DNA of 64,000 bases from Promethearchaeota archaeon (lineage in GTDB: Archaea; Asgardarchaeota; Lokiarchaeia; Sigyniarchaeales; SOKP01). A program made the position numbers and the translations under genes. The number at the start of each line of letters is the position of its first letter. Positions within the stretch are counted from its first letter, which is position 1. Of this stretch, positions 1 through 64,000 are shown piece by piece. The notes under the pieces are model-generated. The model ran no database searches. It saw nothing but the letters and a program-made list of their open reading frames with translations, and was not told the origin of the DNA. The stretch covers positions 135,966 through 199,965 of the forward strand of contig JAUWGH010000006.1 in the NCBI GenBank assembly GCA_030606485.1, written 5' to 3'.

Positions 1-203
1 ATAAAGTTATTTTAATTGGAATTAGAGTATCTGAAAAGTCAGAATGGTCACAATTGATGGAAGAATTTGATATCAACGAACAGGCGGAGGAAAAAATGAT
101 CTCACTCTTATTCTTTAAAATTGGACAAGAATATCGCTCGGAAATATACGAACAACTTGAAATTATGCTGGATACGATCAAAAATCTTCTTTTTGTTTAT
201 TAA
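1..203 (+). CDS. 3' end of an upstream Roadblock/small-GTPase paralog (partial; start lies outside the window)
   Basis: The frame starting at nt 3 reads ...KVILIGIRVSEKSEWSQLMEEFDINEQAEEKMISLLFFKIGQEYRSEIYEQLEIMLDTIKNLLFVY*, with TAA at 201-203. By manual alignment, about 53 of 66 residues match the C-terminus of the 433..2070 product. Confidence 0.75.
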   Translation, partial: KVILIGIRVSEKSEWSQLMEEFDINEQAEEKMISLLFFKIGQEYRSEIYEQLEIMLDTIKNLLFVY

Positions 204-432
204 TAAAGAAAACATTACAAACAAAAATTATCTTTTATTAGAAATTTTTAATTTAAAAAAATTTTATTTTAAAAATTTGACTTAAAAAATAATCTAAAAA
301 TTTACTCTGTTAACATCAAAATTAAATTTATAAAATATTATAGTAATAGTTAGAAATTTAATTTTTTTAATTATAATAATCTAAATTTAATTTTTATCAA
401 TACTAATTAATTTAAATTTTAGAGGAAATATT

Positions 433-2070
433 TTGCCAATAAATAAAGCTCTACTCTTTACTGAATTGCTGAATAATTTTTTGGAAATTAATAAAGAATT
501 AATAGCTGTAATTGTCTCTGATGAAGACGGATATATTATTGCTGGGGAAAAAAGAAAAGACATTGATATAGAAATAGTCTCTTTTTTAACCGCTGTTGTT
601 AATCCAATATTAGAACGGATTCGTAAAGAATTTACATTTAAAAAGTTTGGGACAGCAAGTTTCGATACCGAAGATAATCGATTACTATTTGTTTCTGTGG
701 ATGAAGCAACAACTTTAAGTTTTGTTTTGGAGCAAATGAGTTCTGTTGATAAGTTAGCGCCTTATGCATATTTTCTAGCTGAAAAGATTGCACAAATTCT
801 TACCGCTGTTGAAGGTGATTTAATACAATTAACTATTCCCAATTTCGAATATGAAGCGGAACTTTCTAAAAGTTCTGACAGATTAAAAAACCAAATTTAC
901 CAGAGTAAATTAGATCACGGGGGGATGTATCGTTTTAAATTTATAATAATTGGGGATCACGAAGTTGGGAAGACCTCAATAATTCGTAGGTTTGTAGAAA
1001 ATAAATTTTTAGCAGATTATCGTACGACCATAGGCCTTAATATTATGTCACATAATTTTGAAGCTTTTGGAAATAAGATTAACTTGTGGCTCTGGGATAT
1101 TGGTGCACAACAATATTTCAAAAGATTTCGAAAAACTTATTATAATGGTGCCCAAGCCGCATTCATCGTTTTTGACTTAACATCTCAAGAAACATTTGAA
1201 AATCTAAAAAATTGGCACAATGAGCTTAAAGAATTCATTGAGAATAAAGATTTACCAATAATAATAGTAGGAAATAAAAATGATTTGACTGAGCAAAGAG
1301 TAATTAGCTATCAAGATGGTGTGAAATTAGCAAGCGATTTATCTGATTTATCAAGTTTATTTGATTCATCTATTTTATCTGAGTTTTCTGATCTATCTGA
1401 TTTATCTGAAGGTATAAAAACTAAGATATCATATATTGAAACAAGTGCATTAACTGGAGATAATGTTGAATACGCTTTTCGGTTAATTTCTTATCATTTT
1501 ATGTTAAAAAGTAAGGAAATAGAAGAAAAAAGATTAAAAAATGCGGTATTGGGTGAAATTGATTCAATTTTAGAGGATCATGATTCTTTAACTCTGTCCT
1601 TTATTACTGAAGATCCATTATGGAGCCCTTGTTTACAGATTTTGGCAGGAATAGGAGAATTAGGGGATTATTTAAAAGTAAAAGATAAAGAGAACGAAAA
1701 AATATTTGAATATTCAAATGGGTTAGTTTTAAAGAATTTTGATTGTGAATCATTTAAAATTTCTGATTCTAATGGCGTCTTTTGTATATTTGATGCGAGA
1801 GAGAAAGAACATATTGAACCAAAATGGAAGGATACAGTAATTAAAATCATTGAAAAAATCAAAAAAAACAGAGTAATTTTAATTGGAATTAGGGTTTCTG
1901 AAGAGACAGAATGGTCACAATTGATGGAAGAATTTGATGTTAGCGAGAAGGCGGAAGAAAAAATGATATCACTCCTGTTCTTTAAAATTGGAGAAGAACA
2001 TCGCTTGGAAATTTACAACCAACTTGAAGTCATGCTGAATACTATTAAAAATCTTCTTTTTAATTATTAA
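433..2070 (+). CDS. Roadblock/LC7 (MglB-like) domain fused to a Ras/Rab-like small GTPase, followed by a ~190-aa C-terminal domain
   Basis: 545-aa ORF with a TTG start preceded by AGAGGA. The N-terminal ~125 aa resemble Roadblock/LC7 (LIAVIVSDEDGYIIAGE...). G-domain motifs are G1 GDHEVGKTS (nt 952-978), G3 WDIGAQ, G4 GNKND and G5 ETSALTG. Confidence 0.85.
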   Translation: MPINKALLFTELLNNFLEINKELIAVIVSDEDGYIIAGEKRKDIDIEIVSFLTAVVNPILERIRKEFTFKKFGTASFDTEDNRLLFVSVDEATTLSFVLEQMSSVDKLAPYAYFLAEKIAQILTAVEGDLIQLTIPNFEYEAELSKSSDRLKNQIYQSKLDHGGMYRFKFIIIGDHEVGKTSIIRRFVENKFLADYRTTIGLNIMSHNFEAFGNKINLWLWDIGAQQYFKRFRKTYYNGAQAAFIVFDLTSQETFENLKNWHNELKEFIENKDLPIIIVGNKNDLTEQRVISYQDGVKLASDLSDLSSLFDSSILSEFSDLSDLSEGIKTKISYIETSALTGDNVEYAFRLISYHFMLKSKEIEEKRLKNAVLGEIDSILEDHDSLTLSFITEDPLWSPCLQILAGIGELGDYLKVKDKENEKIFEYSNGLVLKNFDCESFKISDSNGVFCIFDAREKEHIEPKWKDTVIKIIEKIKKNRVILIGIRVSEETEWSQLMEEFDVSEKAEEKMISLLFFKIGEEHRLEIYNQLEVMLNTIKNLLFNY

Positions 2071-2205
2071 TCACAAATATCTCTGTTATTAAAAAGTAAA
2101 ATTACAAAACCAATAGCAGTAATTCAAAAATCTTTTGATAAATTAACTCAAAAAATGTCTAAAAAATCACCAGACAAAATAAAAAATTGGAAATAAATAA
2201 AATTT

Positions 2206-3453
2206 TTAGAATTCAACTTTCTCTGGATAAGCAACTTCTAATAATTCGAGGGCTTTCTTAGCAATTTCATGTGTTATTCTTTCATCTTTATTTTTAAAAG
2301 CTTCTCTGATTTTAGGAAGTAAGTATTCAGGAAAAAATATTAGAGGTTTAATATCAGTTAATAAAAATATCCAATTCCTTTCATCTTTATCTTTTATCTC
2401 AATTATCACATTAGACTCTTTTAAATCATTTAATATCATTTCAGTATCGGCGAATTCTGAAAAAATCTTTGGCATTTTATCTAAGGGATAATATTTACTT
2501 CTCATTAAAACGAAAAAATCATATACATCTGGATTCAAAAGAATAGAAGCTAAATATTTCGTTTCTTCAATGGACTGTGTATTAGGATCGTACTTAGAAA
2601 AGAAATCAACTACTTTTTGTTCATATTTAGGATATAACACATGATTGATTTCTTTTAAATGGTTTAATAATTTTATGTCTGGAACTCGGACTAAAAATAT
2701 ATCTTTTGTTAAAAATAAAAATTCACCCTGACGACCAATTAAACCCGTTCTTTTATCCCTTTTTCCTTTAATCCAATCACGTTTTATTAAGTTTAATTCT
2801 AAAAAAGGGTCAAGTAGCACATCCACATTAGGATTCTCTTTTATTTTTTCTAATGCATTTCTCAATTCATTTTTTGAAATAGGTTTTTCTCGTAAAAGTT
2901 CTAATATTTTTAGTCTCTCTTCACTTTGAAAAATCAAAGCTGCTTTCTGTATTTTATCTAATTGAGATAAACGATCAATTTCAAAGATGGCAAATTTTAA
3001 TTCACTCTCAATTTTAGAAATCATTTTATCAAGCAGAGAAATTTGCTTTAATTCACTTATTTTTACTAATGCTTCGAAATTACTATTTAATTTTTCTGCC
3101 ATATTTTTAATTATATCCCAAAATATTTCGACCTCATCCTCCAATTCAAAAATTGATATCGTTAAATATTGAAAACCATCAGATTCTTGTCTAAAATATG
3201 AAACAATTTGATATGGTGTTTCTTTTAATCTTCCTGAGTAAAAATTACTAAAAACACCTTTATCTGCAACTATTCCAGTTGTATGTTGATAAAATATTCC
3301 AAAAATATCATTTTGAACAATTAATTCCGAATAATTAGCTTCAGTGAATTTTTGATTATTAAAAACTAGTTTTATCGGTCTGAATTCCGGTACAAATTCG
3401 CCCGTTTCTGTTTGATTTAAAACAAATTTAAAAATTAAAATACCTTGAATCAT
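2206..3453 (-). CDS. Hypothetical protein; alpha/beta N-domain, coiled coil, two probable winged-helix segments
   Basis: 415-aa uninterrupted ORF in an AT-rich genome where stop codons are frequent. The middle segment ERLKILELLREKPISKNELRNALEKI...GEFLFLTKDIFLVRVP looks like a winged helix. No enzyme motif recognised. Confidence 0.6.
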   Translation of the reverse strand: MIQGILIFKFVLNQTETGEFVPEFRPIKLVFNNQKFTEANYSELIVQNDIFGIFYQHTTGIVADKGVFSNFYSGRLKETPYQIVSYFRQESDGFQYLTISIFELEDEVEIFWDIIKNMAEKLNSNFEALVKISELKQISLLDKMISKIESELKFAIFEIDRLSQLDKIQKAALIFQSEERLKILELLREKPISKNELRNALEKIKENPNVDVLLDPFLELNLIKRDWIKGKRDKRTGLIGRQGEFLFLTKDIFLVRVPDIKLLNHLKEINHVLYPKYEQKVVDFFSKYDPNTQSIEETKYLASILLNPDVYDFFVLMRSKYYPLDKMPKIFSEFADTEMILNDLKESNVIIEIKDKDERNWIFLLTDIKPLIFFPEYLLPKIREAFKNKDERITHEIAKKALELLEVAYPEKVEF

Positions 3454-3615
3454 TTAATATCAACCCCTAACATACTAGTTAAAATTTTTTCATTTATTCA
3501 TTAAATTTTATAATGGCAATTAATGCTAATAATTATATAGTTTTATTATTAGTATTGTACTAATTACTATTCAATAGTACTCCCAAATATTTATAATAAG
3601 TGGTAAAAATTAGGG

Positions 3616-6600
3616 TTGGTTATTTTGAAAAAAAAAAATAGCATAAGTTATAAAAAAATTTTAATTCTATTCAGTTTAATACTTATATTCTCTTTAATTT
3701 TCATTACGCCTGGTATTTACACAAATAAAAATGGATATTTTAATAATCCTACTGATGAAACTAATACTGATGAAATCAATACTGATCTTCAGAATAAAGA
3801 TTTTAGGTCTCAAGGTATAACCTCCGATAATATTTATTCAGGAATTGGGGCTCCTTGGAATCTAACTCATTGGGCTAATCGAACGGATTATGATATCCCA
3901 GTAGATTTTACTAGTCCACTTATACCTAATGATGATGGTAAATGGGGTAGAATGTGTCCGCTTGTAATACAATCTAGTAAGGTTAATAGCGACTTATCGA
4001 ATTTCACTATCCTTTTAACAAATGATACACTTCCATCTGAAATGTTTAATGCAGATGGTCTTTACCCTGCATTAGATGGTGGAGGGGATATTCGTTTTTC
4101 GACCGATCTAAACGGTGACAACCTTCTTCCCTGTGAAATAGTCACATTTACAACTGATAACAACCCTGCTAACGGTAAAGCTGAGATTTGGGTTAAAGTT
4201 CCTTCTATTAGTTCCTCTACCGATACCACCATCTATGTCTGGTATAACAAACTTGGATACAACGAAGCTGCAATGAACCAACCTGCTGCGGATGATATTC
4301 TTGGTTCGGAAGCTGTGTGGTCAAATAACTTTGAGGGCGTTTGGCATTTGAATGAAAGTTCTGGGAGCGCAAAAGACAGTACATCTAATGGATATGATGG
4401 CTCTTTTCAAGGAGATTTACCAGACGCTCAAATTGGACAAATTGGGGAGGGACAAGATCTTGATGGAACCGGCGATTATGTAGATATAGGCGATGCAGGA
4501 ACTGGGATACAGACTATTGAGTTTTGGATGGAATCAGATGATCTTACTGATAGTTTGGATACTGATACTGGTTGGAATATTCCAAGTAATTATGATGATG
4601 ATTATTGGGATTGGGATTATCCAGGTAATGTCTCCACAAATAATAATCAATACGCATCAGAGCCCGATGCTAGTGGTTCACAAGATTGGTATGACTTTAA
4701 TTTTGGTATACCCGGCGGTTCTTCGATCAATGGTATTTGGGTACATATTGAAGCAAATGAAATGGGTGTGGGTACTGCTGGTGCAGACATTGAACTTTCT
4801 TGGAATGGAGGTAATTCTTATACCAGCACAGGTTATGGAGATGACTACTCTGGTTCTGATGTTAATTATTATTATGGTAGTTCATCAGATCTTTGGGGCA
4901 GAGTATCATGGGCTGATACTGAATTAAGCAACGCTAATTTTAGGGTTAGATTAACGAAAAATGGTGTAACAACTCCTAGAGTTGACCTTCTAAGGGTAAG
5001 GGTTTATTATACCATAACCAACGTTAACAGGAAAATAATTGATATAGATGGTACCGACCAGATAGAAATCGACGGAAGTACTGCTGATATACTTGCCACT
5101 AGTTTTCCAGGTACTACAACAATTTATGTAGACGGAGCAGTTGCATCTGGTGTAACAACAAACTGGCATCATGTTGTAATTACTGATACGACCGGAGTCA
5201 ATCCTTCTGATATGGATATTGGTCGAGTTTCATCAAGGTACTTTGACGGTATCATCGATGAGGTCCGGATCTCAGATACTGTAAGAAGTGCCGACTGGAT
5301 TAATTCACTATACAACAATCAAGATGATCCGAGCACCTTTGTTATTAACGGAACTCCAATAGAGGGCGGCATCATCTCAATCTATATTATCGAACAAATA
5401 TCTAATATTGTAGATATGCCTTTAGATCTTGGGTGGCAAGGTAAAAAATTAAACGCTACCATAAAGGACTTGTATGATAAAAGAAATTGGATCAATGGAA
5501 CTTTCCACGCTGGACCTGATGATAATGACCCTTCCTGTCCTGAAAATGATAGTATTTATCTTCAAAATTGGACTTATGGTGAATATGATGTTGTGGGTGA
5601 TTATAGTAATGATATGTCTGGAAATTATTTTGATAGCACAAACGATCCTTCTAACAATGGCAGTGATTGCTTGGAATTAAGAATGGATGGAGATGGTTTT
5701 GGATATGATAAATATGATAGATGTTGGTGGGAGTCGAATTTCACTTTGCCAAGGGGAAAGGTGATTGAGGGTGAAATAAATCTTGTGATATGTCCTTATA
5801 CGCAATATTACGAAACCCGTGAGTTTGGAACGCATTGGAGTGTTCAAGTTATCTTAAATGGTATAGTAATTGATGACAAGAATCTTATATGGTTAGAATA
5901 TAGTGGGGGTGGTGATTGGTATCCCTTGAAATTACAGTTAACGAATTGGTTAGACGATCCAATAGTATTTCCGGATAATGAGAAAAATATGAGCCTTAGG
6001 ATACAATTAATAAGAAATGGACCAACACTTAGTCACGGCCCGTATGGTTCATATCAACAAGTACTTTTTGATGACGTATCATTAATCGTAAAAACAGAGG
6101 TTAAACCTACTCAAATCGGCTTAAAAATGAACCAAACTGCTGTTATAGATACTTCAAATTGGGGTGAAGGCACTGTAGAAATAGATGGTGATTGGAATGG
6201 CACCCAGTTTCCTTTAGTGCACGCTAATTTTAGCAATGATGAGGTCTGGGCATTAGGTGATTATGATATCGATTTTAAAACGAATGTAAATCTTTTTGCG
6301 ACAAAACATACTCCAGAAACTAATTATGAGACAAATGCAGCTTCGTTAGGCACCGGGTTTTCTGTAAGTAATGATAGTTTAGTAAATTGGGAATGTTATG
6401 GGTATACTTCGGTCCCAACGGGATATGCCGAAACAGAAATGAGACTTGAATTTCCAACTGATGTTTATATCACTTGGGTTTCCTATCCTTCAGACCCGCT
6501 TATTAATAAATTAGATTTATGTGATAATTCAACTGCTGGACTTTTAATTGTTAACGTGTCCAAAATATCAGCTACACCAGATGGTTTTTGGAAGTTTGAA

Positions 6601-9600
6601 GCAATATCCCCAAATTATTTTGAGCAATTAAATATATATAACAATGCTACAGGTAGTTGGATCGAAGATAACGAATTTTTAAGTGGAGAATATATAAATA
6701 TTACTGCGAAAATAACGAATAGTCCATTGATATCTGCTTATATTTTGGATACTAAAGCAATTCTCCATGTAAGATTCCCAAATGGCACTATATGGACAGA
6801 AAAAACACAAGAAAAAAACCTTATTTCAAACGGTTTTGTTTATTTTGATTCTTTTCAAATACCTTCCAACATTCCTAATTATAAAGTAGGAGAATATGAT
6901 GCAATAATTTCGTGGAATAATTCTCATTCTATTTATGGGTTAAATGAAACTGGCATAATCTACAAAAAATTTACCGTAATTCACAATTCTACATTAATAC
7001 CTGACCAAAGCTATTACGCAGATATATTTGAAGGCACTTCAATAAATTTAAAAGTTTCATTTAATGATCTTAAAGATGGCAAGGCTATAGAGGGTGCTGT
7101 TGTATATACATATAATTTTACTCATCCTACTATAATACAGAATTTCAGTGAAATTAGTCCAGGTTATTATGTTTTTTTAGATTTTAATGTTAGTGGTGCT
7201 CCACAAGCTGGTGATAATATTATAACAATTTATGCAAATTCTTCTTTATATACGAATAATGAAGTTGATGTAACTATTGAAGTAATAAAAGCAACGACTC
7301 TTACTGTAGATAAGTCAATTTTATCTGTCCAGTGGAATGATAATTTTACAATCCAATTAAACTATACTGAGGAAGTTAGTGGGACAGGTATTGATACTAC
7401 ACCAATAAATAATTGGGTAGGAGAAACCCATACTGTTAGAATCTCTCAAGGAGTATATAACATAACTTGTAATAGTTCCGCATATGAAGTAAATAAACGT
7501 TATAATTTATATGTTGATTTTAATGAAACTGGTTATGAAACACAATCAATAACAACTATAATTGAAATTGTTGAAAGAGAAACATATATCGACGATATTT
7601 TCATAAATGGTAGTGATTGCACGACTAATAAATCTTATAATGTTAAAGCAGGAGAACTTTTGAATCTTACCGTAAAATATAGGGATATTGAAACAGGTGG
7701 GACTTTTATTAATAATGCTCTAGTAAAATTAATAGGAACGGGAATAGAAAAGACTTTTAACGAAAGGATATCATTCCAATACTATAACTTAACTTTAAAT
7801 TCAACAGAATTAGGTGTTGGCGTAAAGTTTTTAACTATTACTGCTCAAAAAGATAATTATACATCTGCTTCAGAATTGTTAACCATAACTGTTTTTGAAA
7901 GAGGAACTAATTATATTTTATATTTGAATGAAACTGATTCTACAAGCGATCCATCTTACCAACTAACTGATAACCAGCTCTTGAATATCACTGTCTCCTA
8001 TATAGATACAATATTGACGGAACATATTAGTGGTGCTACAGTGGATATAAACGGATCAGGAATCTCTAAACAATTTGTTGAGGCTTTCAATAATTATTCT
8101 GTAGAAATAAATTCGACAGATTTAAATCTAGGTGTAAATTTTTTAACTATCTATGCTCAAAAAGAAACTTATGAACCCCAATCAATACTGATTACAATAG
8201 AAGTAATACAAATAGAAACAGAATTAAATCTATATTTAGATGGAGAGGATAAAACAAGTGAACCATCAATTACAAAATATACAAATCAGAGCTTAAATAT
8301 TACAATATCGTATAGAGAGTTCGAAATACCCAATAAACATGTTAGCGGAGCTATAGTGGACATAAATGGATCAGGAATATCTGAGCCTTTATATGAGGCA
8401 TTCAATAATTATTCTGTGCTTATAAATACGACTAAATTAAATCTAGGAGCAAATTTTTTAACAATTTATGCTCGTAAAGATAAGTATGAACCACAAACGA
8501 TTTTACTTTCGATAGAGATAATACAAATAGAAACAAATTTAACATTATATAAAAATGGGATAGATATAACAGCTATACCATCAATTAAACAATACACAAA
8601 TCAAATTCTAAATATTACAGTATCATATAAAGAGGCTACAGGTCCCTACAAACATGTGAGCGGCGCTATAGTTGATATAAATGGATCGGGAATTTCAAAG
8701 GTTTTTAATGAATTAGGAACCAATTATTCAGTTCTTATTGATACTACAAATCTTAATCAAGGAGCAAATTTTCTGACAATTTATGCTCGTAAAGAAAACT
8801 TTGAGCCTCAAACGATTTTACTTACAATAGAGATAATACAAATAGAAACAGACTTAAAGTTATTTTTAAATGGAGTGGATAAAACAAATGAACCTTCTAT
8901 TGACGTAATTACACTTGAAACTTTAAATATCACTATAAAATATACCACTTATGGAACTGGAGTCCATATTAGTAATGCAACAATTGAATTATCTGGAAGT
9001 GGACTTTCGATAAATATAAGTGAAAATCTTGGTTTAAAGCAATATTCATTTATTATTAATACAATAGATTTAAACGTAGGATTTAATTTCTTAACAGTTT
9101 ATGCTCAGAAAAGCAATTATGAAGCTCAAACGATTTTAATCACAATACAGCTAATTGAAAGAAAAGCATATGATGAGATATATTTAGACAATGAAGATAA
9201 AACACTTGAAAAATCAATCGAAACTCCAATAGGTAAGGAGTTAAATATCACTTTTAAATATTTTGACGATATAACAGGAAATCACATTCCTCAAGCACTA
9301 GTACAACTTATAGGAGCAGGACATACTTGGAATTTTACGGAAAATAATTCATTAAAGCAATATTCGCTAATTATAGATACTACAGAATTAGATATTGGAC
9401 TTAAATTTCTAACCATATATGCTCAAAGGACATATTATCAATCTTCTTCAGAGCTTTTAGAGATAACTGTTAGACAAATAAAAACAAATATTACAACAGA
9501 ATCTGGAGAAGATGTAATAAATATACAAGCTGGTGAATCTTATACTCTAAGAATAACTTTACATGATTTAGATTTTGGAAGTATAATAAAGAATGCAACT

Positions 9601-10140
9601 GTTAGATATACATGGGAATTAGGACAAGGTTACCTTACAGATGATGATAATAATGGCATTTTTGAGGTCACATTAGAAAATATACCTGAAGGCACTTTTA
9701 CTATTACTTTCACTATTTTGAATGTAAGTGATGATTATTTATTTGAGCGAAAAACAATAACTCTAAATGTGGTTAGTCCTCCAGAAGAAACTCTAATATT
9801 TCTGATATTAACTATAGTCGCCATTGCTGCCTTTATTAGTGTCACCAGTTATTTCATAGCATATCAAAGAGTATTAAAGTATCCAAAACCTGTTAGAAAA
9901 ATTCATAAATTCAAGAAGACTTTAAAGAAGAAAAAATCTCCTGATGTTGAAATTCTCTCGAGTAAAGTTCTATTAAAAGCCCTCTACAATGAAGAATTAG
10001 ATCCTGTTGCTAAACTTTTTAAAGGGAAGATGAAATATGAACAACCAGAAAAACAACTAGAACTAAAACCATCAAAAGATGAATTAATTGATACTTTATC
10101 CGAAATATCACCTGAAGAATCCGAAAAAAATGAGAAATAA
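3616..10140 (+). CDS. Giant type-I membrane surface protein (DUF2341 + LamG/concanavalin-like + tandem beta-rich repeats)
   Basis: 2174-aa ORF with an N-terminal hydrophobic signal/anchor (ILILFSLILIFSLIFITPGIY). DUF2341-like block: GGGDIRFS...EIWVKVPSISSSTDTTIYVWYN. LamG-like block: WHLNESSGSAKDSTSNGYDG...FDGIIDEVRISDTVRSADWI. C-terminal TM (LIFLILTIVAIAAFISVTSYFIA) followed by a Lys-rich ~95-aa tail. Many N-x-S/T sequons. Confidence 0.85.
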   Translation: MVILKKKNSISYKKILILFSLILIFSLIFITPGIYTNKNGYFNNPTDETNTDEINTDLQNKDFRSQGITSDNIYSGIGAPWNLTHWANRTDYDIPVDFTSPLIPNDDGKWGRMCPLVIQSSKVNSDLSNFTILLTNDTLPSEMFNADGLYPALDGGGDIRFSTDLNGDNLLPCEIVTFTTDNNPANGKAEIWVKVPSISSSTDTTIYVWYNKLGYNEAAMNQPAADDILGSEAVWSNNFEGVWHLNESSGSAKDSTSNGYDGSFQGDLPDAQIGQIGEGQDLDGTGDYVDIGDAGTGIQTIEFWMESDDLTDSLDTDTGWNIPSNYDDDYWDWDYPGNVSTNNNQYASEPDASGSQDWYDFNFGIPGGSSINGIWVHIEANEMGVGTAGADIELSWNGGNSYTSTGYGDDYSGSDVNYYYGSSSDLWGRVSWADTELSNANFRVRLTKNGVTTPRVDLLRVRVYYTITNVNRKIIDIDGTDQIEIDGSTADILATSFPGTTTIYVDGAVASGVTTNWHHVVITDTTGVNPSDMDIGRVSSRYFDGIIDEVRISDTVRSADWINSLYNNQDDPSTFVINGTPIEGGIISIYIIEQISNIVDMPLDLGWQGKKLNATIKDLYDKRNWINGTFHAGPDDNDPSCPENDSIYLQNWTYGEYDVVGDYSNDMSGNYFDSTNDPSNNGSDCLELRMDGDGFGYDKYDRCWWESNFTLPRGKVIEGEINLVICPYTQYYETREFGTHWSVQVILNGIVIDDKNLIWLEYSGGGDWYPLKLQLTNWLDDPIVFPDNEKNMSLRIQLIRNGPTLSHGPYGSYQQVLFDDVSLIVKTEVKPTQIGLKMNQTAVIDTSNWGEGTVEIDGDWNGTQFPLVHANFSNDEVWALGDYDIDFKTNVNLFATKHTPETNYETNAASLGTGFSVSNDSLVNWECYGYTSVPTGYAETEMRLEFPTDVYITWVSYPSDPLINKLDLCDNSTAGLLIVNVSKISATPDGFWKFEAISPNYFEQLNIYNNATGSWIEDNEFLSGEYINITAKITNSPLISAYILDTKAILHVRFPNGTIWTEKTQEKNLISNGFVYFDSFQIPSNIPNYKVGEYDAIISWNNSHSIYGLNETGIIYKKFTVIHNSTLIPDQSYYADIFEGTSINLKVSFNDLKDGKAIEGAVVYTYNFTHPTIIQNFSEISPGYYVFLDFNVSGAPQAGDNIITIYANSSLYTNNEVDVTIEVIKATTLTVDKSILSVQWNDNFTIQLNYTEEVSGTGIDTTPINNWVGETHTVRISQGVYNITCNSSAYEVNKRYNLYVDFNETGYETQSITTIIEIVERETYIDDIFINGSDCTTNKSYNVKAGELLNLTVKYRDIETGGTFINNALVKLIGTGIEKTFNERISFQYYNLTLNSTELGVGVKFLTITAQKDNYTSASELLTITVFERGTNYILYLNETDSTSDPSYQLTDNQLLNITVSYIDTILTEHISGATVDINGSGISKQFVEAFNNYSVEINSTDLNLGVNFLTIYAQKETYEPQSILITIEVIQIETELNLYLDGEDKTSEPSITKYTNQSLNITISYREFEIPNKHVSGAIVDINGSGISEPLYEAFNNYSVLINTTKLNLGANFLTIYARKDKYEPQTILLSIEIIQIETNLTLYKNGIDITAIPSIKQYTNQILNITVSYKEATGPYKHVSGAIVDINGSGISKVFNELGTNYSVLIDTTNLNQGANFLTIYARKENFEPQTILLTIEIIQIETDLKLFLNGVDKTNEPSIDVITLETLNITIKYTTYGTGVHISNATIELSGSGLSINISENLGLKQYSFIINTIDLNVGFNFLTVYAQKSNYEAQTILITIQLIERKAYDEIYLDNEDKTLEKSIETPIGKELNITFKYFDDITGNHIPQALVQLIGAGHTWNFTENNSLKQYSLIIDTTELDIGLKFLTIYAQRTYYQSSSELLEITVRQIKTNITTESGEDVINIQAGESYTLRITLHDLDFGSIIKNATVRYTWELGQGYLTDDDNNGIFEVTLENIPEGTFTITFTILNVSDDYLFERKTITLNVVSPPEETLIFLILTIVAIAAFISVTSYFIAYQRVLKYPKPVRKIHKFKKTLKKKKSPDVEILSSKVLLKALYNEELDPVAKLFKGKMKYEQPEKQLELKPSKDELIDTLSEISPEESEKNEK
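7561..9480 (+). repeat. Six tandem in-frame coding repeats (309-330 nt, ~103-110 aa) inside the giant surface protein
   Basis: Unit boundaries read at about 7561, 7891, 8200, 8515, 8830, 9148 and 9470. Recurring blocks are ...LNITxxY..., HVSGAIVDINGSGIS, NYSVLI.TT.LN.GANFLTIYA.K..YEPQTILL.IE.IQIET. Degenerate flanking copies lie at ~7300-7560 and ~9480-9780. Confidence 0.85.
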
Positions 10141-10378
10141 ATTAAAAAAAAAACTAAAAATTCTTCTTTTTTATAGATTCCCCCTTTTCTTCAGCTGTAT
10201 TTATTCAGCAAGCTTCATTAGTATAAAATATAATATTTTTTCATCTCTATAAATATAAAGAGTGCATAGATTTATCTTAAAGAAAATTTTTAAAAAAAAA
10301 TGAATAAGAAGGGAAATTAAAAATAACCGTTTTTCATATTATATTAATAAATACAATATGATAAAAGAGTAAATTACA

Positions 10379-11143
10379 ATGGATAGTTCTAATCGTAATA
10401 TAATGCCTGGTGCGGGACCTTTTTATTTTGAAGGAAATGATGTAGGAATATTATTACTTCATGGTGGGGGCGGGGGAACCGCAGCCGATTTAAAGCCAAT
10501 GGCAGAATTTTTACATAATGAAGGAAGTTTTACAGTTAGAGTTCCATTGTTATCCGGATTTGGAACAACACCAGAAGAATTAAAAGATACACCGATCTCT
10601 GCTTGGATGGAAGATCTTGAAGTTGAATATAATTTCTTAAAACAAAAAGTAAAAAAGATTGTTGTTGGAGGGCATAGCATGGGAGCAATTTTCAGTTTAT
10701 ATTTAGGTGCTATAAAAAATCCCGATGCAATATTTGCCATAAGTGCTCCTATTGGTATACAGAGATTCTTAAGAAGAATATTGTCAAATATTAAAAATCT
10801 AAAGAGATATTACCCCATTTCCAAAGAAGAATTAGAAAAAGAAACAGATGGAGCATGGGTAGGATATGATAAATTTCCTTTAAAAGCAGGTAGAAGATTA
10901 CTTAAAATAATTAAAACTTTCAAAAAATATTATACTCAAGTTAATTGTCCAACATTATTAATTCAGGGAAGATTGGATAGTGAAGTAAAACCTTCCAGTA
11001 TGGATAAAATCTATGATATGATAAAATCAGAAAAAAAAAAAAAAATTTGGCTTGAAAATAGCGATCATCCCATATTAAAAATTCCTGATGAGGATTTATT
11101 ATTTTCTGAAATTCTAAATTTCCTAAATGAATTTATAGTATAA
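10379..11143 (+). CDS. Alpha/beta-hydrolase (carboxylesterase / monoacylglycerol-lipase-like)
   Basis: Nucleophile elbow GGHSMGA. Candidate triad Asp (GRLDSEV) and His (NSDHPIL). Length (254 aa) and N-terminal LLLHGGGG oxyanion region fit the Est-type esterase family. Confidence 0.75.
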   Translation: MDSSNRNIMPGAGPFYFEGNDVGILLLHGGGGGTAADLKPMAEFLHNEGSFTVRVPLLSGFGTTPEELKDTPISAWMEDLEVEYNFLKQKVKKIVVGGHSMGAIFSLYLGAIKNPDAIFAISAPIGIQRFLRRILSNIKNLKRYYPISKEELEKETDGAWVGYDKFPLKAGRRLLKIIKTFKKYYTQVNCPTLLIQGRLDSEVKPSSMDKIYDMIKSEKKKKIWLENSDHPILKIPDEDLLFSEILNFLNEFIV

Positions 11144-11197
11144 AAATTGAAAGAGTCCTTTTAATAGAGATTTCGCCTATTATCTTTTTTCCCAAAT

Positions 11198-11863
11198 TTA
11201 TTTTTCTATTAAAACAGTATGGATTAAATTTTGATTTAAATCTCTAATACTTTTTAATATTATGTGAGGAACTTGTATATTGTCTATTAATTTTTGTCTT
11301 GATGTCGTTCCCGTTAAAAGCCCAATAAATGGACAACCAAGCATTTCTGCGACCTTAACATCGTTTATATGATCTCCAATAACAATTATTTGCTTATTAG
11401 GAAAAGTTTGTTCTAGTTCCTTTTTTGTAATTGAGTCGTATTTTTTCTTTCTTTGTTCAGTTTCTCCTAAATATAAATCAAAAAAGTGATCTATTTTTAA
11501 AATCTTTAGAATATTATGGACCATTTCATGCTTTTTAGAAGATAAAACTCCTAAGAGAAAACCGTTTTCTTTTAATTCTTTTAATTTTTTCTTTACGCCT
11601 TTAATTAATTTTGACTGATAAATTCCTTTCTTTCCATAAAAGTCACGGAAGGCAGATACATATTTTTCAGCGGATTCATGTGTTATTTCTCTAAACATCT
11701 CGTATAAAGGAGTTCCAATCATTTGCTTTATAATCTTAGAGGAAACTTTCTCTTTTTTGTATTTCTTCAAAGCATAGTTAAAGGAGTTAATAATTCCTTT
11801 AGTGTTTTTAATTAGGGTATTGTCAAGATCAAAACTTAAATATATTTCGCTGGAGTTCATCAA
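11198..11863 (-). CDS. HAD-superfamily hydrolase (phosphoglycolate-phosphatase-like)
   Basis: HAD motif I FDLDNTL, motif II LSSK, motif III/IV K...GDHINDV. Confidence 0.8.
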   Translation of the reverse strand: MMNSSEIYLSFDLDNTLIKNTKGIINSFNYALKKYKKEKVSSKIIKQMIGTPLYEMFREITHESAEKYVSAFRDFYGKKGIYQSKLIKGVKKKLKELKENGFLLGVLSSKKHEMVHNILKILKIDHFFDLYLGETEQRKKKYDSITKKELEQTFPNKQIIVIGDHINDVKVAEMLGCPFIGLLTGTTSRQKLIDNIQVPHIILKSIRDLNQNLIHTVLIEK

Positions 11864-11973
11864 CCGTTCATGTTACTTTTTTTAAAAGTTTGATTTTAAA
11901 CCTAATATTAATAGAATTTATTTTATTATTATAAAATGAATTAAACATTCATAAAATATTATATAAATCATAA

Positions 11974-12525
11974 TTGGTGAGATTTATTTCTGATAAAGAA
12001 GAAAAAAGTAGAAATAGAAAACGTATAATTGTCTTAATAGTAAGCGGGATATATGTTATTATAATTTTACCAATAATTGGAGTCTTCATATCTTTATACA
12101 TTGATGCTTTCTTTGGTTTTTCAATTTTAATAACCACCCCATTTAATATAATTATTGCAGTAATTTTTTTAGTAGTTGGATTTTTTTGGGCAATCTGGGC
12201 TAATATTGAATTATATAGAATGGGACAGGGAAGTCCAGTTCCATTCAAAGAAACCCAGACAAGAATTCTAGTTATAAGAGGACCTTATGAATATACCAGA
12301 AATCCTATGGTTTTTGGATATATCCTTATCTGGATAGGTATGGGTTTCTTTTTTAACTCTTTATTTCTTACACTTGGATTCACATCAATAATTGTGGTAT
12401 TACTGATTGCATTAGTTAAACTCTGGGAGGAAAAAAATCTCGAAAAACGATTTGGGGAATCGTATGTTGAATATAAAAAGAAAATCTCTTTTATAATTCC
12501 CTTACCACGAAAAAAGCAGAAATAA
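11974..12525 (+). CDS. Isoprenylcysteine carboxyl methyltransferase / phospholipid methyltransferase family membrane protein
   Basis: TTG start, multi-TM. C-terminal signature RGPYEYTRNPMVFGYILIWIG...EEKNLEKRFGESYVEYKKK is typical of the ICMT/PEMT family. Confidence 0.75.
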   Translation: MVRFISDKEEKSRNRKRIIVLIVSGIYVIIILPIIGVFISLYIDAFFGFSILITTPFNIIIAVIFLVVGFFWAIWANIELYRMGQGSPVPFKETQTRILVIRGPYEYTRNPMVFGYILIWIGMGFFFNSLFLTLGFTSIIVVLLIALVKLWEEKNLEKRFGESYVEYKKKISFIIPLPRKKQK

Positions 12526-13854
12526 ATGCTATTTATTAAAAGTTTATTTTTATGCCTTGATTTTAATACAATAATGAAGGTCCATTTTAAATACGGTAAA
12601 AATGGGTTAAATATTGAACTATCTGATAATTTAAACTTTACAATAATAAAAGCACCAGAAGAAAAAGAAATAGTCAACCCTGTGGAAGAAATTAAAGCAA
12701 AAATAAATGACCCAATTGGAATTTTACCTTTGAAAGAATTAATTCAACAAAAAGCAAAATTTCATGAAATTTCTCTCATAATTGTTATTAGTGACGCCAC
12801 AAGACCATCTCCTTCTAAAACAATATTAAAAGCTTTAACTGAAATATTTGAAGAAATCGGAATCAGAGATGAACAAATAAAAATTTTAATAGCTACTGGA
12901 CTTCATAGAGAAAGCAGACAAGATGAACTAGAAAGAATGATTGGTGCTAATTTTCTTAAAAGATTTGAAATTATTGACCACAATGCTAACGATGAAACCA
13001 GTTTAGCTTTTGTTGGATATAGCAATGATAGAACACCTATTTATTTAAATACATATTATCTTGAAAGTGATTTTAAAATTTTGACGGGCTCCATAGAACC
13101 TCATTTTTTTATGGGATTCTCTGGAGGGAGGAAATCGATTGTCCCTGGAATAGCTGGAGAAAAAACAATTAAGGGCAATCACTCTGCTAAAAATATTGCT
13201 TCTCCATTTGCCCGTTTTGGAGTATATAAGAAAAACCCACTCCATATTAATGCAGTTGAAATAGCTAAGAGAGTTGGTGTAGATTTTATAGTTAATGTAT
13301 GTATTAATGAGAATCATAATATAACTCAAATTGCCGCCGGGGATCTTGAAAAAGCTCACGAAGCTCTAGTAAAATATCAGTTAAAGCAAGTATATCAAAA
13401 GATTAATCTACTTTATGACATAGTTATTTGCGGGAATGGAGGCTACCCGCTAGATTTAAACCTTTATCAAGCAGTTAAAAGCATGGCGCTAGGTGAGATG
13501 GCTGTAAAGAAGGGGGGAATCATTATCTCTGTAAATGAATTATCCGATGGAATTGGACATGAAAAATTTAAGGAATTAATATATTGTGGAAGAACTCCAA
13601 AAGAGATCTATAAAGATATCATAAATGAAAAAATTAAAGTGGCTGATCAATGGGAAATACAAATATTAACTCGAGTCTTACAAAAAGCTGAAATCATTGT
13701 CGTTTCTCAATTATCAAAAGATGAGGTTGGAAATATTGGTCTAATCTATGCAAATTCAGTTGAAGAAGCAATCGAAATGGCATTGAAAAAAATTGGACCT
13801 AATGCAAAAATACTTGTATTACCAGATGGACCACTCGTTTTACCAAAATTATAA
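12526..13854 (+). CDS. larA: LarA-like nickel-pincer-dependent 2-hydroxyacid racemase/epimerase (DUF2088 family)
   Basis: Motifs VISDATRPSP and GSIEPHFFMGFSGGRKSIVPG. The real start is probably the internal ATG at 12574 (MKVHFKYGKNG...), because the first 16 codons look like read-through. Confidence 0.7.
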   Translation: MLFIKSLFLCLDFNTIMKVHFKYGKNGLNIELSDNLNFTIIKAPEEKEIVNPVEEIKAKINDPIGILPLKELIQQKAKFHEISLIIVISDATRPSPSKTILKALTEIFEEIGIRDEQIKILIATGLHRESRQDELERMIGANFLKRFEIIDHNANDETSLAFVGYSNDRTPIYLNTYYLESDFKILTGSIEPHFFMGFSGGRKSIVPGIAGEKTIKGNHSAKNIASPFARFGVYKKNPLHINAVEIAKRVGVDFIVNVCINENHNITQIAAGDLEKAHEALVKYQLKQVYQKINLLYDIVICGNGGYPLDLNLYQAVKSMALGEMAVKKGGIIISVNELSDGIGHEKFKELIYCGRTPKEIYKDIINEKIKVADQWEIQILTRVLQKAEIIVVSQLSKDEVGNIGLIYANSVEEAIEMALKKIGPNAKILVLPDGPLVLPKL

Positions 13855-13954
13855 ATTATCTTAATTGTAATTTTAATTAATTTTTAATATCTTACACATT
13901 AAGAAGCATCATAATCCCAAATAATGTAGAAGAACAAATCTTCAGTGTAATTTT

Positions 13955-15694
13955 TTGATTGAACCATACTCAAATATTTCAGAGGAAATTTATCAACAAT
14001 TAAAAGATATCGTGGGAGATGAATTTATCTCAAAAGATCTTGAAATTTTATGGTGTTATGCATTTGATGGTACTATATTCAAGGAAAATACTGTCCCAGA
14101 AATCGTAATTTTACCTGAAAATAAAGATGAAATATCTGAAACTTTAAAAATTGCCAACAAAAATAAAATTATCCTTATACCAAGAGGGAGTGGAACAAGT
14201 TTATCTGGTGGTCCTATATCTGTCTTTGGTGGTGGAATTATACTTGATTTGACCAGAATGAATAAAATTCTCTCAATTGATATTCCAAATAATCTCACAG
14301 TAGTTGAACCCGGTGTAATTTGTGATGATCTTAATTTTGAATTGAATAAATATGAATATTTCTTTCCACCAGACCCAGCCTCGAGCTGTATTTGCACAAT
14401 AGGAGGGATGGTTGCCAATAATTCAGGTGGAGTTCAGGCGTTTAAATATGGTGTAACCAAAGATTATGTAATGTTTTTAGAAGTTGTCCTTGCTGATGGG
14501 CAAATAATAAATATTGGTTCTTCAGTTAGAAAATCAGTATCTTCTTATAATTTTACTGGATTATTTGTTGGTTCTGAAGGCACACTAGGAGTGATTACTA
14601 AAATCGGGCTTAAAATAATCCCCTTACCTAAATCTAGGAAAACGGGGCTTTTTATGTTTGATTCTATTGAATTAATCATTCAAGCTGTAATAGAATTAAG
14701 AGAAAAAGGAATTATTCCGAACTTACTCGAATTTATGGATGAAATAACAACTAAAGCGAGTTTTGAATATCTTGGTGGAGAATTTCTTTCATATCCTAAA
14801 GGAATTGTTTTATTAGCAGAAGTTGATGGGAATAAAACCCAAGCTGATTCTGATTTTTCAAAATTATTTAAAATCATAATGAAATATAACCCAAAATTTC
14901 ATAAAATAGCAGAATCTGATAAGGAAAGAGAAATTTTATTGGATGCAAGGAAAGCAGCGCTACCAGCTCTTTCAAGAATTAAACCATCATGTTGTATAGA
15001 AGATTGTACAGTTACAATCGATAAATTCGCTGAATGTGTTCAAAAGATTAAGGAAATTACCGAAGAATTAAAATTAGATAATATTAAGATTGCCAATTTT
15101 GGACATATGGATGGAAATATGCACCCAACATTTTTATTTAATGAGAATAATGAATCTGATCGTAAATCACTATTAGTAGCTATGAAATACTTATATGAAA
15201 AAATTGTAATACCATTAGGAGGAACAATTACAGGCGAACATGGAGTAGGTTCTGTTAAAACTCCTTTTCTGAATCTAGAATATGATAGAGAAACCTTAAA
15301 TCTAATGAGAGAAATTAAACTCTTTTTTGATCCTAATATGATCCTTAACCCAGGTAAAGGAAAAGGAGACCCTCGGATAATAAAAAATAATATATTGAAT
15401 AGAAAGTTAAAAATACCGGGAGATTTAGCCTTATCTTGTATGAGGTGCGGGTTCTGTATCCCACTATGCCCATCAAAAGATTATTATAAATTCGAAGCAT
15501 ATACTCCAAGAGGGAGATTAAGTATATTAAATGGATTAGTCTATGGAGATTTGAAATTATCAGAAAAAGTCAATGAAATTTTGCATACTTGCATTCTTTG
15601 TGGTGCATGTTCTGTATTATGCCCTGCAGGAGTGCAAACTTATGAAATTTTTGAGAAAGCCAGAGAATTAATACATAAAAATAAAAAATTTTAA
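13955..15694 (+). CDS. FAD-linked oxidase (GlcD / D-lactate dehydrogenase-like) fused to a C-terminal 2x[4Fe-4S] ferredoxin-like domain
   Basis: TTG start. FAD-binding PRGSGTSLSGG. C-terminal GEHGVG. Two Cys clusters, CMRCGFCIPLCP and CILCGACSVLCP. Confidence 0.8.
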   Translation: MIEPYSNISEEIYQQLKDIVGDEFISKDLEILWCYAFDGTIFKENTVPEIVILPENKDEISETLKIANKNKIILIPRGSGTSLSGGPISVFGGGIILDLTRMNKILSIDIPNNLTVVEPGVICDDLNFELNKYEYFFPPDPASSCICTIGGMVANNSGGVQAFKYGVTKDYVMFLEVVLADGQIINIGSSVRKSVSSYNFTGLFVGSEGTLGVITKIGLKIIPLPKSRKTGLFMFDSIELIIQAVIELREKGIIPNLLEFMDEITTKASFEYLGGEFLSYPKGIVLLAEVDGNKTQADSDFSKLFKIIMKYNPKFHKIAESDKEREILLDARKAALPALSRIKPSCCIEDCTVTIDKFAECVQKIKEITEELKLDNIKIANFGHMDGNMHPTFLFNENNESDRKSLLVAMKYLYEKIVIPLGGTITGEHGVGSVKTPFLNLEYDRETLNLMREIKLFFDPNMILNPGKGKGDPRIIKNNILNRKLKIPGDLALSCMRCGFCIPLCPSKDYYKFEAYTPRGRLSILNGLVYGDLKLSEKVNEILHTCILCGACSVLCPAGVQTYEIFEKARELIHKNKKF

Positions 15695-15709
15695 AATTAA
15701 ACCTATAAT

Positions 15710-16177
15710 TTATCTTTTTTTTCTCGCTCGCATCTTTGTCTTCTCAATAAATTCAAGGCAAACTCCTAATACATCTGTTGTATCAAAATAGTCCCATTTT
15801 AGATTGGCAAATTGACTAGCATTAACAGATTGAAAGCCCATTTCTTTCATTTTTGTTGAATATGATTCTAGATTCTCAACATATACACCATAATGATGTA
15901 ATCCCTCTTTTCCTTGCTCAAGAAATTCCTTATAAATACTATCTCCATCAACCCATTGGATTAATTCTAACTCTAACATACCCAATTGGCTAAACCCTGC
16001 CTTAATATCAACGATAGTGCGTTTATCTCGAAATTGAGTATCCAGATTTGGAAGGTTTATAATTTGAAATTTTGGTAAACCTAGGGTTTCTTCCATCAAT
16101 TTTGCTTGTTTTTCAATATTTTTATAGATATATCCCAATTGTCCAATTTTAAGTTCAGAAAAATTTATATCTTCCAA
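15710..16177 (-). CDS. VOC/glyoxalase-fold protein (methylmalonyl-CoA-epimerase-like)
   Basis: 155 aa with a paired beta-alpha-beta-beta-beta pattern. LGYIYKNIE...LELIQW...GLHHYGVYVENLE resembles VOC-family metal-binding segments. Confidence 0.6.
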   Translation of the reverse strand: MEDINFSELKIGQLGYIYKNIEKQAKLMEETLGLPKFQIINLPNLDTQFRDKRTIVDIKAGFSQLGMLELELIQWVDGDSIYKEFLEQGKEGLHHYGVYVENLESYSTKMKEMGFQSVNASQFANLKWDYFDTTDVLGVCLEFIEKTKMRARKKR

Positions 16178-16394
16178 ATAATTGTCACCAAATAAATTTT
16201 AATATTTTAATTTAGGTAATTAGTTATTTATTTTTTATTCTTGTCAAACTAAATCTTTTGAATGTATTAATGATAGATGCTAATTTTTAAAATAGATAAC
16301 TTAAACTTTATTTTTTAAAACTTATTTCAGTAATTAATTCAACTAATGTTATATCTAATTTTATCAAAAATTATATTGCTCGAAATGAAAGAAA

Positions 16395-17285
16395 ATGATT
16401 TGGAAAACGCGCATAAATCAGATGACAAAAACAAAATATCCAGTAATTATGGGAGCTTTTATAGGATTCGGTAAAGCAAATTTTGCTGCTCCATTTTCTG
16501 AAGCTGGAGGTTTGGGAATAATAACTGCCTTAAATTTTAAAACACCTTACCACTTTAAGAAAGAACTTGAACGTATGAAAGAATTGACAGATAATCCATT
16601 TGGTATAAATATTTCTGTTCTACCTCCTCAAGTAAAAGGTGGGCATCATTTAACAGAAAAATCAAAAGATGAATATTTAGCATATATCGAGGTCGCACTC
16701 TCAGAAGGAGTAAATATTTTTACAACTTCAGCATATCAAGCAACCTTTATTGGAGAGAGAGTACATGAAACAGGATGCTACTGGTTTCATAAATCTGCTA
16801 CAATAAGACATGCCATAAGTGCGGAAATAGCGGGCGCAGATGCAGTTACAATCGTTGGATTAGAAGGAACAGGTTTTAAAAATCCTCTTACCCAAACAAC
16901 CTTGGTAAATATCACAATGGCAAGAAGGTTACTTAAAATTCCAATTATTGCAGCAGGAGGCATCGGTGATGCAAGAGGATTTTTAGGGGCTATTGCAATG
17001 GGCGCAGAGGCTGTTTGTTTTGGAACAGCGGTTATGGTATGCGAAGAAAGTCCTGCAGCATTAAAACTGAAAGAAAAATGGATAAAGGAAGATATTTTTA
17101 CGGAGGATTACCACCAAAAGATTTATCATCTTAAATTAAGAGATACGGCTCTTCCTTCAATGGCTATTGGTCATCGAAAAAAAATCATTCCTATAAAGGA
17201 TTTTATCGAAGAAATTATGAATGAATCAGAAGGGATATTAAGATCTTGGGGATTCACGGCAGAAGAGTTTAATACAATTTCCTAA
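16395..17285 (+). CDS. Nitronate monooxygenase / FabK-like FMN oxidoreductase (NMO family)
   Basis: N-terminal YPVIMGAF...SEAGGLGII and IPIIAAGGIGDARGFLGAIAMGAEAVCFGT. The start may be the ATG at 16422. Confidence 0.75.
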   Translation: MIWKTRINQMTKTKYPVIMGAFIGFGKANFAAPFSEAGGLGIITALNFKTPYHFKKELERMKELTDNPFGINISVLPPQVKGGHHLTEKSKDEYLAYIEVALSEGVNIFTTSAYQATFIGERVHETGCYWFHKSATIRHAISAEIAGADAVTIVGLEGTGFKNPLTQTTLVNITMARRLLKIPIIAAGGIGDARGFLGAIAMGAEAVCFGTAVMVCEESPAALKLKEKWIKEDIFTEDYHQKIYHLKLRDTALPSMAIGHRKKIIPIKDFIEEIMNESEGILRSWGFTAEEFNTIS

Positions 17286-17392
17286 ATGTTAAACTATATA
17301 AATCTTTATTTTTCTACGAATTCCTGAATATATTTAATAAATTTTTTCCTACCAAAAATTTTTAAAATAAAATTTTATCTTTAATAATAGAT

Positions 17393-17911
17393 ATGTCATC
17401 ACCTCCCCCTCCACAAACTCCTAATTCAAGAAGATCTAGGAGATTTGAAACCAGAGAATTGGTTGAAATAATAAGAAATGCGATGGAAATATATGACGAT
17501 CAATGGGAACAAGGGTCCAATTCAATTAGAGCGGTTCCCAGATATCAAGAGAATTATAACAAACTTACAGGAGAAGAAAAGGAAAAATTTCATGAATTCT
17601 TAGAATTAGGTTCGATTTGTCCAATTTGTAAAGCTAAAAATCATGTAAATTATTTAAAAGAATTTTATTTTAATAAAAAACCTGATAAAATAAATCTAAA
17701 AAATAGTTTATTGAAATTAATGGAACAATCTAAAGATTTTAGTAAAAATATGTCAATTGGAATACCTTGCTGTAGCTGTTATAGAAAAGTTTTCAATCAG
17801 AATAAATCTAATTTAACTATATCACTGAATAGATCCAATTCACATATGCGATTGATAACAATTCGACTTCCTGACGAATATATAAATTCATTAGATAGGT
17901 TAGTTCGATAA
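17393..17911 (+). CDS. Hypothetical protein with a Cys4 (CPIC...CCSC) putative zinc site
   Basis: 172-aa ORF with Pro-rich, basic N-terminus MSSPPPPQTPNSRRSRR. It ends in RLITIRLPDEYINSLDRLVR, which resembles the first strand and helix of a ribbon-helix-helix motif but stops there. Confidence 0.4.
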   Translation: MSSPPPPQTPNSRRSRRFETRELVEIIRNAMEIYDDQWEQGSNSIRAVPRYQENYNKLTGEEKEKFHEFLELGSICPICKAKNHVNYLKEFYFNKKPDKINLKNSLLKLMEQSKDFSKNMSIGIPCCSCYRKVFNQNKSNLTISLNRSNSHMRLITIRLPDEYINSLDRLVR

Positions 17912-17968
17912 AACAATATCTATTTTAAGATCTAATATGGGTTAGAAGAATTATTGAAATTAAGTTAA

Positions 17969-19432
17969 TCACAAAATTTTCCTTTTTTGACCGTATTCGT
18001 ATAATGCCAAATACGCTTTTGCGGCCCTTTGAATTGTTGGATATATTAAAAAACCATTTTCTTTAAGCATTTTGTAGAATATTTGCCGATCCTCATCAGG
18101 ATATTCATGTAAAATTATTATCAGGATTTTATTAAGAGAACGCACATAATCCTTAATTCGAATTAAATTTTTAAAATAACCTTGGAACCATTGTCCGCCA
18201 AATTTTCCAGGCGTATCTGTTTCTATTATTACCAAATCTATGTTTTCTGAAATGGCAACCTTACAAATTTCATAAAATGCATCAATATAAGTAATCCACG
18301 GTAAATCTAACGGATTAGAATAAGAACCTATCTTTATTGGATAAATTTCCATCAATTTTTCTTTTATTTTCCCTTCAAATAGGGGCATATTTAAACCTAA
18401 TTTGGTTAAGCTATCTGTAGCAAGAATCCCGAATCCTCCAGACCATAAAATCACCAAAGTATTCTTTCCCTTAGGAAATATGAGTTCCTTATTCAATTTT
18501 TCTTGATTTCTTTTATCGCTAAAAAAATTGTAAAACATGTAGGCATAATCAATCATTTGTTCTAGGGACGTATCTACCTCAATTGTAGGTGTTTGTTTAA
18601 TAATAGCATCCCAAATATTTTGTTTTGTTGCAATTGAACCTGTATGACTTAAAACTGCAGTTTGAGAGCGTTTTGATGTTCCTCCATTCATAAACAAAAC
18701 GGGTTTTTTCATATGTTTTAGAACACTGAATAACTTTTTACCTTCTTCCTTATGAAATCTTGAAAATCCTTCGAAATATACGCAAATAATATCTGTTTCT
18801 TCATCCTGATTGTAATATTCTAAAATATCAGAAATTTGCAAATCTACACAATTTCCTATACTAGCGCCTTTAGAAAATTTAAGACCATATCTTAGAAAAC
18901 CAAATTTTATGAGTTTAGTATGTAGATCACCTGAATGGAAAACACTTGCGATATTTCCACTCTCAATTGGGAATAAAAAATGATAAGCATTATGACCCTT
19001 AGGGCAATAAACACCCATACAGTTGGGACCAATTGCTCGCGTATTAATCTCCTCACTATCTAAAATTTCTTTTATTTCTTCTTCGATTTGACTTCCAATT
19101 TCATCAGATTCACCTGTCCCAGCTGTAAATATGTGGAAAAAATTAACCTTTTTAATACTTAAAATTTTTTTTATAGTCTGAACAAGTATCTCTCTCCTAA
19201 CTGCTAATATAAAAAGATCAATTGTGTCTGCAGGAACTTCTTCAATTGTTTTATAACACTTAATATCATAAATTTCTGTTTCTGTGGGAGAGATTAAATA
19301 GAGATTCTCTTTCTTAAATCCCTGTTTTTGAAGACCTTTTATGAAATAACTTAATTTATATTTTGCTTCAAAAATTGCAATATTTTGTGGTTTAAAAAGT
19401 AAATCAAGTGATTTAATATCTTTTTGATCCAT
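17969..19432 (-). CDS. ADP-forming acyl-CoA synthetase, alpha-type subunit (CoA-binding + ligase-CoA domains)
   Basis: RAIGPNCMGVYCP and the phosphohistidine loop LSHTGSIA. 487 aa. No ATP-grasp beta subunit is adjacent. Confidence 0.75.
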   Translation of the reverse strand: MDQKDIKSLDLLFKPQNIAIFEAKYKLSYFIKGLQKQGFKKENLYLISPTETEIYDIKCYKTIEEVPADTIDLFILAVRREILVQTIKKILSIKKVNFFHIFTAGTGESDEIGSQIEEEIKEILDSEEINTRAIGPNCMGVYCPKGHNAYHFLFPIESGNIASVFHSGDLHTKLIKFGFLRYGLKFSKGASIGNCVDLQISDILEYYNQDEETDIICVYFEGFSRFHKEEGKKLFSVLKHMKKPVLFMNGGTSKRSQTAVLSHTGSIATKQNIWDAIIKQTPTIEVDTSLEQMIDYAYMFYNFFSDKRNQEKLNKELIFPKGKNTLVILWSGGFGILATDSLTKLGLNMPLFEGKIKEKLMEIYPIKIGSYSNPLDLPWITYIDAFYEICKVAISENIDLVIIETDTPGKFGGQWFQGYFKNLIRIKDYVRSLNKILIIILHEYPDEDRQIFYKMLKENGFLIYPTIQRAAKAYLALYEYGQKRKIL

Positions 19433-19956
19433 TATTATCTTATTATAGAAATAAAGTAAAAAAAATAACTTTTATTCTTTAAAAATAATTTTTTACTTAA
19501 ATTTTGTTAAATCTAACTATCTTATTTTTTTGATTATTCAAATTATTTTTGATTAGGTAGTCCTAGTAATTAATTACTAAAAATTATATTAAAAACTTAT
19601 TAATTCAGTTTATAATTAAGGAATATATTTAATGCTTAAAATAAATAATTTTTATATAAAATTATCAAAATTGAAATAGATTTTAATTTTATTGATTAAA
19701 AAAACCTTTTAAAGAAAGAATTTTTTTTATAAATTAGTTTTAACTAAATTAAAATGATTGATTAAAAATGAAATTTATGAAAAATTTTTCAATGGAAGCA
19801 AAAGCTGCAATTGCCTTTATTATTGTCTAAATTCTTTTTAAAATAATATTTGAATTCGAGAGTTCATTCATATCAGTGAAATAACAAAAAATTAAACTCA
19901 TTCATTGAGACAATTAATTTAAATATTCTTTAGTTTGAAGATAAAAAACATAATAT

Positions 19957-20607
19957 ATGATGATAAAAATGATACCTCAAATTATATCTGCAATTTTCTT
20001 ATCCGTCCCATTAATTATACTAATAAGTTCCAGTATTCCCTATTGGGCAAGATTTAAAAATATGGATAAATCACCCAAAAAAATACAGTATAAAAAAAAA
20101 TTTCTTTTTTTAATTGCGATAGGTTGGTTATCTATATGGCCAGTTTGGATTGGAAGCGTTATTCTTCTATTTTTAAATAATTTTTATAACATCTTTGGAT
20201 TTTTAACATTTTCTTCACAATTTGAAGTTATACAACAAATTATTGGATTCTTTATTTTTTATATTGGAGATATTACATATAATTTAACTATCATTTTAAC
20301 CGGTCAATATTTATCGCCTTCAACATCTGGACTAGTAGAGGACCACAAATTAATCCAAAAAGGTACATTTAGAATAATAAGACATCCTCTATATGTCAGT
20401 TATTTATTGATTTTGGTGGGATTAAGTTTAATTCTTCTTATCTATTGGCTATTAATTCCTACTATTTTTGTAATTATTGGAATCTATCCAACAGCAAAAA
20501 CAGAAGAGGAGACTTTAATACAACAATACGGAGAGGAATATATTGAATATAAAAGGAAAGTTGGTATGTTTTTTCCTAAGCTTAGGAAATCAAAATCTTA
20601 TAGATAA
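19957..20607 (+). CDS. Second ICMT/PEMT-family membrane methyltransferase
   Basis: Multi-TM. FRIIRHPLYVSYLLILVG...EEETLIQQYGEEYIEYKRKV parallels the motif in 11974..12525. Confidence 0.75.
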   Translation: MMIKMIPQIISAIFLSVPLIILISSSIPYWARFKNMDKSPKKIQYKKKFLFLIAIGWLSIWPVWIGSVILLFLNNFYNIFGFLTFSSQFEVIQQIIGFFIFYIGDITYNLTIILTGQYLSPSTSGLVEDHKLIQKGTFRIIRHPLYVSYLLILVGLSLILLIYWLLIPTIFVIIGIYPTAKTEEETLIQQYGEEYIEYKRKVGMFFPKLRKSKSYR

Positions 20608-20970
20608 TCAACTAAAAAATTGGGATCTCGCTTTTCAGATAATATATTTGATGCAAAATTATCACAAGAATTTAATGAAAATTATTTGAATTAAGTTTGG
20701 AATAACTCCCTTATTCATATAGCCTGAATTCAATTTATTTACCGTTTTTTACCTTCAAGTTATTTAAGAAAGAAAAGATCTTTTATTTCATCGGATAGAT
20801 TGTCTATAGTGCAATTTTCTTTTATTATTCCATCTTTTAATAAAACTTCTAGGTTTTTTCCTCATTTATTCTTCATTATCTAATTTGGATAAATCAATTG
20901 TGTGGGCATGAAATCTTCCTTCAATCTTATGGATCGCGCGGTACATGCATAGAAGCATTTACTTGAACAT

Positions 20971-21408
20971 TTAATTGAAAATATCTTCTACTTGCTTTAG
21001 ACTTTTTCCATGTTTTTTTAATTTAGAAGGAAGTTTTTTAATGATTTTTTCATCTGCAGTGCAAAAAATTTTCCCTGATGCAATACTTATTCCAAGATAG
21101 GAGGCATCATAAATCGATATATCATGGTCAACAGCAATTTTAATCATGTGTTCACGTATCTCATTTTTTATCGTAATTACTTTAAATCCGTAGTTCTCTA
21201 AACTCTCCCCAGCATCATTAAGTTCACTTGGATCAAACAATTTACTATATTTCAAGGCATTCATGACTTCAAAGTATAATAAGGATGGAATGAATAATTC
21301 AATTTGCCCATCTATGAACTTATCTCGCAAGAATATTGCTTTATCTGATTCATTTTCTTCTATAAACCACTTAACTACCACACTAGCATCTATAACTATT
21401 TCGATCAT
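20971..21408 (-). CDS. vapC: PIN-domain toxin (VapC)
   Basis: N-terminal VIDASVVVKW, internal YDASYL, C-terminal CTADEK acidic positions. 145 aa, 23 nt downstream of its antitoxin. Confidence 0.8.
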   Translation of the reverse strand: MIEIVIDASVVVKWFIEENESDKAIFLRDKFIDGQIELFIPSLLYFEVMNALKYSKLFDPSELNDAGESLENYGFKVITIKNEIREHMIKIAVDHDISIYDASYLGISIASGKIFCTADEKIIKKLPSKLKKHGKSLKQVEDIFN

Positions 21409-21431
21409 TTAATATTCCACTTTTTTCTCTT

Positions 21432-21662
21432 CTAATGTCTTTCTTCCCTGAATTTACGAATAATGTTTATGCTATTGAAATTTTCGGGAGCTTTTTTACG
21501 GATCTTTTCGTTCAGCAAGACAGCTTTAGCTTTATTCATCTCGGTTTCATTCTGAATTTCCATTTTAATTGCTTTGCGAATTATCTCACTCCAGTTAAGA
21601 TGCTTAAGTGCATCCATCTTCTTTTTTAATTCAAGATCGATTCTTACACTTATGTTTGTCAT
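21432..21662 (-). CDS. vapB: Ribbon-helix-helix antitoxin (VapB/CopG-like)
   Basis: MTNISVRIDLELKKKMDALKHLNWSEIIRKAI is an RHH beta-strand plus helices. 76 aa, upstream of the PIN gene on the same strand. Confidence 0.7.
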   Translation of the reverse strand: MTNISVRIDLELKKKMDALKHLNWSEIIRKAIKMEIQNETEMNKAKAVLLNEKIRKKAPENFNSINIIRKFREERH

Positions 21663-22323
21663 ATTGTATCAATATATACATGTACTACGTATATATAAAT
21701 ATTTTTCGGAAAAAATTATCTGATTTGAATTTATTTTTAAAAGATTCGATTCAAGGGAAAAAATAGGTTAAGTTGTCTAAGTAAATTATACTCGATATGT
21801 TTATAAGCTTAGATATTCATTAGTATTGTGAAAAAGGAGGATTATTTTATTGATTGATAAAAACGAGCTATTAAAACTCTTACCGAAATTGATAAGAGAA
21901 GATGATGAGATTCGAGGAAATTCATAGAAGATTTGAAGAAGCTGCTAAAGAAAGAAGAGATATACAAGAAAGCATGGTTGTATTACAAGAAACTATGGGT
22001 GAAGTTCTCCAAAAAGTTGATAGAATTGAAACTAATGTTAAAAATGGAAATAAGGAGATTATGGACTATCTCAAAGAACAATTTGAAACAGAAGAGTGAA
22101 TGTCTGGCTTTTTTTAAATAAATAATTGTTTTAATATTGAATAAAAACCAAAAAATGAGGTCGCAAATTAATCTTTACGACTATTTTTAGCAGTAATTAC
22201 ATTAAGAATGCAATTAACTATTTTATTTATCAACATACCTTTTACCAAATTTTTTTTAAATTTATTCTAATTAAATATAATTAATCGATTAATTCATTAA
22301 AAAATTAAATATTCAGGTTAATT

Positions 22324-22734
22324 TTACGTTAAATAACTTGATAAAAAATTTTTAAATGCTTCTTTAACATCTCTTGTGATATGATGTTCAATTTCACAAG
22401 ATATTTTTTCCACAAGAGGTTTATCATCAATTTTTAATACTTTTCCAAAAAAAACATTCAATAACGCTTCAATTTCTATTAATTGGTTCGCGACTTGTTT
22501 CCCTTTTTTGGTTAATCTTATCGCTTTTCTAGGTGTCCAATTAATTAAATTTCTTTTTTTTAGTTTGTGTAACATTTCAGATATACTGGGAGGCTCAACT
22601 TCTAAACTTTCTGCAACTTCCTTATTCGTAGCCCACCCTCCCCTTTTTTTTCGAGAAACTTGATAGATTCTCTTTAAATACATTTGATAACTTTCTGGAA
22701 AATCTGAAATTTGGATTTCTTTTTCCTTACTCAT
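22324..22734 (-). CDS. DtxR/MntR-family metal-dependent transcriptional repressor (two-domain form)
   Basis: YLKRIYQVS...ATNKEVAESLEVEPPSISEMLHKLKKRNLI...LTKKGKQVANQLIE...CEIEHHI (wHTH plus dimerisation/metal helix). Confidence 0.8.
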   Translation of the reverse strand: MSKEKEIQISDFPESYQMYLKRIYQVSRKKRGGWATNKEVAESLEVEPPSISEMLHKLKKRNLINWTPRKAIRLTKKGKQVANQLIEIEALLNVFFGKVLKIDDKPLVEKISCEIEHHITRDVKEAFKNFLSSYLT

Positions 22735-23339
22735 ATAAACTCTATATTTTTTTTATAATTCAAATAAACTTTTTTTAAATTCTTCTACTAGAAAAATATT
22801 AATCTAAGATATTTAAAGATTTTAAATAATTTTCTACCATCTTTATTTAAGATATAATATTTTTTCCATATTCCCATTAAATTTTTTCTCTTCTACCTTC
22901 ACCTATAAAAGGAAAGTAATAAAATACTAAATCAGAAAGAAATATGCGAATATTATTAATTATAGTATGTAATTTAATGAATAAATATTATTAATAATTA
23001 TTCTATAATATATTTTATTTATTGGATTGGATAAATCTTATTTTTATCAGACTAATTTACTATTATATTTATGTAATCCGAAATATTTATATATGAAAAT
23101 TAATGATTTCATTATAAAATAAAAAATTAGCTAAACCTAAATTCAAATTTCTTTTCTTATAAAAATAATTATATATAAAAATAAACATTCTAATAAATCA
23201 AAGATAGAGATAAATAAAAATAAAATTTATGAGCAAATTCATAATTTGGGATTCAATCTGAAAATTTAAATATAATTGAATGAAAAAATTATTAAATGAA
23301 TTAAAAAATAAGCTAAATAAAAGTTAAAGGAATTCAAAA

Positions 23340-23975
23340 ATGTCTAATCACGTTAGAAAGCAAAAAGAACCAAAAACAATTGTAAAAGAGAATATTTTGC
23401 GAGTAATGTTGGAAGAGCCATCAAGATCAAAAGAGATTGGAAAAGTGCGTGAATTATCTAAGGAATTTATCATTCTTGGATCATGGCAAATAGATCTTGA
23501 TGTATATTTTATGGAGGTATTAGATGATCTCCAAGTGGCTGGATTGCTTACTATTAATCAAAATCAAGTTTCAATCACTAAAGATGGACTGATTGAAGCA
23601 GCAAATATTTTATCAAAACATCAAGCAATTGAGAAATTCTTCATGAAAGATCTAGACAAGAATGAAGCCCATATAGCAGCAGGCATTCTAGAACACTTTA
23701 TTTCAAAAGAAGTACTTGAGAATATGAATCGGATAAGATCCCTTGAAGAAAACGGTATTGAATTAATTAATTTCACCTCTGATGAGGGAATTATAACTGC
23801 GCTAATAATTGATGACACACAATTATTTGAGAGAATGGTCAGTATGGGTATTTGTCCGGGTGAAAGGATAAAAATTATTGCAAAAGTAGCTGCTGGTTTT
23901 ATTGTAAAATTAAAGCACACACAGATTGCAATTGATAATTCATTATGTAATAAAATTCTGGTCGCGATGATATGA
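23340..23975 (+). CDS. DtxR-like regulator with C-terminal FeoA/SH3-like domain
   Basis: The central HQAIEKFFMKDL...EAHIAAGILEHFIS resembles the DtxR dimerisation domain. The C-terminal MGICPGERIKIIAKVAAGFIVKLKHTQIAID is FeoA-like. Its stop overlaps the feoB start by 4 nt. Confidence 0.65.
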   Translation: MSNHVRKQKEPKTIVKENILRVMLEEPSRSKEIGKVRELSKEFIILGSWQIDLDVYFMEVLDDLQVAGLLTINQNQVSITKDGLIEAANILSKHQAIEKFFMKDLDKNEAHIAAGILEHFISKEVLENMNRIRSLEENGIELINFTSDEGIITALIIDDTQLFERMVSMGICPGERIKIIAKVAAGFIVKLKHTQIAIDNSLCNKILVAMI

Positions 23976-26041
23976 CTAAACGCAATATACTAGAATCAGA
24001 TCAACAATGGCAAAAGGATCAAAATATTGACCATGTTGAGAAAATCAAAAAAAAGATAAAATTTGATTTTAAAATAGATAGAGCCCCAAAAAAAGATAAA
24101 ATAAAAATAACATTTATCGGACAACCAAATGTTGGTAAAAGTTCTTTATTAAATGCTTTAGTAGGAACGAAAATTGAGGTCTCCAATTATCCTGGAACTT
24201 CTGTTGAAATCACCCAAGCAGAAAAGATAATGAAGGTTTTCAGCAAAGATAAACGAGAAATTAGTAAAATAAAATATATTTTCATAGATACACCTGGAAT
24301 ATATTCTATTTCAGATCGAAGTCCTGAAGAAACAATAACAAAGAGGGCAATTTTTTCATCAAAAGAAAATGATATTATAATATTGATTGCTGATGTCAAT
24401 GCGCTTGAAAGGAGTCTCTATTTTGCTTTGCAAATTTTAGAATCTGGAAAAAATCTAATATTAGGTCTTAACTTTGTGGAAGATGCATATAAGAAAGGGA
24501 TTAGTGTCAATATTACGAAATTAAGTCAAATTTTAGGTGTTCCAGCAGTTAGATTCAACCCTATTACCAAGAATATTAAAGATTTACTTATTACCGCAAC
24601 AAAAAGGTCAAATAATATTTCCGCAGAAAACTTTAATGTTAAATATGATGATCATATTGAAAGATTGATTAAATATGCTTCAGAAATAATAAAAAGCGAT
24701 CTCCCACCAAGATTTATTGGCGTTAGGCTATTAGAAGAAGACCCAGATTTCTTAGAACTTATCTCAAATGAACAATTACAGAAATTAAAAGAGGAAAAAA
24801 AAGAAATTGCTTCCGAACACCCAAATATAAAAGAAGAAATATCAAAAACTCGTTTTGGGACTGCAGCCTATATTGCAGAGAAATCAACTCATATCGTAAA
24901 GATCGAAAAGGAATTTAAAAAGAAACAACCAATCATGGATCGAGTTTTATTTCATAGGTTTTGGGGGCCTATATTTACTTTATTTTTCTTTTTAGGTTTG
25001 TTCTTCGTATTACTTATTGTCGGAGGTGAAATTGAAGAATTACTTGTTTTACTTGGAGATTTTGTTATAGAATTAATACCTGAAGATGAGTGGGCTATAG
25101 GAGATTTTTCGTTCCTTAATCTTTTGCGTGAGGGTTTAGCTGGGGGTTTTGCGGGGATTGCAATCGCACTACCTTACGTCCTTTTATTCTATCTTATATT
25201 AGGCTTTACTGAGGATATTGGACTGTTGCCAAGATTTGTTGTAAATATTGAAAAAATCTTCAGTTTCTTTGGGCTTCCTTCTAAAAGCTTTATTACTATG
25301 ATTTTAGGTGTAGGTTGTACTGTTCCTGCAATAACTTCAACTAGGATTATCCCTCAAAAGAGTGATAGACTTAAGACTGCATGCTTGTTTGCATTTATTC
25401 CTTGCTCATCACGAATTGGAATTATAATGGGTGTAGTGGGGTTCTATGGAGGATTCATTATTGCATTAGCAACTTTCGGAACCATTTTCATTGCTATGAT
25501 GATTTGGGCATTTATAATGAAGCGGATAATGAAGGCGAAGCCAGATCCAATGTTAATTGAACTTCCAGCCTATAGAAGACCTATAATCAATAATGTATTT
25601 TCAAAAAGCTGGCTTAGAATGAAAAGTTTCATATATGTAGTCATCCCTCTCCTTATAGGAGGCGGAATCATTTACTCAATATTAGATCAATTAGGAATTA
25701 CTGCGTTAATAATTGAACCATTTAGACCTTTTATGGAAATTGTTTTCAACCTACCTGGGGAAACAATTGTTCCACTTGTTTTTGGCTTTGTCCAGAAAGA
25801 TTTAACCGGAGCAATGCTTTTATCTGTTTTTGAAATCGAAGATGGTCTACTTCCTCTCACAAATATACAACTCTACACTTTTGGTCTCGCTTCATGTATT
25901 GGAGTTCCATGTATAATTGCACTTGGTACAATGTTCAAGGAATACGGATTGAAAAATAGTCTCATAACTCTATTTTCTATGATTCTATACGGAACTTTCA
26001 TTTCGAATATTGCCTGGAGAGTTGCAATATTATTCATATAA
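23972..26041 (+). CDS. feoB: Ferrous iron transporter FeoB
   Basis: N-terminal G-domain ITFIGQPNVGKSSLLNAL, DTPG and a polytopic C-terminal permease. 689 aa. Confidence 0.9.
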   Translation: MTKRNILESDQQWQKDQNIDHVEKIKKKIKFDFKIDRAPKKDKIKITFIGQPNVGKSSLLNALVGTKIEVSNYPGTSVEITQAEKIMKVFSKDKREISKIKYIFIDTPGIYSISDRSPEETITKRAIFSSKENDIIILIADVNALERSLYFALQILESGKNLILGLNFVEDAYKKGISVNITKLSQILGVPAVRFNPITKNIKDLLITATKRSNNISAENFNVKYDDHIERLIKYASEIIKSDLPPRFIGVRLLEEDPDFLELISNEQLQKLKEEKKEIASEHPNIKEEISKTRFGTAAYIAEKSTHIVKIEKEFKKKQPIMDRVLFHRFWGPIFTLFFFLGLFFVLLIVGGEIEELLVLLGDFVIELIPEDEWAIGDFSFLNLLREGLAGGFAGIAIALPYVLLFYLILGFTEDIGLLPRFVVNIEKIFSFFGLPSKSFITMILGVGCTVPAITSTRIIPQKSDRLKTACLFAFIPCSSRIGIIMGVVGFYGGFIIALATFGTIFIAMMIWAFIMKRIMKAKPDPMLIELPAYRRPIINNVFSKSWLRMKSFIYVVIPLLIGGGIIYSILDQLGITALIIEPFRPFMEIVFNLPGETIVPLVFGFVQKDLTGAMLLSVFEIEDGLLPLTNIQLYTFGLASCIGVPCIIALGTMFKEYGLKNSLITLFSMILYGTFISNIAWRVAILFI

Positions 26042-26612
26042 TTTTTTTTATTTCGTTTAAATTTAATCAACAAATATACATCTTTTTTTTTATAGGATTA
26101 ATCTGAGTAATTCGTATTTTAGAAGGTCAAATTAAAGAAATTCATAATATTTAATTATTTTTTAGAATATTTTCTCCCATTTTCTTTTTAAATTATTTCA
26201 AAAAAATTTATTAATAAGTTAGTTATTTACTAATTAGGTATGTCTAAATATAAGATCAAAATTTTAAAAAAAAAGTCAGATGGATATATTGAATTCTTTT
26301 AAATTAACTTATTGATAATTAATAAAGAATTAATTGATATAAAATCATTATATAATAAATCTTTTATTTTCCAGTGGTTGTTAAAACATTTAATAAAAAA
26401 ATTGGAAAATACTTACTTTATCAAGATTTTATGTAATAATTGTGATATGAGAAAATATAAATGGTGTATTGGGCATTGTGCGGTTCATAAAGGTAATCTC
26501 ACCAATGTCTTTGGTAATGTATTGGGTCTCTCTAATAAAGGGAGACATGCATTATAAAAAGCACATATTAAAATTTCAAAAAAAAAAATATAAGAAAAAA
26601 AGGTATTCTAAC

Positions 26613-27395
26613 ATGTTAGAAATTAAAAATTTGCATGTAAAAATTGAAAGTAAAGAGATATTACATGGTATAAACCTCACTATACCTGATGGTGAAGTAC
26701 ATGCTTTATTGGGATCAAATGGTTCTGGTAAAACTACCCTCATGATGACAATCATGGGTTACCCAGAGTATGAAGTAACAAAAGGAGAAATAATTATTAA
26801 TGGTAACGATATTTTAGATCTGGATATTACTGAGAGAGCGAAATTAGGTATAGGTATTTCTCAACAAAAGCCACCAACAATTAAAGGAGTAAAATTAAGG
26901 CAGATATTGGATTTTTTTATCGAATCCAATTCAAAAAGGAAAGAATATATTGATATTATGGTTGAGAAATTCAATATGGATAAGTTCTTAGATAGGGATA
27001 TTAACTCTGGCCTTTCATGTGGTGAAATAAAGCGATCAGAGTTATTTCAAGTTATGGTATCTCTTCCGAAATTTTTAATGTTGGATGAACCAGATTCAGG
27101 TATTGACCCCGAGCAGCTTGCAATAATTGGTGGTGTAATTAATGAATGTCTTAGGATCAAAGACCACCGAGGGCCAACCATAAAGCGAAATACAAGCTTA
27201 ATTATTACTCATTTAGGTAATATTCTAGATTATGTACATGTAGATTGCGCCCACCTACTACTTGATGGTTCAATACGTTGTAATGGTAATGCGATGATTA
27301 TGCTGAATCAAATAAAGAAAGCGGGGTATGAATACTGTATACGTTGCCAAAAATTGACTCAAGATAATTTTGAGAAGGAGGAATTAAAATGTTAA
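26613..27395 (+). CDS. sufC: Fe-S cluster assembly ATPase SufC
   Basis: The ATG at 26613 gives MLEIKNLHVKI.... Walker A GSNGSGKTT, signature LSCGEIKRSE, Walker B LMLDEPDSGID, H-loop ITH. The ORF-track start at 26469 adds an implausible N-terminal extension. Confidence 0.85.
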   Translation: MLEIKNLHVKIESKEILHGINLTIPDGEVHALLGSNGSGKTTLMMTIMGYPEYEVTKGEIIINGNDILDLDITERAKLGIGISQQKPPTIKGVKLRQILDFFIESNSKRKEYIDIMVEKFNMDKFLDRDINSGLSCGEIKRSELFQVMVSLPKFLMLDEPDSGIDPEQLAIIGGVINECLRIKDHRGPTIKRNTSLIITHLGNILDYVHVDCAHLLLDGSIRCNGNAMIMLNQIKKAGYEYCIRCQKLTQDNFEKEELKC

Positions 27396-28606
27396 ATAAT
27401 AAAGAGAGAAAATTAGCTTTAAATGTTAAAGAGAATGAAGAGATTAATCTTGATGAATATAATTTCTCTACATTCAGGAATGAACAACCCTCAGCAATAG
27501 ATTCAATCCATGAACTAGAAAATAATGAAGTTGATTCTTTGGCATCAGTAGGGGTATTAATGGAAGAAGAGAACCGTTCAGGAACGTATCTTTTATATGG
27601 TCATGATGCTTTCACAATTGCAAGACAAATTGAGGGATTTGAATGCTTGCCCATTGCTGAAGCTTTACAGAAATACCACTGGCTAAGTGATAAATACTGG
27701 TTTAAAGCACTGAAGAAAGATCTAGATAAATATACATCTGCTATATCCTCAACTATTCCTAGTGGTTATTTTATTCTTGTAAAAAAGGGTGTCAAAATTG
27801 AGTTCCCATTTCAAGCTGGTCTCTTCATGAATCAAGAAAACGATGCCATGAGCCTTCACAATGTTGTAATCCTCGAAGAAGGAGCGGAAATACATCTCAT
27901 TACAGGTTGCACCAATAAACATAAAATAAGGAAGGGACTCCATCTTGCAATTAGTGAGCATTTCATTGGAAGAAATGCAAAACTAACCAATTCTATGATC
28001 CATAATTGGGGTCCTGAATTAGAAGTTAGACCTAGAGGTGGCACGATAGTAGAAGAGGGTGGAACGTATATCAGTAACTATTTTTCTCTTAGGCCAGCCA
28101 AGAGCGTTCAGATGGATCCATTCACTCATTTGAAAGGAGATAATAGCTCTGCAAAATATCTTACCGTCATCCTAAGTACTCCGGGAACTTTTGCGGATTT
28201 AGGTGGGAGAATTTTGATGACTGGTAAAAATTCAGGTGCAGAACTCGTTGCAAGAGCTGTTTGCCAAGGTGGGCACGTAATACAGACTGGTTTAATAATT
28301 GGAGCTGCTTCAAATTGTCATGCCCACGTTGATTGCGCTGGGTTGATGATGAGCGAAAAAGGAATGATTGAAGCGATACCCGGATTACGCGCTATGCATC
28401 CTGAAGCTAGAATGAGCCATGAAGCATCAATTGGGCGAGTTGCTCCAGGTCAAGTTGCTTATCTCCTATCGAAGGGACTTACTGAAGAAGAAGCATTATC
28501 GATGATTGTTCGAGGATTCTTGGATATAGGAGTGGAAATTTTTATTCCTGAATTGGATTCGGCTATTTCAGAGATTGCGGAGATATCAGGACATGGAGAA
28601 GAATAA
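27389..28606 (+). CDS. SufB/SufD-family Fe-S assembly scaffold protein
   Basis: 405 aa. The beta-helix-type C-terminal region has the conserved ...HEASIGRV...QVAYLLSKGLTEEEALSMIVRGF. Its start overlaps the sufC stop by 7 nt and is preceded by GGAGG. Confidence 0.8.
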   Translation: MLNNKERKLALNVKENEEINLDEYNFSTFRNEQPSAIDSIHELENNEVDSLASVGVLMEEENRSGTYLLYGHDAFTIARQIEGFECLPIAEALQKYHWLSDKYWFKALKKDLDKYTSAISSTIPSGYFILVKKGVKIEFPFQAGLFMNQENDAMSLHNVVILEEGAEIHLITGCTNKHKIRKGLHLAISEHFIGRNAKLTNSMIHNWGPELEVRPRGGTIVEEGGTYISNYFSLRPAKSVQMDPFTHLKGDNSSAKYLTVILSTPGTFADLGGRILMTGKNSGAELVARAVCQGGHVIQTGLIIGAASNCHAHVDCAGLMMSEKGMIEAIPGLRAMHPEARMSHEASIGRVAPGQVAYLLSKGLTEEEALSMIVRGFLDIGVEIFIPELDSAISEIAEISGHGEE

Positions 28607-28803
28607 TAAAAAAGAAAAAAGGCTACAGAATTATCTACAGTTTGAAATATTTCCGAGATTAATTTTAAAAACTTTCAAATCAATTGAAAAAATATTTGTT
28701 ATTTCTTTTTTTATATCTGAGAAAAAGTTAATAATAATTAAAATTAAACAATAAATACTTTAGAAAATTTTATATTTCCAATTATTTTGAGTAAGAGAAT
28801 ATT

Positions 28804-29751
28804 ATGAATTATAAGGAAATAAAACGAGTTTTAGTTGTAGGGGCAGGCACAATGGGTCATTCCATTGCACAAGTATTTGCTCAACATGGAATTGAAGTTG
28901 ATCTGATTGATATAGATCAATCAACATTAGAACATGCTCTTAACTTAATAAAATCAAATTTGGAAATATTAGCAGAATTTGGACGCGTGTCAAATGATGA
29001 GATTTCGGAAATTATTGAAAGAATTCATCCCTCAACCAATCTCATAACTGCCGCTCAAAATGCGGATTATGTTATAGAAGCAGTGAACGAAAATCCGGAT
29101 ATAAAGAAGAAAGTTTTTTCACTATTAGATAAAAATTGCTCTGAAGATATAGTATTGGCAAGTAATACTTCAGGACTAGATATTTTTAGCATTGTAGAGG
29201 TTAAAAAACCTGAAAGATTAGTAATTCATCATTGGTTTTGTCCCCCCCATATAATTCCACTAGTTGAAATAGTGCCAGGACCTAAAACACCTCCAGAACT
29301 GATTTCTTTCTCTGTTAAATTCATGGAAAGCCTTGGTAAAAAGCCAATAGTATTGAAAAAGTTTACTCAATTATTTATTATCAATCGAATTCAAGGTGTT
29401 TTAAATCTCCAAGTTTATGAAATGATAGCAAAAGGCTGGATAACTCCCGAAGAAATTGATCTCGCAGTGAAAACTAGCTTGGGTATTCGATTACCAATTG
29501 TAGGTTTAGTTCAGACTCAAGATTTTACAGGACTTGATTTAATTCTTGATGTTCAAAAAAATATGCGTATGAATCGTAGATATCCTCAAGTGGAGAATTT
29601 AGTAAAGCAAGGAAGGCTTGGTATAAAAACTAACAAGGGTTTCTATGATTATGAAGGACGGAGTGAAGAAGAAGTCCTTAAAAAGAGAGATAGACAATAT
29701 TTAAAAATGCTAGATTTTCTTGAAAAAATAAACGCCTTTGAACCGGTTTAG
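28804..29751 (+). CDS. 3-hydroxyacyl-CoA (3-hydroxybutyryl-CoA) dehydrogenase
   Basis: Rossmann VLVVGAGTMGHSIAQ. Central SNTS and HHWFCPPHIIPLVE motifs typical of the HBD/HADH family. Confidence 0.85.
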   Translation: MNYKEIKRVLVVGAGTMGHSIAQVFAQHGIEVDLIDIDQSTLEHALNLIKSNLEILAEFGRVSNDEISEIIERIHPSTNLITAAQNADYVIEAVNENPDIKKKVFSLLDKNCSEDIVLASNTSGLDIFSIVEVKKPERLVIHHWFCPPHIIPLVEIVPGPKTPPELISFSVKFMESLGKKPIVLKKFTQLFIINRIQGVLNLQVYEMIAKGWITPEEIDLAVKTSLGIRLPIVGLVQTQDFTGLDLILDVQKNMRMNRRYPQVENLVKQGRLGIKTNKGFYDYEGRSEEEVLKKRDRQYLKMLDFLEKINAFEPV

Positions 29752-29757
29752 TAATTT

Positions 29758-30243
29758 TCAATCCTTTTTTTCATCAAGAAACACATATTTCTTATCCAAA
29801 AAGAATTTGGTAAGATAACCAATACTTAGCGCAATAATAAGACTAATCTCAAGTGGTGTTCCAAAGAAATTAGTAAAAATAAATTGAATTCCAATATTTT
29901 CTATAGTAGTTAGAATCGCAAACAAGAAATATTTTATAAATTGTTGGGATGTTTCTTTAATCTCCATGCTTTTCTTCTTAAACACATAAAATTTATCCAA
30001 GAAAAATTTAATAATATAAGTAATTCCAACGGCTATTATTGAACCTACTAATTCAGGCATATTGTATGGATCTGTTGAGCAATATAATGTTTGGATTAAA
30101 TTAATTTCACTGAGATTAGCACAAATAAACGGTGCTAACCATATCTGATTAATTTTTTGGATTAAATAATTAAGACCAATCATTAAAGCAGCAAAAATAA
30201 AATAATATAACATTTGTTTTTTAATTCCATTTTCTTCTTCCAT
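29758..30243 (-). CDS. GtrA-family membrane protein
   Basis: 161 aa, 4 TM. The duplicated KFFLDKxYVF motif matches the GtrA repeat signature. Confidence 0.55.
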   Translation of the reverse strand: MEEENGIKKQMLYYFIFAALMIGLNYLIQKINQIWLAPFICANLSEINLIQTLYCSTDPYNMPELVGSIIAVGITYIIKFFLDKFYVFKKKSMEIKETSQQFIKYFLFAILTTIENIGIQFIFTNFFGTPLEISLIIALSIGYLTKFFLDKKYVFLDEKKD

Positions 30244-30258
30244 AAAATTCCTCTCTTT

Positions 30259-30579
30259 TTATATTAATTTTGCACCGCAGTAGGGACAAAAACGTAAATT
30301 CAATTCTTTTATTTCATTTCCACAACTAACACATGTAAGATAATCTAATTCAGTAGATGATTCTTTCTTTTTATATTCAGGACTTTCAGGGATTTCTATT
30401 TCCTCAGTTTGCTCTGTGCTTTCAAACTCAGATTCTCCTCTATTACGAGAAGAAGAAGGCAAACAACAAATCAATGGAAAAAATAAAATAAAGGGAAAAT
30501 TCAGATTAAATATGAAAAGTAGAATTATCATTAATATTCCAATTGATATAAATAATATTAATCTCGCCCGATAATTCAT
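30259..30579 (-). CDS. Membrane-anchored zinc-ribbon protein
   Basis: N-terminal TM, acidic linker, C-terminal CVSCGN...CPYCGAKL. Confidence 0.5.
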   Translation of the reverse strand: MNYRARLILFISIGILMIILLFIFNLNFPFILFFPLICCLPSSSRNRGESEFESTEQTEEIEIPESPEYKKKESSTELDYLTCVSCGNEIKELNLRFCPYCGAKLI

Positions 30580-30591
30580 TTCTACCCCATT

Positions 30592-31191
30592 TTAACTTTT
30601 TATCTTATCTTTCCAAGCATCCTTTCTCATTTTTTCATCTTCTATATATTCATCATCCGATTTTTCACTGACTTCTTCCAATTGAGATTTTTTGGGAATT
30701 GAGAAAAATGGGCTCTGGGAGGTACTTTGAGCATGCCATAGCGAGGTTGATTCAATTCCTTTTATTTTTCTATATACCAATCTAATTAAATATGATACGC
30801 CAAAAATACTAAAAGATGTTAATATGTATAATCCTGCCCAACCATCTCCAAAGAATAAAACTGGAAAAAATATCAATCCCGTTGAATAATCTGCATAGAT
30901 TATTCCTAAAATTGCCCATAACACCCAAAATGTTATACAACACACACACATTGGAATCATTTGCTTTACCATCATTTGTTTCATTAATCCCATATATTCT
31001 TTCTGTAATCTCTTAAATTCCTCGGCATCTCCCATAGTTTGATTTAATCGTTTTTGCATCTCTTTTGTTTTTTTTATAAATTCTCTCCTTTCTGAAGCTG
31101 ATTGACCGAATATTTTATTAAACACGAATCGACTGAAATAAACAATTATAGTTATCAGCACAATTTGTAAAATTATTATTTCATTTGCCAT
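30592..31191 (-). CDS. DUF106 / EMC3-TMCO1-Get1-like (archaeal Oxa1-superfamily) membrane protein
   Basis: TM1, then a basic coiled coil (KKTKEMQKRLNQ...FKRLQKEYMGLMKQMMVKQMIPM), then two more TMs. This arrangement and the Met-rich helix are typical of DUF106. Confidence 0.55.
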   Translation of the reverse strand: MANEIIILQIVLITIIVYFSRFVFNKIFGQSASERREFIKKTKEMQKRLNQTMGDAEEFKRLQKEYMGLMKQMMVKQMIPMCVCCITFWVLWAILGIIYADYSTGLIFFPVLFFGDGWAGLYILTSFSIFGVSYLIRLVYRKIKGIESTSLWHAQSTSQSPFFSIPKKSQLEEVSEKSDDEYIEDEKMRKDAWKDKIKS

Positions 31192-31291
31192 CTATTTAAT
31201 CACTTAGTAAAATAAATCCATATATAAATTAAATTTTAGTAATTTACTTTTAAACTAAACATAATAAGATTAATTGGGATAAGAAACTCAC

Positions 31292-32332
31292 TCATCTTAA
31301 ATTTCCCCTCAAATAAGCTGATATATACTTCTCATATAATAACTTAAGACTCGTCGGTATTGAAGTAGCGATCGCGCATCCTAATCTGCATCCATTACAA
31401 AAATCATAATCATCATGTTTTTCCATAATTTCATATACTTCTTTAGATCGATATATTTTAGAGAGAGGTATCTTTAAGGCATTTAAATTATATAATGGGT
31501 GAAGCTTGCAGGGATAATCTACTTTTCCATCTTGTCTCACAAAGATGTAAGATCTGGCAACATGACACCTTAGAAAATTTTGATAATATGCTGGAGCGCC
31601 ACCAAATCCTCCATTTTCTATTATCAACACTGTATAGAGGTCAGTTACCATATTAGAATATTTCTTTCGTAATTTTAAGACATTAGAACCCCATATATTT
31701 ATATCTGGAATAAAATCATTAATATTTTCTATTCTATAAGCCTTACCATTAATCTCCCGTGTAATATCTTCAACGGGTAATATTTCTATTGTACAATTTA
31801 AATCGTTTGCTAGAGAAACCATATCTTCCATCAAATCAAGATTTTCTTTCATAACAACAGTAGAGATAATCACATTTATTCCTCTATCTTGGGCAATTTT
31901 TATTCCTTCAATTGCTTTATCAAATACTTTAAGCCCCCGATATCTATCATGTAATTTTGCATTAGGAAAATCAAGTGAAATCAATATATAATCTAAACCG
32001 TCAAAAGGATATTTTTTAAGCAATTTTGGTAATAAAAAACCATTTGTAGCAACGCCTGTATAAAAAGAATAATTCTTTCCAATATATTTAATAAGATCTG
32101 GTAAATCCTTCCTTAATGTTGGCTCCCCTCCAGTAAAAGAAACTGAATTTACTTTTAATATGTCCAATTGTTCAATTATACTTTTTATCTGTTCCGTTGT
32201 CATATCCCGCCCTAAGGCAGATTTTGGAATTGAATGTAACGTACAAAAAGGACATTTACCGTTACAATCTAGCGTAAGTTCAACTTGGGCGCTGTATGGA
32301 GTCGGTATATTAAGAAGATTGTTTTTTACCAT
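31292..32332 (-). CDS. Radical SAM enzyme with C-terminal Cys-rich (SPASM-like) region
   Basis: CNGKCPFC (CxxxCxxC), SFTGGEPTL, C-terminal CNGCRLGC. Confidence 0.75.
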   Translation of the reverse strand: MVKNNLLNIPTPYSAQVELTLDCNGKCPFCTLHSIPKSALGRDMTTEQIKSIIEQLDILKVNSVSFTGGEPTLRKDLPDLIKYIGKNYSFYTGVATNGFLLPKLLKKYPFDGLDYILISLDFPNAKLHDRYRGLKVFDKAIEGIKIAQDRGINVIISTVVMKENLDLMEDMVSLANDLNCTIEILPVEDITREINGKAYRIENINDFIPDINIWGSNVLKLRKKYSNMVTDLYTVLIIENGGFGGAPAYYQNFLRCHVARSYIFVRQDGKVDYPCKLHPLYNLNALKIPLSKIYRSKEVYEIMEKHDDYDFCNGCRLGCAIATSIPTSLKLLYEKYISAYLRGNLR

Positions 32333-32671
32333 ATTCTTGATATATCGAAACCAATTAACTTTTTTAGCTGGAATACTACTACTTTCCTCTAATTTTATAA
32401 ATAGATATTTCTTTCAGTAATGAATATCAATTATTCAATTTGACTATATAAAATTACCAAATTTCATAAATTTTTTTATTAATAACTACGTTCATTTGAA
32501 ATTAATCTTTTTTTGTAGTTTTTGAACTAATAGAATATAATATATGTACAAAAAAAGGTTTGTACGTATCATTTAAAAAAAGATTTGATCACAGAAATAT
32601 TTTTTAACACCCAAAAATATTATATTATGCAACCATAAAATTATTCTAAAATTTTTATATGGGGGATGCAT

Positions 32672-32803
32672 ATGGGCTCAATTATGCCAAAAGACAAAAA
32701 AAAATATATTTCAGAGACAGATTTTTATAAAAATGTTCAAAAATATATCTCATCTGAAAATAAGGAGGGAATTAGAAAGAAAAAGAAAAAAACTGAAGAA
32801 TAA
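32672..32803 (+). CDS. Possible small Lys-rich protein (below the ORF-track cutoff)
   Basis: My translation is M(HM)GSIMPKDKKKYISETDFYKNVQKYISSENKEGIRKKKKKTEE*. A GGGGG run lies just upstream of the ATGs at 32666 and 32672. Weak support only. Confidence 0.2.
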   Translation: MGSIMPKDKKKYISETDFYKNVQKYISSENKEGIRKKKKKTEE

Positions 32804-32933
32804 TTTAAGTCGAATAAAAAAAAGGTGGCTGATTTTAATCTGTTTGCTAATGAAAATCTATAAAGTTTTTTTATTTTTATTTTAATTTACTAAAACTTAT
32901 AATTTTTTCACAATTCATTTTATAGAAGAATTA

Positions 32934-34754
32934 ATGGATGACGGGTTTAACTATAAGCAAATTTTTTTAAAACGAAGGGACAGATTTCTTAGTAAAGATT
33001 ATAAATCTAGCTTAAGGCAAATTCTTTCGTATTTATGGATTTATAAAAAATTATTTATCATCACTCTTATTCTTGGAATTTCCCAATCAATTTTATTTTT
33101 AACTCTCCCGTTATTTTTAGGGCCAGCAATGGATATTATTACTAATCCTGCTATTCCGTTAGAGAATATTTTTCCATTATTTTGGCTCATGTTCGGTTTG
33201 CAAATGATAACCGGGGTTATTTTTGGAATTAGAATTTACATCAATAGATGGATTGGAGCAAATATAATTTATAATTTAAGGAATGACTTTTTCTCAACTA
33301 TTCAAATTATGTCTTTCGGATGGTTAGATAAAAATAAAACTGGAGAATTAATTTCAAGAGGTATTTCGGATATAAATTTATTGAAAGAGTTTTTGGCAAA
33401 TAACTTGCAATATTTTATTCGAAGTGCTTTTACCTTTTGTTTTAGTTTTGTTATTTTATTCTTTATAAATGCAGAACTGGCTTTTTATGTCTTAGTAATT
33501 TCACCGGCACTACTTATCGTGCTTATTATTTTTAGAAAAAAGTTGCGTCCTGTTTTTAAAAAATCCAGAGAGACATATGCTGATTTAACGCATTTTATAC
33601 AAGAAAATATTCAGGGTGTCCGTGTTGTTAAATCTTTTGGACGAGAAAAATATGAAATAAAGAAATTTAAGAAAGTCAATAATCAATATTTTAATGATTC
33701 AATGGGGATTATAAAGCTACAAGCATTATTTGACCCAATTATTTATGTAATTGATAATATTGCCTTTCTAATTGTAATTCTATTGGGAGGACTATTTGTT
33801 ATTGATGGCCAAATGACATTTGGAGATATTTTCTCATTCATCATGGTTATGAATTTTTCGATTGAACCCCTCTATTTTATTAGTAGATTTATTGGTAACT
33901 TACCTCAAATATCTGAAACTTGTGACCGTATAACTCTTGTTTTTAACTCAGAAGTAATCGTAAAAGAGAAACTGGACGCGATTGAAATGCCTCCCATTAA
34001 AGGACAAATCGAATTTAAGAATGTATATTTTTCCTTTGACCAAAAAAAAGAAATAAATGGACGTTATGTTCTAAAAAATATTAATTTAAAAGTAAAACCC
34101 GGTGAAAATATAGCCATCTTGGGAGCTACGGGAAGTGGAAAATCAGCGTTTGTAAAGATGCTTCCAAGGTTTTACGAAGTATCTAAAGGTAGTATATCAA
34201 TAGATGGTATTGACATAAGAGATGTTTCATTTAAATCTTTAAGATCCCAGATAGGGTATGTAAGCCAAGAAAGATTGTTATTTTCAAGGACTATTAAAGA
34301 AAATATAGCGTTTGGTAAGAGGGATATTCCTTTTGAGGATATCAAATATGCCGCTGACGCGTCGGATATAAATGAATTTATTGAAAGCTTAACTGAAAAG
34401 TACGATACAAAAGTCGGAGAACGAGGGACAACAGTATCGGGGGGCCAAAAACAAAGGTTAGCAATTGCAAGAGCTATTGCAATTAAACCAAGAATCTTAA
34501 TTCTTGACGATGCAACCTCAAGCGTAGACGTAGATACAGAATATGCAATTCAAAAACATTTTAAAGAAGTTTTTAAGGGAACCACTGTCTTTTTAATAAC
34601 CCAAAGATTAAGTTCGGTTCGAAATGCTGACAGAATTATAGTTTTGGATAAAGGACAAATCGTGCAAATTGGAACTCATGAAGAATTGATGGACCAAGAT
34701 GATGGAATTTATAAAAAGCTTTATTTAACTTTAAAAATTGAGGAGAGAGCTTAA
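32934..34754 (+). CDS. ABC exporter, fused permease/ATPase (MsbA/MDR type), subunit 1
   Basis: Six-TM N-domain. Walker A GATGSGKSA, signature VSGGQKQRLAIARA, Walker B ILILDDATS. Confidence 0.9.
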   Translation: MDDGFNYKQIFLKRRDRFLSKDYKSSLRQILSYLWIYKKLFIITLILGISQSILFLTLPLFLGPAMDIITNPAIPLENIFPLFWLMFGLQMITGVIFGIRIYINRWIGANIIYNLRNDFFSTIQIMSFGWLDKNKTGELISRGISDINLLKEFLANNLQYFIRSAFTFCFSFVILFFINAELAFYVLVISPALLIVLIIFRKKLRPVFKKSRETYADLTHFIQENIQGVRVVKSFGREKYEIKKFKKVNNQYFNDSMGIIKLQALFDPIIYVIDNIAFLIVILLGGLFVIDGQMTFGDIFSFIMVMNFSIEPLYFISRFIGNLPQISETCDRITLVFNSEVIVKEKLDAIEMPPIKGQIEFKNVYFSFDQKKEINGRYVLKNINLKVKPGENIAILGATGSGKSAFVKMLPRFYEVSKGSISIDGIDIRDVSFKSLRSQIGYVSQERLLFSRTIKENIAFGKRDIPFEDIKYAADASDINEFIESLTEKYDTKVGERGTTVSGGQKQRLAIARAIAIKPRILILDDATSSVDVDTEYAIQKHFKEVFKGTTVFLITQRLSSVRNADRIIVLDKGQIVQIGTHEELMDQDDGIYKKLYLTLKIEERA

Positions 34755-36695
34755 ATGCCAATGAAAAAGGGGAAAACAATAATCAATAACGATGAAGAAT
34801 ACATAAGAGAAATGAGTACTCTCCAAGTTGTTAAACGACTGTATGGCTATATAGGTCTTGGTAATCGAAAATATATTTATATTTTTATTATTGCAGTCTC
34901 ATTTAACGCCTTATTTAGTTGGTTTACTCCATTATTGTTCAAAATTTTTATTGATGAAGGAATCGGGGGTGGATTAACTGGAACAGCTGGAGATGTAAAT
35001 GTAATTTTATTGGCAGGAACATTATTCTTCATTTTTACTATATCAGGTGTTTGTATCCGTATCATTCAGAATTACATAATTCAAAAACTTGCTACAAAAA
35101 CAATGTATAATCTAAGGTCTGGTATCTTTAATAAATTACAGTTTCTTGGATTGGATTACTATGATGGGAAAGATGAAAGAACTGGGAAATTCAGAACAAC
35201 TGGGAAAATAATTAGTTATGCTACAAGTGATGTAAATACTATTCAAGAATTGATTGGTTCAGGAATGTTGATGGTTATAGGAAATTTCTTTTTGGTATTT
35301 GGAGCTTTGATTTTCATGATTATCTTAAGCCCTCATTTAACATTATTCTCTTTTTTACTACTTGTACCAATTTTTATAACTGCTTCGATTGTATTTAGAA
35401 AAGCTAGAAAATATTTTAAAGAATTAAGGGAAAGAGTAGCCATTGTTAATAGTGTATTAGATGAATCAATTATAGGTATGCGTATTATTCAATCTTTTGC
35501 AGTTGAAGAGGAAAACTTTAGCGAGTTTAATAAAGCCACGTATAATGAAATGGAAATATCCTTAAAATCAGCAAAATTGTTTGCGTTTATCCCAGGAATT
35601 ATTATTTTAACAATGACAATAGGAATTGGTTCATTAATCATAGCATCTGGCTTTTTAGTACGTCAGGGATTATTAACTCCAGGGACTATTGTTGCATTTA
35701 TTTTTTATCTGTTCACATTTTTTGAACCAATATTTCAGTTAGTTGGTTTCTTTACATTATTACAAAATTCTATAAGTGCATGTGAAAGGATTATTCGATT
35801 ACTCAATGCAGAACCTTCAATCACTGATAATGAAGTAGCTATGGATACTGATGATATTAAAGGAAAAATTGAATATAGAAATGTGAATTTCGAATATGAA
35901 GAAAATACACCTATTTTAAAAAATATTGATATTACTATAAGAGAAAAAGAAAGGTTAGCACTTGTTGGTTATACAGGTGCTGGAAAAACTACTTTTATTA
36001 AATTAATAAGTAGATTTTATGATACAACTAAAGGAGAAATTTATTTAGATGGTTTAAACCTTAGAGATATCAAAATCAATTCATTAAAAGAAGCAATGGG
36101 TATTGTTTTACAAGAAACTTTTCTCTTCTCAGAAACAATAATGGACAATATCAAATATGGGAAATTAGACGCAACTGATGAAGAAGTAATTGAAGCTGCA
36201 AAAAAAGTTAGCGCTCATGAATTCATTATAGAATTAGAGGATGGATATAACACAATAGTGGGAGAACGTGGAAGTAGACTCTCTGAAGGACAACGTCAAT
36301 TAATTGCTTTTGCGAGAGCTCTTATTGCAGATCCCCCAATCTTAATTTTAGATGAAGCTACCAGTTCGGTCGATCCATATAGCGAACTACTAATCCAACA
36401 AGCATTGGAAACATTGTTAAAAGGAAGAACATCCATTAGTATAGCTCATAGATTATCTACAATTATTAACGCAGAGAGAATTCTTGTATTAGATAATGGA
36501 GAAATCATTGAAGAAGGAACACATGATGAACTAGTGAAAAAAGATGGATTCTACAACCATTTATACAAAATGCAGTTTAAAGATCCCTTCAAAAAAGAAA
36601 AATATGATGAAGAAGATAATGTTTTGAAGGAAATTGGCCGATTAGGCCCTCAAGATCTGGATCGTAGAAGAGGAGGATTTGGGGATTTATTTTAA
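34755..36695 (+). CDS. ABC exporter, fused permease/ATPase, subunit 2 (heterodimer partner)
   Basis: The start abuts the upstream stop. Walker A GYTGAGKTT, signature LSEGQRQLIAFARA, Walker B ILILDEATS. Confidence 0.9.
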   Translation: MPMKKGKTIINNDEEYIREMSTLQVVKRLYGYIGLGNRKYIYIFIIAVSFNALFSWFTPLLFKIFIDEGIGGGLTGTAGDVNVILLAGTLFFIFTISGVCIRIIQNYIIQKLATKTMYNLRSGIFNKLQFLGLDYYDGKDERTGKFRTTGKIISYATSDVNTIQELIGSGMLMVIGNFFLVFGALIFMIILSPHLTLFSFLLLVPIFITASIVFRKARKYFKELRERVAIVNSVLDESIIGMRIIQSFAVEEENFSEFNKATYNEMEISLKSAKLFAFIPGIIILTMTIGIGSLIIASGFLVRQGLLTPGTIVAFIFYLFTFFEPIFQLVGFFTLLQNSISACERIIRLLNAEPSITDNEVAMDTDDIKGKIEYRNVNFEYEENTPILKNIDITIREKERLALVGYTGAGKTTFIKLISRFYDTTKGEIYLDGLNLRDIKINSLKEAMGIVLQETFLFSETIMDNIKYGKLDATDEEVIEAAKKVSAHEFIIELEDGYNTIVGERGSRLSEGQRQLIAFARALIADPPILILDEATSSVDPYSELLIQQALETLLKGRTSISIAHRLSTIINAERILVLDNGEIIEEGTHDELVKKDGFYNHLYKMQFKDPFKKEKYDEEDNVLKEIGRLGPQDLDRRRGGFGDLF

Positions 36696-36731
36696 ATTTT
36701 AAAAATATTTTTACAAAAAAGAATTAGAAAT

Positions 36732-36995
36732 ATGGCAAAAGAAGAATTGACTAATAATATTAAACATTTCCAAAAACAAATTGATAACTACATATTAATT
36801 AGAGAAAATAAATCTCAGTTTAATAAAGATAAAGCATATCATTGTAAAAATTTAAAAAAGTTATTAGAGATATCTCCCAAATTTATTAAACATTTAAATG
36901 AAGAATATAAAGAAAAATTGACCATATTAAACTTTTTTTATGTAGATAAGTGTTTGGGGCCAGTTATTAAGGTCGACCCCAGAAAATATGGATAA
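36732..36995 (+). CDS. Hypothetical small protein
   Basis: 87-aa ORF with no recognised motif. Confidence 0.3.
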   Translation: MAKEELTNNIKHFQKQIDNYILIRENKSQFNKDKAYHCKNLKKLLEISPKFIKHLNEEYKEKLTILNFFYVDKCLGPVIKVDPRKYG

Positions 36996-37160
36996 TTTTA
37001 CTGTTCCAATAAAACTTAGGAGATTTTTTTTATAAAATTTATTTTGTTTTAATTTTTAAAATTTAGCTCTTAAGAACAACATTTAATTTTTTTAGTAAAC
37101 TTGAGTACTTAATCTTATAAACAAAAAAAAATAAAAAAAAAAAAACGAATGTGAAATATA

Positions 37161-38420
37161 ATGGGGAAATTAGCTAGAAAAGTCGCTCTTGTTGGAGCGG
37201 GTACGAGTAAATTCGGTCAAACCTTTCCATTAAGGCGAATCCCTGAACACTGGACTGATGCTTGGTTAAATGCTGTTGCAACTGTAGATAATGGAATCGA
37301 ACCTAAAGATATTGAAGCATGCTATGTTGGAAATTATTCGGCTGATTTATTTAATCATCAAGGTCATTTAGGTCCAATGATATCATCCCTTGTCGGTTTA
37401 AATCCAAAACCAGCACCAAGATTTGAGGGAGCGTGTGCAAGTAGTGGAATAGCCATGAGACAAGCGTTAATAACAATCGCTTCTGGATTAATGGATGTGA
37501 TTTGTGTTTGCGGGATTGAAGTAATGACTGAAGTTCCGACGGTGGGTGTAACTGACGCGCTTGCAACTGCTTCAGATGTATCTTTTGAATATACAGCTGG
37601 TGCAACTTTTCCGGGTTTATATGCGGCCATTGCTTCAGCACACATGCATAAATATGGAACCACTTGGGAAGACTTCATGAGAGTAGCTATTAAAAATCAT
37701 ATTAATGGTAAAGAAAATCCTTTTGCACAAATGCAAAGAAGCATTAAAGATCTAATGGAAAGAAAAATAGCAAAAATAAAAGGAGCTGGAGGAGAAGTTC
37801 CTGATTGGAAGGATGAATTTGATTATTTAAGAAGTCCTTCTAACCCTCCGATTGCGTGGCCTCTTTATTTGTTTGATTGTTCTTTAGTAACAGATGGTGG
37901 TGCTTGTCTCTTTTTGGCATCTGAAGATGTGGCTAGGAAATTTACGGATACTCCAATTTGGATTACTGGAACTGGTCAAGGAAGTGCTGCAATAGCAATG
38001 CATGATCGAACAACATTAACAGCATTAGAAGCAACTGTTGAAGCTTCAAGGCAAGCCTATAAAATGTCTGGCAGAGGCCCTAAAGATATGCAGATTGCTG
38101 AAGTCCATGATTGTTTTACAATTGCTGAGATTTGCGCAATGGAAGATTTAGGCTTTTATGAGAAAGGGAAAGCGGTTGAAGCTATAAAAAATAAAGATAC
38201 TTATAGAGATGGTGTTAAACCTATCAATACTTCTGGGGGTTTAAAAAGTAAGGGGCATCCAGTAGGAGCAACAGGTGCTGCACAAGCCGTTGAAATATTT
38301 AAACAAATGAGAGGTATAGCAGAACGCGATAGACAAGTAAAATTTGATGTAGAAATTGCAATGACACATAATTTGGGAGGTTCAGGAGGAACTTGTGTTG
38401 TTCAAATCTATGAAAAATAA
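37161..38420 (+). CDS. Archaeal-type thiolase (acetyl-CoA acetyltransferase, SCP-x-like)
   Basis: Active-site region FEGACASSG, C-terminal HDCF and NTSGGLKSKGHPVGATG...GGSGGT. Visibly higher G+C than its neighbours. Confidence 0.9.
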   Translation: MGKLARKVALVGAGTSKFGQTFPLRRIPEHWTDAWLNAVATVDNGIEPKDIEACYVGNYSADLFNHQGHLGPMISSLVGLNPKPAPRFEGACASSGIAMRQALITIASGLMDVICVCGIEVMTEVPTVGVTDALATASDVSFEYTAGATFPGLYAAIASAHMHKYGTTWEDFMRVAIKNHINGKENPFAQMQRSIKDLMERKIAKIKGAGGEVPDWKDEFDYLRSPSNPPIAWPLYLFDCSLVTDGGACLFLASEDVARKFTDTPIWITGTGQGSAAIAMHDRTTLTALEATVEASRQAYKMSGRGPKDMQIAEVHDCFTIAEICAMEDLGFYEKGKAVEAIKNKDTYRDGVKPINTSGGLKSKGHPVGATGAAQAVEIFKQMRGIAERDRQVKFDVEIAMTHNLGGSGGTCVVQIYEK

Positions 38421-38434
38421 AAGGTGATAAAAAA

Positions 38435-38860
38435 ATGAGTGAAAATGAAAATGAAATAACGATTAATAATTATTTAAAATATCTTTCAGAAGGAAAATTA
38501 ATGGGTTCAAAATGTAAAACTTGTGGTCAGATTGACGTTCCCGCCAGAAAATTATGCAGTAAATGCATAAAACCTGAAACTGACTGGATAGAAATGTCAG
38601 GAAAAGGAAAAATAGCCGCTTTTACAAGCATTAATGTAGGAACTCCATATTTTGTGAAAAAAGGATATGATAGAAAAAAGCCCTATGTTTTTAGCATTAT
38701 TAAACTAGATGAAGGACCCATGGTCTCAGCACAATTAGTCGGTGTTGATGAATCTCATCCAGAAACCATTAAAGTTGAAATGCCTGTAAAAGTAAAATTT
38801 CTAAAAGTAGAAATAGAAGGGCTTCCTGAAAAAGTTGATTTAGGATTTGAACCTGCATGA
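38435..38860 (+). CDS. DUF35 OB-fold / zinc-ribbon protein (thiolase partner)
   Basis: CKTCGQ...CSKC rubredoxin-like ribbon followed by an OB-fold segment. AGGTGA lies upstream of the ATG, immediately after the thiolase gene. Confidence 0.85.
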   Translation: MSENENEITINNYLKYLSEGKLMGSKCKTCGQIDVPARKLCSKCIKPETDWIEMSGKGKIAAFTSINVGTPYFVKKGYDRKKPYVFSIIKLDEGPMVSAQLVGVDESHPETIKVEMPVKVKFLKVEIEGLPEKVDLGFEPA

Positions 38861-38920
38861 AATCTTAGAAAACCAAAAATATATTTAAAATTATAATTTT
38901 CTTTCTATTTTTATTATCTG

Positions 38921-39607
38921 ATGAATTTGAAGCTAAAATCGAACTTATCCAGAATTTTTCAAGAGCTTTCAGAAATATCTGATATTTTAAAAGAGGATCT
39001 TTTAAATATTTCCGATAAAACTAGCAAAAAATATAAAAAACTAAATAGATGGCTCGAAAGGCTCAATAATTTTTTATTGAAACATGACAATATCCAGTTA
39101 AATCTGAAAACTTCCCTGGAAAAGAAATTTTCCATAAAATTTAAAAATTCTGATTTGATTACGTTAGCTCTATTTAGACCGAGCACTAAAAATATATTCA
39201 CCGAATTAAGTATTTATTTCCAAGAAGAACATCCTAATTTTCTTAATATTCAACATTTGGGGTATATGTCGAATCTTGGTGATATTGCTGAAGGTTTAGC
39301 TTTACTTGGAGATAGAGCTTTAGATTTAGCAGTAACACATACTCTCTGGGAAAAAGGAATAACAGTTAAAGGAACAATAGATAAAGAGAAAAAAAAATTA
39401 GTAAAAAATTCAAATCTAGCAAAATATTGTGATAGTTTAGACCTATATCATAGTAGGATACATATGGATTTAAATGAAAATAAAACTAAGGTTAAAAAGT
39501 TTGATATTAAAAAAGGAACATTAGTCGAGGCAATAATAGGAATTATTTATTTGGAAAAAGGGGTGCAAGGGGTAATTAATTTTATAAAAAAAATAAAAGG
39601 AAATTAA
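38921..39607 (+). CDS. RNase III-domain protein with a ~110-aa N-terminal extension and no dsRBD
   Basis: IAEGLALLGDRALDLAVTHTLW (nt ~39287-39350) aligns with the RNase III signature ERLEFLGDAVLD. GTLVEAIIGIIYLEKG (nt ~39514-39561) aligns with ADxFEALIGAIYLD. Confidence 0.65.
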   Translation: MNLKLKSNLSRIFQELSEISDILKEDLLNISDKTSKKYKKLNRWLERLNNFLLKHDNIQLNLKTSLEKKFSIKFKNSDLITLALFRPSTKNIFTELSIYFQEEHPNFLNIQHLGYMSNLGDIAEGLALLGDRALDLAVTHTLWEKGITVKGTIDKEKKKLVKNSNLAKYCDSLDLYHSRIHMDLNENKTKVKKFDIKKGTLVEAIIGIIYLEKGVQGVINFIKKIKGN

Positions 39608-39761
39608 GTTTAAATAAATTATAAATTTTTACCAATAGATTGCATATTTTTCTCTCTTTTTCTCATGTAATTTTTCAATATCTTTTCTTAATTCAAATAA
39701 TAAAGATTTATTAGGAAAAAAAAGAATTATTATCAACTTAAAAAAAAAAAGTTGAATTTTT

Positions 39762-41171
39762 ATGAGCAAATCTGAAAATGATATAAAGAAACCAAAATTT
39801 TCATATAAACGCGGGCTTTCCTATAGTATCGGTCAAATGTCAGATATTACCGCATACCAAACCTTTACATTTTTAATATTTACTTTTTACTATGCTGTTG
39901 TTGGAGTAAGCGTAATTTTAATAATGATTGGATTTATAATATGGGCCTTATGGAATAGCTTTAACGATTTTCTTATAGGATATTTATCAGACAGAACACA
40001 TACAAAATGGGGAAGGAGGTATCCTTATATATTGTTTTCAATAATTCCTTTAGCATTAGTAATGTTTTTTCTATTTACACCTCTATTTCCCATAGGTATA
40101 GAAAACCAAATCCCAAACTTTGTATATTTTTTAATAATTATTATTATCTTTGAACTCTTTTTTACAATGTACGACTTAAATTATACTGCACTTTTTCCTG
40201 AACTATTTATAACGCTTGATGAGAGAACAAAAGCCAACAATTTAAGACAGGCATTTGCGATTCTTGGATTAATAATGGCTTTTGTTTTGCCAGGATTGTT
40301 TATTACTGATTATTCTGACCCTCAATCCTTTGGAGAATATCAATTCTTTGGAATAATTATTGCGGTAATTGTTATCATCCCAGGACTCATCTTTCTTAAA
40401 ATAACTCCTAGAGAAAAAGCTGAATTTAAAGAGGATTATAAAAAAACGCCAAGATTCGTTGATTCCCTTAAAACTTGTGTTAAAAGTAAAAGTTTTATGT
40501 GGTACATTCCTGCAGAAGTTGCAAACTGGTTTGTATACGGTATATTACCTGCTATTGTTCCACTATATGGAAAATTCGTCTTAGGAATTACGGATACATT
40601 AATTTTATCTTTATTACTAGGAATTTCATTCATCTCTGCAGCTATTTTTATGACAGTATTATGGAAACCAGTTGTTCAAAAGATTGGACCAAGAAAGTCT
40701 TGGTTAATATCAATGTCAATATGGATAGCAACGCTTATACCTCTATTGTTTATTGGGGATATGATCTCAGGATTAATTGTATTTTTTCTAATGGGTATTG
40801 GCCTATCTGGCTCGCTATATATAATTGATATCATTATTTCTGATATCGTTGATGAAGATGAGATTAACACTGGAATACGTAGAGAAGGAGCATACTACGG
40901 AGCAAATATGTTCCTAATGCACTTATCAACAGTTTTAGTATTTTTAGTAATTGGACCTGTTCTTATTCTTTCTAATTGGGAAGTATTTGATCCTTTAAAT
41001 GTAACCCCGGAGATCATTTTTGGACTTAGAAGTTTAATGGCTATCTTTCCATCAATTGCTTTATTAATTGCTCTTCTTGTTATATATAAATATCCTTTAG
41101 ATGATGAACGGTTAGAACAAGTTAAGCAACAACGTCAAAAATTACACGAAGAAAAGAAATCAAAAATATAA
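39762..41171 (+). CDS. GPH-family (MelB-like) MFS cation symporter
   Basis: 12-TM profile and the GPH motif LSDRTHTKWGRRYPYIL. Confidence 0.8.
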   Translation: MSKSENDIKKPKFSYKRGLSYSIGQMSDITAYQTFTFLIFTFYYAVVGVSVILIMIGFIIWALWNSFNDFLIGYLSDRTHTKWGRRYPYILFSIIPLALVMFFLFTPLFPIGIENQIPNFVYFLIIIIIFELFFTMYDLNYTALFPELFITLDERTKANNLRQAFAILGLIMAFVLPGLFITDYSDPQSFGEYQFFGIIIAVIVIIPGLIFLKITPREKAEFKEDYKKTPRFVDSLKTCVKSKSFMWYIPAEVANWFVYGILPAIVPLYGKFVLGITDTLILSLLLGISFISAAIFMTVLWKPVVQKIGPRKSWLISMSIWIATLIPLLFIGDMISGLIVFFLMGIGLSGSLYIIDIIISDIVDEDEINTGIRREGAYYGANMFLMHLSTVLVFLVIGPVLILSNWEVFDPLNVTPEIIFGLRSLMAIFPSIALLIALLVIYKYPLDDERLEQVKQQRQKLHEEKKSKI

Positions 41172-41251
41172 TAACTTTGATGTATCTTTTACTCTATTAA
41201 TCGAATCGGGTCTATATAATGAAATATTTACCAATTTAAAAAATTCATTTA

Positions 41252-42388
41252 TTATATTTTTTTCCTAAATAACAGTTTTAATCCCATTTTCAAGAGCTTC
41301 CAAAAACCATACTTTTTATATAAAATTCGAATATAAAAATATAGTGTATTTCTTAGTGGAATAAATCTTCTCTTGGTATTATATAGTTGGATTGCCCGTT
41401 CTGGGCATGTTACTACACAAAGACCACACCCGATACATCTTTCTAAATTTATAGTTGATAATTTGTCTTTAATTGTTATTGCTCCCATTTGGCATCGATT
41501 TAAGCATTTTTCACATCCTATACACAATTCCTGGTTTACTTGAGCAAAATAATTGCTATTATATAATTCTGCAGGACGTGGAAATTTTTTAATAGCTTTT
41601 AAGGCAGCACAACAACAACCGCAACAACAACAAATGAATACAGGCTCACGGGAATTTGACGGTTGAAGTACTAATCCTGCAGCTTCGGCTTTATCTAAAA
41701 TTTCAAAACATTCTTTTTTATCGATAGACCGTGCATTTCCTCGTCCAATATATCTCTGAGCTGTCCCACGAAATGTTATGCATACCTCAAGAATATCAGT
41801 GTGTTTACATTTCTCTCCGATAAGATTGCTGCCCGTTCTACAAATGCAATCCATCACAGCAATAGATCCATCATAACGTTCCACATAATATCTTATATCA
41901 TCATATGTACCAACATTATGTCCTGGAGTAAGACTTTTTTCAACTGGAATGGTCCTAACTTGGGGCATATCATATGGAACTATTTCTTTATAGAATATCT
42001 CATTCTCATATTGATTAAAATATTCCATAAATTCTTTGGTAAGTCGTCCAAGTTGGAGTTCATAAATTCCAACTAAAAATTGAGGTTTTGAATACTTTTT
42101 ATTACCTTTTATACTTGAAAAAATAGCTCCTTTTTCATCTAAACGATTCAAAATTCTATCTAATTTAGATTTTGAGATCCCTTTTTTCTTCATTCGCTTT
42201 TGAAGATGTTTAGATGATTCTTTCATCATACTTAAGTGGGTTACAATTTCTGCTTCTTCTGGAGTGTAAAGATATTTTAATAAACGAATTTCTATACCTG
42301 ATTGTGTTGCAGGAAATCCTGAGGGCATTTTGTCAAGCTCTAATTGTAATTTTCTATAAACGTTTTCTTCTTTACTCAATATTTTCAC
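41252..42388 (-). CDS. Cys-rich Fe-S protein: N-terminal helical domain, CCCCGCCC motif, C-terminal 2x[4Fe-4S] ferredoxin domain
   Basis: VFICCCCGCCCAALKAI (nt ~41605-41635). Ferredoxin motifs CIGCEKCLNRCQ and CIGCGLCVVTCP. C-terminal amphipathic or TM tail. Confidence 0.7.
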   Translation of the reverse strand: MKILSKEENVYRKLQLELDKMPSGFPATQSGIEIRLLKYLYTPEEAEIVTHLSMMKESSKHLQKRMKKKGISKSKLDRILNRLDEKGAIFSSIKGNKKYSKPQFLVGIYELQLGRLTKEFMEYFNQYENEIFYKEIVPYDMPQVRTIPVEKSLTPGHNVGTYDDIRYYVERYDGSIAVMDCICRTGSNLIGEKCKHTDILEVCITFRGTAQRYIGRGNARSIDKKECFEILDKAEAAGLVLQPSNSREPVFICCCCGCCCAALKAIKKFPRPAELYNSNYFAQVNQELCIGCEKCLNRCQMGAITIKDKLSTINLERCIGCGLCVVTCPERAIQLYNTKRRFIPLRNTLYFYIRILYKKYGFWKLLKMGLKLLFRKKI

Positions 42389-42461
42389 TTTTTTCTGTCA
42401 TCTTTTCAATTAACTATCATTTTTTTTATTTTATTATTAAGTTATTTCAAAGGTAAATTTT

Positions 42462-43628
42462 TTAAATCGGATATTTACCGTATTTTCGCACCGTCTCTTG
42501 CATTGCAAGAAAATTCTCTAATTTAATTGCTGGATTAATACTATGACCAGAACTCAAAATAAATCCTCCCCCAGGAGCAATCTCATCAACTAATTTTCTA
42601 ACATAATTGCGGATATATTCCGAATCTTTATTTGCAAGATCCATCGGACTTACATTTCCAATGAAAGAAATTTTATCTCCATATTTTTTATTCAATTTGA
42701 AAATATCATATTCAGGATTAGCAGTTGTGGGCTCAAGAGGATGAATTGCATCTACGCCGCATTTAATAATATCCTCAAAAATTTGATAAACATCTCCGCA
42801 ACTATGTAAAATTAATTTTAACCCACCTTTATGAGCCGTTTTACAAATCTGTTCTAACCAAGGAAGCACATATTTTCGATAATTTCTAGGGCTCATTAAT
42901 AATCCCGCTTTATATCCATAATCATCACCAACTAAAATTGAGCCTGTTTCGCCCCAATCAATAATCCGTTTTACCATTTCAATAGCAAATTTTCCTCTAT
43001 CATCAAATACTTTTTTTATTTGTTTTTGCCTTGCTAATAATCTACTAAAATTCTCCAACCCAAACCCTTGCCATGTGGGCTCCATCATTCCAAAAATACT
43101 TGGAATAAAATAAACTTTTTTCTTATATTTCTTTTCCATTTCTTTTGCCATTTTAAAAACTGTTTCTCTGACCGGGTTATCAGGATTTAAAGGTGGAAAT
43201 GATTCATAATCCTCAAAATTTTTTAAAGTACCACCCATATAATAAAGAATATCCATGTTATCGGAAGGATTTTTTTTAATATGTAAGAGTCTGCCAGTTT
43301 CATCAATGAATCCATTTTTCTCATAATAAAGAGGATAATATCCTAACCATAATGAACCAAGGTCTAATCCGATTTTTTTATAAAGTTCCATCGCTGGTTT
43401 TACAGCAACTCCCGGTTTTGAAAATTTATTACTAAATTTTGTTAAAAGAGTTTTATTTCCAAGCAATATATAGTATATTCTCTTGAGTAATTTCCCTGTT
43501 CCTTGAAATCCATACTTAACGTCAAAATAAGAACATATTTTCAGATTATCTATTGATATCTCAAAAGTTGGAACACGATCTGGCTCTTCATGATTTATAG
43601 CTGTCAGCATTCTCTCTTGAGCATTCAT
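42462..43628 (-). CDS. Uroporphyrinogen-decarboxylase (URO-D) / MtaA-like family protein
   Basis: N-terminal ERMLTAINHEEPDRVPTFE, and LHSCGDVYQIFEDII..GVDAIHPLEP, typical of the URO-D/methyltransferase TIM-barrel family. Confidence 0.7.
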   Translation of the reverse strand: MNAQERMLTAINHEEPDRVPTFEISIDNLKICSYFDVKYGFQGTGKLLKRIYYILLGNKTLLTKFSNKFSKPGVAVKPAMELYKKIGLDLGSLWLGYYPLYYEKNGFIDETGRLLHIKKNPSDNMDILYYMGGTLKNFEDYESFPPLNPDNPVRETVFKMAKEMEKKYKKKVYFIPSIFGMMEPTWQGFGLENFSRLLARQKQIKKVFDDRGKFAIEMVKRIIDWGETGSILVGDDYGYKAGLLMSPRNYRKYVLPWLEQICKTAHKGGLKLILHSCGDVYQIFEDIIKCGVDAIHPLEPTTANPEYDIFKLNKKYGDKISFIGNVSPMDLANKDSEYIRNYVRKLVDEIAPGGGFILSSGHSINPAIKLENFLAMQETVRKYGKYPI

Positions 43629-43780
43629 ATTAATCTAATAACACCTTTTATTTTTTAATTTTTTTAGATAAAAATTATAGGGATTCACTGAGAGATAAAA
43701 ATTGAAATAAAATCCTAGGTAAAATTAATATTATTAATGAAAGAAAAAAAATAATTTAAATTAAAGATTTAAATTTTAGA

Positions 43781-45193
43781 TTAGGTTAGTTTTTCTCTCT
43801 TTTCTGCATGTAATTTTTCAAGATCTAATTTTATTTGGTCATATTTTTCCTTAGTTATCGGAAATTGACTCATTGATATTATTCCAATTCCTAAGGCAAT
43901 CGCTGGAAAGATACACATTAAGCTTCGAAGTCCGAAAATTGTCTCTTCTGTCACAACGGCGGGGTCAAAAACTGCCCATCCAACACTTGTAAAAACTATA
44001 CTAATAGTTACCATTATGAAAATCGTTGAAAATCTGATAACCAAGGCATTAATTCCATAATAACCCCCTTCTCGACGAACTCCTGTTTTTAATTCATCAT
44101 CATCCACAATCGCGCAAATAAGAAGATCATTGAATGTAATTGCACCAGAAAGCCCTATTCCTAAGATAAAAAAAGCTATATAAGCCATAATTGTATCAGA
44201 AATGAACATGAGCGGAAAAAGTGTAATAATAAAAGTTGCAGCAGATATTATTGCTGCTCTTTTGACCCCAGCTTTAACAGCAACGTAACGCCATAAAACA
44301 GTAAATATTGCTGCAGAAAGGAATGCTACGCCCAAAAGCAAACCTAATTCAAATGCGTCTTTTTCAATATCCAAAACAAATCTTCCAAAAAGTGGCACCA
44401 TTGTCGGCAACATTCCAAAAACATACCATGTTGCTAATCCATAAATAACATATGCTCGAAAAGACTTGTTCTTCAAAGAAATTTTTAATGATTTAAAAAA
44501 TGGTGGGGCTGTTTTAGCGTCTTCAGAAAATTCTACTCTTTCTCTAATTCCAAATTTTATGAAAATTATTCCTACAATGGCCATCAAAATCGCTATAACA
44601 ATACCAGCAGAGATATATTCACTTAAATAAACCTCTGTTGGTAATCCTGAAACATTCATATTCGGAATTAAAAATGTTGGTAAAATAAAAGCAAAAATTA
44701 AACAAAATACAGTAACAATTTGCCTAATCATTTGAGCTTTTGCTCTATGTTCTATATTTTGGAAAATTTCAGGAAATAGCGATATATTGTTTAACGAAAA
44801 CATTGTATAAAAAGTGTCGAATAAACAAATTATAACGAGAAAATATATAAAAGAGCTAACAACATTATCCGTAGGCGGAGTGAATAGCAATATCATAATA
44901 ATACATAATGGACCCAGACCAGCGACAATATAGGGTTTTCTTTTTCCCCACCTTGTTTTTGTACGATCTGATAGAGCGCCCATTAATGGATCATTAATAG
45001 CATTCCAGATACTCCAAATAATGAAACCGATGGTAATTGGAAGTACTTCTTTTATTACTACAGTAAAATAGAAGGTAAAAATTAAAAATGTAAACGTCTG
45101 GTATGATAATTGGTCAGGGAACTGTCCGATATTATATGCTATCGCAAATTTAGTCGAAAATTTCTCATCTTTCTCTATATTGTTTTTACTCAT
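43781..45193 (-). CDS. GPH-family MFS cation symporter (paralog of 39762..41171)
   Basis: GPH motif LSDRTKTRWGKRKPYIV. Collinear similarity to the other transporter from the N-terminus (YQTFTFLIFTFY) to the C-terminus (KLHxEK). Confidence 0.8.
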   Translation of the reverse strand: MSKNNIEKDEKFSTKFAIAYNIGQFPDQLSYQTFTFLIFTFYFTVVIKEVLPITIGFIIWSIWNAINDPLMGALSDRTKTRWGKRKPYIVAGLGPLCIIMILLFTPPTDNVVSSFIYFLVIICLFDTFYTMFSLNNISLFPEIFQNIEHRAKAQMIRQIVTVFCLIFAFILPTFLIPNMNVSGLPTEVYLSEYISAGIVIAILMAIVGIIFIKFGIRERVEFSEDAKTAPPFFKSLKISLKNKSFRAYVIYGLATWYVFGMLPTMVPLFGRFVLDIEKDAFELGLLLGVAFLSAAIFTVLWRYVAVKAGVKRAAIISAATFIITLFPLMFISDTIMAYIAFFILGIGLSGAITFNDLLICAIVDDDELKTGVRREGGYYGINALVIRFSTIFIMVTISIVFTSVGWAVFDPAVVTEETIFGLRSLMCIFPAIALGIGIISMSQFPITKEKYDQIKLDLEKLHAEKREKLT

Positions 45194-45358
45194 TTTTTAT
45201 CATTTTTTATCAATTTTTTTTTAATTAAAAATTGTTAAATTTAATTTTAATTCATTTTTTTTATATTTATGCAATGATATTGTTGTGATTCTTTATATAA
45301 TGTATAATCTAATATACAAATTGAAAACTTTTTTTTTGAAAAAAAAAGAGGACATATC

Positions 45359-47419
45359 TTGACTAAAAAAATTCAACTCTATATAATCTTAACAATTGCT
45401 ATAATTGCTTATTTTCTTATCGAATCTTTTTATAACACATGTTTATCTCTTAGTTGGATGGTGTTTTCAAAATTAGATGAGCTTGAACTTATCCTTCCTT
45501 GGTTGTTGATATCTATTATTGTTATTTCTATCGAAATCATAATATTATGCTTTAATATTATTAAAGAGAATTGTAAAATATATTGTCTTTTATATATTAT
45601 TATTGGACTCCGCCTATTTACTCAATTTTTTATTAGTGCTGAAATTTCTATGGTATTCAATTTAATCTTATTATTTTCCATATTGATTTTCTTTTTAGAA
45701 CTTTTTTTCTTAAACGGGAAAGTAGAATTCTTAAATGACTACCAACTGATAATTGGTGGGATAATTTTAGGAATTGGCATTCAATTTATATTTTTAATTA
45801 TTAATATTTCCTCAAATTTAAGCACAGAATTTTTCAAATTACCTTTTACTTTTGGTTTCGCCGCTTTATTATTTTATACTAATTATTTAATATTTCGACC
45901 AAAAAATTTGGATAATGGAACAATTAAGATTGAAAACCAAAATAATTTAACATCTCGTAAGCAAATTGGCTTATTGCATTTCTTTTTAACTGGTGTATTA
46001 TTTATCTTAGCCATCACTTGGATAATAAATCCTATGGCTTTATCATCCTATGATATATTAAATATGAGTTATAACGGATTAACACCAAACCTAATATTGC
46101 AATGGAACTCCTATGGATTTAATTATTATATTTTTGTTATTCAAATTACCGGAACGATTAGTTTCTTTTTGATTCAAAAGATATTTTTGAAAACCAATAA
46201 AAATTCCTTGAAATTAACACTTCTTATTTCAAATGGTATTCTATGCGCTCTTAATTGTTTTGCTCTTTTCATAATTGAACAAGATAACACTATTTTTTCA
46301 ACGATTTATTTGACTATCTTGACCATTATAAGCATTTTTTCAATTCTTTTATATATTTCATATTTAATTCATCATTATTCATGGCCCTCACGATATAAAA
46401 CATATCTTGGTTTTGGTATTTTTGTTTTTAGCGTATTACTTTCAATAATGATTGAATACTTACTCTGTTGGAGGTTTTACTTTTCTTTACCTTTATCAAT
46501 TATGATTTTCTCCCTGATGTATTTTGGATTCTTTTCAATTGTTGAATTAAGGAAATACAGTGAAACTCTAAGAATAAAACCACATATTACTAATTTAAAT
46601 AAATTTTGGGGAATCTTGTTTTCGATTATGTTTATTTTAATTCTTATTTCTTTTGGATTTGTAGTAATCACTCGCAAAATAGAACCAGAACCCAGCGGAA
46701 ATCCAACATTAATGACTTGGAATATCCATAATGCTGTTGGAATGGATGATAAATTTGATATTGACCGTATTATACATGAGATAAAATTAAATGATCCTGA
46801 TATCCTAGCATTAAATGAGGTAGATTTAGGGTCGATACAAACGTCCTTTGCAGATATTACTTCATACATCGCTCATAAGTTAAATATGTACTTCTACTAT
46901 GGACCAACATTTTTTAAACACTATGGAAATGCTATACTTAGTAAATATCCCTTCTTGGAGGCTGAAACATTTCCTATTCCTCGTGTAGTTGCTGGTTCAG
47001 AACCAAGAGCAGTAATACGAGCAAAATTTCTGATAAATTCCCAGATTTGGACAATCTATGTTACTCATTTATCAACTAAACATCAGGATCGTCTTGCTCA
47101 AGTATCTTACAACTATTCAGATTCAATTGTCTCAATAATTGCTGATAATAACTTCGAACGAGTCGTGTGGATGGGGGATTTTAATTTTGGTCCAACATCC
47201 GAGGAATATTCCATATTAAATTTAAGTGAATCAATTAAATTTATTGATACACACCAATTTTTAGCTACAATTCCAGAATACACTGGAAGCTTTGATGATA
47301 ATTACCAACCAACTCGTAGAATTGATTATATTATGTGTTCTCCAGATTTAATCCCAACGGAAAGTGAAGTAATTTGCTCTATTGGTTCAGATCATTGTGC
47401 TGTATTAACTAAATTTTAA
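45359..47419 (+). CDS. Polytopic membrane domain (~440 aa) fused to a C-terminal EEP domain
   Basis: TTG start. EEP motifs WNIHN, LNEVD, GNAILS, VTHL, GDFNF, RIDYI, SDHCAV. Confidence 0.8.
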   Translation: MTKKIQLYIILTIAIIAYFLIESFYNTCLSLSWMVFSKLDELELILPWLLISIIVISIEIIILCFNIIKENCKIYCLLYIIIGLRLFTQFFISAEISMVFNLILLFSILIFFLELFFLNGKVEFLNDYQLIIGGIILGIGIQFIFLIINISSNLSTEFFKLPFTFGFAALLFYTNYLIFRPKNLDNGTIKIENQNNLTSRKQIGLLHFFLTGVLFILAITWIINPMALSSYDILNMSYNGLTPNLILQWNSYGFNYYIFVIQITGTISFFLIQKIFLKTNKNSLKLTLLISNGILCALNCFALFIIEQDNTIFSTIYLTILTIISIFSILLYISYLIHHYSWPSRYKTYLGFGIFVFSVLLSIMIEYLLCWRFYFSLPLSIMIFSLMYFGFFSIVELRKYSETLRIKPHITNLNKFWGILFSIMFILILISFGFVVITRKIEPEPSGNPTLMTWNIHNAVGMDDKFDIDRIIHEIKLNDPDILALNEVDLGSIQTSFADITSYIAHKLNMYFYYGPTFFKHYGNAILSKYPFLEAETFPIPRVVAGSEPRAVIRAKFLINSQIWTIYVTHLSTKHQDRLAQVSYNYSDSIVSIIADNNFERVVWMGDFNFGPTSEEYSILNLSESIKFIDTHQFLATIPEYTGSFDDNYQPTRRIDYIMCSPDLIPTESEVICSIGSDHCAVLTKF

Positions 47420-47430
47420 TTTTTTTTTTT
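47420..47430 (+). terminator. Oligo-T tract (11 T) immediately after the stop codon; candidate archaeal intrinsic terminator
   Basis: The sequence reads TAA then TTTTTTTTTTT at 47420-47430. Archaeal RNA polymerase terminates at oligo-T tracts (established knowledge). Confidence 0.4.
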
Positions 47431-47491
47431 CCCAACCTAATTTTTTCCTAATAAAAATAGATTTTTATAGAGAAATTAGGACTATAACATT

Positions 47492-47851
47492 ATGATTGAA
47501 TTTCCAGAAAAAATTCTTGATGAGTTAGTAAATTTAAAATCTGAATTAGAAAAAATTGAGAGTAAGTTAGACAGTATAATTGAGAATGTTAAATCTTCAA
47601 GTGCTAAAAGTCCCAGTGTTACACCAACCACTGAAACTGTTGAGATGAGAAAACCTTCTCAAGTTGTTGAGGAGCAAGAAGCTAAAGAAAAAGTTGAAGA
47701 AAAACCAGTTGAAGGAAGGATTAGATGCCCCCAGTGTGATTCACTACAATTTTCTGAAGTTGAGAATAGAAATAAAGTGTTATACTATCAAAGTGGCGCA
47801 CCAATATACGCTAAGAAAAAGGTTTGCCGAAAATGTGGAGAAGAATTTTAA
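47492..47851 (+). CDS. Coiled-coil plus C-terminal zinc-ribbon protein
   Basis: CPQCDS...CRKCGEEF, with an N-terminal heptad-like segment. Confidence 0.5.
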   Translation: MIEFPEKILDELVNLKSELEKIESKLDSIIENVKSSSAKSPSVTPTTETVEMRKPSQVVEEQEAKEKVEEKPVEGRIRCPQCDSLQFSEVENRNKVLYYQSGAPIYAKKKVCRKCGEEF

Positions 47852-48163
47852 GAAAAAATCTTTTTATTTTATTTCTCTTTTAAACTATACTTCAAATCTC
47901 AGAAAAAAAAGAATTTTTAGCAGTGTTTTGAGTTTTTATTGTATCAACTGTTCGTTGAAATTTTATAAAAATCTTTAAAAGCCCATAAAAATCAAAAAAT
48001 CATACCTCTTGCTGTTTTTAAAATTTTATAAAATTAATTAACACTAATACCTTTATTTCTTTATTTGCGTTATAAATTCAGAGCGATTGTTGGGAACTGG
48101 AGTTATTAAAAGAAGAGTTAGAAAATTCTAAATTTAAATAAAAGTATTTTAAAGAATTATAAA

Positions 48164-49683
48164 ATGATTCAGACCATAAAATTTCGCTTGCATCCGACAC
48201 CTTCACAAGAGATCAAATTGCACGAGATTTTCACAATTTACAATAAAACAAAGCATATTGGATACAAACTTTTATTTGGACTGAAAGATATCAAAATTCC
48301 CAAACGGGAGAAGAGGAATATTGTCCAACCGCAATAAATGGATATCTGTCGAAATAACCCTTACGTTAATAGCATTTTAATTGAAAACGAAACGACTCTT
48401 GCCCAACAGCAAACTTGGAACGAGAAGCGTAAGAAATACATGAAGAACCAAATTGACACCATAACCGAGAAAATTGAACAAATAAAACAGAAGATAAGAA
48501 GGATAAAAGATTAAAAGGGCTTTATTCGAGGCTTTCTTCCGTTCAAAATAAACTAAATTTATTGAAGATCAAACCAGTAGTATTTGGTACAAAACAATTA
48601 TTCTATAAGAGAACCTTAAAAAGGGTCCATCGTGACGAGTTTAAAATCAAAAGGGACTCATCTTTTTGCTGTATTGGAAAAAAACAAGGTGTGAATTTAA
48701 ACCTTAAGGAGCTTCCCGACAAAACTCTGAAGGTTCGTACATTCTTAAAAGAAAAGGAAAAGAAGTGGCTCATGATACCATTTACCGTTAATTGCACACA
48801 AGAGAGACGATTTAACGAAATACTTCATGCTGAGAAATACACTGTAATCGTTTTGAGAAGAGTTAAAAAAGGAACAATAAAATATTTTGCCCATGTGTCC
48901 TATAAGATTCCAGAATTAGATATAGAATGCGGTTTTGGAAATGGAACAATTGGGCTCGACTTAAATTATAACTTCGCTTCGCTCTGTAATATTGGAAAAA
49001 CCGGCAATTTCAAGAGTTATCATGAAATTCAATTCAGGAATTTGCACTCATATCGAAAGAATAAGCGTGCAGATTATATCAGCTATAAAATGGATAAAGT
49101 TTTGAACTATTGTATCAATAAAAAAAAAGGATTGGTGATTGAAAACTTATCCTTTGAACAAGAGTTTTCTTACAATAAAAAGCTCAATAGAAAATTGAGC
49201 AATTTCAAATCAACCGCATTGGACTTACTAGAAAGAAAATGCCTGAAAAAAGGCGTTGCCATAAGAAAGGTGCACCCCGCATACACCTCTCTTATTGGAA
49301 AATATAAATATTCACGCTCATATAACTTATCAACTCACGTATTGGCGAGTTATGTGATCGCTCGAAGAGGTTTAGGATTTAAGGAATCTGTTCCTGCCGT
49401 TTATAAGCGGTTGCTCTCACAAGTCGGGGGCTTCATAAAACCCCGTTTGAAAAAGGGCAGTCCCTACTATGAATGGTCGCAAGTCCACGACTTCTTCAAG
49501 TATAGAGGGATAACTTCCTTCAAGACTTCCGAAGTAATGCGAAAAGTATTACAAATGAAGTATGTCTTGAACTCGGTGACGAGCGCACAGCCCGATAACC
49601 TTAAGGCTGGTCTTTCCAATAGCGGAAAGATTGATGATTGGAATAAATTTTGGAATTTTATAGAAATTACCAATTTTTTATAA
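48164..49683 (+). pseudogene. tnpB: TnpB-like (IS200/IS605 OrfB, RuvC-fold) gene, disrupted at the 5' end and lacking the Zn-ribbon
   Basis: The ATG at 48164 gives MIQTIKFRLHPTPSQEIKLHEIF (TnpB-type N-terminus). There is an in-frame TAA at 48335-48337 and a frame change within ~48478-48514, then an intact 373-codon ORF at 48562..49683. That ORF has GLDLN (RuvC-I), VIENL (RuvC-II) and PAYTS. The CxxC...CxxC ribbon is absent, and STHVLASYVIARRG replaces the usual ADxNAAxNIxxRG. Confidence 0.65.
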
Positions 49684-49687
49684 ATAA

Positions 49688-50068
49688 TTAGAAGGTTGGC
49701 ATATCTCTACTTGCTATAACATTAACTTCCAAATTATGAATATTTTCAACTAAAATATCACCTACTTTAATTGGTGCCTTGACCTTAATACTTGAGAGTT
49801 CTTTAATTATTTCAAATACCGATTCTTTTGGGATTGGTTTCTCAGTTCTTACTGGAATAATGGATAGAAATCCATCCTCAACTCTCATGGTAGCTGTAAC
49901 AATTCTTTTTGGTTCAAAAAGTTCCTCCTTTGCATATTCCTCTCCTCTTTTACACCCAAAACCTATAATCTTAACCTCTCCATCAACGTTCTCGGCTGTG
50001 ATCTCACAACCAGTTGGACATACTATACATCTAATAACCTTTTTATCTTTTTTGCTACTCTCTGACAT
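49688..50068 (-). CDS. DUF1667 Cys-rich protein (third subunit of the GlpA-like oxidoreductase operon)
   Basis: CIVCPTGCEI...GFGCKRGEEYA. 126 aa, 3 nt downstream of the preceding gene. Confidence 0.8.
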   Translation of the reverse strand: MSESSKKDKKVIRCIVCPTGCEITAENVDGEVKIIGFGCKRGEEYAKEELFEPKRIVTATMRVEDGFLSIIPVRTEKPIPKESVFEIIKELSSIKVKAPIKVGDILVENIHNLEVNVIASRDMPTF

Positions 50069-50071
50069 TTA

Positions 50072-51373
50072 TTATCCCACCTCATCTAAAACTTCCAATA
50101 ATGACACAGGTAACACCTCAATTTTTAATTCCCTACAATTTGGAGAAATAACTTCTGGTTTAAACTTGGTCCTGACTTCGATCATTTCGCTTGGAATTAC
50201 AAATGATCTTACTCTTTGATAAACAATTTTATTTACTTCTTTAATTACAATAATTACATCTCTATCGGGTTCTTTAACTCTTAAATGAAAATGTAAGAGA
50301 TTTTCTAAATTGGAAAAATTCACATAATCAGGTTTTACATATCCAACATTTATCCCTGGGATTATCTTAATATGATCCTTTTTAATTTGGTCCTTACCAT
50401 ACCTTTCTTTCACGTAAATAGCAGCATTTTTGCCAGCTCTCTTAGCTTCTTCAGAAACATTATCAACGAGATCATGAACTTGAAGAACATTACCGCATGC
50501 AAAAATTCCGTCCATAATAGTCTCTAAATTATCATCTACTATGGGACCTCCGTTATTAGATAATTCCGCCCCTGCTTTGGTTGTTAATTCATTTTCTGGT
50601 ACTAACCCAACTGATAAAAGTATTGAATCGCATTCAATATATTCATCTGACCCTACAATCTGATCCCAGTTTTGATCTACACTGGAAATTGTAATACCTT
50701 CAACTCTATCTTTACCATGAATTTTTGTTATCGTATGATTTAAAATTAGAGGTATATTATAATCTTCCAAACATTGAACTTGATTTCTTATTAATCCACT
50801 TACATATGACTTAATTTCCACAACTGCTTTAACCTCACAACCCAACCAAGTTAATCTCCTTGCCATTATCATACCAATATCTCCTGACCCCAAAATTACA
50901 TATGTTTTTCCGGGAATATATCCTTCAATATTCACAAACCTTTGAGCTTGTCCCGCAGTATAAATTCCAGCTGGTCGAAAACCTGGAATATTGATAGCTC
51001 CTCTTGTCTTTTCTCTGCATCCCATAGATAAAATAATTGCTTTAGCCTTAATTTTTAAAAGACCCTCTTTTTTATTTACTGCATAAATTTCTTTGTCTTC
51101 AGTAATTTCTATTACCATGGTATCAAGTTTATATGGAATTTTTAATTCCTTCGCTTCATTAATAAACCTTTGAATATATTCAGGTCCTGTAAGATCTTCT
51201 TTAAATATTTTAAGACCAAAACCATTGTGAATACATTGTAATGTGATACCACCGAGCTCATCATTTCTTTCTAATATCAATACATCCATACCCTGTTTTT
51301 TAGCTTCAATTGCTGCTCCCAACCCTGCAGACCCTGCCCCAATAACTGCAATATCTACATCTAATGATTTCAC
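50072..51373 (-). CDS. FAD/NAD(P)-binding pyridine-nucleotide-disulfide-type oxidoreductase
   Basis: Two dinucleotide folds, DIAVIGAGSAGLGAA and YVILGSGDIGMIMA. Overlaps the upstream gene by 4 nt. Confidence 0.8.
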   Translation of the reverse strand: MKSLDVDIAVIGAGSAGLGAAIEAKKQGMDVLILERNDELGGITLQCIHNGFGLKIFKEDLTGPEYIQRFINEAKELKIPYKLDTMVIEITEDKEIYAVNKKEGLLKIKAKAIILSMGCREKTRGAINIPGFRPAGIYTAGQAQRFVNIEGYIPGKTYVILGSGDIGMIMARRLTWLGCEVKAVVEIKSYVSGLIRNQVQCLEDYNIPLILNHTITKIHGKDRVEGITISSVDQNWDQIVGSDEYIECDSILLSVGLVPENELTTKAGAELSNNGGPIVDDNLETIMDGIFACGNVLQVHDLVDNVSEEAKRAGKNAAIYVKERYGKDQIKKDHIKIIPGINVGYVKPDYVNFSNLENLLHFHLRVKEPDRDVIIVIKEVNKIVYQRVRSFVIPSEMIEVRTKFKPEVISPNCRELKIEVLPVSLLEVLDEVG

Positions 51374-52854
51374 TTTTCTGCAACCTCCTCAGATTCCTTG
51401 CTATCTTCTGTTAACTCTATGCATAGCACTTTATTTACTAAATAATGCGAACCCTTTCCTCTTTTAGTTACTTCATCATAAGGAATATTTAATTCTCGAG
51501 ATAAAATTTCCATTACCCTCGGCATGCAAAAGCCACCTTGACACCGTCCCATTCCGGCGCGACATCTAAACTTAACTCCATCGATTGTTGTTGCTCCTAC
51601 AGGTCTACGGATTGAATCAACAATTTCTGCTTCAGGAATGGTCTCACACCTGCATATAATTCGTCCCCATGCAGGATTTTCCTTAATTTTTTGGTTAAGT
51701 TTCATTTTAGTAAAATCCGAAAGATGCTCTGGTTTTGGTCTATATGGGTTATAATTCTCTTTTCCCTTCAATTCTTCACCTAAATCTTCGACTAAAATTC
51801 TTACAACTTCTTCTGCAATTGCAAATATGGCTGTAAGTCCCGGAGATAAAATTCCCGCAACATTTACAAAACCAACCATCTCTGTCGCTTCTATGATGAA
51901 ATCCATTGTATTTGAAACCGCACGTAATCCCGCAAAATTACGGATTGCTGCATTTAATGGTAAATTAGGAACAAGCTTTAACCCCCCTGATATTATCTCC
52001 TTAAGCCCTCTAGTTGTTGTAGATACATCCTCAATATCTAAAATATTATCTGCATTTGGACCAATAAATACATGACCATGAATTGTTGGTGAAACCAAAA
52101 TTCCCTTAGATAACCTTGTTGGCATCGGAAATAGAACTTTATTGAGATGAATTGAACTTTTATCAAATAGAATATACTCCCCCCGTCGTGGATATATCTC
52201 AAAAGTATCAACCCCAGCCATTCGTGAAATTTCAGCGGAATATAGACCTGCTGCATTAATTACAATCCTAGAAGTAAATTTCTTGAGTTTTGTTTCTACT
52301 TCAAAACCTGCAACTATTTTATTTATACCAATAATTTCATGCTCTCTAAAAAATTCAACTCCGTTCATATTCGCATTTTCGGCTAATGCAAATGTAAATT
52401 CGTAAGGACTTATAATTCCTCCACTTGGGGCATGAAGAACGGCTATTACTTTATCCGTTAATTGAGGCTCCATTTGCTTAATCCGATTTTTATCGATAAT
52501 AATTTCTAAACCTGGAACACCATCTTCTGTACCATAATTTCTTATATATACCAAATCTTTAATTTGTCTTTCTTCAAGTGCAACTACTAATGTCCCTGTC
52601 CTTTTAAATGGAAAATTTAATTCCTTATGCGCCTGATCGAACAATTTATTCCCGCGAATGCAAAATTCCCTCTTTTTATATTTTCGATCAGCTGCATAAC
52701 CCGCATGAACAACACCAGAATTACCTTTAGTCGTTCCTGATGCTATATCGGCTTCTTTCTCTAAAAGACAAATCTTTAAATCATAACGAGATAGAGTTCT
52801 AGCTATACAACACCCAGTAACTCCCCCTCCAATAATAATTACATCATAATCCAT
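51370..52854 (-). CDS. FAD-dependent glycerol-3-phosphate / 2-hydroxyacid dehydrogenase-like oxidoreductase with BFD-like [2Fe-2S] domain
   Basis: DVIIIGGGVTGCCIA (DAO-type FAD fold). C-terminal CRCETI...CRAGMGRCQGGFC. Confidence 0.8.
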   Translation of the reverse strand: MDYDVIIIGGGVTGCCIARTLSRYDLKICLLEKEADIASGTTKGNSGVVHAGYAADRKYKKREFCIRGNKLFDQAHKELNFPFKRTGTLVVALEERQIKDLVYIRNYGTEDGVPGLEIIIDKNRIKQMEPQLTDKVIAVLHAPSGGIISPYEFTFALAENANMNGVEFFREHEIIGINKIVAGFEVETKLKKFTSRIVINAAGLYSAEISRMAGVDTFEIYPRRGEYILFDKSSIHLNKVLFPMPTRLSKGILVSPTIHGHVFIGPNADNILDIEDVSTTTRGLKEIISGGLKLVPNLPLNAAIRNFAGLRAVSNTMDFIIEATEMVGFVNVAGILSPGLTAIFAIAEEVVRILVEDLGEELKGKENYNPYRPKPEHLSDFTKMKLNQKIKENPAWGRIICRCETIPEAEIVDSIRRPVGATTIDGVKFRCRAGMGRCQGGFCMPRVMEILSRELNIPYDEVTKRGKGSHYLVNKVLCIELTEDSKESEEVAEK

Positions 52855-53057
52855 TAAATTCAGTTCCGAAAAGATATTTTTACAAAATCAAATTCATAGA
52901 TGATAATCTTAATTAAAATAAATAAAAGCAATTAAAAACTCTTTACTTTAATTGGGATTCCCTAAGAAGTTAATTATAATTAAACCTTAATAAAAATTTA
53001 CTTAATAACATTAAAAAAACATTTGAATGTCGAGATCGAATAGGTTTAAAGCCAAAT

Positions 53058-53408
53058 TTAAAATAATATTAAAATTAACATTGTTATATTAAAAATACAC
53101 CACAATATGATTAAGGCTTTAACTAAAGGATTGAATAATATCCAAGTCCTCTTTTTTACAATATTGTAATATAAAATCTGATTTCTTAAAATCCCCATGA
53201 ATGAATTTGATGTCTTAATATGGTCTTTTTTACTAAAATTACTCCCCAAAAATCTTGGACTCGATAAATTCTTGATGAAATTATCAATATCTATTGTAGA
53301 TGATAAATCAATATCCCTAGAAACCCTTGATTCATTAAGGTCTTTAACAATTCCCAACTTATCAAAAATTCTTTTGTTCCTAATGTAAAAATCTTCAAAA
53401 ATTCTCAT
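53058..53408 (-). CDS. Hypothetical protein with C-terminal TM helix
   Basis: 116-aa ORF with C-terminal WILFNPLVKALIILWCIFNITMLILILF. No motif recognised. Confidence 0.35.
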   Translation of the reverse strand: MRIFEDFYIRNKRIFDKLGIVKDLNESRVSRDIDLSSTIDIDNFIKNLSSPRFLGSNFSKKDHIKTSNSFMGILRNQILYYNIVKKRTWILFNPLVKALIILWCIFNITMLILILF

Positions 53409-53678
53409 ATTTTCAGGTCTAATAGATTTAGTGTTTCTTAATATATTCTATTTTATTATATACAAGTCATTGTATAAATTTTTTATTACTTCAAAAAAAA
53501 TTAAGAAAGGTAAATAATGGAATTTTTCAAAATTTCTTGCTACATAGATAATTCAATGACTTTAATCTCCTATTTAATTCCATTAAAATAGTGTTAGGAA
53601 TTATCTAATGTTTTTTTTTCCTTCTTAATTAATATTATAAAAATAAGTTTAAAAAAGAACATTTATTCATATTTAATC

Positions 53679-54095
53679 ATGCCTAGCCTATTAGATACAA
53701 TATTGGATATTTTTGAAGTAAAAAATGTAGAGAAAATTGATCGAGAAGAATTAATCGAGAACCTAAGTTATGCAGGCGATGTAATCCAAGAATATCTGGA
53801 AGAAAGTATCCAAAAAGATAAATCCCTTAAACTCTCCGATGATATTTTATATTACGTGAATGGTAATGTATGGGAAGAAAATAATAAACTCTATTTGGAA
53901 CTCGATCTTAGTAGGGAAGATACTTCCACCGAGGATGAAGATGAAGCATCTAAAACAGTTTTCGCTTCCGGAACTCCAATAGAGATCTGTAAAATTTCAT
54001 CAGATATGAAAAATGCAGAGATCATCCAAAAAGTCCAGGAAAAAATTAATGAATTTCAAGAAAAATTTCTAAAACTTGTTAAAGCCACAAAATAG
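53679..54095 (+). CDS. Hypothetical acidic protein
   Basis: 138-aa ORF, Glu/Asp-rich (STEDEDEAS), followed by a T-tract. Confidence 0.4.
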   Translation: MPSLLDTILDIFEVKNVEKIDREELIENLSYAGDVIQEYLEESIQKDKSLKLSDDILYYVNGNVWEENNKLYLELDLSREDTSTEDEDEASKTVFASGTPIEICKISSDMKNAEIIQKVQEKINEFQEKFLKLVKATK

Positions 54096-54108
54096 TTATT
54101 TTTCATTA

Positions 54109-54118
54109 TTTTTTTTTT
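54109..54118 (+). terminator. Oligo-T tract (10 T) 14 nt after the stop; candidate archaeal terminator
   Basis: TAG at 54093-54095, then ...CATTATTTTTTTTTT. Confidence 0.3.
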
Positions 54119-54171
54119 ATTTTCAAAAAAAATAATTATAAATTGAAACCTAAAGAATAAGTCTTATTTTA

Positions 54172-54369
54172 TCAATCCCCAGATACTTTCACTGATGATT
54201 TATTTTTAATTTTTTCAACATTTGTATAAAAATCCCTAACCTCACTTAACTCCATTGTCACAATCGTATGTCTTGCGTGGTCCTTCTCAAACTTTTTTAC
54301 TATCTGCGAACTTATGAAGTTATCTGGATGAATTAGTACGTACTGTTTACACTTTAAACAAGCACGCAC
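54172..54369 (-). CDS. Hypothetical small protein
   Basis: 65-aa ORF with a non-ATG start and CLKC near the N-terminus. Confidence 0.3.
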   Translation of the reverse strand: MRACLKCKQYVLIHPDNFISSQIVKKFEKDHARHTIVTMELSEVRDFYTNVEKIKNKSSVKVSGD

Positions 54370-54562
54370 TCGAATTTTAATTACCTCGACAAAATCTTAA
54401 TAACTTCCTTATTACATATCATAAATTAAAAAGAAATAAATAAATGTTTTGCATCTTAATAATTTGAAACACTAACACGAACAAGTAATTTAAATTAAAT
54501 TTTGAGTTATAATTTTTAATAAGAGAATAGAAGAATATTAAGATTTTTAAAAAAAATTACTA

Positions 54563-55621
54563 TCAATTCCTTAGAGAAAAAGTAAAGTTATGTGTTAGGT
54601 CTTCATATTTCCTACCCATTACAATATTAAATTTTCCGGTATTCATATTATAAACTGCAGACCATTGTGTTGAATAGGAAGGATTGGTTTGAGAAACATC
54701 TTCCAATAAGTTCATTGCCTCCGTCTGGGAAAGTTCTCCGTTATTATTACTTAAAACATCTTGAGCTATTGTATATCTTGAACATAAAGCCCTCTCTTGT
54801 TCGTTACTACCATATATGACAAAATTTGTTGAAACTTGCCATGTATTATCATTTTTAAGAACTTGCATCTCACCACCAACCCATTCAATTACAGCAGAAT
54901 TGCCTTCAGGATCCGCAATTAAATAATGAAGAGGTGGTCCGGGTGGAAAATATACATTATAATTTTCCCATAAATTAATAACTTCTTCAATTGTTTTTGC
55001 ATAATCCAAAGCTAGCCTCATAATGGAACAACTATTAAGCGTAGTTTTATTAGGATCTATTGGGTTGTCTGCTTGAGGAACAGCCATACATGCTACAGTT
55101 AATCCGAACTCATTCATTCCATCTAATGTATAATAAGGGGATGTCAAAAGATTTCTTTGGGATTCAATAGACATCTGTGAAACTTGTTCATCATTAGAAA
55201 ATCCAAGCATTCCCATATCTACCATAGTAACTGATGCATATCCATGAGGAGAGTCAGTAAATAATAAAAGTTTTGGACTATATGTCCAATCAAAATTTCT
55301 ACCAAAAAGCATATCACTCACATTATTCAATACCGCAAAACATGTGCAAGCCCAATCCCTATTCTTATCAATATTTTGAGCATGAACATTCATACCACTC
55401 TCTAAATATTGTTCAAATCCATAATCTCCGTAATATGTCATAACATAAAGAGGATGATCATCAATTTTTTCTAAGCTTGATAAGGTTTTTTGGTCATTTT
55501 CAGAGAGTAAACTCTGATCTGAGATAATAATAACAGTTATTGAAGCGATGACAACTAACCCAACAATCAAAAAAACAATGAAATATTTTTTAAAACTAAA
55601 TTTTTTGATCTCTTCTTCCAA
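54563..55621 (-). CDS. Membrane-anchored Ntn hydrolase (choloylglycine-hydrolase / linear amide C-N hydrolase family)
   Basis: N-terminal TM anchor, candidate nucleophile Cys in DWACTCFAV, then GRNFDW, typical of the CBAH family. Confidence 0.65.
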   Translation of the reverse strand: MEEEIKKFSFKKYFIVFLIVGLVVIASITVIIISDQSLLSENDQKTLSSLEKIDDHPLYVMTYYGDYGFEQYLESGMNVHAQNIDKNRDWACTCFAVLNNVSDMLFGRNFDWTYSPKLLLFTDSPHGYASVTMVDMGMLGFSNDEQVSQMSIESQRNLLTSPYYTLDGMNEFGLTVACMAVPQADNPIDPNKTTLNSCSIMRLALDYAKTIEEVINLWENYNVYFPPGPPLHYLIADPEGNSAVIEWVGGEMQVLKNDNTWQVSTNFVIYGSNEQERALCSRYTIAQDVLSNNNGELSQTEAMNLLEDVSQTNPSYSTQWSAVYNMNTGKFNIVMGRKYEDLTHNFTFSLRN

Positions 55622-55704
55622 ATTTAAATCTACTATTCCAAATTATTTGAATTTAATAGTACATCTTCCATAATTTCATTAAATTTAATTTATTGAACAT
55701 TGAA

Positions 55705-57756
55705 TTATATACTTTTTGATTTAATTACACGAGAACTCAACAGATCAATAATTGATTTATAAATTTCAATCTTTTCATCTTTGCTTAGTCGTAATTTTTC
55801 AAAAAACACATCATCTAATTTTTTTTTCAAGGTTTTAATTTTTTCTAATAAAACTTCCTTTGGATGTTTCGTTCCAATCTCATTATATATAGAATCTATG
55901 GGTTTAATACATAATTTTTTAAATAAATTCTCCACTTTTTTATAATCTTCATCCGGGAATTTATCTGGATTAAACACTAATAACTTCTCTGCTAAAAATT
56001 CGCTTAATTCTGCTACTGTCACAGAGCCCGTAAGTTCATATCCAGCGAGCTCATAAAAAAGCCGCCCAAGTGTTGAATTTAGAAATGCCAATGCAATAAT
56101 CAGCGAACGCTTAGATTCCAATTTAATTTCATATAATGTCTGATCACAATAAACCCCCTTATTATTCAAATAAACATAGAATTTCTCCCCCATTCGTTTA
56201 GGAAACAAAATTTTGTAGGGCTCTCGAACCCCCAAATCAAACCAACGCTTTCTATTCTTCATTGTTCTACGGTTGTGGAAACCTTGAGACTCACCCCATT
56301 TTATATAATTCAAGATTCCCTTCTTTAAATTTTGCTTATTATCGTGAATTATAAGGACAACTTGATTTAACGACTCCGGTTTAATTTTAACAAAATCACT
56401 TTCTCTTGGACTTTTAATTAAATAATTTGGAACCCAATCATTTGACTTCTTATGCATCCAATACTCCTTTTCTATACTAAATCTCAACTGATTTGACTTT
56501 GAATCATACAATAATAAATCCATTGTGTTAGGGTCTTTCTCAGTGTAAAAATTCTTGTTCTTATTACCTGGCGCCGGAATATAGAAAAATTGATTGGCTC
56601 CAGTTGTAAAACCCCGCCGAAATGTGCCGATTTCTTTTAACGGAACCCAAAGATCTTTTCCCTTTTCTAATAAAGCAAAATAAATATCAGGTGCTCGTAG
56701 AAATATATCCCACCTTGAACCAACATATTTACTTACTTTTTTATCATAACCATGATTCCAGAGATCTTGCTGTGTAATTGGGAAAATTCTAATATTATGT
56801 TCCATATCAACCATATAATTATCCAAATCATTGATATAATTCCAAAATGCATCATTCATTTGCCAACGCTCATTTTCATCCAAATCTTCACGCTTTGTAG
56901 TATTTGTAAATTTATCTAAAATATTTACTAATTTGTCCCGCAACTGTATAAATCTCACAACATTATTCAAACGCTCCGATTCATTGGAACACTTCTCCAA
57001 TATGATAATTATCGTATCAACTTCTGCAAACTCAAAAAATCGCTCCACCTTCGAGCCAACAATTGCCTTTATTTTGAAATTTTTTAATAAAAATTCCTGC
57101 AATTGCGTCCCATAACCAACACTGAGCCATAAATTAGGCGTAATATAACCCATAACACCATTATCTTTTAAGAAAATGCTGCTATGATAAATAAAATAAG
57201 CATAAAGACTGGTTCGCTTACTCAATGAAATAGTATGATTTAATTCCTCCTCAATTTGTTTGATTAATTTTTCTTTATATTTTTTACCCATTGAATGATT
57301 TATTCGCTCTTGACGCGTAAAAGGTGGATTTGCTACAATAATATCAAATTTAGGCATTCCAATTTTTTTATCAAAATGCGCTAAGTCTTTTAAATGGCAA
57401 AAAGATTCCTTTTTTAATAGGAGACTTGGCTTAATTTTAAAAAAATCCGCTTTTAAGATATTTCTAAAATAATTTTTATTGTCTAATAATTTAAAAGAAG
57501 GAGATATATCAATACCCCAAATGTTATCCAAAATTTCTTTTTGATTATTTTTACTATTATTAATATAAATTAACCGAGAATATGCCCTCTGTAAAAAAAT
57601 TCCATGTCCACATCCTGGGTCTAAAACATTTTGCCTTTTATTAGTTACAGTTACACTTAAAATCAAATCAACTATATCAGAACTTGTGTAAAATTGTCCA
57701 AGAGGATTATTTTTCATACAATTTCTAAAAGGTGTTTTAATTCCTACGAATTTCAA
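55705..57756 (-). CDS. N6-adenine DNA methyltransferase (gamma class, Eco57I/TaqI-like) with a large C-terminal recognition region
   Basis: GQFYTSSDIVDLIL, motif I LDPGCGHGIF, motif IV IVANPPF. 683 aa with no recognisable nuclease domain. Confidence 0.8.
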   Translation of the reverse strand: MKFVGIKTPFRNCMKNNPLGQFYTSSDIVDLILSVTVTNKRQNVLDPGCGHGIFLQRAYSRLIYINNSKNNQKEILDNIWGIDISPSFKLLDNKNYFRNILKADFFKIKPSLLLKKESFCHLKDLAHFDKKIGMPKFDIIVANPPFTRQERINHSMGKKYKEKLIKQIEEELNHTISLSKRTSLYAYFIYHSSIFLKDNGVMGYITPNLWLSVGYGTQLQEFLLKNFKIKAIVGSKVERFFEFAEVDTIIIILEKCSNESERLNNVVRFIQLRDKLVNILDKFTNTTKREDLDENERWQMNDAFWNYINDLDNYMVDMEHNIRIFPITQQDLWNHGYDKKVSKYVGSRWDIFLRAPDIYFALLEKGKDLWVPLKEIGTFRRGFTTGANQFFYIPAPGNKNKNFYTEKDPNTMDLLLYDSKSNQLRFSIEKEYWMHKKSNDWVPNYLIKSPRESDFVKIKPESLNQVVLIIHDNKQNLKKGILNYIKWGESQGFHNRRTMKNRKRWFDLGVREPYKILFPKRMGEKFYVYLNNKGVYCDQTLYEIKLESKRSLIIALAFLNSTLGRLFYELAGYELTGSVTVAELSEFLAEKLLVFNPDKFPDEDYKKVENLFKKLCIKPIDSIYNEIGTKHPKEVLLEKIKTLKKKLDDVFFEKLRLSKDEKIEIYKSIIDLLSSRVIKSKSI

Positions 57757-57853
57757 ATAAATTTATAAAAATATAATATTCCAATAAAAACTAAAGAATA
57801 ATTACGTAAAAAGATTTAAATTTTTAAACTTAAATATCTAAATTAAATCAATA

Positions 57854-58618
57854 ATGGGGCGCTATTATTTGGAAAATCATGTCCAATACAAAGGCAAAAA
57901 GTATAAATTAACAAAAGGACTTGCTTTAAATCTAAACAATAAAGAAATTAATGAAATTACAGAGATTAAAGGACTTGAAAATCTTACAAATTTGCAAAGA
58001 TTAAATCTTAGAAGCAATAATATTACAGAGATTAAAGGCCTTGAGAATCTTAAAAATTTAGTCCATTTAGATTTATGCTTTAATCAAATTTCTGAAATTA
58101 AAGGTCTTGAAAATCTTAATAAATTAATATTGCTAAATCTTGAGAATAATCAAATTTCTGAAATTAAAGGACTTGAAAACCTTACTCATTTAAATTATCT
58201 ATATCTTAATGGAAATAATATTTCTTTAGAAACATTTGATTATATTGGGGAAGGCTTTAGTATATTTGAATATGTGAAAAATCCTTATAATTATGTGGAA
58301 TATTGTCGTAAATTAAAGGAACAAAAAGTTATGGAAAAGAAATTTGATATAAGTATAGAATTTCAAGCAAGAAATTACGCACTGAATATAATTAATACAT
58401 TACTTAACAAGGAAAATCCAACTAAAAAAGATATCAAATATTTTGGAAAAACGGTTGAAATTATGCTTAAAAATTTGGAACAAGATGTTCGAATCTTATG
58501 TATGAAATTCATTGATGACGTCATTCAAAATAGTGATATAAAAACCTTTCCAAGATTAAAAAAATATTTAAAAGTAGGGTTAAAAACAGTGTGGAGCGCA
58601 CTAAATCTGATGTTTTAA
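57854..58618 (+). CDS. Leucine-rich-repeat protein (22-aa LRRs), no signal peptide
   Basis: Repeats of ITEIKGLENLxNLxxLxLxxNx. The C-terminal ~130 aa are helical and unassigned. Confidence 0.8.
   Translation: MGRYYLENHVQYKGKKYKLTKGLALNLNNKEINEITEIKGLENLTNLQRLNLRSNNITEIKGLENLKNLVHLDLCFNQISEIKGLENLNKLILLNLENNQISEIKGLENLTHLNYLYLNGNNISLETFDYIGEGFSIFEYVKNPYNYVEYCRKLKEQKVMEKKFDISIEFQARNYALNIINTLLNKENPTKKDIKYFGKTVEIMLKNLEQDVRILCMKFIDDVIQNSDIKTFPRLKKYLKVGLKTVWSALNLMF
57956..58219 (+). repeat. Four tandem 66-nt units encoding the LRRs
   Basis: Unit starts read at 57956, 58022, 58088 and 58154 (exact 66-nt period). Each begins ATTACAGAGATTAAAGG or ATTTCTGAAATTAAAGG. Confidence 0.85.
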
Positions 58619-58743
58619 TATTGTTATATGTCTTAAAAATCAAAAAAAATAAAATAAAAAGAATCTTTTCTTAAACAAATTTTCTTAACGATTTTCAATA
58701 GTAAATAGATCCATTTAAATAGATCTGTTTATTTTAAATAATT

Positions 58744-58971
58744 ATGACACAAAAAACCATCTCGTTATCAGAGCGAGCTTATAAAATATTAAAAAGAGAA
58801 AAAAAAGATAAGGAATCTTTCTCAAAAGTAATTGAAAGATTAATTTCTAAGGCAGAGAATCCTTGGTTAGTTCTTGAAAAACAATTTGATCCAGAAGTGT
58901 GGGATGGATTATTGGAAAAAATAAGAGATATGCGAGAAAAAAATTTAACAGGTTTCGAAAATAATGATTAA
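58744..58971 (+). CDS. vapB: Archaeal VapB-type antitoxin (DUF217-like)
   Basis: TISLSERAYKILKREKKDKESFSKVIERLI matches the short archaeal antitoxin family. Overlaps the PIN gene by 8 nt. Confidence 0.7.
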   Translation: MTQKTISLSERAYKILKREKKDKESFSKVIERLISKAENPWLVLEKQFDPEVWDGLLEKIRDMREKNLTGFENND

Positions 58972-59392
58972 ATTGCTAGATACAGATGTTGTAATCAATT
59001 TTTTGAGAGGTTTCAATCCAAAAATAACTAAGAAAATTAAAGATTTAATAGCTCAAGGAATAGATTTAACAATCACACAAATAACTGTAAGTGAACTTTG
59101 GTATGGCGTTTATCGTTTAAAATCAAAACAAAAACGAATATCAGAAGCAAAGAAATTAAATAATCTTATTATTAATCTTCCCGAAATTTTAACATTAGAT
59201 TCTAATTCAAGTCGAATATTCGGCGAAATTTGCGCAGAATTAGATAAAAGTGGTTTGCGCGTTCCACAATTTGATCTTCAAAATGCTTCTATAGCAATAG
59301 CAAATAAAATACGTTTTATAACACATGATAAAAAACATTTTCCCCGAATTAATGAATTTTCTGAGTTTGATTTTCTTGAATTATGGGCATAA
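58964..59392 (+). CDS. vapC: PIN-domain toxin (VapC)
   Basis: LLDTDVVINFL, SELWYG and ITHDKKHF acidic/PIN positions. 142 aa. Confidence 0.8.
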   Translation: MIKLLDTDVVINFLRGFNPKITKKIKDLIAQGIDLTITQITVSELWYGVYRLKSKQKRISEAKKLNNLIINLPEILTLDSNSSRIFGEICAELDKSGLRVPQFDLQNASIAIANKIRFITHDKKHFPRINEFSEFDFLELWA

Positions 59393-59526
59393 TACCCATC
59401 CGCTCTTTTATTTGTGGAAGAATCTTATCTAAAAATACATATATATAAGGAATTCCTTGATTTATTAACACCAATGTATTATATATCAGCAATTCAAGCC
59501 GCTTGGTCGGATAAATATCTAATTCT

Positions 59527-60237
59527 TTATTCATTAAGACAAAAATACATTCTTCTATTATTTTTTCCTTTATTATCAGTCTTTAATAATTCAATCTTAC
59601 CGATTTCTTTCAAATGTTTTACATGAGTCCCAGCGTCTGCCTGCTCGTCAACATCTCCTATTTTTACTATGCGTATTTCTTTAACATCTTCAGGCAATCC
59701 TTTGGCAAGATGTGTTAACTCAGCTTTTTGCAATGCTTCTTCCCTAGAAATGTAATAAGAAGAAACGGGTAAATCCTTCTCTATTATTTGATTTGCCTCA
59801 TCAATAGTAGCACGCATCTTTTCAATTGAGTAATCCTTCATTGAAAAATCCATTCTAGATCTATTAACACCCAACTGATTACCGGTAATTTTAGCATGAA
59901 AATTCTTATAAATAATTGCACTTAAAAGGTGAGCCGCAGTATGATGGCGCATTAAAGTATAGCGTCTTTCCCAATCAAGTTCGCAAGAAACCTCATCACC
60001 CTCATTCAAACCAACTTTATTAACCTCAAGACTTATTTTACCCGAGAACTTACCAGCATAAACAACTCTGAATTTTTCACCATTTTTAACGATGTACCCT
60101 TCATCCCATGGCTGACCGCCACTATTAGGATAAAAAACCGTTTTATCAAGGACTATAAATTTTCCATCTTTAACACTAACAACTTTAGCAGTCCAAGATT
60201 TCAAATAAGAATCATTCAAATATAGCGATTCTATCAT
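59527..60237 (-). CDS. alaX: AlaX-type trans-editing protein (alanyl-tRNA editing domain, AlaX-M size)
   Basis: HTAAHLLS (HxxxH) and ...QADAGTHVKHLKEIG.... 236 aa. Confidence 0.8.
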   Translation of the reverse strand: MIESLYLNDSYLKSWTAKVVSVKDGKFIVLDKTVFYPNSGGQPWDEGYIVKNGEKFRVVYAGKFSGKISLEVNKVGLNEGDEVSCELDWERRYTLMRHHTAAHLLSAIIYKNFHAKITGNQLGVNRSRMDFSMKDYSIEKMRATIDEANQIIEKDLPVSSYYISREEALQKAELTHLAKGLPEDVKEIRIVKIGDVDEQADAGTHVKHLKEIGKIELLKTDNKGKNNRRMYFCLNE

Positions 60238-60308
60238 AAAGAAAAAAGAAAGAATCTAAGTTCAAAAACTTTTCTTCTCTTTCAAATATTTTTATCTTAT
60301 TATTATTA

Positions 60309-61661
60309 TTATGAGTTTTTATTTTGTATTATCTTAAGGATTTCTACATCTGTTGATGCCATAGAATGGGAGATTTGACCGATTGCTTTAATTGTATCTT
60401 CTGCATTTTCAAAAATGATACCATTATCAGGAGATACTTTCATTCCATTCAGAGCCATGAGAGCACATTCAGTTGCAGTACCAGCAGCCGTGGATAATTT
60501 AAGGGCACAACTTTCTTTTGCTCCATCACATATAAACCCTGTATTATTTGCAGCCATTAAATTGACTGCTGCATGAATCTGTTCAAGAGAACCACCAAGT
60601 AAATAGGTAATGCCTGCTGCAGCACCGATCCCTGCTTTAATTGCACAACCACAGAGAGCAGATAAATGACCACAGGATATATCAGCTAATTTAGTAATAA
60701 AATGTGAGAATAGTATTGCTTCACAAATTTTATCTTTATCAATATTTTTCATTTCGCCCACAACGGTGATCGGGATGATTACCATAATACCCAGATTCCC
60801 TGACCCCGAAGTTGTCATTACAGGCATATTTGCACCCCCCATCCGAGCATCTCCCGCCGACCCAACTTTGATTTGCACTTTAGTGATTAAATTATTCTCG
60901 AATCCATCCTGCTGGGCAATTTCTTGTAAAGATCTACCAACTCTTAGCCCATAATTACCCTTTATGCCTTCTTCGGCAACTTTTTTATTCATTATTATAC
61001 CTTTATAGACTTCTTCTATTTCTTCAGAAGTTATGGATCGAGCGACCTTGAAGAGTTCTTCGATTTTATTGGGAAATTTCTCCTCATCTTCTACTTCTTT
61101 TTTCCAAGAACCTTCAAATAAAATTACACCATCAACTCTAATTTCAGTTACATTATCGTGATCTTTTTGTACCCTTACATAAGCGGTTTTATTTTTATTA
61201 TTAACTTGATATTCTAAGGTTACTTGAATATCAAGATTAGGTTTATCACTCCATTTATCGATTTTTTTTATAATGATTTTATTGTTTTTTAGGATTTGCT
61301 TAGCTTTTTGAATTGATACTGACGTAATTCCTTCAAAAAGGTTTAATTTTTTTCTGGGATCACTAAATAATCCCATTGCTGATGCGATTGCCATTCCCTT
61401 TTGACCATTAGTCCCCGGAATTACATTTGAATAAGCATTTTTATACACGTTTAGGTCAGTTTTTATGGAGATTTGTTTGATTTTATCAATTTCAATCTCT
61501 GAAGGGAGATTTTTAAAAAAAAAGTTGTCATTCTCATCAACCATTATTATATCGTTAAAAATCGCATGATAGGCTAAAGAAGTAGCATATCCAACAGCAA
61601 TCGGTTCTGTACATCCCGTTGCAGGTTTTACATACTTCGTTAAAAAACTCATTACATCCAT
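60309..61661 (-). CDS. L-cysteine desulfidase-like protein (UPF0597 / serine-dehydratase-alpha-like family)
   Basis: N-terminal VKPATGCTEPIAVGYA and a Gly/Cys-rich C-terminal half (LSALCGCAIKAGIGAAAG). Confidence 0.7.
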   Translation of the reverse strand: MDVMSFLTKYVKPATGCTEPIAVGYATSLAYHAIFNDIIMVDENDNFFFKNLPSEIEIDKIKQISIKTDLNVYKNAYSNVIPGTNGQKGMAIASAMGLFSDPRKKLNLFEGITSVSIQKAKQILKNNKIIIKKIDKWSDKPNLDIQVTLEYQVNNKNKTAYVRVQKDHDNVTEIRVDGVILFEGSWKKEVEDEEKFPNKIEELFKVARSITSEEIEEVYKGIIMNKKVAEEGIKGNYGLRVGRSLQEIAQQDGFENNLITKVQIKVGSAGDARMGGANMPVMTTSGSGNLGIMVIIPITVVGEMKNIDKDKICEAILFSHFITKLADISCGHLSALCGCAIKAGIGAAAGITYLLGGSLEQIHAAVNLMAANNTGFICDGAKESCALKLSTAAGTATECALMALNGMKVSPDNGIIFENAEDTIKAIGQISHSMASTDVEILKIIQNKNS

Positions 61662-61815
61662 AAAATCTTTTTCACCTTTTTAATAAAAGAAATAAAGAAA
61701 AATAAACAAATTTATCGTATCTTAATTTCAATGATTATTTTAATTGTTCATTATTTTTTTAACTTAATATGAAATTTGAAGAGTATTTTTATGAAAAGAA
61801 TCTTTTCGAATAGAA

Positions 61816-63060
61816 ATGACAAATAATATCGAATTATCAAGTGTAAAAAAAGAGCCAAAGAAAATTAATACGCATATTATTAGATCTAAAAAAGCAGGTG
61901 TGTTTTTTTTATTACTTGTTATTGGATTTTTTGGCATGCAAATTTTTCAAATTGGTTCATGGACATTACAGCCAAATTTAAAGTGGCCTTATTTGTATTA
62001 TATCGCCGATCCACAAAACTCAATAGGATTATCATGTGGAACACCAGTGGATTGCAAATTGATTTTATATTATGGTGAAAATACTGAATCTTTTGAATCC
62101 TCCGTAGAAGAATCAATATCTACCAACCTTCATTTTTTTAACCTTACTAACTTGAATCCTGATACAATTTATTATTGGAAATTAAATAGTTTTGATTCTA
62201 ATTTAAATTATCCATTTTTAGATATAATTTACTCATTTCAAACTGGTCCGATACCTACTGAAAAAAAGCCATTTAAACTTAGCATTTTAGGAGATACACG
62301 CCCAGATATTTGGGGCAATACTAAACATATATATATTTTGAAGGAGGCTTTAAAAGAACAACCAAATTTTATTTTAAATGTGGGGGATATGGTTATGGGT
62401 CCGGGAATTACTGGACATTGGGATAGATGGTTTTATGAAGTAAGAGAATGTGCTCAAAAAGGAATTCCTATTGAAATAGGGCTAGGAAATCATGAATGGG
62501 ATGAATATCAATGGTTATTTGGTTTTGAAGATAAGGGAAAAACATATAAACATTATATGGAATATCCGGAACCTGAGAATTATTATGCATTTAATTACAG
62601 TAATGCTGCTTTTATCTCTCTTGATACAAATGATGGCGAAACAACAGAAACACAAATAGAATGGCTTAATAAAACGCTTGAAATGGTAAATGCCGATGAG
62701 GATATTGATTGGATTATTGTGTTTGGACATTATCCTTTATATTCAGAAGGAGGAAGAAGTAGCAGAATAGGAAATGCTTTCGAAAATTCATTCAATAAAT
62801 ACAATGTAGATATGTATATATCCGGTCATATCCATCATTATGCAAGAGTGCAAGTTAATGATATTACTTATATAATATCCGGTGGAGGTGGGGCAGAATT
62901 GAGTAGAACAATAAATCCAACGAATCCAAATACTAAAAAAAGCACAATAACATTTCAATATTGCACCATTGAAATCGATGGATCACAATTATATTTTAAA
63001 TGCATTAGCCATAATGGAATTCTTATTGATGAATGTCAACTAACACCGAGGAAGGGATGA
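61816..63060 (+). CDS. Membrane-anchored calcineurin-like metallophosphoesterase (purple-acid-phosphatase-like)
   Basis: N-terminal TM and FN3-like segment (YYWKLNS). Motifs GDTRPD, GDMV, GNHE, GHYPLYS, GHIHHY. Confidence 0.8.
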   Translation: MTNNIELSSVKKEPKKINTHIIRSKKAGVFFLLLVIGFFGMQIFQIGSWTLQPNLKWPYLYYIADPQNSIGLSCGTPVDCKLILYYGENTESFESSVEESISTNLHFFNLTNLNPDTIYYWKLNSFDSNLNYPFLDIIYSFQTGPIPTEKKPFKLSILGDTRPDIWGNTKHIYILKEALKEQPNFILNVGDMVMGPGITGHWDRWFYEVRECAQKGIPIEIGLGNHEWDEYQWLFGFEDKGKTYKHYMEYPEPENYYAFNYSNAAFISLDTNDGETTETQIEWLNKTLEMVNADEDIDWIIVFGHYPLYSEGGRSSRIGNAFENSFNKYNVDMYISGHIHHYARVQVNDITYIISGGGGAELSRTINPTNPNTKKSTITFQYCTIEIDGSQLYFKCISHNGILIDECQLTPRKG

Positions 63061-63674
63061 AGAAAATGATAGAAGGCACAATTTATATGACATTTATTAT
63101 TGGATTTATAATCTTACTTTGCAGAGGTATCGAAAAACTGAGATGGCTAAGCGGTCATAAAGAGGAGGAATCCCCAATTAAAGACGGCTCTTTCTGGTTC
63201 TTTTTTTGGTTCTCATTGATAATTATACAAACATGTGTCATTCAAATTAACTTTTTAATTAATATAGCAATCAAAGAGCCTTCTATGATGATATTGTATT
63301 CACATCATATTTTTGGCATCGTTATGTTATTTGCTTTAATCTTTGTTTTGCTAATTAAAGGATTTTTAAATCCCAGCTTAAATTTCATTATTGCTTTATT
63401 CCCTAATATTATTACAACGATAATATTTTGGTCATTAAACATTCTTGATGAATCTAACTATACATCTCCAATAATAGGTCTCATTGTTGGCGTAATTATT
63501 GAGAATATATTGATAAGATTTTATAAATCTGGGAATAGAATTCTATGGAACTTACCACCCAAAATTTGGAAAATTATAAATAACAAATGGTTTGTTTTAG
63601 TATTTACAATATTATATGCGGTAGAAATGTATTTGCAAATCTATTCAGAAAGTATTACGACTATTTTTATTTAA
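63057..63674 (+). CDS. Hypothetical polytopic membrane protein
   Basis: The ATG at 63057 overlaps the upstream TGA (ATGA). It is in frame with the ORF-track start at 63033. Multiple hydrophobic helices. Confidence 0.5.
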   Translation: MKKMIEGTIYMTFIIGFIILLCRGIEKLRWLSGHKEEESPIKDGSFWFFFWFSLIIIQTCVIQINFLINIAIKEPSMMILYSHHIFGIVMLFALIFVLLIKGFLNPSLNFIIALFPNIITTIIFWSLNILDESNYTSPIIGLIVGVIIENILIRFYKSGNRILWNLPPKIWKIINNKWFVLVFTILYAVEMYLQIYSESITTIFI

Positions 63675-63719
63675 TTTTGTGTCTAATAAGAGAATTTAAA
63701 AGGAACATGGTGATAATCA

Positions 63720-64000
63720 TTAAATTTCAAACTCCTCACCTATTGAGAGAAACTTTGAGTTAATATTATATCCCCTCAGAAAATCAACTAATTTCTTAGC
63801 GCTTTCGTCTTTTTCACCAGTAAAATGGTATGGAATTACCAATTTTGGAGAAATAATTTTTAAAAACTCTAGATAATCTTTAAAATTACTTTCAAAACAT
63901 GCAACAAAACAGCAATCGATTTCGGTTTTTATCCCTCTTAACTGGTTGGAAAACTTAGCTGAATCTGCAGTATGTAATATTCTCTTACCCCCAATCTCAA
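63720..64000 (-). CDS. 3' part of an MBL-fold-like hydrolase gene (partial; start outside the window)
   Basis: My reverse-strand translation is ...GGKRILHTADSAKFSNQLRGIKTEIDCCFVACFESNFKDYLEFLKIISPKLVIPYHFTGEKDESAKKLVDFL...EEFEI*. The stop complement is at 63720-63722. VIPYHF resembles the C-terminal His motif of metallo-beta-lactamase-fold proteins. Confidence 0.45.
   Translation of the reverse strand, partial: EIGGKRILHTADSAKFSNQLRGIKTEIDCCFVACFESNFKDYLEFLKIISPKLVIPYHFTGEKDESAKKLVDFLRGYNINSKFLSIGEEFEI

Follow-up and report, generated by a model that had tools for sequence, protein, structure and literature searches.

Results

A complete gene and the end of a paralogue lie in tandem

The window analyzed here, a stretch of 64,000 nucleotides, opens with the 3' end of one gene, which is followed by a complete gene for a 545-aa protein and by a convergent gene for a 415-aa protein (Table 1). 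The complete gene begins at a TTG codon, and its product has more than 100 full-length homologues with 57–97% identity. The product of the partial gene is identical to residues 480–545 of the 545-aa protein at 53 of 66 positions (80%, BLASTP 2e-34; DNA 86% identical), which is exactly the count given in the first-pass annotation of this DNA. The entire upstream paralogue is found in near-identical contigs, where it encodes a protein of 542 aa with ~78% identity to the 545-aa protein; in one of them (L082), the DNA of which is 98.8% identical to positions 1–1653 of the window, the C-terminus of the 542-aa protein agrees with the window product at 66 of 66 residues. Four related contigs have the gene order 735-aa gene (minus strand), 542-aa paralogue, and 545-aa gene, and the 415-aa gene on the minus strand comes next wherever the contig extends that far. 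The tandem copies, previously described as an array, are thus real, but they amount to exactly two genes in each of these four contigs.

Table 1 Features of the locus, with the evidence on which each is drawn
Feature	Residues	Nucleotides	Strand	Basis or remark
3' end of upstream paralogue, type C'		3..203	+	66 codons and stop; translation
Conserved 5' region, probable promoter and leader, duplicated with the gene		271..432	+	blastn, alignment
Complete type-C gene (Roadblock, Rab-like GTPase, predicted pseudoGTPase)	545 aa	433..2070	+	
Roadblock/LC7 (MglB-like) domain	1-125	433..807	+	AF2 and Foldseek
Conserved linker	126-164	808..924	+	AF2 model, low confidence there
Ras-superfamily (Rab-like) G domain	165-356	925..1500	+	Pfam Ras
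G1 P-loop GDHEVGKT	174-181	952..975	+	Read from sequence; kept in all paralogue groups
G3/switch II DIGAQ	222-226	1096..1110	+	Ras Gly60 position is Ala225; catalytic Gln Q226 kept
G4 NKND	281-284	1273..1284	+	Read from sequence, as GNKND
Ser/Asp/Leu-rich low-complexity insert SDLSDLSSLFDSSILSEFSDLSDLSEG between G4 and G5	304-330	1342..1422	+	Translation
Long helix before C-domain beta1	357-383	1501..1581	+	C-domain AF2 model, helix is residues 2-28
Predicted pseudoGTPase domain (G fold without G1, G3, G4)	384-545	1582..2067	+	AF2, Foldseek, profiles, motif table
Conserved convergent neighbor	415 aa	2206..3453	-	tblastn match downstream of type-C gene, 14 related loci

The mere 201 nt of the second copy inside the window, and one 92% ortholog locus (L003) that lacks an upstream copy, could suggest an assembly artefact or a duplicate in decay and hence no meaningful pair. 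This can hardly be credited, however, because four assemblies of independent origin (JGI, ENA, and NCBI) all have the two-gene arrangement with complete ORFs and intact motifs, those of the upstream copy being intact in L082 and L001, and because the copies have diverged with a dN/dS of 0.22 and a dS of 0.54. Judged by this substitution pattern, both paralogues are functional and under purifying selection. The dS value together with the shared arrangement in related genomes implies that the gene was duplicated before these genomes diverged.

The similarity between the two copies extends upstream of the coding regions. The blastn match covers window positions 271 to 2071, and DNA similarity (83%, mean column identity in a 6-sequence alignment) reaches ~160 nt upstream of each start. 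At the other end it stops at the stop codon: the annotation had let it continue briefly beyond, a claim that we withdraw because the 20–100 nt after the stops are 35–43% identical vs 39% expected from base composition. The conserved 5' region, in which a TATA-like TTTATAAAATATTATA occurs and a GAGG immediately precedes the TTG start, probably acts as a promoter. We rejected an RNA element in the same region (RNAalifold −5.5 kcal/mol, essentially no covariation, no Rfam match). Each with its own conserved upstream region, the window genes may have separate transcripts and not form an operon. The 415-aa neighbor has no significant Pfam or PDB-profile match (best, a coiled-coil at E 0.046), and nothing speaks in favor of its being the DENN-like partner known from a different Asgard Rab operon.

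The family is Asgard-only and comprises three old paralogue types

All homologues come from MAGs of Asgard archaea and add up to 196 matching stretches in the species-representative genomes of GTDB, in agreement with the Asgard origin that had been claimed from the Roadblock–GTPase fusion. The window protein is 57–60% identical to homologues in MAGs labelled Loki-, Thor-, Hod-, and Hermodarchaeota, and by these comparisons the family is slowly evolving and restricted to Asgard archaea. It falls into three old paralogue types, A, B, and C. Adjacent A and B genes on the same strand, always A then B, are present at 45 of 80 loci and a C-type pair at three, so that any adjacent paralogue pair is present at 48; type C usually occurs singly. 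The C'-C duplication in the window is a lineage-specific event, added to an A–B tandem that is older and widely conserved in the family. In some lineages only one gene, A, B, or C, is present, which implies that heterodimerization is not obligatory for the family.

The 545-aa protein is predicted to combine three conserved domains

In Pfam and NCBIfam scans of the whole protein, only the central G domain was detected, the N- and C-terminal domains being invisible to single-sequence profiles. Structure prediction with AF2 and Foldseek comparison nevertheless show a protein of three domains: a Roadblock/MglB-like domain at the N-terminus, a Rab-like G domain in the center, and, at the C-terminus, a domain with a small-GTPase fold. 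The layout that had been deduced from sequence pattern is thereby confirmed, including the fusion of a Roadblock domain to a small GTPase in one full-length gene, which structure prediction and the Pfam Ras match jointly bear out. Mean pairwise identity among 128 family members is 65% in the Roadblock domain, 65–77% in the G domain, and 52% in the C-terminal domain, indicating that all three are under strong constraint. The protein ends in ...IKNLLFNY without a C-terminal Cys, and we found no CAAX, Rab/Ras prenylation Cys, or other lipidation motif in it; recruitment to a membrane or target, if any, would therefore need partner proteins.

The AF2 model of the N-terminal domain has moderate confidence (pLDDT 65.9; three of five models below 50). 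By DSSP its elements are H5-19, E23-30, E35-40, H47-66, E74-78, E82-88, E93-100, and H105-123, an alpha-beta-beta-alpha-beta-beta-beta-alpha order that is the Roadblock/LC7 fold. Foldseek returned 126 matches at E<=1e-3, led by MglB (1j3w and 3t12), Roadblock3 of MK-D1 (9jue), MglC, and LAMTOR; the best has an E of 2e-7 and a target TM of 0.77, and the match to MglB takes in the MglB C-terminal helix. Sequence profiles give a fainter signal in the same direction. The top match in the PDB profile search is a Roadblock/LC7 structure (7yh1), weak at E 0.23, and the window protein itself has no match to Pfam PF03259 Robl_LC7 at E<=10, while 15 of 22 family members give weak matches to Robl_LC7 that all fall below the gathering level (best 5e-4) and seven of the 22 match MAPKK1_Int, also a family of the Roadblock superfamily. 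We conclude that the previous assignment to Roadblock/LC7 holds for the predicted fold. Invariant residues of the domain include S29, D30, G33, E47, S50, T53, P58, R62, R64, G73, D78, R83, P110, E117, K118, and Q121. In the linker that follows, P136 and Y156 are invariant, and R150 and K152 nearly so. Roadblock domains are typically dimeric platforms for a small GTPase, as in MglB2–MglA, Ragulator/Rag, and the C-terminal domains of the Rags.

The G domain is Rab-like and has an altered switch II

The central domain matches Pfam Ras over residues 169–352 (4.7e-42; 143.8 bits, cut-off 21.6) and TIGR00231 small_GTP (2e-20), and so the small GTPase recognized in the first reading is present; further Pfam matches are Roc (6e-30), Arf (9e-15), and Gtr1_RagA (4.5e-5, 23.4 bits). 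The best PDB sequence matches are Rab35, Rab14, and a Thorarchaeota Rab (E ~1e-29). The annotation had found G1–G5 all readable, and this stands for four of the five motifs: G1 (GxxxxGK[ST], here GDHEVGKTS at residues 174–182, present in all paralogue groups), G2 (YRTTIG, with an invariant switch-I T199), G4, and G5 (ETSAL) are canonical. G3 departs from DxxGQ and reads WDIGAQ, with the equivalent of Gly60 replaced by an invariant Ala. Its alignment to DTAGQ of Ras is gapless, and none of D222, G224, A225, and Q226 varies among 77 aligned homologues; WDxGAQ is common to groups A, B, and C, and distant members have WDxGGQ or WDxGSQ. In Ras, the amide of this glycine senses the gamma-phosphate. 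Despite the DxGAQ switch II, sequence comparison places the domain clearly in the Ras superfamily. Nowhere is the G domain less conserved than in the low-complexity insert. The insert reaches its greatest length in type C, which accounts for the 545 aa of the window protein vs 517–528 aa in types A and B.

The C-terminal domain is predicted to be a pseudoGTPase

The G domain is joined to the C-terminal domain by a long helix just downstream of the last G-domain helix. The joining helix carries a KSKE-EE motif with invariant E362 and E364, and we infer that it is continuous with the last G-domain helix and acts as a rigid connector.

The C-terminal ~190 aa were modeled by AF2 with a pLDDT of 90.4 in the order beta1-alpha1-beta2-beta3-(extra strand)-beta4-alpha3-beta5-alpha4-beta6-alpha5, consistent with the suggestion in the annotation that the strand/helix order of this region mimics a G domain. 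Against the PDB, Foldseek gave 104 matches at E<=1e-3 with Arf/Arl/Sar/Rab/Ras proteins on top. Small GTPases make up all of the top 36 (E 3e-6 to 2e-4, TM 0.39–0.60) and 46 of the top 50, a result that speaks against a non-G fold, and Arf-family GDP forms take first place (E 3e-6). In sequence, the family profile of the domain matches Rnd1/Rho6 at E 8e-4, in register over beta4-alpha3-beta5; these are the only significant sequence matches in the PDB, with Rnd3 and Arf1 next. Aligned by hhalign to the G domain of the same protein, the domain is again in register, at E 0.009 compared with 0.07–0.29 for control domain pairs. Single sequences of the domain matched no GTPase family in Pfam.

We considered that the domain could be a generic three-layer alpha/beta (flavodoxin-like) domain that resembles a G domain by convergence, without GTPase descent. 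The best TM-scores of only 0.55–0.60, the identity of 8–15% to the structural matches, the few flavodoxin-like proteins at E ~2e-4 (FprA, 3k1y), and the failure of single sequences to reach a GTPase family would all be compatible with this. Nonetheless, the unbroken run of small GTPases among the 36 best structural matches and the two in-register profile alignments, to Rnd1/Rho6 and, over the same segment, to the protein's own G domain, make convergence very improbable. The sequence link to G domains is weak (E 8e-4 and 0.009), and from the hhalign values it is plausible that the domain arose by internal duplication of the G domain.

The annotation had also proposed that the domain, without a P-loop, NKxD, and DxxG, may be a pseudo-GTPase. 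GxxxxGK[ST], DxxG, and NKxD are indeed absent from it in every paralogue group and in distant members (128 members plus the distant ones). Beta1 is followed by TEDPLWSPCLQ, which has no GK[ST], and the place of NKxD is taken by LIGIRVSEE. Conserved instead are W/P after beta1, FDAR after beta4, LIGIRVS, and W494; P399, F453, D454, R456, R487, and W494, at the G1, beta4, and G4 positions, are invariant or nearly so. A search of 1.84 billion cluster representatives with the profile of the domain found 46 proteins, of which the complete ones share the three-domain architecture and most of the others are fragments; one weak match of 3519 aa is probably spurious. No P-loop-bearing relative was among these representatives. 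We conclude that the modeled domain is a probable pseudoGTPase, a G fold in which every nucleotide-binding motif has been lost.

Some proteins classed as pseudoGTPases still bind nucleotide, and the near-invariant residues at the former G1, beta4, and G4 positions could form a non-canonical pocket (W/P loop, FDAR, Arg of LIGIRVS) for nucleotide or another ligand, in which case the protein might be a two-site NTPase like EngA/Der or Miro. We regard this as improbable: neither a Gly-rich loop or a Lys/Ser-Thr pair behind beta1 nor an NKxD-type Asp for base recognition is found in the 128 members and their distant relatives, and the search for a P-loop-bearing relative came back empty.

Discussion

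A proposed dimeric switch on a Roadblock platform

Our working hypothesis, to which we give somewhat better than even weight, is a dimeric switch of the Rag/MglAB kind in which Roadblock domains form the platform and the pseudoGTPase acts as a scaffold. By analogy with known Roadblock systems, the protein would dimerize via its Roadblock domain, the partner being itself where the gene is single-copy and the tandem paralogue where genes are adjacent (C'-C here, A–B in most other Asgard genomes). Such a dimer would work as a two-GTPase switch like that of the Rags, with its domains in the opposite order. In cis or in trans, the Roadblock platform would modulate the hydrolysis or exchange of GTP by the attached G domain, and the Gly-to-Ala exchange in switch II could make the switch slow or partner-dependent. 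The pseudoGTPase, held by the long helix, would be unable to cycle and might present effectors with a fixed surface for docking or scaffolding or, alternatively, serve as a pseudo-partner for the active G domain. A precedent is a pair of Rag-like GTPases encoded in one operon of MK-D1, for which AF2 predicts a heterodimer via the Roadblock domains (Tran et al. 2024, PMC10933270).

The protein could also be a monomeric, self-regulated switch in which the Roadblock domain folds onto its own G domain as a GAP- or GEF-like element, the tandem paralogues being independent switches with diverged targets. The conserved 40-aa linker between the two domains, the single gene at many loci, and the separate conserved 5' region of each window copy would all fit such a monomer, and one predicted homodimer "is not predicted to exist" (Tran et al. 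2024, PMC10933270). However, MglB, LAMTOR, and the Rag CTDs, the known Roadblock/LC7 domains that the N-terminal domain matches best in structure, are dimers; the platform formed by MglB binds MglA in a 2:1 ratio; and the fixed A-then-B adjacency at 45 loci is hard to square with unrelated switches. We therefore consider a monomeric switch unlikely. Equally doubtful in our view is a stronger form of the dimer hypothesis, in which the family would be an ancient Asgard-only switch of obligate Roadblock heterodimers (A–B, C'-C) with fixed pseudoGTPase docks and a TPR and RING (ubiquitin-type) output. Such a switch would be, in one pair of polypeptides, the prokaryotic equivalent of the Rag heterodimer together with its Ragulator platform.

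Comparison with known Roadblock–GTPase systems and pseudoGTPases

Fusions of Roadblock to GTPase domains are already known in Asgard archaea (Klinger et al. 2016, as summarized in PMC4917890), where 'RG' architectures of Roadblock plus GTPase have been described (Tran et al. 2024, PMC10933270). The window family resembles them in its N-terminal Roadblock domain followed by a Ras/Rab-like G domain, in its occurrence in Lokiarchaeia-type genomes, in a Roadblock domain that is recognized via AF2, and in lacking lipidation motifs. It differs in the added third domain, a conserved G fold without nucleotide motifs, in the invariant DxGAQ switch II, and in old paralogue types that form adjacent pairs. 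The fusion as such is therefore known, while in the literature searched, the coverage of which is incomplete, we found no description of the dead third domain, the DxGAQ switch II, or the conserved gene pairing; the supplement of Tran et al. 2024 (PMC10933270) has no 'RGX' label.

With Rag/Gtr (RagA/B–RagC/D, Gtr1–Gtr2) the family shares the covalent union of G and Roadblock domains, paralogous partners, and the proposed Roadblock dimerization, along with the weak Pfam Gtr1_RagA match and distant members with an Arf/Rag-style WDxGGQ. In Rag/Gtr, however, the G domain comes first and Roadblock is C-terminal, whereas here Roadblock is N-terminal; over the same residues the G domain scores 143.8 bits as Rab/Ras against 23.4 as Gtr1_RagA; the pseudoGTPase domain is extra; and no Ragulator, TOR, or lysosome context was seen. 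We therefore rejected membership in Rag/Gtr on domain order and on G-domain family, the best PDB matches being Rabs.

The MglA–MglB polarity module (with MglC) likewise sets a small Ras-like GTPase on a Roadblock platform, and MglB is the best match of the N-terminal domain, but the bacterial parts are separate polypeptides and no motility genes lie near the window gene. In MglA, G3 is TxxGQ and the residue immediately preceding the G2 Thr is an intrinsic switch-I Arg (in part following the supplement of Tran et al. 2024, PMC10933270). The window protein, in contrast, has DIGAQ and an invariant Arg197 two positions before the Thr (Y-R197-T-T199), and with neither TxxGQ nor an Arg directly before the G2 Thr it is not of the MglA type. 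ROCO (Roc-COR) proteins are similar in that Pfam Roc matches the G domain and that they are multidomain GTPases with a domain C-terminal to G; here that domain is a G fold of 160–190 aa and not COR, and the absence of a COR match in Pfam and of Roco structures among the top Foldseek matches led us to reject this assignment, too.

For the third domain, parallels exist in p190RhoGAP (pG1/pG2), CENP-M, and the dynein light intermediate chain, in which a Ras-like fold with degenerate G motifs forms a structural or interaction module. In p190RhoGAP, one real G domain and pseudoGTPase domains are present in one chain, and the window protein similarly pairs a presumably active G domain with a predicted pseudoGTPase. 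There is no detectable sequence relationship to these proteins, and the family differs from them in being archaeal and in joining both domains by a single long helix.

Implications and further family members

Asgard small GTPases that have Roadblock or longin partners figure centrally in ideas on how eukaryotic membrane and signaling systems were foreshadowed, and to our knowledge almost none of these archaeal GTPases has a known mode of action. The family is unusually well suited to experiment: it evolves slowly, is present in many genomes, often occurs as a fixed gene pair, and unites a regulator, a switch, and a dead version of that switch in a single polypeptide. If the two proteins of a pair heterodimerize through Roadblock, two-GTPase logic of the Rag type would be older than eukaryotes, in a different domain order, and the family would also supply the first pseudoGTPase domain in archaea of which we are aware; if the proteins are monomeric self-regulated switches, the family would be one more multidomain Asgard GTPase.

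The family also includes variants of 894 aa that are fused to TPR, and a RING-TPR gene is among the neighbors of family loci. We keep a 'Rosetta stone' link between the two only as a weak hint, because the TPR similarity is generic (best segment 38% over 50 aa).

A Roadblock domain, a GTPase and a GTPase-like fold in one protein

Whole-protein Pfam and NCBIfam scans of the 545-aa product detected no domain besides the G domain. We split a 77-sequence family alignment (A2) into N- and C-domain alignments (A3, A4) and predicted a structure for each of these two domains. The model of the N-domain (pLDDT 65.9) follows the Roadblock order alpha-beta-beta-alpha-beta-beta-beta-alpha, and Foldseek against the PDB gave 126 matches at E<=1e-3, led by MglB (1j3w, 3t12; E 2e-7, target TM 0.77) and including MK-D1 Roadblock3, a Thorarchaeota Roadblock, MglC, and LAMTOR subunits. 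The only near-significant match of the N-domain profile among PDB sequences was a Roadblock/LC7 protein, aligned in register (E 0.23). In Pfam scans, the window sequence itself matched neither Robl_LC7 nor MAPKK1_Int; among 22 family members scanned singly, 15 weakly matched Robl_LC7 (best 5e-4) and seven matched MAPKK1_Int. The MglB-led structural matches support the Roadblock identity proposed in the first-pass annotation, and the outcome it named as refuting for this domain, no match to Roadblock/LC7 profiles, did not arise.

The central G domain matched Pfam Ras (4.7e-42, aa 169-352), Roc (6e-30), Arf (9e-15), and Gtr1_RagA (4.5e-5), as well as TIGR00231 in NCBIfam (2e-20); its closest sequences of solved structure are Rab35, Rab14, a Thorarchaeota Rab, Rab8, Rab11, and Rab1 (E ~1e-29). 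All paralogue groups keep G1 (GDHEVGKTS), G2 (YRTTIG), G4 (GNKND), and G5 (ETSAL), as expected from the earlier description of G1-G5 as all readable, which is not fully right for G3: this reads WDIGAQ and, in a gapless comparison with Ras, has Ala225 at the Gly60 position. D222, G224, A225, and Q226 are invariant in the alignment; farther out in the family, switch II reads WDxGGQ or WDxGSQ, in the style of Arf and Rag. Judged from its sequence, the catalytic set is complete except for the switch-II alanine. In Ras G60A and G-alpha G226A, alanine here allows GTP binding and impairs the switch-II transition and hydrolysis; because of this known effect and the invariance of the alanine, we suggest by analogy that the switch may be slow or partner-dependent. 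The protein carries no lipid anchor motif.

A long helix bearing an invariant acidic motif would tether the C-domain. In its model (pLDDT 90.4, pTM 0.87), a long helix is followed by beta1-alpha1-beta2-beta3-(extra strand)-beta4-alpha3-beta5-alpha4-beta6-alpha5. The best 36 Foldseek matches in the PDB were all small GTPases, topped by GDP forms of the Arf family including Asgard HodArfR1 (E 3e-6, TM 0.55-0.60), while flavodoxin-like proteins were few and appeared only from E ~2e-4. The C-domain profile found Rnd1/Rho6 among PDB sequences (E 8e-4), aligning DGVFCIFDAR...KVILIGIRVS with DAVLLCFD...RVLLIGCKTD, and hhalign matched the same segment to the protein's own G domain at E 0.009, compared with 0.07 and 0.29 for control domain pairs. 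GK[ST], DxxG, and NKxD are absent in every paralogue group, and the domain's own conserved residues occupy the G-motif places (W/P after beta1, FDAR after beta4, LIGIRVS, and W494). With small GTPases leading the structural matches and the motifs absent, the earlier suggestion of a pseudo-GTPase stands, its refuting outcome (a non-G fold lacking any structural match to P-loop NTPases) having failed to appear, and we regard the C-domain as a G fold whose sequence would make canonical nucleotide binding impossible. A profile search of 1.84 billion cluster representatives recovered only 46 with this domain and no P-loop-bearing relative; those that are complete have this three-domain layout, and the remainder are mostly pieces of such proteins. 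The order Roadblock, G domain, G-fold C-domain is very probably correct.

Features in the window and at a related Asgard locus (L026)
Feature	Location	Strand	Basis or remarks
Upstream paralogue 3' end, 66 residues + stop	window 3..203	+	translation; orientation as full gene
Conserved 5' region	window 271-432	+	equivalent upstream of paralogue in L082, L081, L001
Three-domain GTPase gene, 545 aa	window 433..2070	+	ORF; TTG start, GAGG before start
415-aa gene, convergent with GTPase gene	window 2206-3453	-	matched 3' of type-C gene in 14 related loci
2174-aa ORF	window 3616-10140	+	N-terminal signal-like segment, DUF2341, Big_1, C-terminal hydrophobic anchor
PEMT/ICMT-family membrane methyltransferase ORF	window 11974-12525	+	
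PEMT/ICMT-family membrane methyltransferase ORF	window 19957-20607	+	also ICMT at 1e-6
Iron-related cluster	window 22324-28606		DtxR-type repressor, FeoA-fused repressor-like ORF, FeoB, then ABC ATPase, SufBD-like gene
Ribonuclease III domain ORF	window 38921-39607	+	Pfam 2e-12
A-B pair example	L026 8001-11294		A ~528 aa, B ~519 aa; 44 further loci, e.g. L050, L067, L047
RING-H2 zinc finger + TPR protein, 193 aa	L026 7234-7815	-	Pfam zf-RING_2 2.5e-7

The gene belongs to a two-gene pair

The upstream fragment shares 53 of its 66 residues with positions 480-545 of the full-length protein (BLASTP 2e-34; DNA identity 86%), exactly the number counted by hand in the first-pass annotation. Similarity was also said to continue beyond the stop; the next 20-100 nt are 35-43% identical, where the A+T-rich composition would by itself give 39% (G+C ~28-30% throughout the window), and this part of the claim falls. 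A related locus, L082 (NCBI GCA_023128565.1), whose DNA is 98.8% identical to window 1-1653, contains the complete upstream paralogue of 542 aa, and its final 66 residues are exactly the window fragment. In L082, L001, L002, and L081, the order is a 735-aa gene (minus strand), the 542-aa paralogue, and the 545-aa gene. The 415-aa minus-strand gene comes next wherever sequence extends that far (L001, L002, and the window). The proposed tandem array is therefore real as a second copy and not as a longer array, since there are just two genes. The initial finding is real, and its interpretation is supported with three corrections, to G3, the post-stop similarity, and the size of the array.

The copies are ~78% identical with a dN/dS of 0.22, and both are, as far as their sequences tell, maintained. 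A dS of 0.54 between copies, compared with 0.16-0.21 for orthologues, dates the duplication to before these genomes diverged. Even so, a 92%-identical ortholog locus (L003, JAHLWH010000208.1, 1-4004) has no upstream paralogue; that lineage has either lost the copy or moved it elsewhere. The paralogues resemble each other in DNA from ~160 nt before each start codon up to the stop, so each copy retained its own 5' region. This region has 83% mean column identity between paralogues and genomes, exceeding the expectation from dS 0.54; it gave no RNA structure signal or Rfam match and is probably a promoter or leader.

Paralogue types and conserved neighbours

A whole-database search found more than 100 full-length relatives (516-553 aa, 57-97% identity) in MAGs labelled Promethearchaeota/Lokiarchaeota, Thor-, Hod-, and Hermodarchaeota, and GTDB species-representative genomes held 196 matching stretches. 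All but one of the 80 loci kept come from Asgard MAGs or from unclassified bins named 'uncultured archaeon'. The exception, L068 (DATKTW010000108.1), is titled 'Candidatus Nanopelagicaceae bacterium' and has a small GTPase gene between the two genes of an Asgard A-B pair; most likely it is an Asgard contig placed in the wrong bin. Clustering of 128 family genes from 81 loci gave three old types, A, B, and C, mutually 50-59% identical, with strong constraint on all three domains across the family.

In 45 of 80 Asgard loci, a type A gene (~521-528 aa) has a type B gene (~517-521 aa) after it on the same strand, with 80-570 nt (mostly 100-200) between them; no other observation points as strongly to a family that functions in paralogue pairs. 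Next to the A-B pair, the RING-H2/TPR gene is conserved in divergent orientation (L026 and 58 further loci). Type C, as in the window, is normally single and in 14 loci is flanked on one side by a gene of 704-735 aa and on the other by the 415-aa gene. Some genomes have a C gene as well as an A-B pair, on one contig in L008 and L080, for example. The 415-aa gene shows strong conservation (identity 58-90%, mean column identity 80%), with no Pfam family except a faint wHTH-like match at aa 170-201 and no PDB-profile match. In some type-C relatives (894-aa P0019; L004, L005), the protein continues at its C-terminus into a TPR array of ~340 aa, and the similarity of these arrays to the RING-H2/TPR neighbour is generic only.

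Proposed mechanism and relation to known systems

Based on the established behaviour of MglB, LAMTORs, and Rag C-terminal domains, we slightly favour a dimeric platform. Roadblock domains would dimerise to form a two-GTPase unit: single genes would yield homodimers, and adjacent paralogues heterodimers. Hydrolysis or exchange on the G domains joined to this platform would be under its control, and the pseudoGTPase would most simply serve as a fixed interaction surface. The main rival is a monomeric switch regulated in cis. The paired-heterodimer and pseudoGTPase-scaffold model, if borne out, would give the finding added interest.

Membership of Rag, MglA, or ROCO is ruled out because the defining features of each fail; a mode of action like that of the Rag and MglAB systems is plausible. 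Roadblock-GTPase fusions are already known in Asgard archaea (Klinger et al. 2016, as cited in PMC4917890), and PMC10933270 catalogues them for MK-D1 with AF2; for one pair encoded in an operon, it predicts a heterodimer joined by the Roadblock domains. The family is a variant on known Asgard multidomain GTPases. In the literature covered on Asgard Roadblock-GTPases, we found no mention of a G-fold third domain, a DxGAQ switch II, or the conserved A-B pairing of this particular family; because this coverage is partial, novelty is unproven.

Other features in the window

Eukaryotic ICMT processes prenylated GTPases; because the window GTPase has no CAAX motif, we imply no link between it and the two methyltransferases. 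The ribonuclease III domain is uncommon in archaea. The 2174-aa ORF, with at least six tandem modules of ~95 aa visible in translation, probably encodes a cell-surface protein, and its 5' part (4-6 kb) has a G+C of 38.6% compared with ~28%.

Follow-up and report, generated by a model that had tools for sequence, protein, structure and literature searches.

The minus-strand ORF at 2206..3453 of the window (the whole 64-kb stretch of DNA analysed) encodes a 415-aa protein, and we use T417 as a working label for the Asgard family that contains it. Its gene is convergent with the GTPase gene at 433..2070(+), with a gap of 135 nt, and divergent from the giant surface-protein gene at 3616..10140(+), with a spacer of exactly 162 nt; the layout described in an earlier, sequence-only reading of this DNA agrees with these coordinates (Table 1). 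That reading also spoke of a GTPase array, of which one complete gene and the 66-codon end of a paralogue lie in the window, so that the array is only partly visible. The GTPase matches Pfam Ras at 4.7e-42, and its orthologues show a sub-threshold match to Robl_LC7 (E 2.9e-4). The surface protein of 2174 aa has a hydrophobic segment at aa 15–33, which was read from the sequence as a presumed signal peptide.

Table 1. Features at and around the T417 gene, in window coordinates
Feature	Position (nt)	Strand	Basis or remark
T417 gene, 415 aa, ATG start	2206..3453	-	ORF; homologues; species genomes; AlphaFold2 model
aa 1–105, predicted longin-like N-domain	3139..3453	-	DSSP of model; Foldseek; charge; invariant columns
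aa 106–176, predicted antiparallel helical hairpin ('coiled coil')	2926..3138	-	model
aa 177–258, winged helix 1 (wH1), ArsR/SmtB-like as modelled	2680..2925	-	Pfam sub-threshold; Foldseek; conservation
aa 259–330, predicted helical linker domain	2464..2679	-	model
aa 331–415, predicted second winged-helix-like unit (wH2) and C-terminal helices	2209..2463	-	full-length model
Divergent intergenic region, 162 nt, T417 / surface-protein gene	3454..3615	.	presumably both promoters
Giant type-I surface protein, 2174 aa	3616..10140	+	hydrophobic segment, DUF2341, Ig-like repeats, transmembrane segment
C-terminal transmembrane segment and 91-aa cytoplasmic tail of surface protein	9793..10137	+	transmembrane segment = nt 9793–9864
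Ras-family GTPase, 545 aa: Roadblock-like N-domain / G domain / C-domain of no known kind	433..2070	+	Pfam Ras
Tandem paralogue of GTPase gene, last 66 codons	3..203	+	window's left edge

Conservation and predicted structure of T417

The product had been described as an orphan protein, a description refuted by at least 600 homologues found by sequence search, which include full-length orthologues 57–90% identical. Full-length orthologues of 417 aa, 57–66% identical, are present in 80 or more Promethearchaeota genomes at species level, and the relatives form 155 further clusters at the 50% identity level, with T417-like proteins labelled Odin, Njord, Hel, Hermod, Hod, Sigyn and Loki. Since hundreds of sequences keep the length and start, and 63 orthologues share 92 invariant columns, the ORF is, judged by its conservation, a real gene and no chance ORF. 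Remote relatives in Odin, Hel, Njord, Sigyn and Hermod are all annotated 'hypothetical', none with a Pfam domain, and one JGI record calls a fragment an 'ArsR family regulator'. The Hel versions carry TPR repeats, and in some paralogues helix-hairpin-helix motifs replace, or precede, the longin domain. On the sequences collected here, T417 is a conserved, Asgard-wide and so far unnamed family. The 415-aa protein has no Pfam match above threshold and no NCBIfam match, in agreement with the earlier remark that it contains no enzyme motif, and searches of PDB sequences, the queries being the protein itself and profiles of its family, returned at most noise (Mnd1, CdiI and designed repeat proteins).

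The AlphaFold2 model of T417 has a mean pLDDT of 82.3 and a pTM of 0.69, and its secondary structure reproduces the beta-beta-alpha-beta-beta-beta-alpha pattern that had been guessed for the N-domain. DSSP assigns E2–14, E20–31, H47–59, E71–75, E81–89, E95–103 and H108–135, which is the longin topology with no helix before beta1, predicted here at a pLDDT of 56–84. Of the 'longin or Roadblock platform' suggested by the sequence-only reading, the longin topology is therefore borne out by the model, and the Roadblock/LC7 fold is not: the domain is not Roadblock because it has no N-terminal helix, its first strand starting at residue 2, and Robl_LC7 is unmatched. Structure prediction followed by a Foldseek search, the check proposed at the time, gave longin-type and ArsR-type matches of weak to moderate strength. 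The best matches of the N-domain are longin domains, i.e. 8yqg, TRAPP sedlin/Bet5-type subunits, Lst4 and chains from folliculin, GATOR1 and C9orf72–SMCR8 complex entries. The Loki longin 8yqg_A is matched at prob 1.0, and the target-normalised TM is 0.50 for 7e2d_H and 0.51 for 7b6d_H. These longin matches are weak (E 5e-3 to 0.2, target-normalised TM 0.4–0.5, 8–14% identity), no Foldseek match to T417 falls below E 1e-3, and PAS/LOV proteins, which belong to the same profilin-like fold class, and CodY-type sensors score like longins. No Pfam longin-type family is listed for T417, 40 relatives or 22 N-domains, and hhalign of the T417 N-domain against longin-Arf N-domains gave a probability of 0.3%. 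The domain is acidic, with a mean net charge of -7.7. Close orthologues all keep G18, P22 and F24, and the wider family follows the beta1-loop-beta2 pattern 'W-D-x-x-L-G-[ATV]-x6-Y-P'. The model predicts a longin-like N-domain.

The coiled coil and two winged helices that had been placed after it, the latter at about aa 175–265 and 330–395, appear in the model as a helical hairpin (H108–135 and H138–176, pLDDT about 70), a winged helix at 178–257 and a second unit of one helix and three strands at about 337–373, with helices following to 408. The first winged helix, wH1, has sub-threshold Pfam matches to HVO_A0261_N, HTH_20 and HTH_5 in T417 and several relatives, and further ones to MarR and TrmB. 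Its Foldseek matches SrnR, BigR, CadC and NolR, at a target-normalised TM of 0.5–0.6, came from a low-confidence domain model, and ArsR and PadR matches were also obtained from the good full-length model. As modelled, wH1 has a true winged-helix fold of the ArsR type. Its helix 3 reads NVDVLLDPFLELN, in which N209, D211, P216 and E219 are invariant; no basic or polar residue of this helix is conserved across the family, and it is hydrophobic at positions where ArsR/SmtB proteins have Ser, His or Gln. wH1 is mildly basic (pI about 9) and T417 as a whole is acidic (pI 5.4).

The linker domain consists of helices H260–268, H274–285, H295–305 and H308–317, and its Y277 and Y288 are kept family-wide. 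wH2, composed of H337–346, E350–354, E360–364 and E367–373, reaches a pLDDT of 90–93 in the full-length model; it is acidic (net charge -4.1), contains an FPEYL motif and has no independent match. When the C-terminal module was modelled alone from 17 sequences, AlphaFold2 gave a pLDDT of 61 compared with about 90 in the full-length model, and the Foldseek matches of this partial model were used solely for the class of wH1. Two other readings of the architecture were tried and dropped. Neither Foldseek search had an ESCRT-II chain among its first 50 matches, and no Vps4 or ESCRT-III gene was called in the eight loci with precomputed Pfam labels; a KITE/kleisin-partner reading found no supporting structural matches or neighbours.

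Surface-protein, P735 and GTPase neighbours

In essentially all of the ~80 species loci, one to three surface-protein paralogues point away from T417, which is followed on its own strand by the gene of P735, our working label for a ~730-aa coiled-coil protein. The divergent spacer between T417 and the surface-protein gene measures 112–388 nt across loci. Neither the surface-protein link nor the ~730-aa partner had been picked up by the sequence-only reading. Among 111 complete surface-protein neighbours of T417 genes, picked by BLAST to the window protein, a selection that may partly reflect the tail itself, 108 carry the juxtamembrane motif YQ.VLKYPKPVRKVRKYR.TL, with 96–100% conservation at its Y, P, R, K and L. 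The tail of the window's surface protein starts with this motif, as YQRVLKYPKPVRKIHKFKKTLKKKK. The ectodomains vary and the tail motif is common to them, mean identity being 59% over the 28 juxtamembrane residues versus 40% over the last 300 ectodomain residues. The tail is strongly basic, whereas the T417 longin domain (-7.7) and wH2 (-4.1) are acidic.

In some lineages the two partners are one chain. The fusions P0211, P0199, P0210, P0223 and P0233 run from ectodomain to transmembrane segment, a related basic motif 'Y..I.YAKIP.FVKK.R..KK.I', a ~110-aa linker and a complete T417-like unit, longin domain and all, and P0211 carries DUF2341 and LamG, as in the window's giant protein. At locus L094, the gene of a surface protein of 2224 aa, whose tail is of the same type, ends in a stop codon, and the T417-like P0403 begins after a 1-nt gap. 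In Odin LCB_4 (locus L093), a T417-like gene and that of a 1552-aa type-I protein, whose tail is 'YKGVKYYQWVKKPIQVKK', share a strand and are two genes apart. At the Hel and Sigyn paralogue loci, two of the four distant loci examined, no surface protein and no GTPase is encoded next to the paralogue. From these sequence patterns we propose the cytoplasmic tail of the surface proteins as the docking site of T417, and the surface-protein link is its strongest genomic link; this link and that to P735 are much stronger than the one to the GTPase.

In 11 of the ~80 loci the gene of an orthologous Roadblock–Ras GTPase stands between those of T417 and P735. These loci correspond to a basal grade and the window's own clade in a rough T417 tree, and the GTPase is missing from this slot across the large crown clade. 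Conserved synteny with the GTPase, which the sequence-only reading had made a touchstone, is found in these 11 loci and is thus real but partial, the GTPase being missing from the locus in most genomes. The looser GTPase proximity at L094 and L093 could be chance, given how many small GTPases Asgard genomes encode.

In nearly every genome the gene that follows T417 downstream, after about 30 nt, is that of P735, and no other feature of the locus is as constant as this pairing. P735 has a long helical region and a TrmB-like winged helix; it shows no ATPase or SMC signature, and hhalign found no relationship between it and T417. No P735 gene was found in the 64-kb window, so it must lie beyond the left edge. 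The constancy of the pair and the long helical region of P735 would suit a structural or chromosome-associated complex of the two proteins that has nothing to do with the surface proteins, e.g. a KITE-like tandem winged-helix plus coiled-coil assembly or a housekeeping scaffold, with the neighbourhood being inherited synteny of no functional significance. Weak Foldseek alignments of T417 to the tandem winged-helix JetB (8dk1_F) and an OCCM subunit (8s0e_8) point in the same direction, but these have a prob of 0.09–0.41 and come from a low-confidence model. As P735 lacks an ATPase/SMC signature, and as inherited synteny cannot explain the fusions and the 1-nt operon in distant lineages, we consider such a complex very improbable.

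Candidate roles of T417 and comparison with known systems

We tentatively suggest, at somewhat less than an even chance, that T417 is a tail-binding cytoplasmic adaptor or scaffold for surface proteins whose longin head may dock a GTPase; the links behind this suggestion are all genomic. The acidic surfaces of the longin domain and/or wH2 would bind the basic tail of the surface protein. Eukaryotic longin and Roadblock domains act as platforms for GTPases, and the longin domain of T417 could be such a platform for the neighbouring Roadblock–Ras GTPase, the nucleotide state of which would govern how surface proteins are coupled to a partner inside the cell, probably P735. Sorting, positioning, clustering or signalling are candidate cellular outputs. 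Helix 3 of wH1, with its invariant Asp, Pro and Glu and no conserved basic or polar residue, speaks against DNA binding. On the other hand, the divergent gene pair also fits a regulator and its target, wH1 is nearest to DNA-binding ArsR/SmtB repressors, and the longin call comes from a predicted structure with weak Foldseek statistics. The fully assembled version, a module of receptor tail, longin adaptor and Roadblock GTPase handing over to P735 as effector, is unlikely; in it, the docking motif of the tail would recruit an adaptor of NPRL2/3-like architecture that is switched by a Roadblock-bearing small GTPase.

The main rival to the adaptor is a transcription factor with a sensor. Here a profilin-fold sensor (PAS, GAF or longin-like), a dimerising hairpin and an ArsR-type wHTH would control the surface-protein genes and T417 itself; in one variant, the receptor tail would hold T417 at the membrane and free it on a signal. 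A divergent gene pair is the classic layout for a transcription regulator and its target, and T417 is so arranged, over its 112–388-nt spacer, in every locus. The mild basicity of wH1, its sub-threshold matches to HTH_20, HTH_5, HVO_A0261_N, MarR and TrmB, and its best structural matches, the DNA-binding ArsR/SmtB repressors, are consistent with this role, as are CodY (GAF plus wHTH), SdiA and LOV-effector proteins among the full-length Foldseek matches, the ArsR label of the JGI fragment and the TrmB-like winged helix of the partner P735. Helix-hairpin-helix motifs are usually DNA-binding, and their repeats in some relatives, in place of or ahead of the longin, add to this side.

Several features argue against the transcription factor. 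The presumed recognition helix has the four invariant residues N209, D211, P216 and E219 and hydrophobics, with none of the basic or polar kind conserved, and the protein has an overall pI of 5.4. The fusion of whole T417-like units to giant membrane proteins at their cytoplasmic end, together with the TPR repeats in Hel, would better suit a protein–protein scaffold. Comparison of the divergent spacers across loci found no conserved palindromic operator; the sole conserved upstream block, an AT-rich stretch (about ACTTAAGAAATAAT) kept in crown-clade loci and absent in the window's clade, is promoter-like in sequence and probably a promoter. An identity of 57–66% and a fixed length over the whole class are also unusually high for a local regulator. 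Measured against ArsR/SmtB and CodY-type regulators, T417 shares the wH1 fold, an upstream sensor-like alpha/beta domain and divergent genes, but differs in its acidic, hydrophobic and proline-containing helix 3, its second winged helix and helical domain, its relatives fused to membrane proteins or TPR repeats and its overall acidity. We judge the transcription factor to be somewhat unlikely.

A GTPase regulator of the NPRL2/NPRL3–FLCN–SMCR8 kind is essentially the idea of the earlier reader. The longin, possibly as a homodimer, would then act as GAP or GEF of the Roadblock–Ras GTPase and the winged helices would be a scaffold. NPRL2 and NPRL3, in GATOR1, act on Rag GTPases, which are small GTPases with a Roadblock domain. 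Both have a longin at the N-terminus followed by repeated wHTH (PMC3747258), a domain order that matches the earlier statement that longin plus winged helix recurs in eukaryotic GTPase regulators and that T417 shares by its model, with an N-terminal longin and at least two C-terminal wHTH. The beta1-loop-beta2 spacing of the family around the conserved Gly agrees with that of NPRL2 'FHPTLGPKITYQVP' and of C9orf72 W33-D34...G38-P39 (PMC12290439). Low-confidence full-length Foldseek alignments to the GATOR1 chains 9o5d_C, 9o5a_C and 7t3b_C extend over 366–500 columns, and the orthologous GTPase with its Roadblock-like N-domain is the convergent neighbour in basal lineages and the window's clade.

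At the level of sequences and profiles, the relationship to NPRL, FLCN or longin families that the sequence-only reading had envisaged is not detectable. hhalign of the T417 family profile against an NPRL2 profile gave a probability of 0.4%, where the NPRL2 profile is shallow (vertebrates only, Neff 1.45) and was built from database NPRL2 retrieved with a query 98–100% identical to entries. NPR2 (PF06218) does not match the window protein at E up to 1 and is not among the families listed for the 40 relatives, and no Folliculin or Longin Pfam match is listed. GAP-type longins (FLCN, SMCR8, NPRL2) have a GP motif ending the beta1-beta2 loop and a universally conserved arginine finger (PMC12290439). 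Unlike NPRL2/NPRL3, T417 is without the GP dipeptide, G18 and P22 being three residues apart (G18-x3-P22) and the wider family having G then A, T or V. It is also without an invariant Arg finger: the candidate R75 is kept at 90% or more in close orthologues, but orthologues of 33–46% identity have K, Q, H or T instead, and the position varies across the wider family. Further differences are the extra helical hairpin between longin and wH1 and the genomic partners, which are surface-protein tails and a coiled-coil protein for T417 and a DEPDC5-like subunit for NPRL2/NPRL3; no DEPDC5-like gene was seen in T417 loci. With the GTPase missing from the locus in most genomes as well, we regard a GTPase regulator as quite unlikely.

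The best structural matches of the N-domain, 8yqg and other Asgard longin/Roadblock domains (Tran et al. 2024, PMC10933270) and TRAPP sedlin/Bet5, are single-domain or GTPase-fused and, unlike T417, have neither winged helices nor a surface-protein link. NPRL2-like longin families and GP-motif longins have both been reported in Asgard archaea (Liu et al., bioRxiv 10.1101/2020.10.19.343400). T417 resembles GP-motif (FLCN/SMCR8/C9orf72-type) longins in its predicted longin fold, its conserved beta1-beta2 loop Gly and, in the wider family, the 'WD' pair ahead of this Gly, and it resembles the Asgard ones also in origin and in closeness to small GTPases; its C-terminal part, in contrast, is wH-wH and not DENN. 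The neighbouring family Arf345 (working label; e.g. L001:15588-16625), which carries 'YFDQVIGP' and 'ARGG', shows what a true GP-motif longin member looks like in these genomes, and T417 differs from it.

For the adaptor, a functional analogy may be drawn with the sigma and mu-N subunits of AP complexes, which are longin-fold cargo adaptors that are recruited by Arf GTPases and read short tail motifs. T417 may work alike, with a longin fold, the tail motif of a single-pass protein and control by a small GTPase, but it carries winged helices, and the adaptin trunk and ear partners are absent.

Cultured Lokiarchaeia have no S-layer and bear many complex surface proteins on protrusions (PMC9834061). 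Small GTPases and longin and Roadblock proteins abound in Asgard genomes, yet their genes are seldom found in informative operons (PMC10933270), so the cellular clients of these proteins have been a long-standing question. The T417 locus would offer a concrete client, with a surface-protein tail motif, a longin/winged-helix family fused to such tails in some lineages and an ancestrally adjacent Roadblock-GTPase. Should T417 be a DNA-binding regulator, it would be an ordinary kind of regulator for surface-protein genes, albeit one with wide conservation. If the tail–adaptor–GTPase module is true, it would represent either an Asgard precursor or an independently arisen counterpart of two eukaryotic systems, cargo-tail/adaptor/Arf sorting and the membrane-anchored Ragulator–Rag–GATOR platforms, and would couple the Lokiarchaeia cell surface to intracellular machinery.

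T417 family and predicted fold

The sequence-only reading took the 415-aa product encoded next to the giant surface-protein gene for an orphan, and this was wrong. A search of 5.8 billion proteins matched at least 600 homologues of the family, here called T417 because its members are usually 417 aa long. The best 120 of these are full-length (415–420 aa, 61–100% identity), every one is annotated 'hypothetical', and none carries a Pfam domain. With GTDB sampled at one genome per species, 133 T417-encoding stretches were found, the best 80 of them full-length at 57–88% identity. Exhaustive HMMER searching of 1.84 billion cluster representatives yielded 155 clusters: full-length orthologues at 33–46% identity are among them, as are a broader set of ~360–380 aa built to the same plan and large multidomain proteins in which a T417-like unit is C-terminal. 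The close relatives all come from Promethearchaeota MAGs (Asgard, mostly Lokiarchaeia-type), and a profile of the broader set recovers proteins labelled Odin, Njord, Hel, Hermod, Hod, Sigyn and Loki. The Odin proteins include WEU40564.1, from the closed Odinarchaeum yellowstonii LCB_4 genome; the Hel form has 570–600 aa, in some cases with TPR repeat matches. This breadth, together with 92 invariant columns among 63 T417 orthologues, indicates that the gene is real, old and strongly constrained.

Using these 63 orthologues, AlphaFold2 gave a model with a mean pLDDT of 82.3 and a pTM of 0.69, in which the strand and helix order of the N-domain is that of a longin domain. A Roadblock fold was rejected for this domain, as it needs an extra helix ahead of strand 1, which starts at residue 2 in the model. 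The secondary structure had thus been read essentially correctly from the sequence; of the two N-domain folds proposed with it, longin is retained and Roadblock is not, and all fold labels are predictions of modest statistical support.

Searched against the PDB with Foldseek, the T417 model gave no match below E 1e-3. Locally, the N-domain is best matched by longin domains, namely that of a Lokiarchaeal Roadblock-Longin protein (8yqg, E 5e-3, prob 1.0), TRAPP subunits of the sedlin/Bet5/Trs23 type (target-normalised TM up to 0.51), Lst4, and chains from folliculin, GATOR1 and C9orf72–SMCR8 complex entries. Matches also extend to LC7 light chains and PAS/LOV proteins, which belong to the same profilin-like class of folds. 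The C-terminal part matches generic winged helices only; ArsR and PadR come from the good full-length model, and SrnR, BigR, CadC and NolR from a poorer domain-only model (pLDDT 61). In several relatives the first winged helix (wH1) has sub-threshold Pfam matches to HVO_A0261_N, HTH_20, HTH_5 and similar families.

Positions of T417, its predicted domains and associated features (L-numbers are related loci; other nucleotide positions refer to the window)
Feature	Position	Strand	Description
T417 gene	2206..3453	-	ORF, 415 aa
T417 N-domain	residues 1-105		beta-beta-alpha-beta-beta-beta, then long helix (AlphaFold2 model)
T417 helical hairpin	H108-135 + H138-176		pLDDT ~70 (AlphaFold2 model)
T417 wH1	residues 178-257		three helices and three-stranded wing, pLDDT ~90 (AlphaFold2 model)
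T417 C-terminal part	residues 260-317; 337-373; terminal		four-helix linker; helix + three-strand unit; terminal helices (AlphaFold2 model)
GTPase545 gene	433..2070	+	Ras/Roc/Arf-type, 545 aa; Pfam Ras E 4.7e-42
Second GTPase copy	3-203	+	last 66 codons (…KVILIGIRVSEKSEWSQLMEEFD…LLFVY*)
Giant surface-protein gene	3616..10140	+	2174 aa
Tail of giant	9865-10137	+	cytoplasmic tail; 108 paralogues in related loci
P735 gene	L011:7829-10036; L001:9284-11488; ~65 other loci		universal downstream partner of T417
T417 paralogues, one genome	L010:6811-8067; L010:9908-11161		flank a convergent GTPase gene
Small longin-like protein + GTPase	L094:11337-12487		137 aa; 244 aa, Ras-like
Arf345 gene	L001:15588-16625; L003:13325-14371; L005:15591-16631	-	345 aa

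Comparison with longin GTPase regulators

Longin-domain proteins are already well known, as is their abundance in Asgard archaea, and NPRL2-like longin families were noted there by Liu et al. (bioRxiv 10.1101/2020.10.19.343400). NPRL2 and NPRL3 combine an N-terminal longin domain with at least two C-terminal winged HTH domains (PMC3747258), an architecture that T417 shares. GAP-type longins (FLCN, SMCR8, NPRL2) have two hallmarks, a Gly-Pro motif preceding beta2 and an arginine finger that is conserved, and Asgard longins with both have been reported (PMC12290439). In T417, by contrast, the invariant G18 and P22 are not adjacent, and the wider family pattern, W-D-x-x-L-G-[A/T/V]...Y-P, has a spacing like C9orf72 (W33-D34...G38-P39) and NPRL2 (FHPTLGPKITYQVP) but without the Pro. 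R75, the sole candidate for the finger, is replaced in the orthologues of 33–46% identity. No NPR2, Folliculin or Longin Pfam match is listed for T417 or its relatives, and a profile–profile comparison with NPRL2 gave a probability of 0.4%, a weak negative since the NPRL2 profile is shallow. T417 therefore resembles the NPRL/GAP-longin proteins in architecture and cannot be filed as a member; a catalytic GAP longin is unlikely, and we consider a true NPRL/FLCN-type GTPase regulator improbable.

Unlike T417, a longin–Arf fusion protein encoded 4–5 genes downstream of it in crown-clade loci, Arf345, has both a GP motif ('YFDQVIGP') and an Arg in a folliculin-like context ('DSKFARGG') in its N-terminal longin-like domain. 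The domain precedes an Arf-like GTPase, and the protein looks like a self-contained GAP-longin/GTPase fusion.

Gene neighbourhood, P735 and the Roadblock-Ras GTPase

ORFs were called in 92 related loci and labelled by BLAST. Gene order hardly varies: one to three surface-protein paralogues lie on the minus strand, then come T417 and P735 on the plus strand, ~30 nt apart, usually followed by a metallo-beta-lactamase-fold gene and a FAD-binding gene. The ~730-aa P735 has no family match in Pfam, NCBIfam or PDB; its parts are an N-domain with the pattern CxxC...H...H, a TrmB-like winged helix scoring below threshold, an apolipoprotein-like helix of ~240 residues and a globular domain that is highly conserved (…DIWFIRSPE…NFRIAT…VDYRHR…NLWGINRDYEEV…). 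It was not found within the 64-kb window; the order of genes at L008, L011 and L014 would place it immediately outside the left edge (left of position 1). In L010, a second T417 copy sits in place of P735.

In the window (G+C ~29%), T417 converges on the gene of GTPase545, and exactly 162 nt separate it from the divergent giant gene. In crown-clade loci (e.g. L001, L005, L019), which form a large shallow orthologue group, the divergent spacer contains a conserved block, ~ACTTAAGAAATAATTAT, whose distance upstream from the start of T417 is ~45–55 nt. The window's clade lacks this possible promoter or operator (window 3454-3615).

The N-terminal 140 residues of GTPase545 have sub-threshold Robl_LC7 and MP1 (LAMTOR3) matches in orthologues (E 2.9e-4), and a Ser/Asp-rich low-complexity insert (SDLSDLSSLFDSSILSEFSDLSDLSEG) lies inside the G domain at ~aa 303-329. 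The gene is tandemly duplicated in L014 and, as the second copy's last codons show, in the window. It lies convergently between T417 and P735 in 11 related loci and, with P735 expected beyond the left edge, in the window. On a neighbour-joining T417 tree, rooted with distant orthologues and drawn without support values, GTPase-bearing loci form a basal grade plus the window's clade, while the large crown clade is devoid of the GTPase; on this tree the adjacency is probably ancestral, with a later loss. Like the fold guesses, the cautious suggestion of a GTPase connection is borne out in part. At L094, the small longin-like protein and Ras-like GTPase lie 2.2 kb from a T417-like gene, which could be chance proximity because GTPases are so numerous in these genomes.

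Surface-protein tails and the proposed role of T417

The divergent neighbours range from ~460 to >2500 aa with variable ectodomains (DUF2341 and Ig-like repeats in the window giant), and every one carries a hydrophobic segment at the N-terminal end and a transmembrane segment at the C-terminal end. The latter is followed by a juxtamembrane motif, consensus IAYQKVLKYPKPVRKVRKYRKTLKKKKAP..I..RE.AF, in 108 of 111 complete cases. Single motif positions are 96–100% conserved, and mean identity is 59% over its first 28 residues versus 40% over the last 300 ectodomain residues. For a subset of the tails, the end is formed by another conserved helix, 'LIxKSLEKKEELDKLV', which the window giant does not have and which may distinguish functional classes of paralogues. 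The 5' part of the giant gene (window 4001-6000) has a G+C of 0.386, against 0.26–0.31 in flanking bins.

In other lineages, five representative proteins (P0211, P0199, P0210, P0223 and P0233) are fusions of an ectodomain (DUF2341 and LamG in P0211), a transmembrane segment, a basic motif related to that of the tails (Y..I.YAKIP.FVKK.R..KK.I), a ~110-aa linker and a complete T417-like unit with its longin domain. On the 375-kb metagenomic contig of L094 the two are unfused, the T417-like gene starting 1 nt past the stop codon of a 2224-aa surface protein with the same tail type. Odinarchaeum LCB_4 encodes its T417-like protein on the same strand as, and two genes apart from, a 1552-aa type-I protein whose transmembrane segment is followed by 'YKGVKYYQWVKKPIQVKK'. 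At two distant paralogue loci, from Hel and Sigyn, there is no surface-protein neighbour. Found in separate lineages, the fusions, the operon and the conserved divergent pairs together make a good comparative case that the T417 family and these tails are linked in function, and probably physically; this is the strongest of T417's links. The giant, to which the sequence-only reading gave no more than a passing mention, emerges as the key partner.

The divergent arrangement also suits the main rival, a transcription factor with a sensor domain and wHTH controlling the divergent genes, as do the resemblance of wH1 to ArsR in fold, full-length Foldseek matches of the CodY kind and relatives with helix-hairpin-helix repeats. 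However, helix 3 of wH1 is acidic and proline-containing (invariant N209, D211, P216 and E219) with no conserved basic residue, T417-like units are fused to membrane proteins and TPR, and no conserved operator was found in the divergent spacer; we regard this reading as rather unlikely. The best-supported one, which we favour tentatively, is a cytoplasmic adaptor or scaffold, for which we infer every binding step. T417 would dock on the basic cytoplasmic tail of the surface protein, with P735 as its constant partner, and the longin domain would, at least ancestrally, be the platform to which the Roadblock-Ras GTPase binds, on the model of known longin/Roadblock–GTPase platforms (PMC3747258, PMC10933270). 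The T417 longin domain (net charge -7.7) and second winged helix, wH2 (-4.1), are acidic. Membership of an unrelated structural complex seems very improbable.

None of the papers covered by a literature search describes the T417 family, its constant pairing with P735 or its linkage to the conserved tail motif of the surface proteins. The finding would gain weight if the tail–adaptor–GTPase reading is true, and little if T417 is a plain regulator.

Follow-up and report, generated by a model that had tools for sequence, protein, structure and literature searches.

A probable decayed IS607-family insertion sequence with a RIIIr-4-like TnpB and a candidate guide RNA in an Asgard archaeon

Within a stretch of 64,000 nucleotides from a Promethearchaeota archaeon (contig JAUWGH010000006.1; hereafter the window), positions 47939-49697 of the forward strand quite probably represent a decayed, non-autonomous element of the IS607 family that carries a gene for a RIIIr-4-like TnpB protein together with a candidate guide RNA. 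The insertion sequence is 1.76 kb long and has lost its tnpA gene by deletion (Table 1). The odd features of the TnpB protein, which are a histidine in the active site and the lack of a zinc finger, belong to an already described large branch of the TnpB tree, and the finding is in that respect mostly ordinary. For annotation purposes, the element in the window is best labelled a dead insertion sequence rather than a possible regulator.

Table 1. Positions of the element, its parts and the adjoining host gene in the window.
Feature	Position	Strand	Basis or remark
Whole element	47939..49697	+	Homology to L001 and empty site; TT crossover dinucleotide counted at both junctions (47939-47940, 49696-49697)
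Left end (LE), ~95 nt	47941..48035	+	blastn of LE against loci, junction census, empty site
tnpA remnant, 70 nt	48072..48141	+	Alignment and blastn against L001
tnpB pseudogene	48164..49683	+	Unbroken product would be a TnpB of 506 aa, His-type and without zinc finger; intact version at the same locus in L061/L064
Premature stop TAA	48335..48337	+	T48336A turns the Leu58 codon TTA into a stop
1-nt deletion, frameshift site	48489..48491	+	AAA to AA relative to same-locus contigs; span is the A run plus one flanking base
RuvC-I Asp266 codon (GLDLN)	48958..48960	+	Invariant in family; aligned to Cas12f catalytic Asp motif (GIDL)
RuvC-II Glu327 codon (VIENL)	49141..49143	+	Invariant in family; aligned to Cas12f EDL motif
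Candidate omega (guide) RNA scaffold	49318..49697	+	Synonymous-site suppression, RNAalifold, pair counts with controls, single-sequence fold, sharp conservation edge
His392 codon, RuvC-III position (NLSTHVLASYVIARRG)	49336..49338	+	Invariant in family
Host DUF1667 gene	49688..50068	-	Last codons and stop now supplied by the right end of the element
Predicted guide segment (GGCATATCTCTACTTGCTAT)	49698..49717	+	TnpB model; runs antisense to the DUF1667 3' end

The type of the element is revealed by a copy at another locus (L001), which is 95% identical to the element in the window and has an intact serine-recombinase tnpA gene directly upstream of tnpB. This gene (positions 4328-4975 of L001) encodes a protein of 215 amino acids with HTH_17/MerR and Resolvase domains. 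Homology between L001 and the window begins at 47935 and stops at 49697, and it falls into two matching blocks, 47935-48102 (90% identity) and 48100-49697 (95.6% identity), with 575 bp of internal tnpA sequence missing in the window. In the remnant, the first 10 codons of tnpA are joined at GAG (48100-48102), the deletion junction, to the final 12 codons and the stop, and the start codon has mutated from ATG to ATA (48072-48074). The statement in a first-pass annotation of the window that no tnpA is nearby holds for an intact gene, but not for this remnant.

Seven loci (L001, L017 and L045-L049) have an intact gene for the serine recombinase upstream of tnpB, a fragment of it is located at a contig end in L057, and about 45 other loci contain solo tnpB copies with the same left end. 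Although this majority of solo genes is what would be expected of an IS1341-type element, that is a tnpB gene of the IS200-IS605 group moved by a Y1 (HUH) transposase, we consider such an origin highly improbable. Every transposase gene that accompanies tnpB in these loci codes for a serine recombinase and lies immediately 5' of it, and the insertion is free of duplication with a 2-bp core that is shared with the target, as in IS607 (PMC6188088). The earlier suggestion of a recently decayed IS1341-type element was essentially right about the recent decay, with the open reading frame still intact in other assemblies of the locus, but the type is IS607 with a serine recombinase.

The ends of the element were defined with the help of an unoccupied target site in a related genome (L063), which reads AGTTTTTATTGGCATATC, whereas the occupied junctions in the window read TTTTTATTG followed by TATCAAC on the left and AGAAGGTTG followed by GCATATC on the right. 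Comparison of the two places the insertion point between TA and TT, with no target duplication. The dinucleotide TT is common to the element ends and the target, which together with the duplication-free insertion conforms to the IS607 type, and judging from the junctions TT appears to be the crossover dinucleotide. A left end at 47935, as indicated by the comparison with L001, was rejected; the empty site shows that TTTATT was already present in the target, and the element proper therefore begins after TATT. The invariant TATT directly 5' of the left end (47937-47940), which also pre-existed in the target, is a candidate target motif or TAM, where both this motif and the TT crossover are based on one empty site and some 20 junctions, with an AT-rich genome as background, and the motif refers to the junctions of the Loki group alone, the left-end pattern matches in Borrarchaeum-group loci being unreliable. 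According to blastn searches, the left end is common to autonomous and tnpA-less copies.

Members of the IS607 family, such as IS607 from H. pylori, IS1535 and ISC1926, use a 2-bp exchange sequence, which is GG in IS607 itself (Chen et al., 2018, PMC6188088). The Asgard elements share with this family the order of a tnpA gene for a MerR-like HTH and serine recombinase protein followed by tnpB, the absence of both terminal inverted repeats and target-site duplications, and a 2-bp exchange core. They differ in that the crossover apparently occurs at TT within TATT rather than at GG, in that most copies, including the one in the window, are without tnpA, and in that the right end is located just 14 nt past the tnpB stop codon. 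A search for the subterminal TnpA-binding motifs of IS607 elements showed that TTTTATAAA-like motifs are repeated in the left and right ends; such motifs are common by chance at 30% GC. Neither tblastn nor nhmmer identified further copies or solo ends within the 64-kb window, and the short blastn matches to the ends are AT-rich noise.

The family is multi-copy within genomes, with many copies of the element in one MAG, and several contigs end inside the element ends, as a repeat would produce. Flanks and 3' sequences differ between copies, and no recurrent neighbour gene was found in the loci for which flanks were inspected. The sequence features in the window are those of a transposon and not of a domesticated gene. 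TldRs are immobile, tied to specific host genes and have lost their catalytic residues. A nuclease-inactive, possibly RNA-guided derivative analogous to such repressors had been put forward in the first-pass annotation. On this reading the gene would be a domesticated, nuclease-dead repressor with a fixed location, directed by its guide to the promoter of a host gene, and the Asgard family resembles TldRs in its TnpB ancestry and non-canonical RuvC-III position, while no intact transposase is found beside tnpB in the window. However, the tnpA remnant, the defined ends, the empty site in a relative, the multiple copies in unrelated flanks with variable 3' sequences and the lack of a conserved neighbour all speak of mobility; the Asp and Glu of an invariant Asp-Glu-His set are kept, and the window copy is itself broken. 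We therefore give a TldR-like role almost no weight.

The tnpB gene in the window is split into three open reading frame pieces, 48164-48337, 48338-48514 and 48562-49683. The in-frame TAA, the frame change within ~48478-48514 and the intact last codons that had been noted previously were all seen again here, and the change of reading frame from 1 to 3, which lies between 48476 and 48514, could be placed more precisely from contigs of the same locus (Table 1). The locus is represented in two other assemblies (L061 and L064/L069), in which the same element contains an intact open reading frame for 506 amino acids, at identities of 99.2-99.7% for L061 and L064. All three same-locus contigs have a T at 48336, and the affected Leu58 is invariant in an alignment of 68 family sequences and nearly so in a second alignment. 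Likewise, the intact same-locus copies read CAGAAAGAT where the window reads CAGAAGAT, a run of three A having been cut to two. Since the open reading frame is intact in the other assemblies, the stop codon and the deletion are private to the window sequence, which indicates very recent decay, with sequencing error as the less likely cause. Programmed frameshifting or readthrough at these sites was rejected because the same-locus and paralogous copies are continuous open reading frames.

Could the gene nevertheless be intact in reality, with the TAA and the missing A introduced during sequencing or assembly? The same-locus contigs with intact frames show very few differences from the window, and the loss of one base in an A run is typical of error sites. 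The stop codon, however, arises from a T to A substitution and not from a homopolymer error, and the reconstructed protein differs from the L061 protein solely at the stop position and by two non-conservative private substitutions (V183E and S448R). The four private changes in the window all fall within the element and all depart from the family consensus, whereas ~0.8 kb of flanking sequence is free of such changes, a pattern that is better explained by relaxed selection on a dead copy. We consider the error explanation unlikely.

The TnpB-like nature of the protein, recognized already in the first-pass annotation, is supported by matches above the cut-offs to the Pfam domain HTH_OrfB_IS605 (PF12323; E=2.9e-5, 23.9 bits versus a cut-off of 21) and NCBIfam TIGR01766 (37.4 bits versus 32), and the reconstructed sequence of 506 amino acids matches hundreds of proteins, most of which are of the same length; the match to NCBIfam guided_TnpB (49.9 bits) is below the cut-off of 100. 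Foldseek searches with the predicted structure retrieved Cas12k, Cas12f, TnpB and Fanzor2, with probability 1.0 for the latter three. The family profile had no match at E<=1 among PDB sequences, and only a broader profile (A6) reached Cas12f (E ~2e-8), with Asp266 and Glu327 aligned to the catalytic motifs. A PAYTS block follows VIENL, and the profile alignment to Cas12f ends at YTS, where the zinc ribbon would start. The CxxC motif is absent throughout the protein and from every Asgard family member sampled, so that there is no C4 zinc ribbon, in agreement with what had been read from the window initially, as is the His codon. Over codons 1-380, the dN/dS ratio is 0.11.

At E<=1e-10, the family has distant relatives in 1092 protein clusters, of which 34 were sampled; named relatives were all archaeal. 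Asp, Glu and His without CxxC pairs were found in 33 of the 34 sampled relatives, while the remaining one has an Asp in the His392 column. Judged from these sequences, the Asp-Glu-His, zinc-finger-less state is an invariant, selected trait of a very large clade and not a loss. Because both PDB profile searches left the RuvC-III region unaligned, the equivalence of His392 to the canonical Asp rests on the motif context, the one Asp-bearing relative and the published description of a clade. In this clade, called RIIIr-4, a His takes the place of the RuvC-III Asp and the C4 zinc finger has been lost, and its members are predicted to be catalytically active (Altae-Tran et al., 2023, PMC10691335), a prediction that the authors base on conservation in the clade. 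By description rather than by tree, the Asgard family matches RIIIr-4 in both of these defining features. It differs in having an additional C-terminal tail of ~90 amino acids, and in being part of a mobile serine-recombinase element, whereas immobile members linked to RHH/MazE were highlighted in the original study (PMC10691335).

The replacement of the third Asp could also mean that the protein binds or nicks DNA under RNA guidance instead of cutting both strands, with some other role in the transposon such as regulation or copy-number control. No cleavage by a TnpB of the His clade is reported in PMC10691335 or PMC10278001, and in a survey of 59 orthologs, activity was highlighted for a single ortholog with a rearranged catalytic site, which belongs to RII-r5; some orthologs process their own RNA without cleaving double-stranded DNA (PMC10278001). 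On the other hand, activity is predicted by the authors who described the clade (PMC10691335). Furthermore, Asp266 and Glu327 are strictly retained, His392 is invariant, and the element resembles other TnpB-bearing insertion sequences in its many intact copies and low dN/dS ratio. Histidine is a normal metal ligand in nucleases of the RNase H fold, as in the DEDH tetrad of the Argonaute PIWI domain and His983 of Cas9 RuvC, and in the third position it might yet take part in catalysis. A role as a binder or nickase is in our view distinctly unlikely.

Yet another conserved feature is an RNA structure of ~380 nt that overlaps the last ~125 codons of tnpB. Eleven helices within 49318-49631 are followed by an AT-rich tail of 66 nt that ends in an invariant AAGGTT, right after which conservation drops sharply in 46 of 47 copies. 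Identity at synonymous codons climbs from ~0.5 to 0.75-0.89 over the last ~95 codons, and dS falls from 1.05 to 0.31 in the 3' overlap, a ~3.4-fold suppression of synonymous change. Over 73 base pairs, 97.5% of the cells are paired, and double changes were found at 29 covarying pairs (199 cells, compared to 21-48 cells in slid controls), a level that was reached in none of 500 shuffles. The single-sequence fold has a z-score of -5.9, and many G-U pairs are consistent with the sense strand. Searches of Rfam at gathering and permissive thresholds gave nothing relevant, RAGATH-18 included. This RNA is very likely an omega guide RNA, with a structure derived from covariation and a role inferred computationally. 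The predicted guide, for which a length of 20 nt was assumed by analogy with other TnpBs, is the very sequence that makes up the empty site to the right of the insertion point.

The ~90-residue C-terminal tail of the Asgard family coincides with the RNA scaffold. It is conserved and yet predicted to be disordered (pLDDT < 50), and outside the family it was not found in relatives, only in the family's own fragments. An RNA that overlaps a gene can give a protein tail the appearance of conservation. Compared with characterised TnpB-omegaRNA systems (ISDra2 TnpB, and ISFba1/IS607 TnpB with its RAGATH-18-derived RNA; PDB 8exa, 8h1j and 8iaz), the Asgard family is alike in its fold, in a scaffold that extends over the 3' part of tnpB and stops at the right end, and in a proposed TAM that is T-rich and adjoins the left end. 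Unlike these systems, it has an Asp-Glu-His triad without a zinc ribbon in a larger protein and a much longer predicted scaffold, almost all of it within the open reading frame.

Quite probably, a TnpA serine recombinase supplied in trans by an autonomous copy inserted the element between TA and TT in the last codons of the DUF1667 gene, by a 2-bp crossover, apparently at TT, that left the target unduplicated. Its own tnpA was later lost through the 575-bp internal deletion, with the tnpB nonsense mutation and the 1-nt deletion arising afterwards, in the window sequence only. On the model of TnpB systems that have been characterised, transcription running past the right end into the flank would yield the scaffold together with the guide. 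TnpB and this RNA might then recognize and cut the empty donor site, preceded by TATT, after excision, and repair from a sister copy would restore the element and so retain it in the genome. The occupied site would be spared because AAGGTT, and not TATT, precedes the guide match. As a tentative extension, for which our confidence is limited, this TnpB, with its His and no zinc finger, may function as an RNA-guided nuclease native to Asgard archaea, in which the whole ~380-nt scaffold is translated as part of its own open reading frame, the disordered tail of 90 amino acids is kept mainly by selection on the RNA or by co-evolution, and mRNA and guide RNA are mutually exclusive fates of the transcript. 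If true, this would open the RIIIr-4 clade to functional work for the first time and would supply a TATT TAM as well.

The wider family is an abundant and still mobile element of the IS607 type in the archaea that are most closely related to eukaryotes. It offers a clean natural test case for DNA cutting by zinc-finger-less Asp-Glu-His TnpBs, in which the protein is intact and the RNA scaffold defined, the guide boundary is sharp, and both a candidate TAM and an empty site are at hand. The candidate guide RNA shows strong covariation and has no counterpart in Rfam, where it could be entered as a family of its own.

The insertion has also left a trace in the host gene, in that the DUF1667 protein ends with ...DMPTF* in the window and with ...DMPIKT* at the empty site.

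The tnpB gene consists of three collinear pieces (see table), which are broken first by a TAA stop in frame (48335-48337) and then, within an A-rich stretch, by a change of reading frame from 1 to 3, as the first-pass annotation had described. Its TnpB-like identity is borne out by the Pfam model HTH_OrfB_IS605 on the first piece (E=2.9e-5, over the cut-off) and by NCBIfam TIGR01766 on the last (37.4 bits; cut-off 32), where guided_TnpB scores 49.9 bits, under its cut-off of 100. Joined, the pieces yield a 506-aa protein with several hundred matches, mostly of exactly 506 aa, in MAGs of Promethearchaeota and of Hermod-, Thor-, Hel-, Borr- and Sifarchaea; the top match is 94% identical and all others at most 74%. 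The window has a GC content of 29.8%, and neither tRNAs nor Rfam matches were found in it.

Features of the element in window coordinates
Feature	Position	Detail
tnpB piece 1	48164-48337	
tnpB piece 2	48338-48514	
tnpB piece 3	48562-49683	
GLDLN Asp codon	48958-48960	
VIENL Glu codon	49141-49143	
THVLASYVI His codon	49336-49338	
Private change 1	T48336A	Leu58 to stop
Private change 2	48489-48491	AAA to AA
Private change 3	T48710A	V183E
Private change 4	C49506A	S448R
RNA helices	49318-49631	
AT-rich tail, 66 nt	after 49631	to invariant AAGGTT at 49697

The gene belongs to a mobile transposon with a link to a serine recombinase. The closest relative, encoded on contig L001, lies directly 3' of a 215-aa HTH_17/MerR and Resolvase protein, an IS607-type serine-recombinase TnpA. 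Two blastn blocks connect the contigs (window 47935-48102 with L001 4191-4358, 90% identity; window 48100-49697 with L001 4934-6535, 95.6% identity), and 575 bp, nearly all of tnpA, are therefore absent from the window. The remnant keeps the first 10 codons, with the start ATG changed to ATA (48072-48074), a GAG shared at the deletion junction (48100-48102), and the last 12 codons and stop, ending at 48141. The homology stops 14 nt past the tnpB stop, at ...TTAGAAGGTT. Thus, the earlier statement that no tnpA is nearby holds for an intact gene but misses the remnant, and the suggested decayed IS1341-type element was right about the decay but not about the type, which is IS607.

Among 59 surveyed loci, the recombinase is intact upstream of tnpB in seven (L001, L017, L045-L049) and present as a fragment at the contig end in L057, while about 45 carry a solo tnpB. 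The solo copies share a left end of ~95 nt, ~150 nt 5' of the ORF, and in the Loki-group copies the homology between copies ends 13-16 nt past the stop codon. The ORF is intact in 43 of 50 copies, and one MAG of Ca. Borrarchaeum weybense holds more than 12 elements. On contig L008, a partial second tnpB 3' end (2296-2597; residues ~398-499) with a left-end-like segment close by sits ~1.4 kb upstream of the full copy, which suggests tandem or nested remnants. Family members also lie on contigs L007, L045 and L058, which bear the labels of Patescibacteria, Deferrimicrobium and Bacteroides MAGs; this is probably due to contaminated bins and not to transfer into bacteria. A 656-aa member, P0121, has an N-terminal extension of ~175 aa (query residues 2-484 align to 176-652), which could stem from a fusion or from a start that was called wrongly.

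Exact look-ups of both flanking proteins located the same chromosomal locus in other assemblies. In L063 (GCA_030609505.1) the site is empty: a 119-aa gene is followed directly by the DUF1667 gene, and the sequence across the junction is AGTTTTTATTGGCATATC. In the window, the left junction is ...GAGTTTTTATTG|TATCAACTG... and the right one ...TTAGAAGGTTG|GCATATC...; TATT was therefore already part of the target, both junctions share TT, and no bases were duplicated. This pattern, at a TA|TT target, is the hallmark of a serine recombinase acting by exchange over a core of 2 bp. IS607 likewise exchanges over a 2-bp core, although at GG rather than TT (PMC6188088). In the Loki group, virtually every copy has TATT directly 5' of the element, and 46 of 47 copies end in AAGGTT, with no conservation between copies in the flanks outside these motifs. 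Through the insertion, the DUF1667 protein ends in ...DMPTF* instead of ...DMPIKT*. The N-terminus of this protein (window 50029-50068) is MSESSKKDKKVIR in the window and MSESSKEDKSSEDKKVIR in L063, and this indel, not the insertion, mostly explains the length difference of 126 versus 132 aa. Several independent contigs (L065, L066, L068, L070, L071) break ~30-80 nt inside the left or right element end (window-equivalent 47968-47971 and 49619-49668), as is typical of assemblies at a multi-copy repeat.

In L061 and L064/L069, this site is occupied by the same tnpA-less element, with 99.2-99.7% identity and an intact 506-aa ORF. Relative to these, the window has four private changes, all of them inside the element and each departing from the family consensus, with no flank differences in the ~0.8 kb compared. 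From this sequence comparison, we take the private changes to mean that one copy has decayed very recently; less probably, the two ORF-breaking changes are sequencing errors. At the same locus, one contig (L062/L067) has a 441-aa ORF and ~25 substitutions tightly clustered at window-equivalent 49468-49552 (RNA/3' ORF) versus the window and L061/L064, which resembles the outcome of gene conversion by a paralog or of chimerism in the metagenome assembly.

The GLDLN, VIENL, PAYTS and THVLASYVI motifs lie where they had been placed, and the missing CxxC ribbon and the His at the third RuvC site proved to be shared by the family. In alignments of 22 and 68 sequences (60-94% identity), Asp266, Glu327 and His392 never vary, and CxxC pairs are absent from all members; dN/dS is 0.11 over codons 1-380, showing that the protein is under purifying selection. 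When 1.84 billion cluster representatives were searched with a profile, 1809 matched at E<=0.001, of which 1092 reached E<=1e-10. Among 34 diverse representatives (20-33% identity to P0001, the L001 protein), 33 have Asp/Glu/His and the remaining one has Asp at the His position; the paired CxxC of a zinc ribbon occurs in none of them, and their consensus is VNPAYTSxIGxxKYxxxYGLSxHxAAAxVIARRGLGF. The few named relatives are archaeal (Hodarchaeales, Thermoprotei). A profile of the distant relatives matches Cas12f structures (E about 2e-8), with GiDlN over the catalytic Asp and viEdL over the catalytic Glu; the alignment ends at YTS, where the zinc ribbon starts. The AlphaFold2 model (pLDDT 77; residues 1-410 confident) matches Cas12k, Cas12f, TnpB (8h1j, 8exa, 8iaz) and Fanzor2.

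The two traits are exactly those that define RIIIr-4, a major TnpB clade with RuvC-III Asp replaced by His and the C4 zinc finger lost (Altae-Tran et al., 2023; PMC10691335). The combination is thus a published, clade-wide feature and not new, and the locus itself is a new member of an already described TnpB type. The clade was predicted to be active, as argued from conservation (Altae-Tran et al., 2023), and among orthologs with a rearranged catalytic site, the only one highlighted as active belongs to RII-r5 (Nety et al., 2023; PMC10278001). The suggestion of a nuclease-dead, TldR-like repressor is unsupported. For the His-type clade, the element family could offer a well-defined test case.

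The right end of the element coincides with the end of a conserved, structured RNA on the sense strand. Synonymous codon identity, compared among the 43 intact copies, lies at 0.44-0.55 over most of codons 1-380, 0.67 over codons 381-420 and 0.75-0.89 over codons 411-500, while amino-acid identity stays flat at about 0.65-0.72; dS drops from 1.05 to 0.31 toward the 3' end. RNAalifold predicted a multi-helix structure from 51 copies, in which 73 pairs in 11 helices are paired in 97.5% of cells, versus 39-52% in slid controls. Both sides have changed in 29 pairs and 199 cells (21-48 such cells in slid controls), and none of 500 shuffles attained the observed values. G-U pairs are frequent and fit the sense strand, and window 49310-49697 folds into the same helices (MFE -121.8 kcal/mol, z = -5.9). 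The RNA matches no Rfam family and is a candidate new RNA family. The last ~90 residues of the protein (416-506) are encoded within the RNA region; their sequence is conserved, yet they are modelled at pLDDT <50. In the search of cluster representatives, this tail is absent from relatives outside the family and matched only by the family's own fragments. It may be conserved largely because of the RNA.

By analogy with characterised TnpB systems, this RNA would be the omega RNA, and transcription running on into the flank (GGCATATCTCTACTTGC... in the window) would yield the guide. The donor joint after excision, TATT plus the guide match, could then be cut by TnpB, leading to restoration of the copy, and the occupied site would be spared with AAGGTT standing where TATT would be. 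Since the protein is broken in the window, only the RNA could possibly remain active there, and then with TnpB in trans.

Elsewhere in the window, a 315-nt (105-aa) unit is repeated 2.8 times in tandem, with 76% identity (8021-8901), inside a 2174-aa ORF (3616-10140, +). Neighbouring ORFs of 145 and 76 aa (20971-21662, -) look by eye like what we take to be a PIN/VapC-type toxin and a small antitoxin. Tandem repeats of 66 nt (22 aa) at 57949-58225, inside the ORF 57854-58618 (+), have a consensus that in one frame presumably resembles a leucine-rich-repeat motif.
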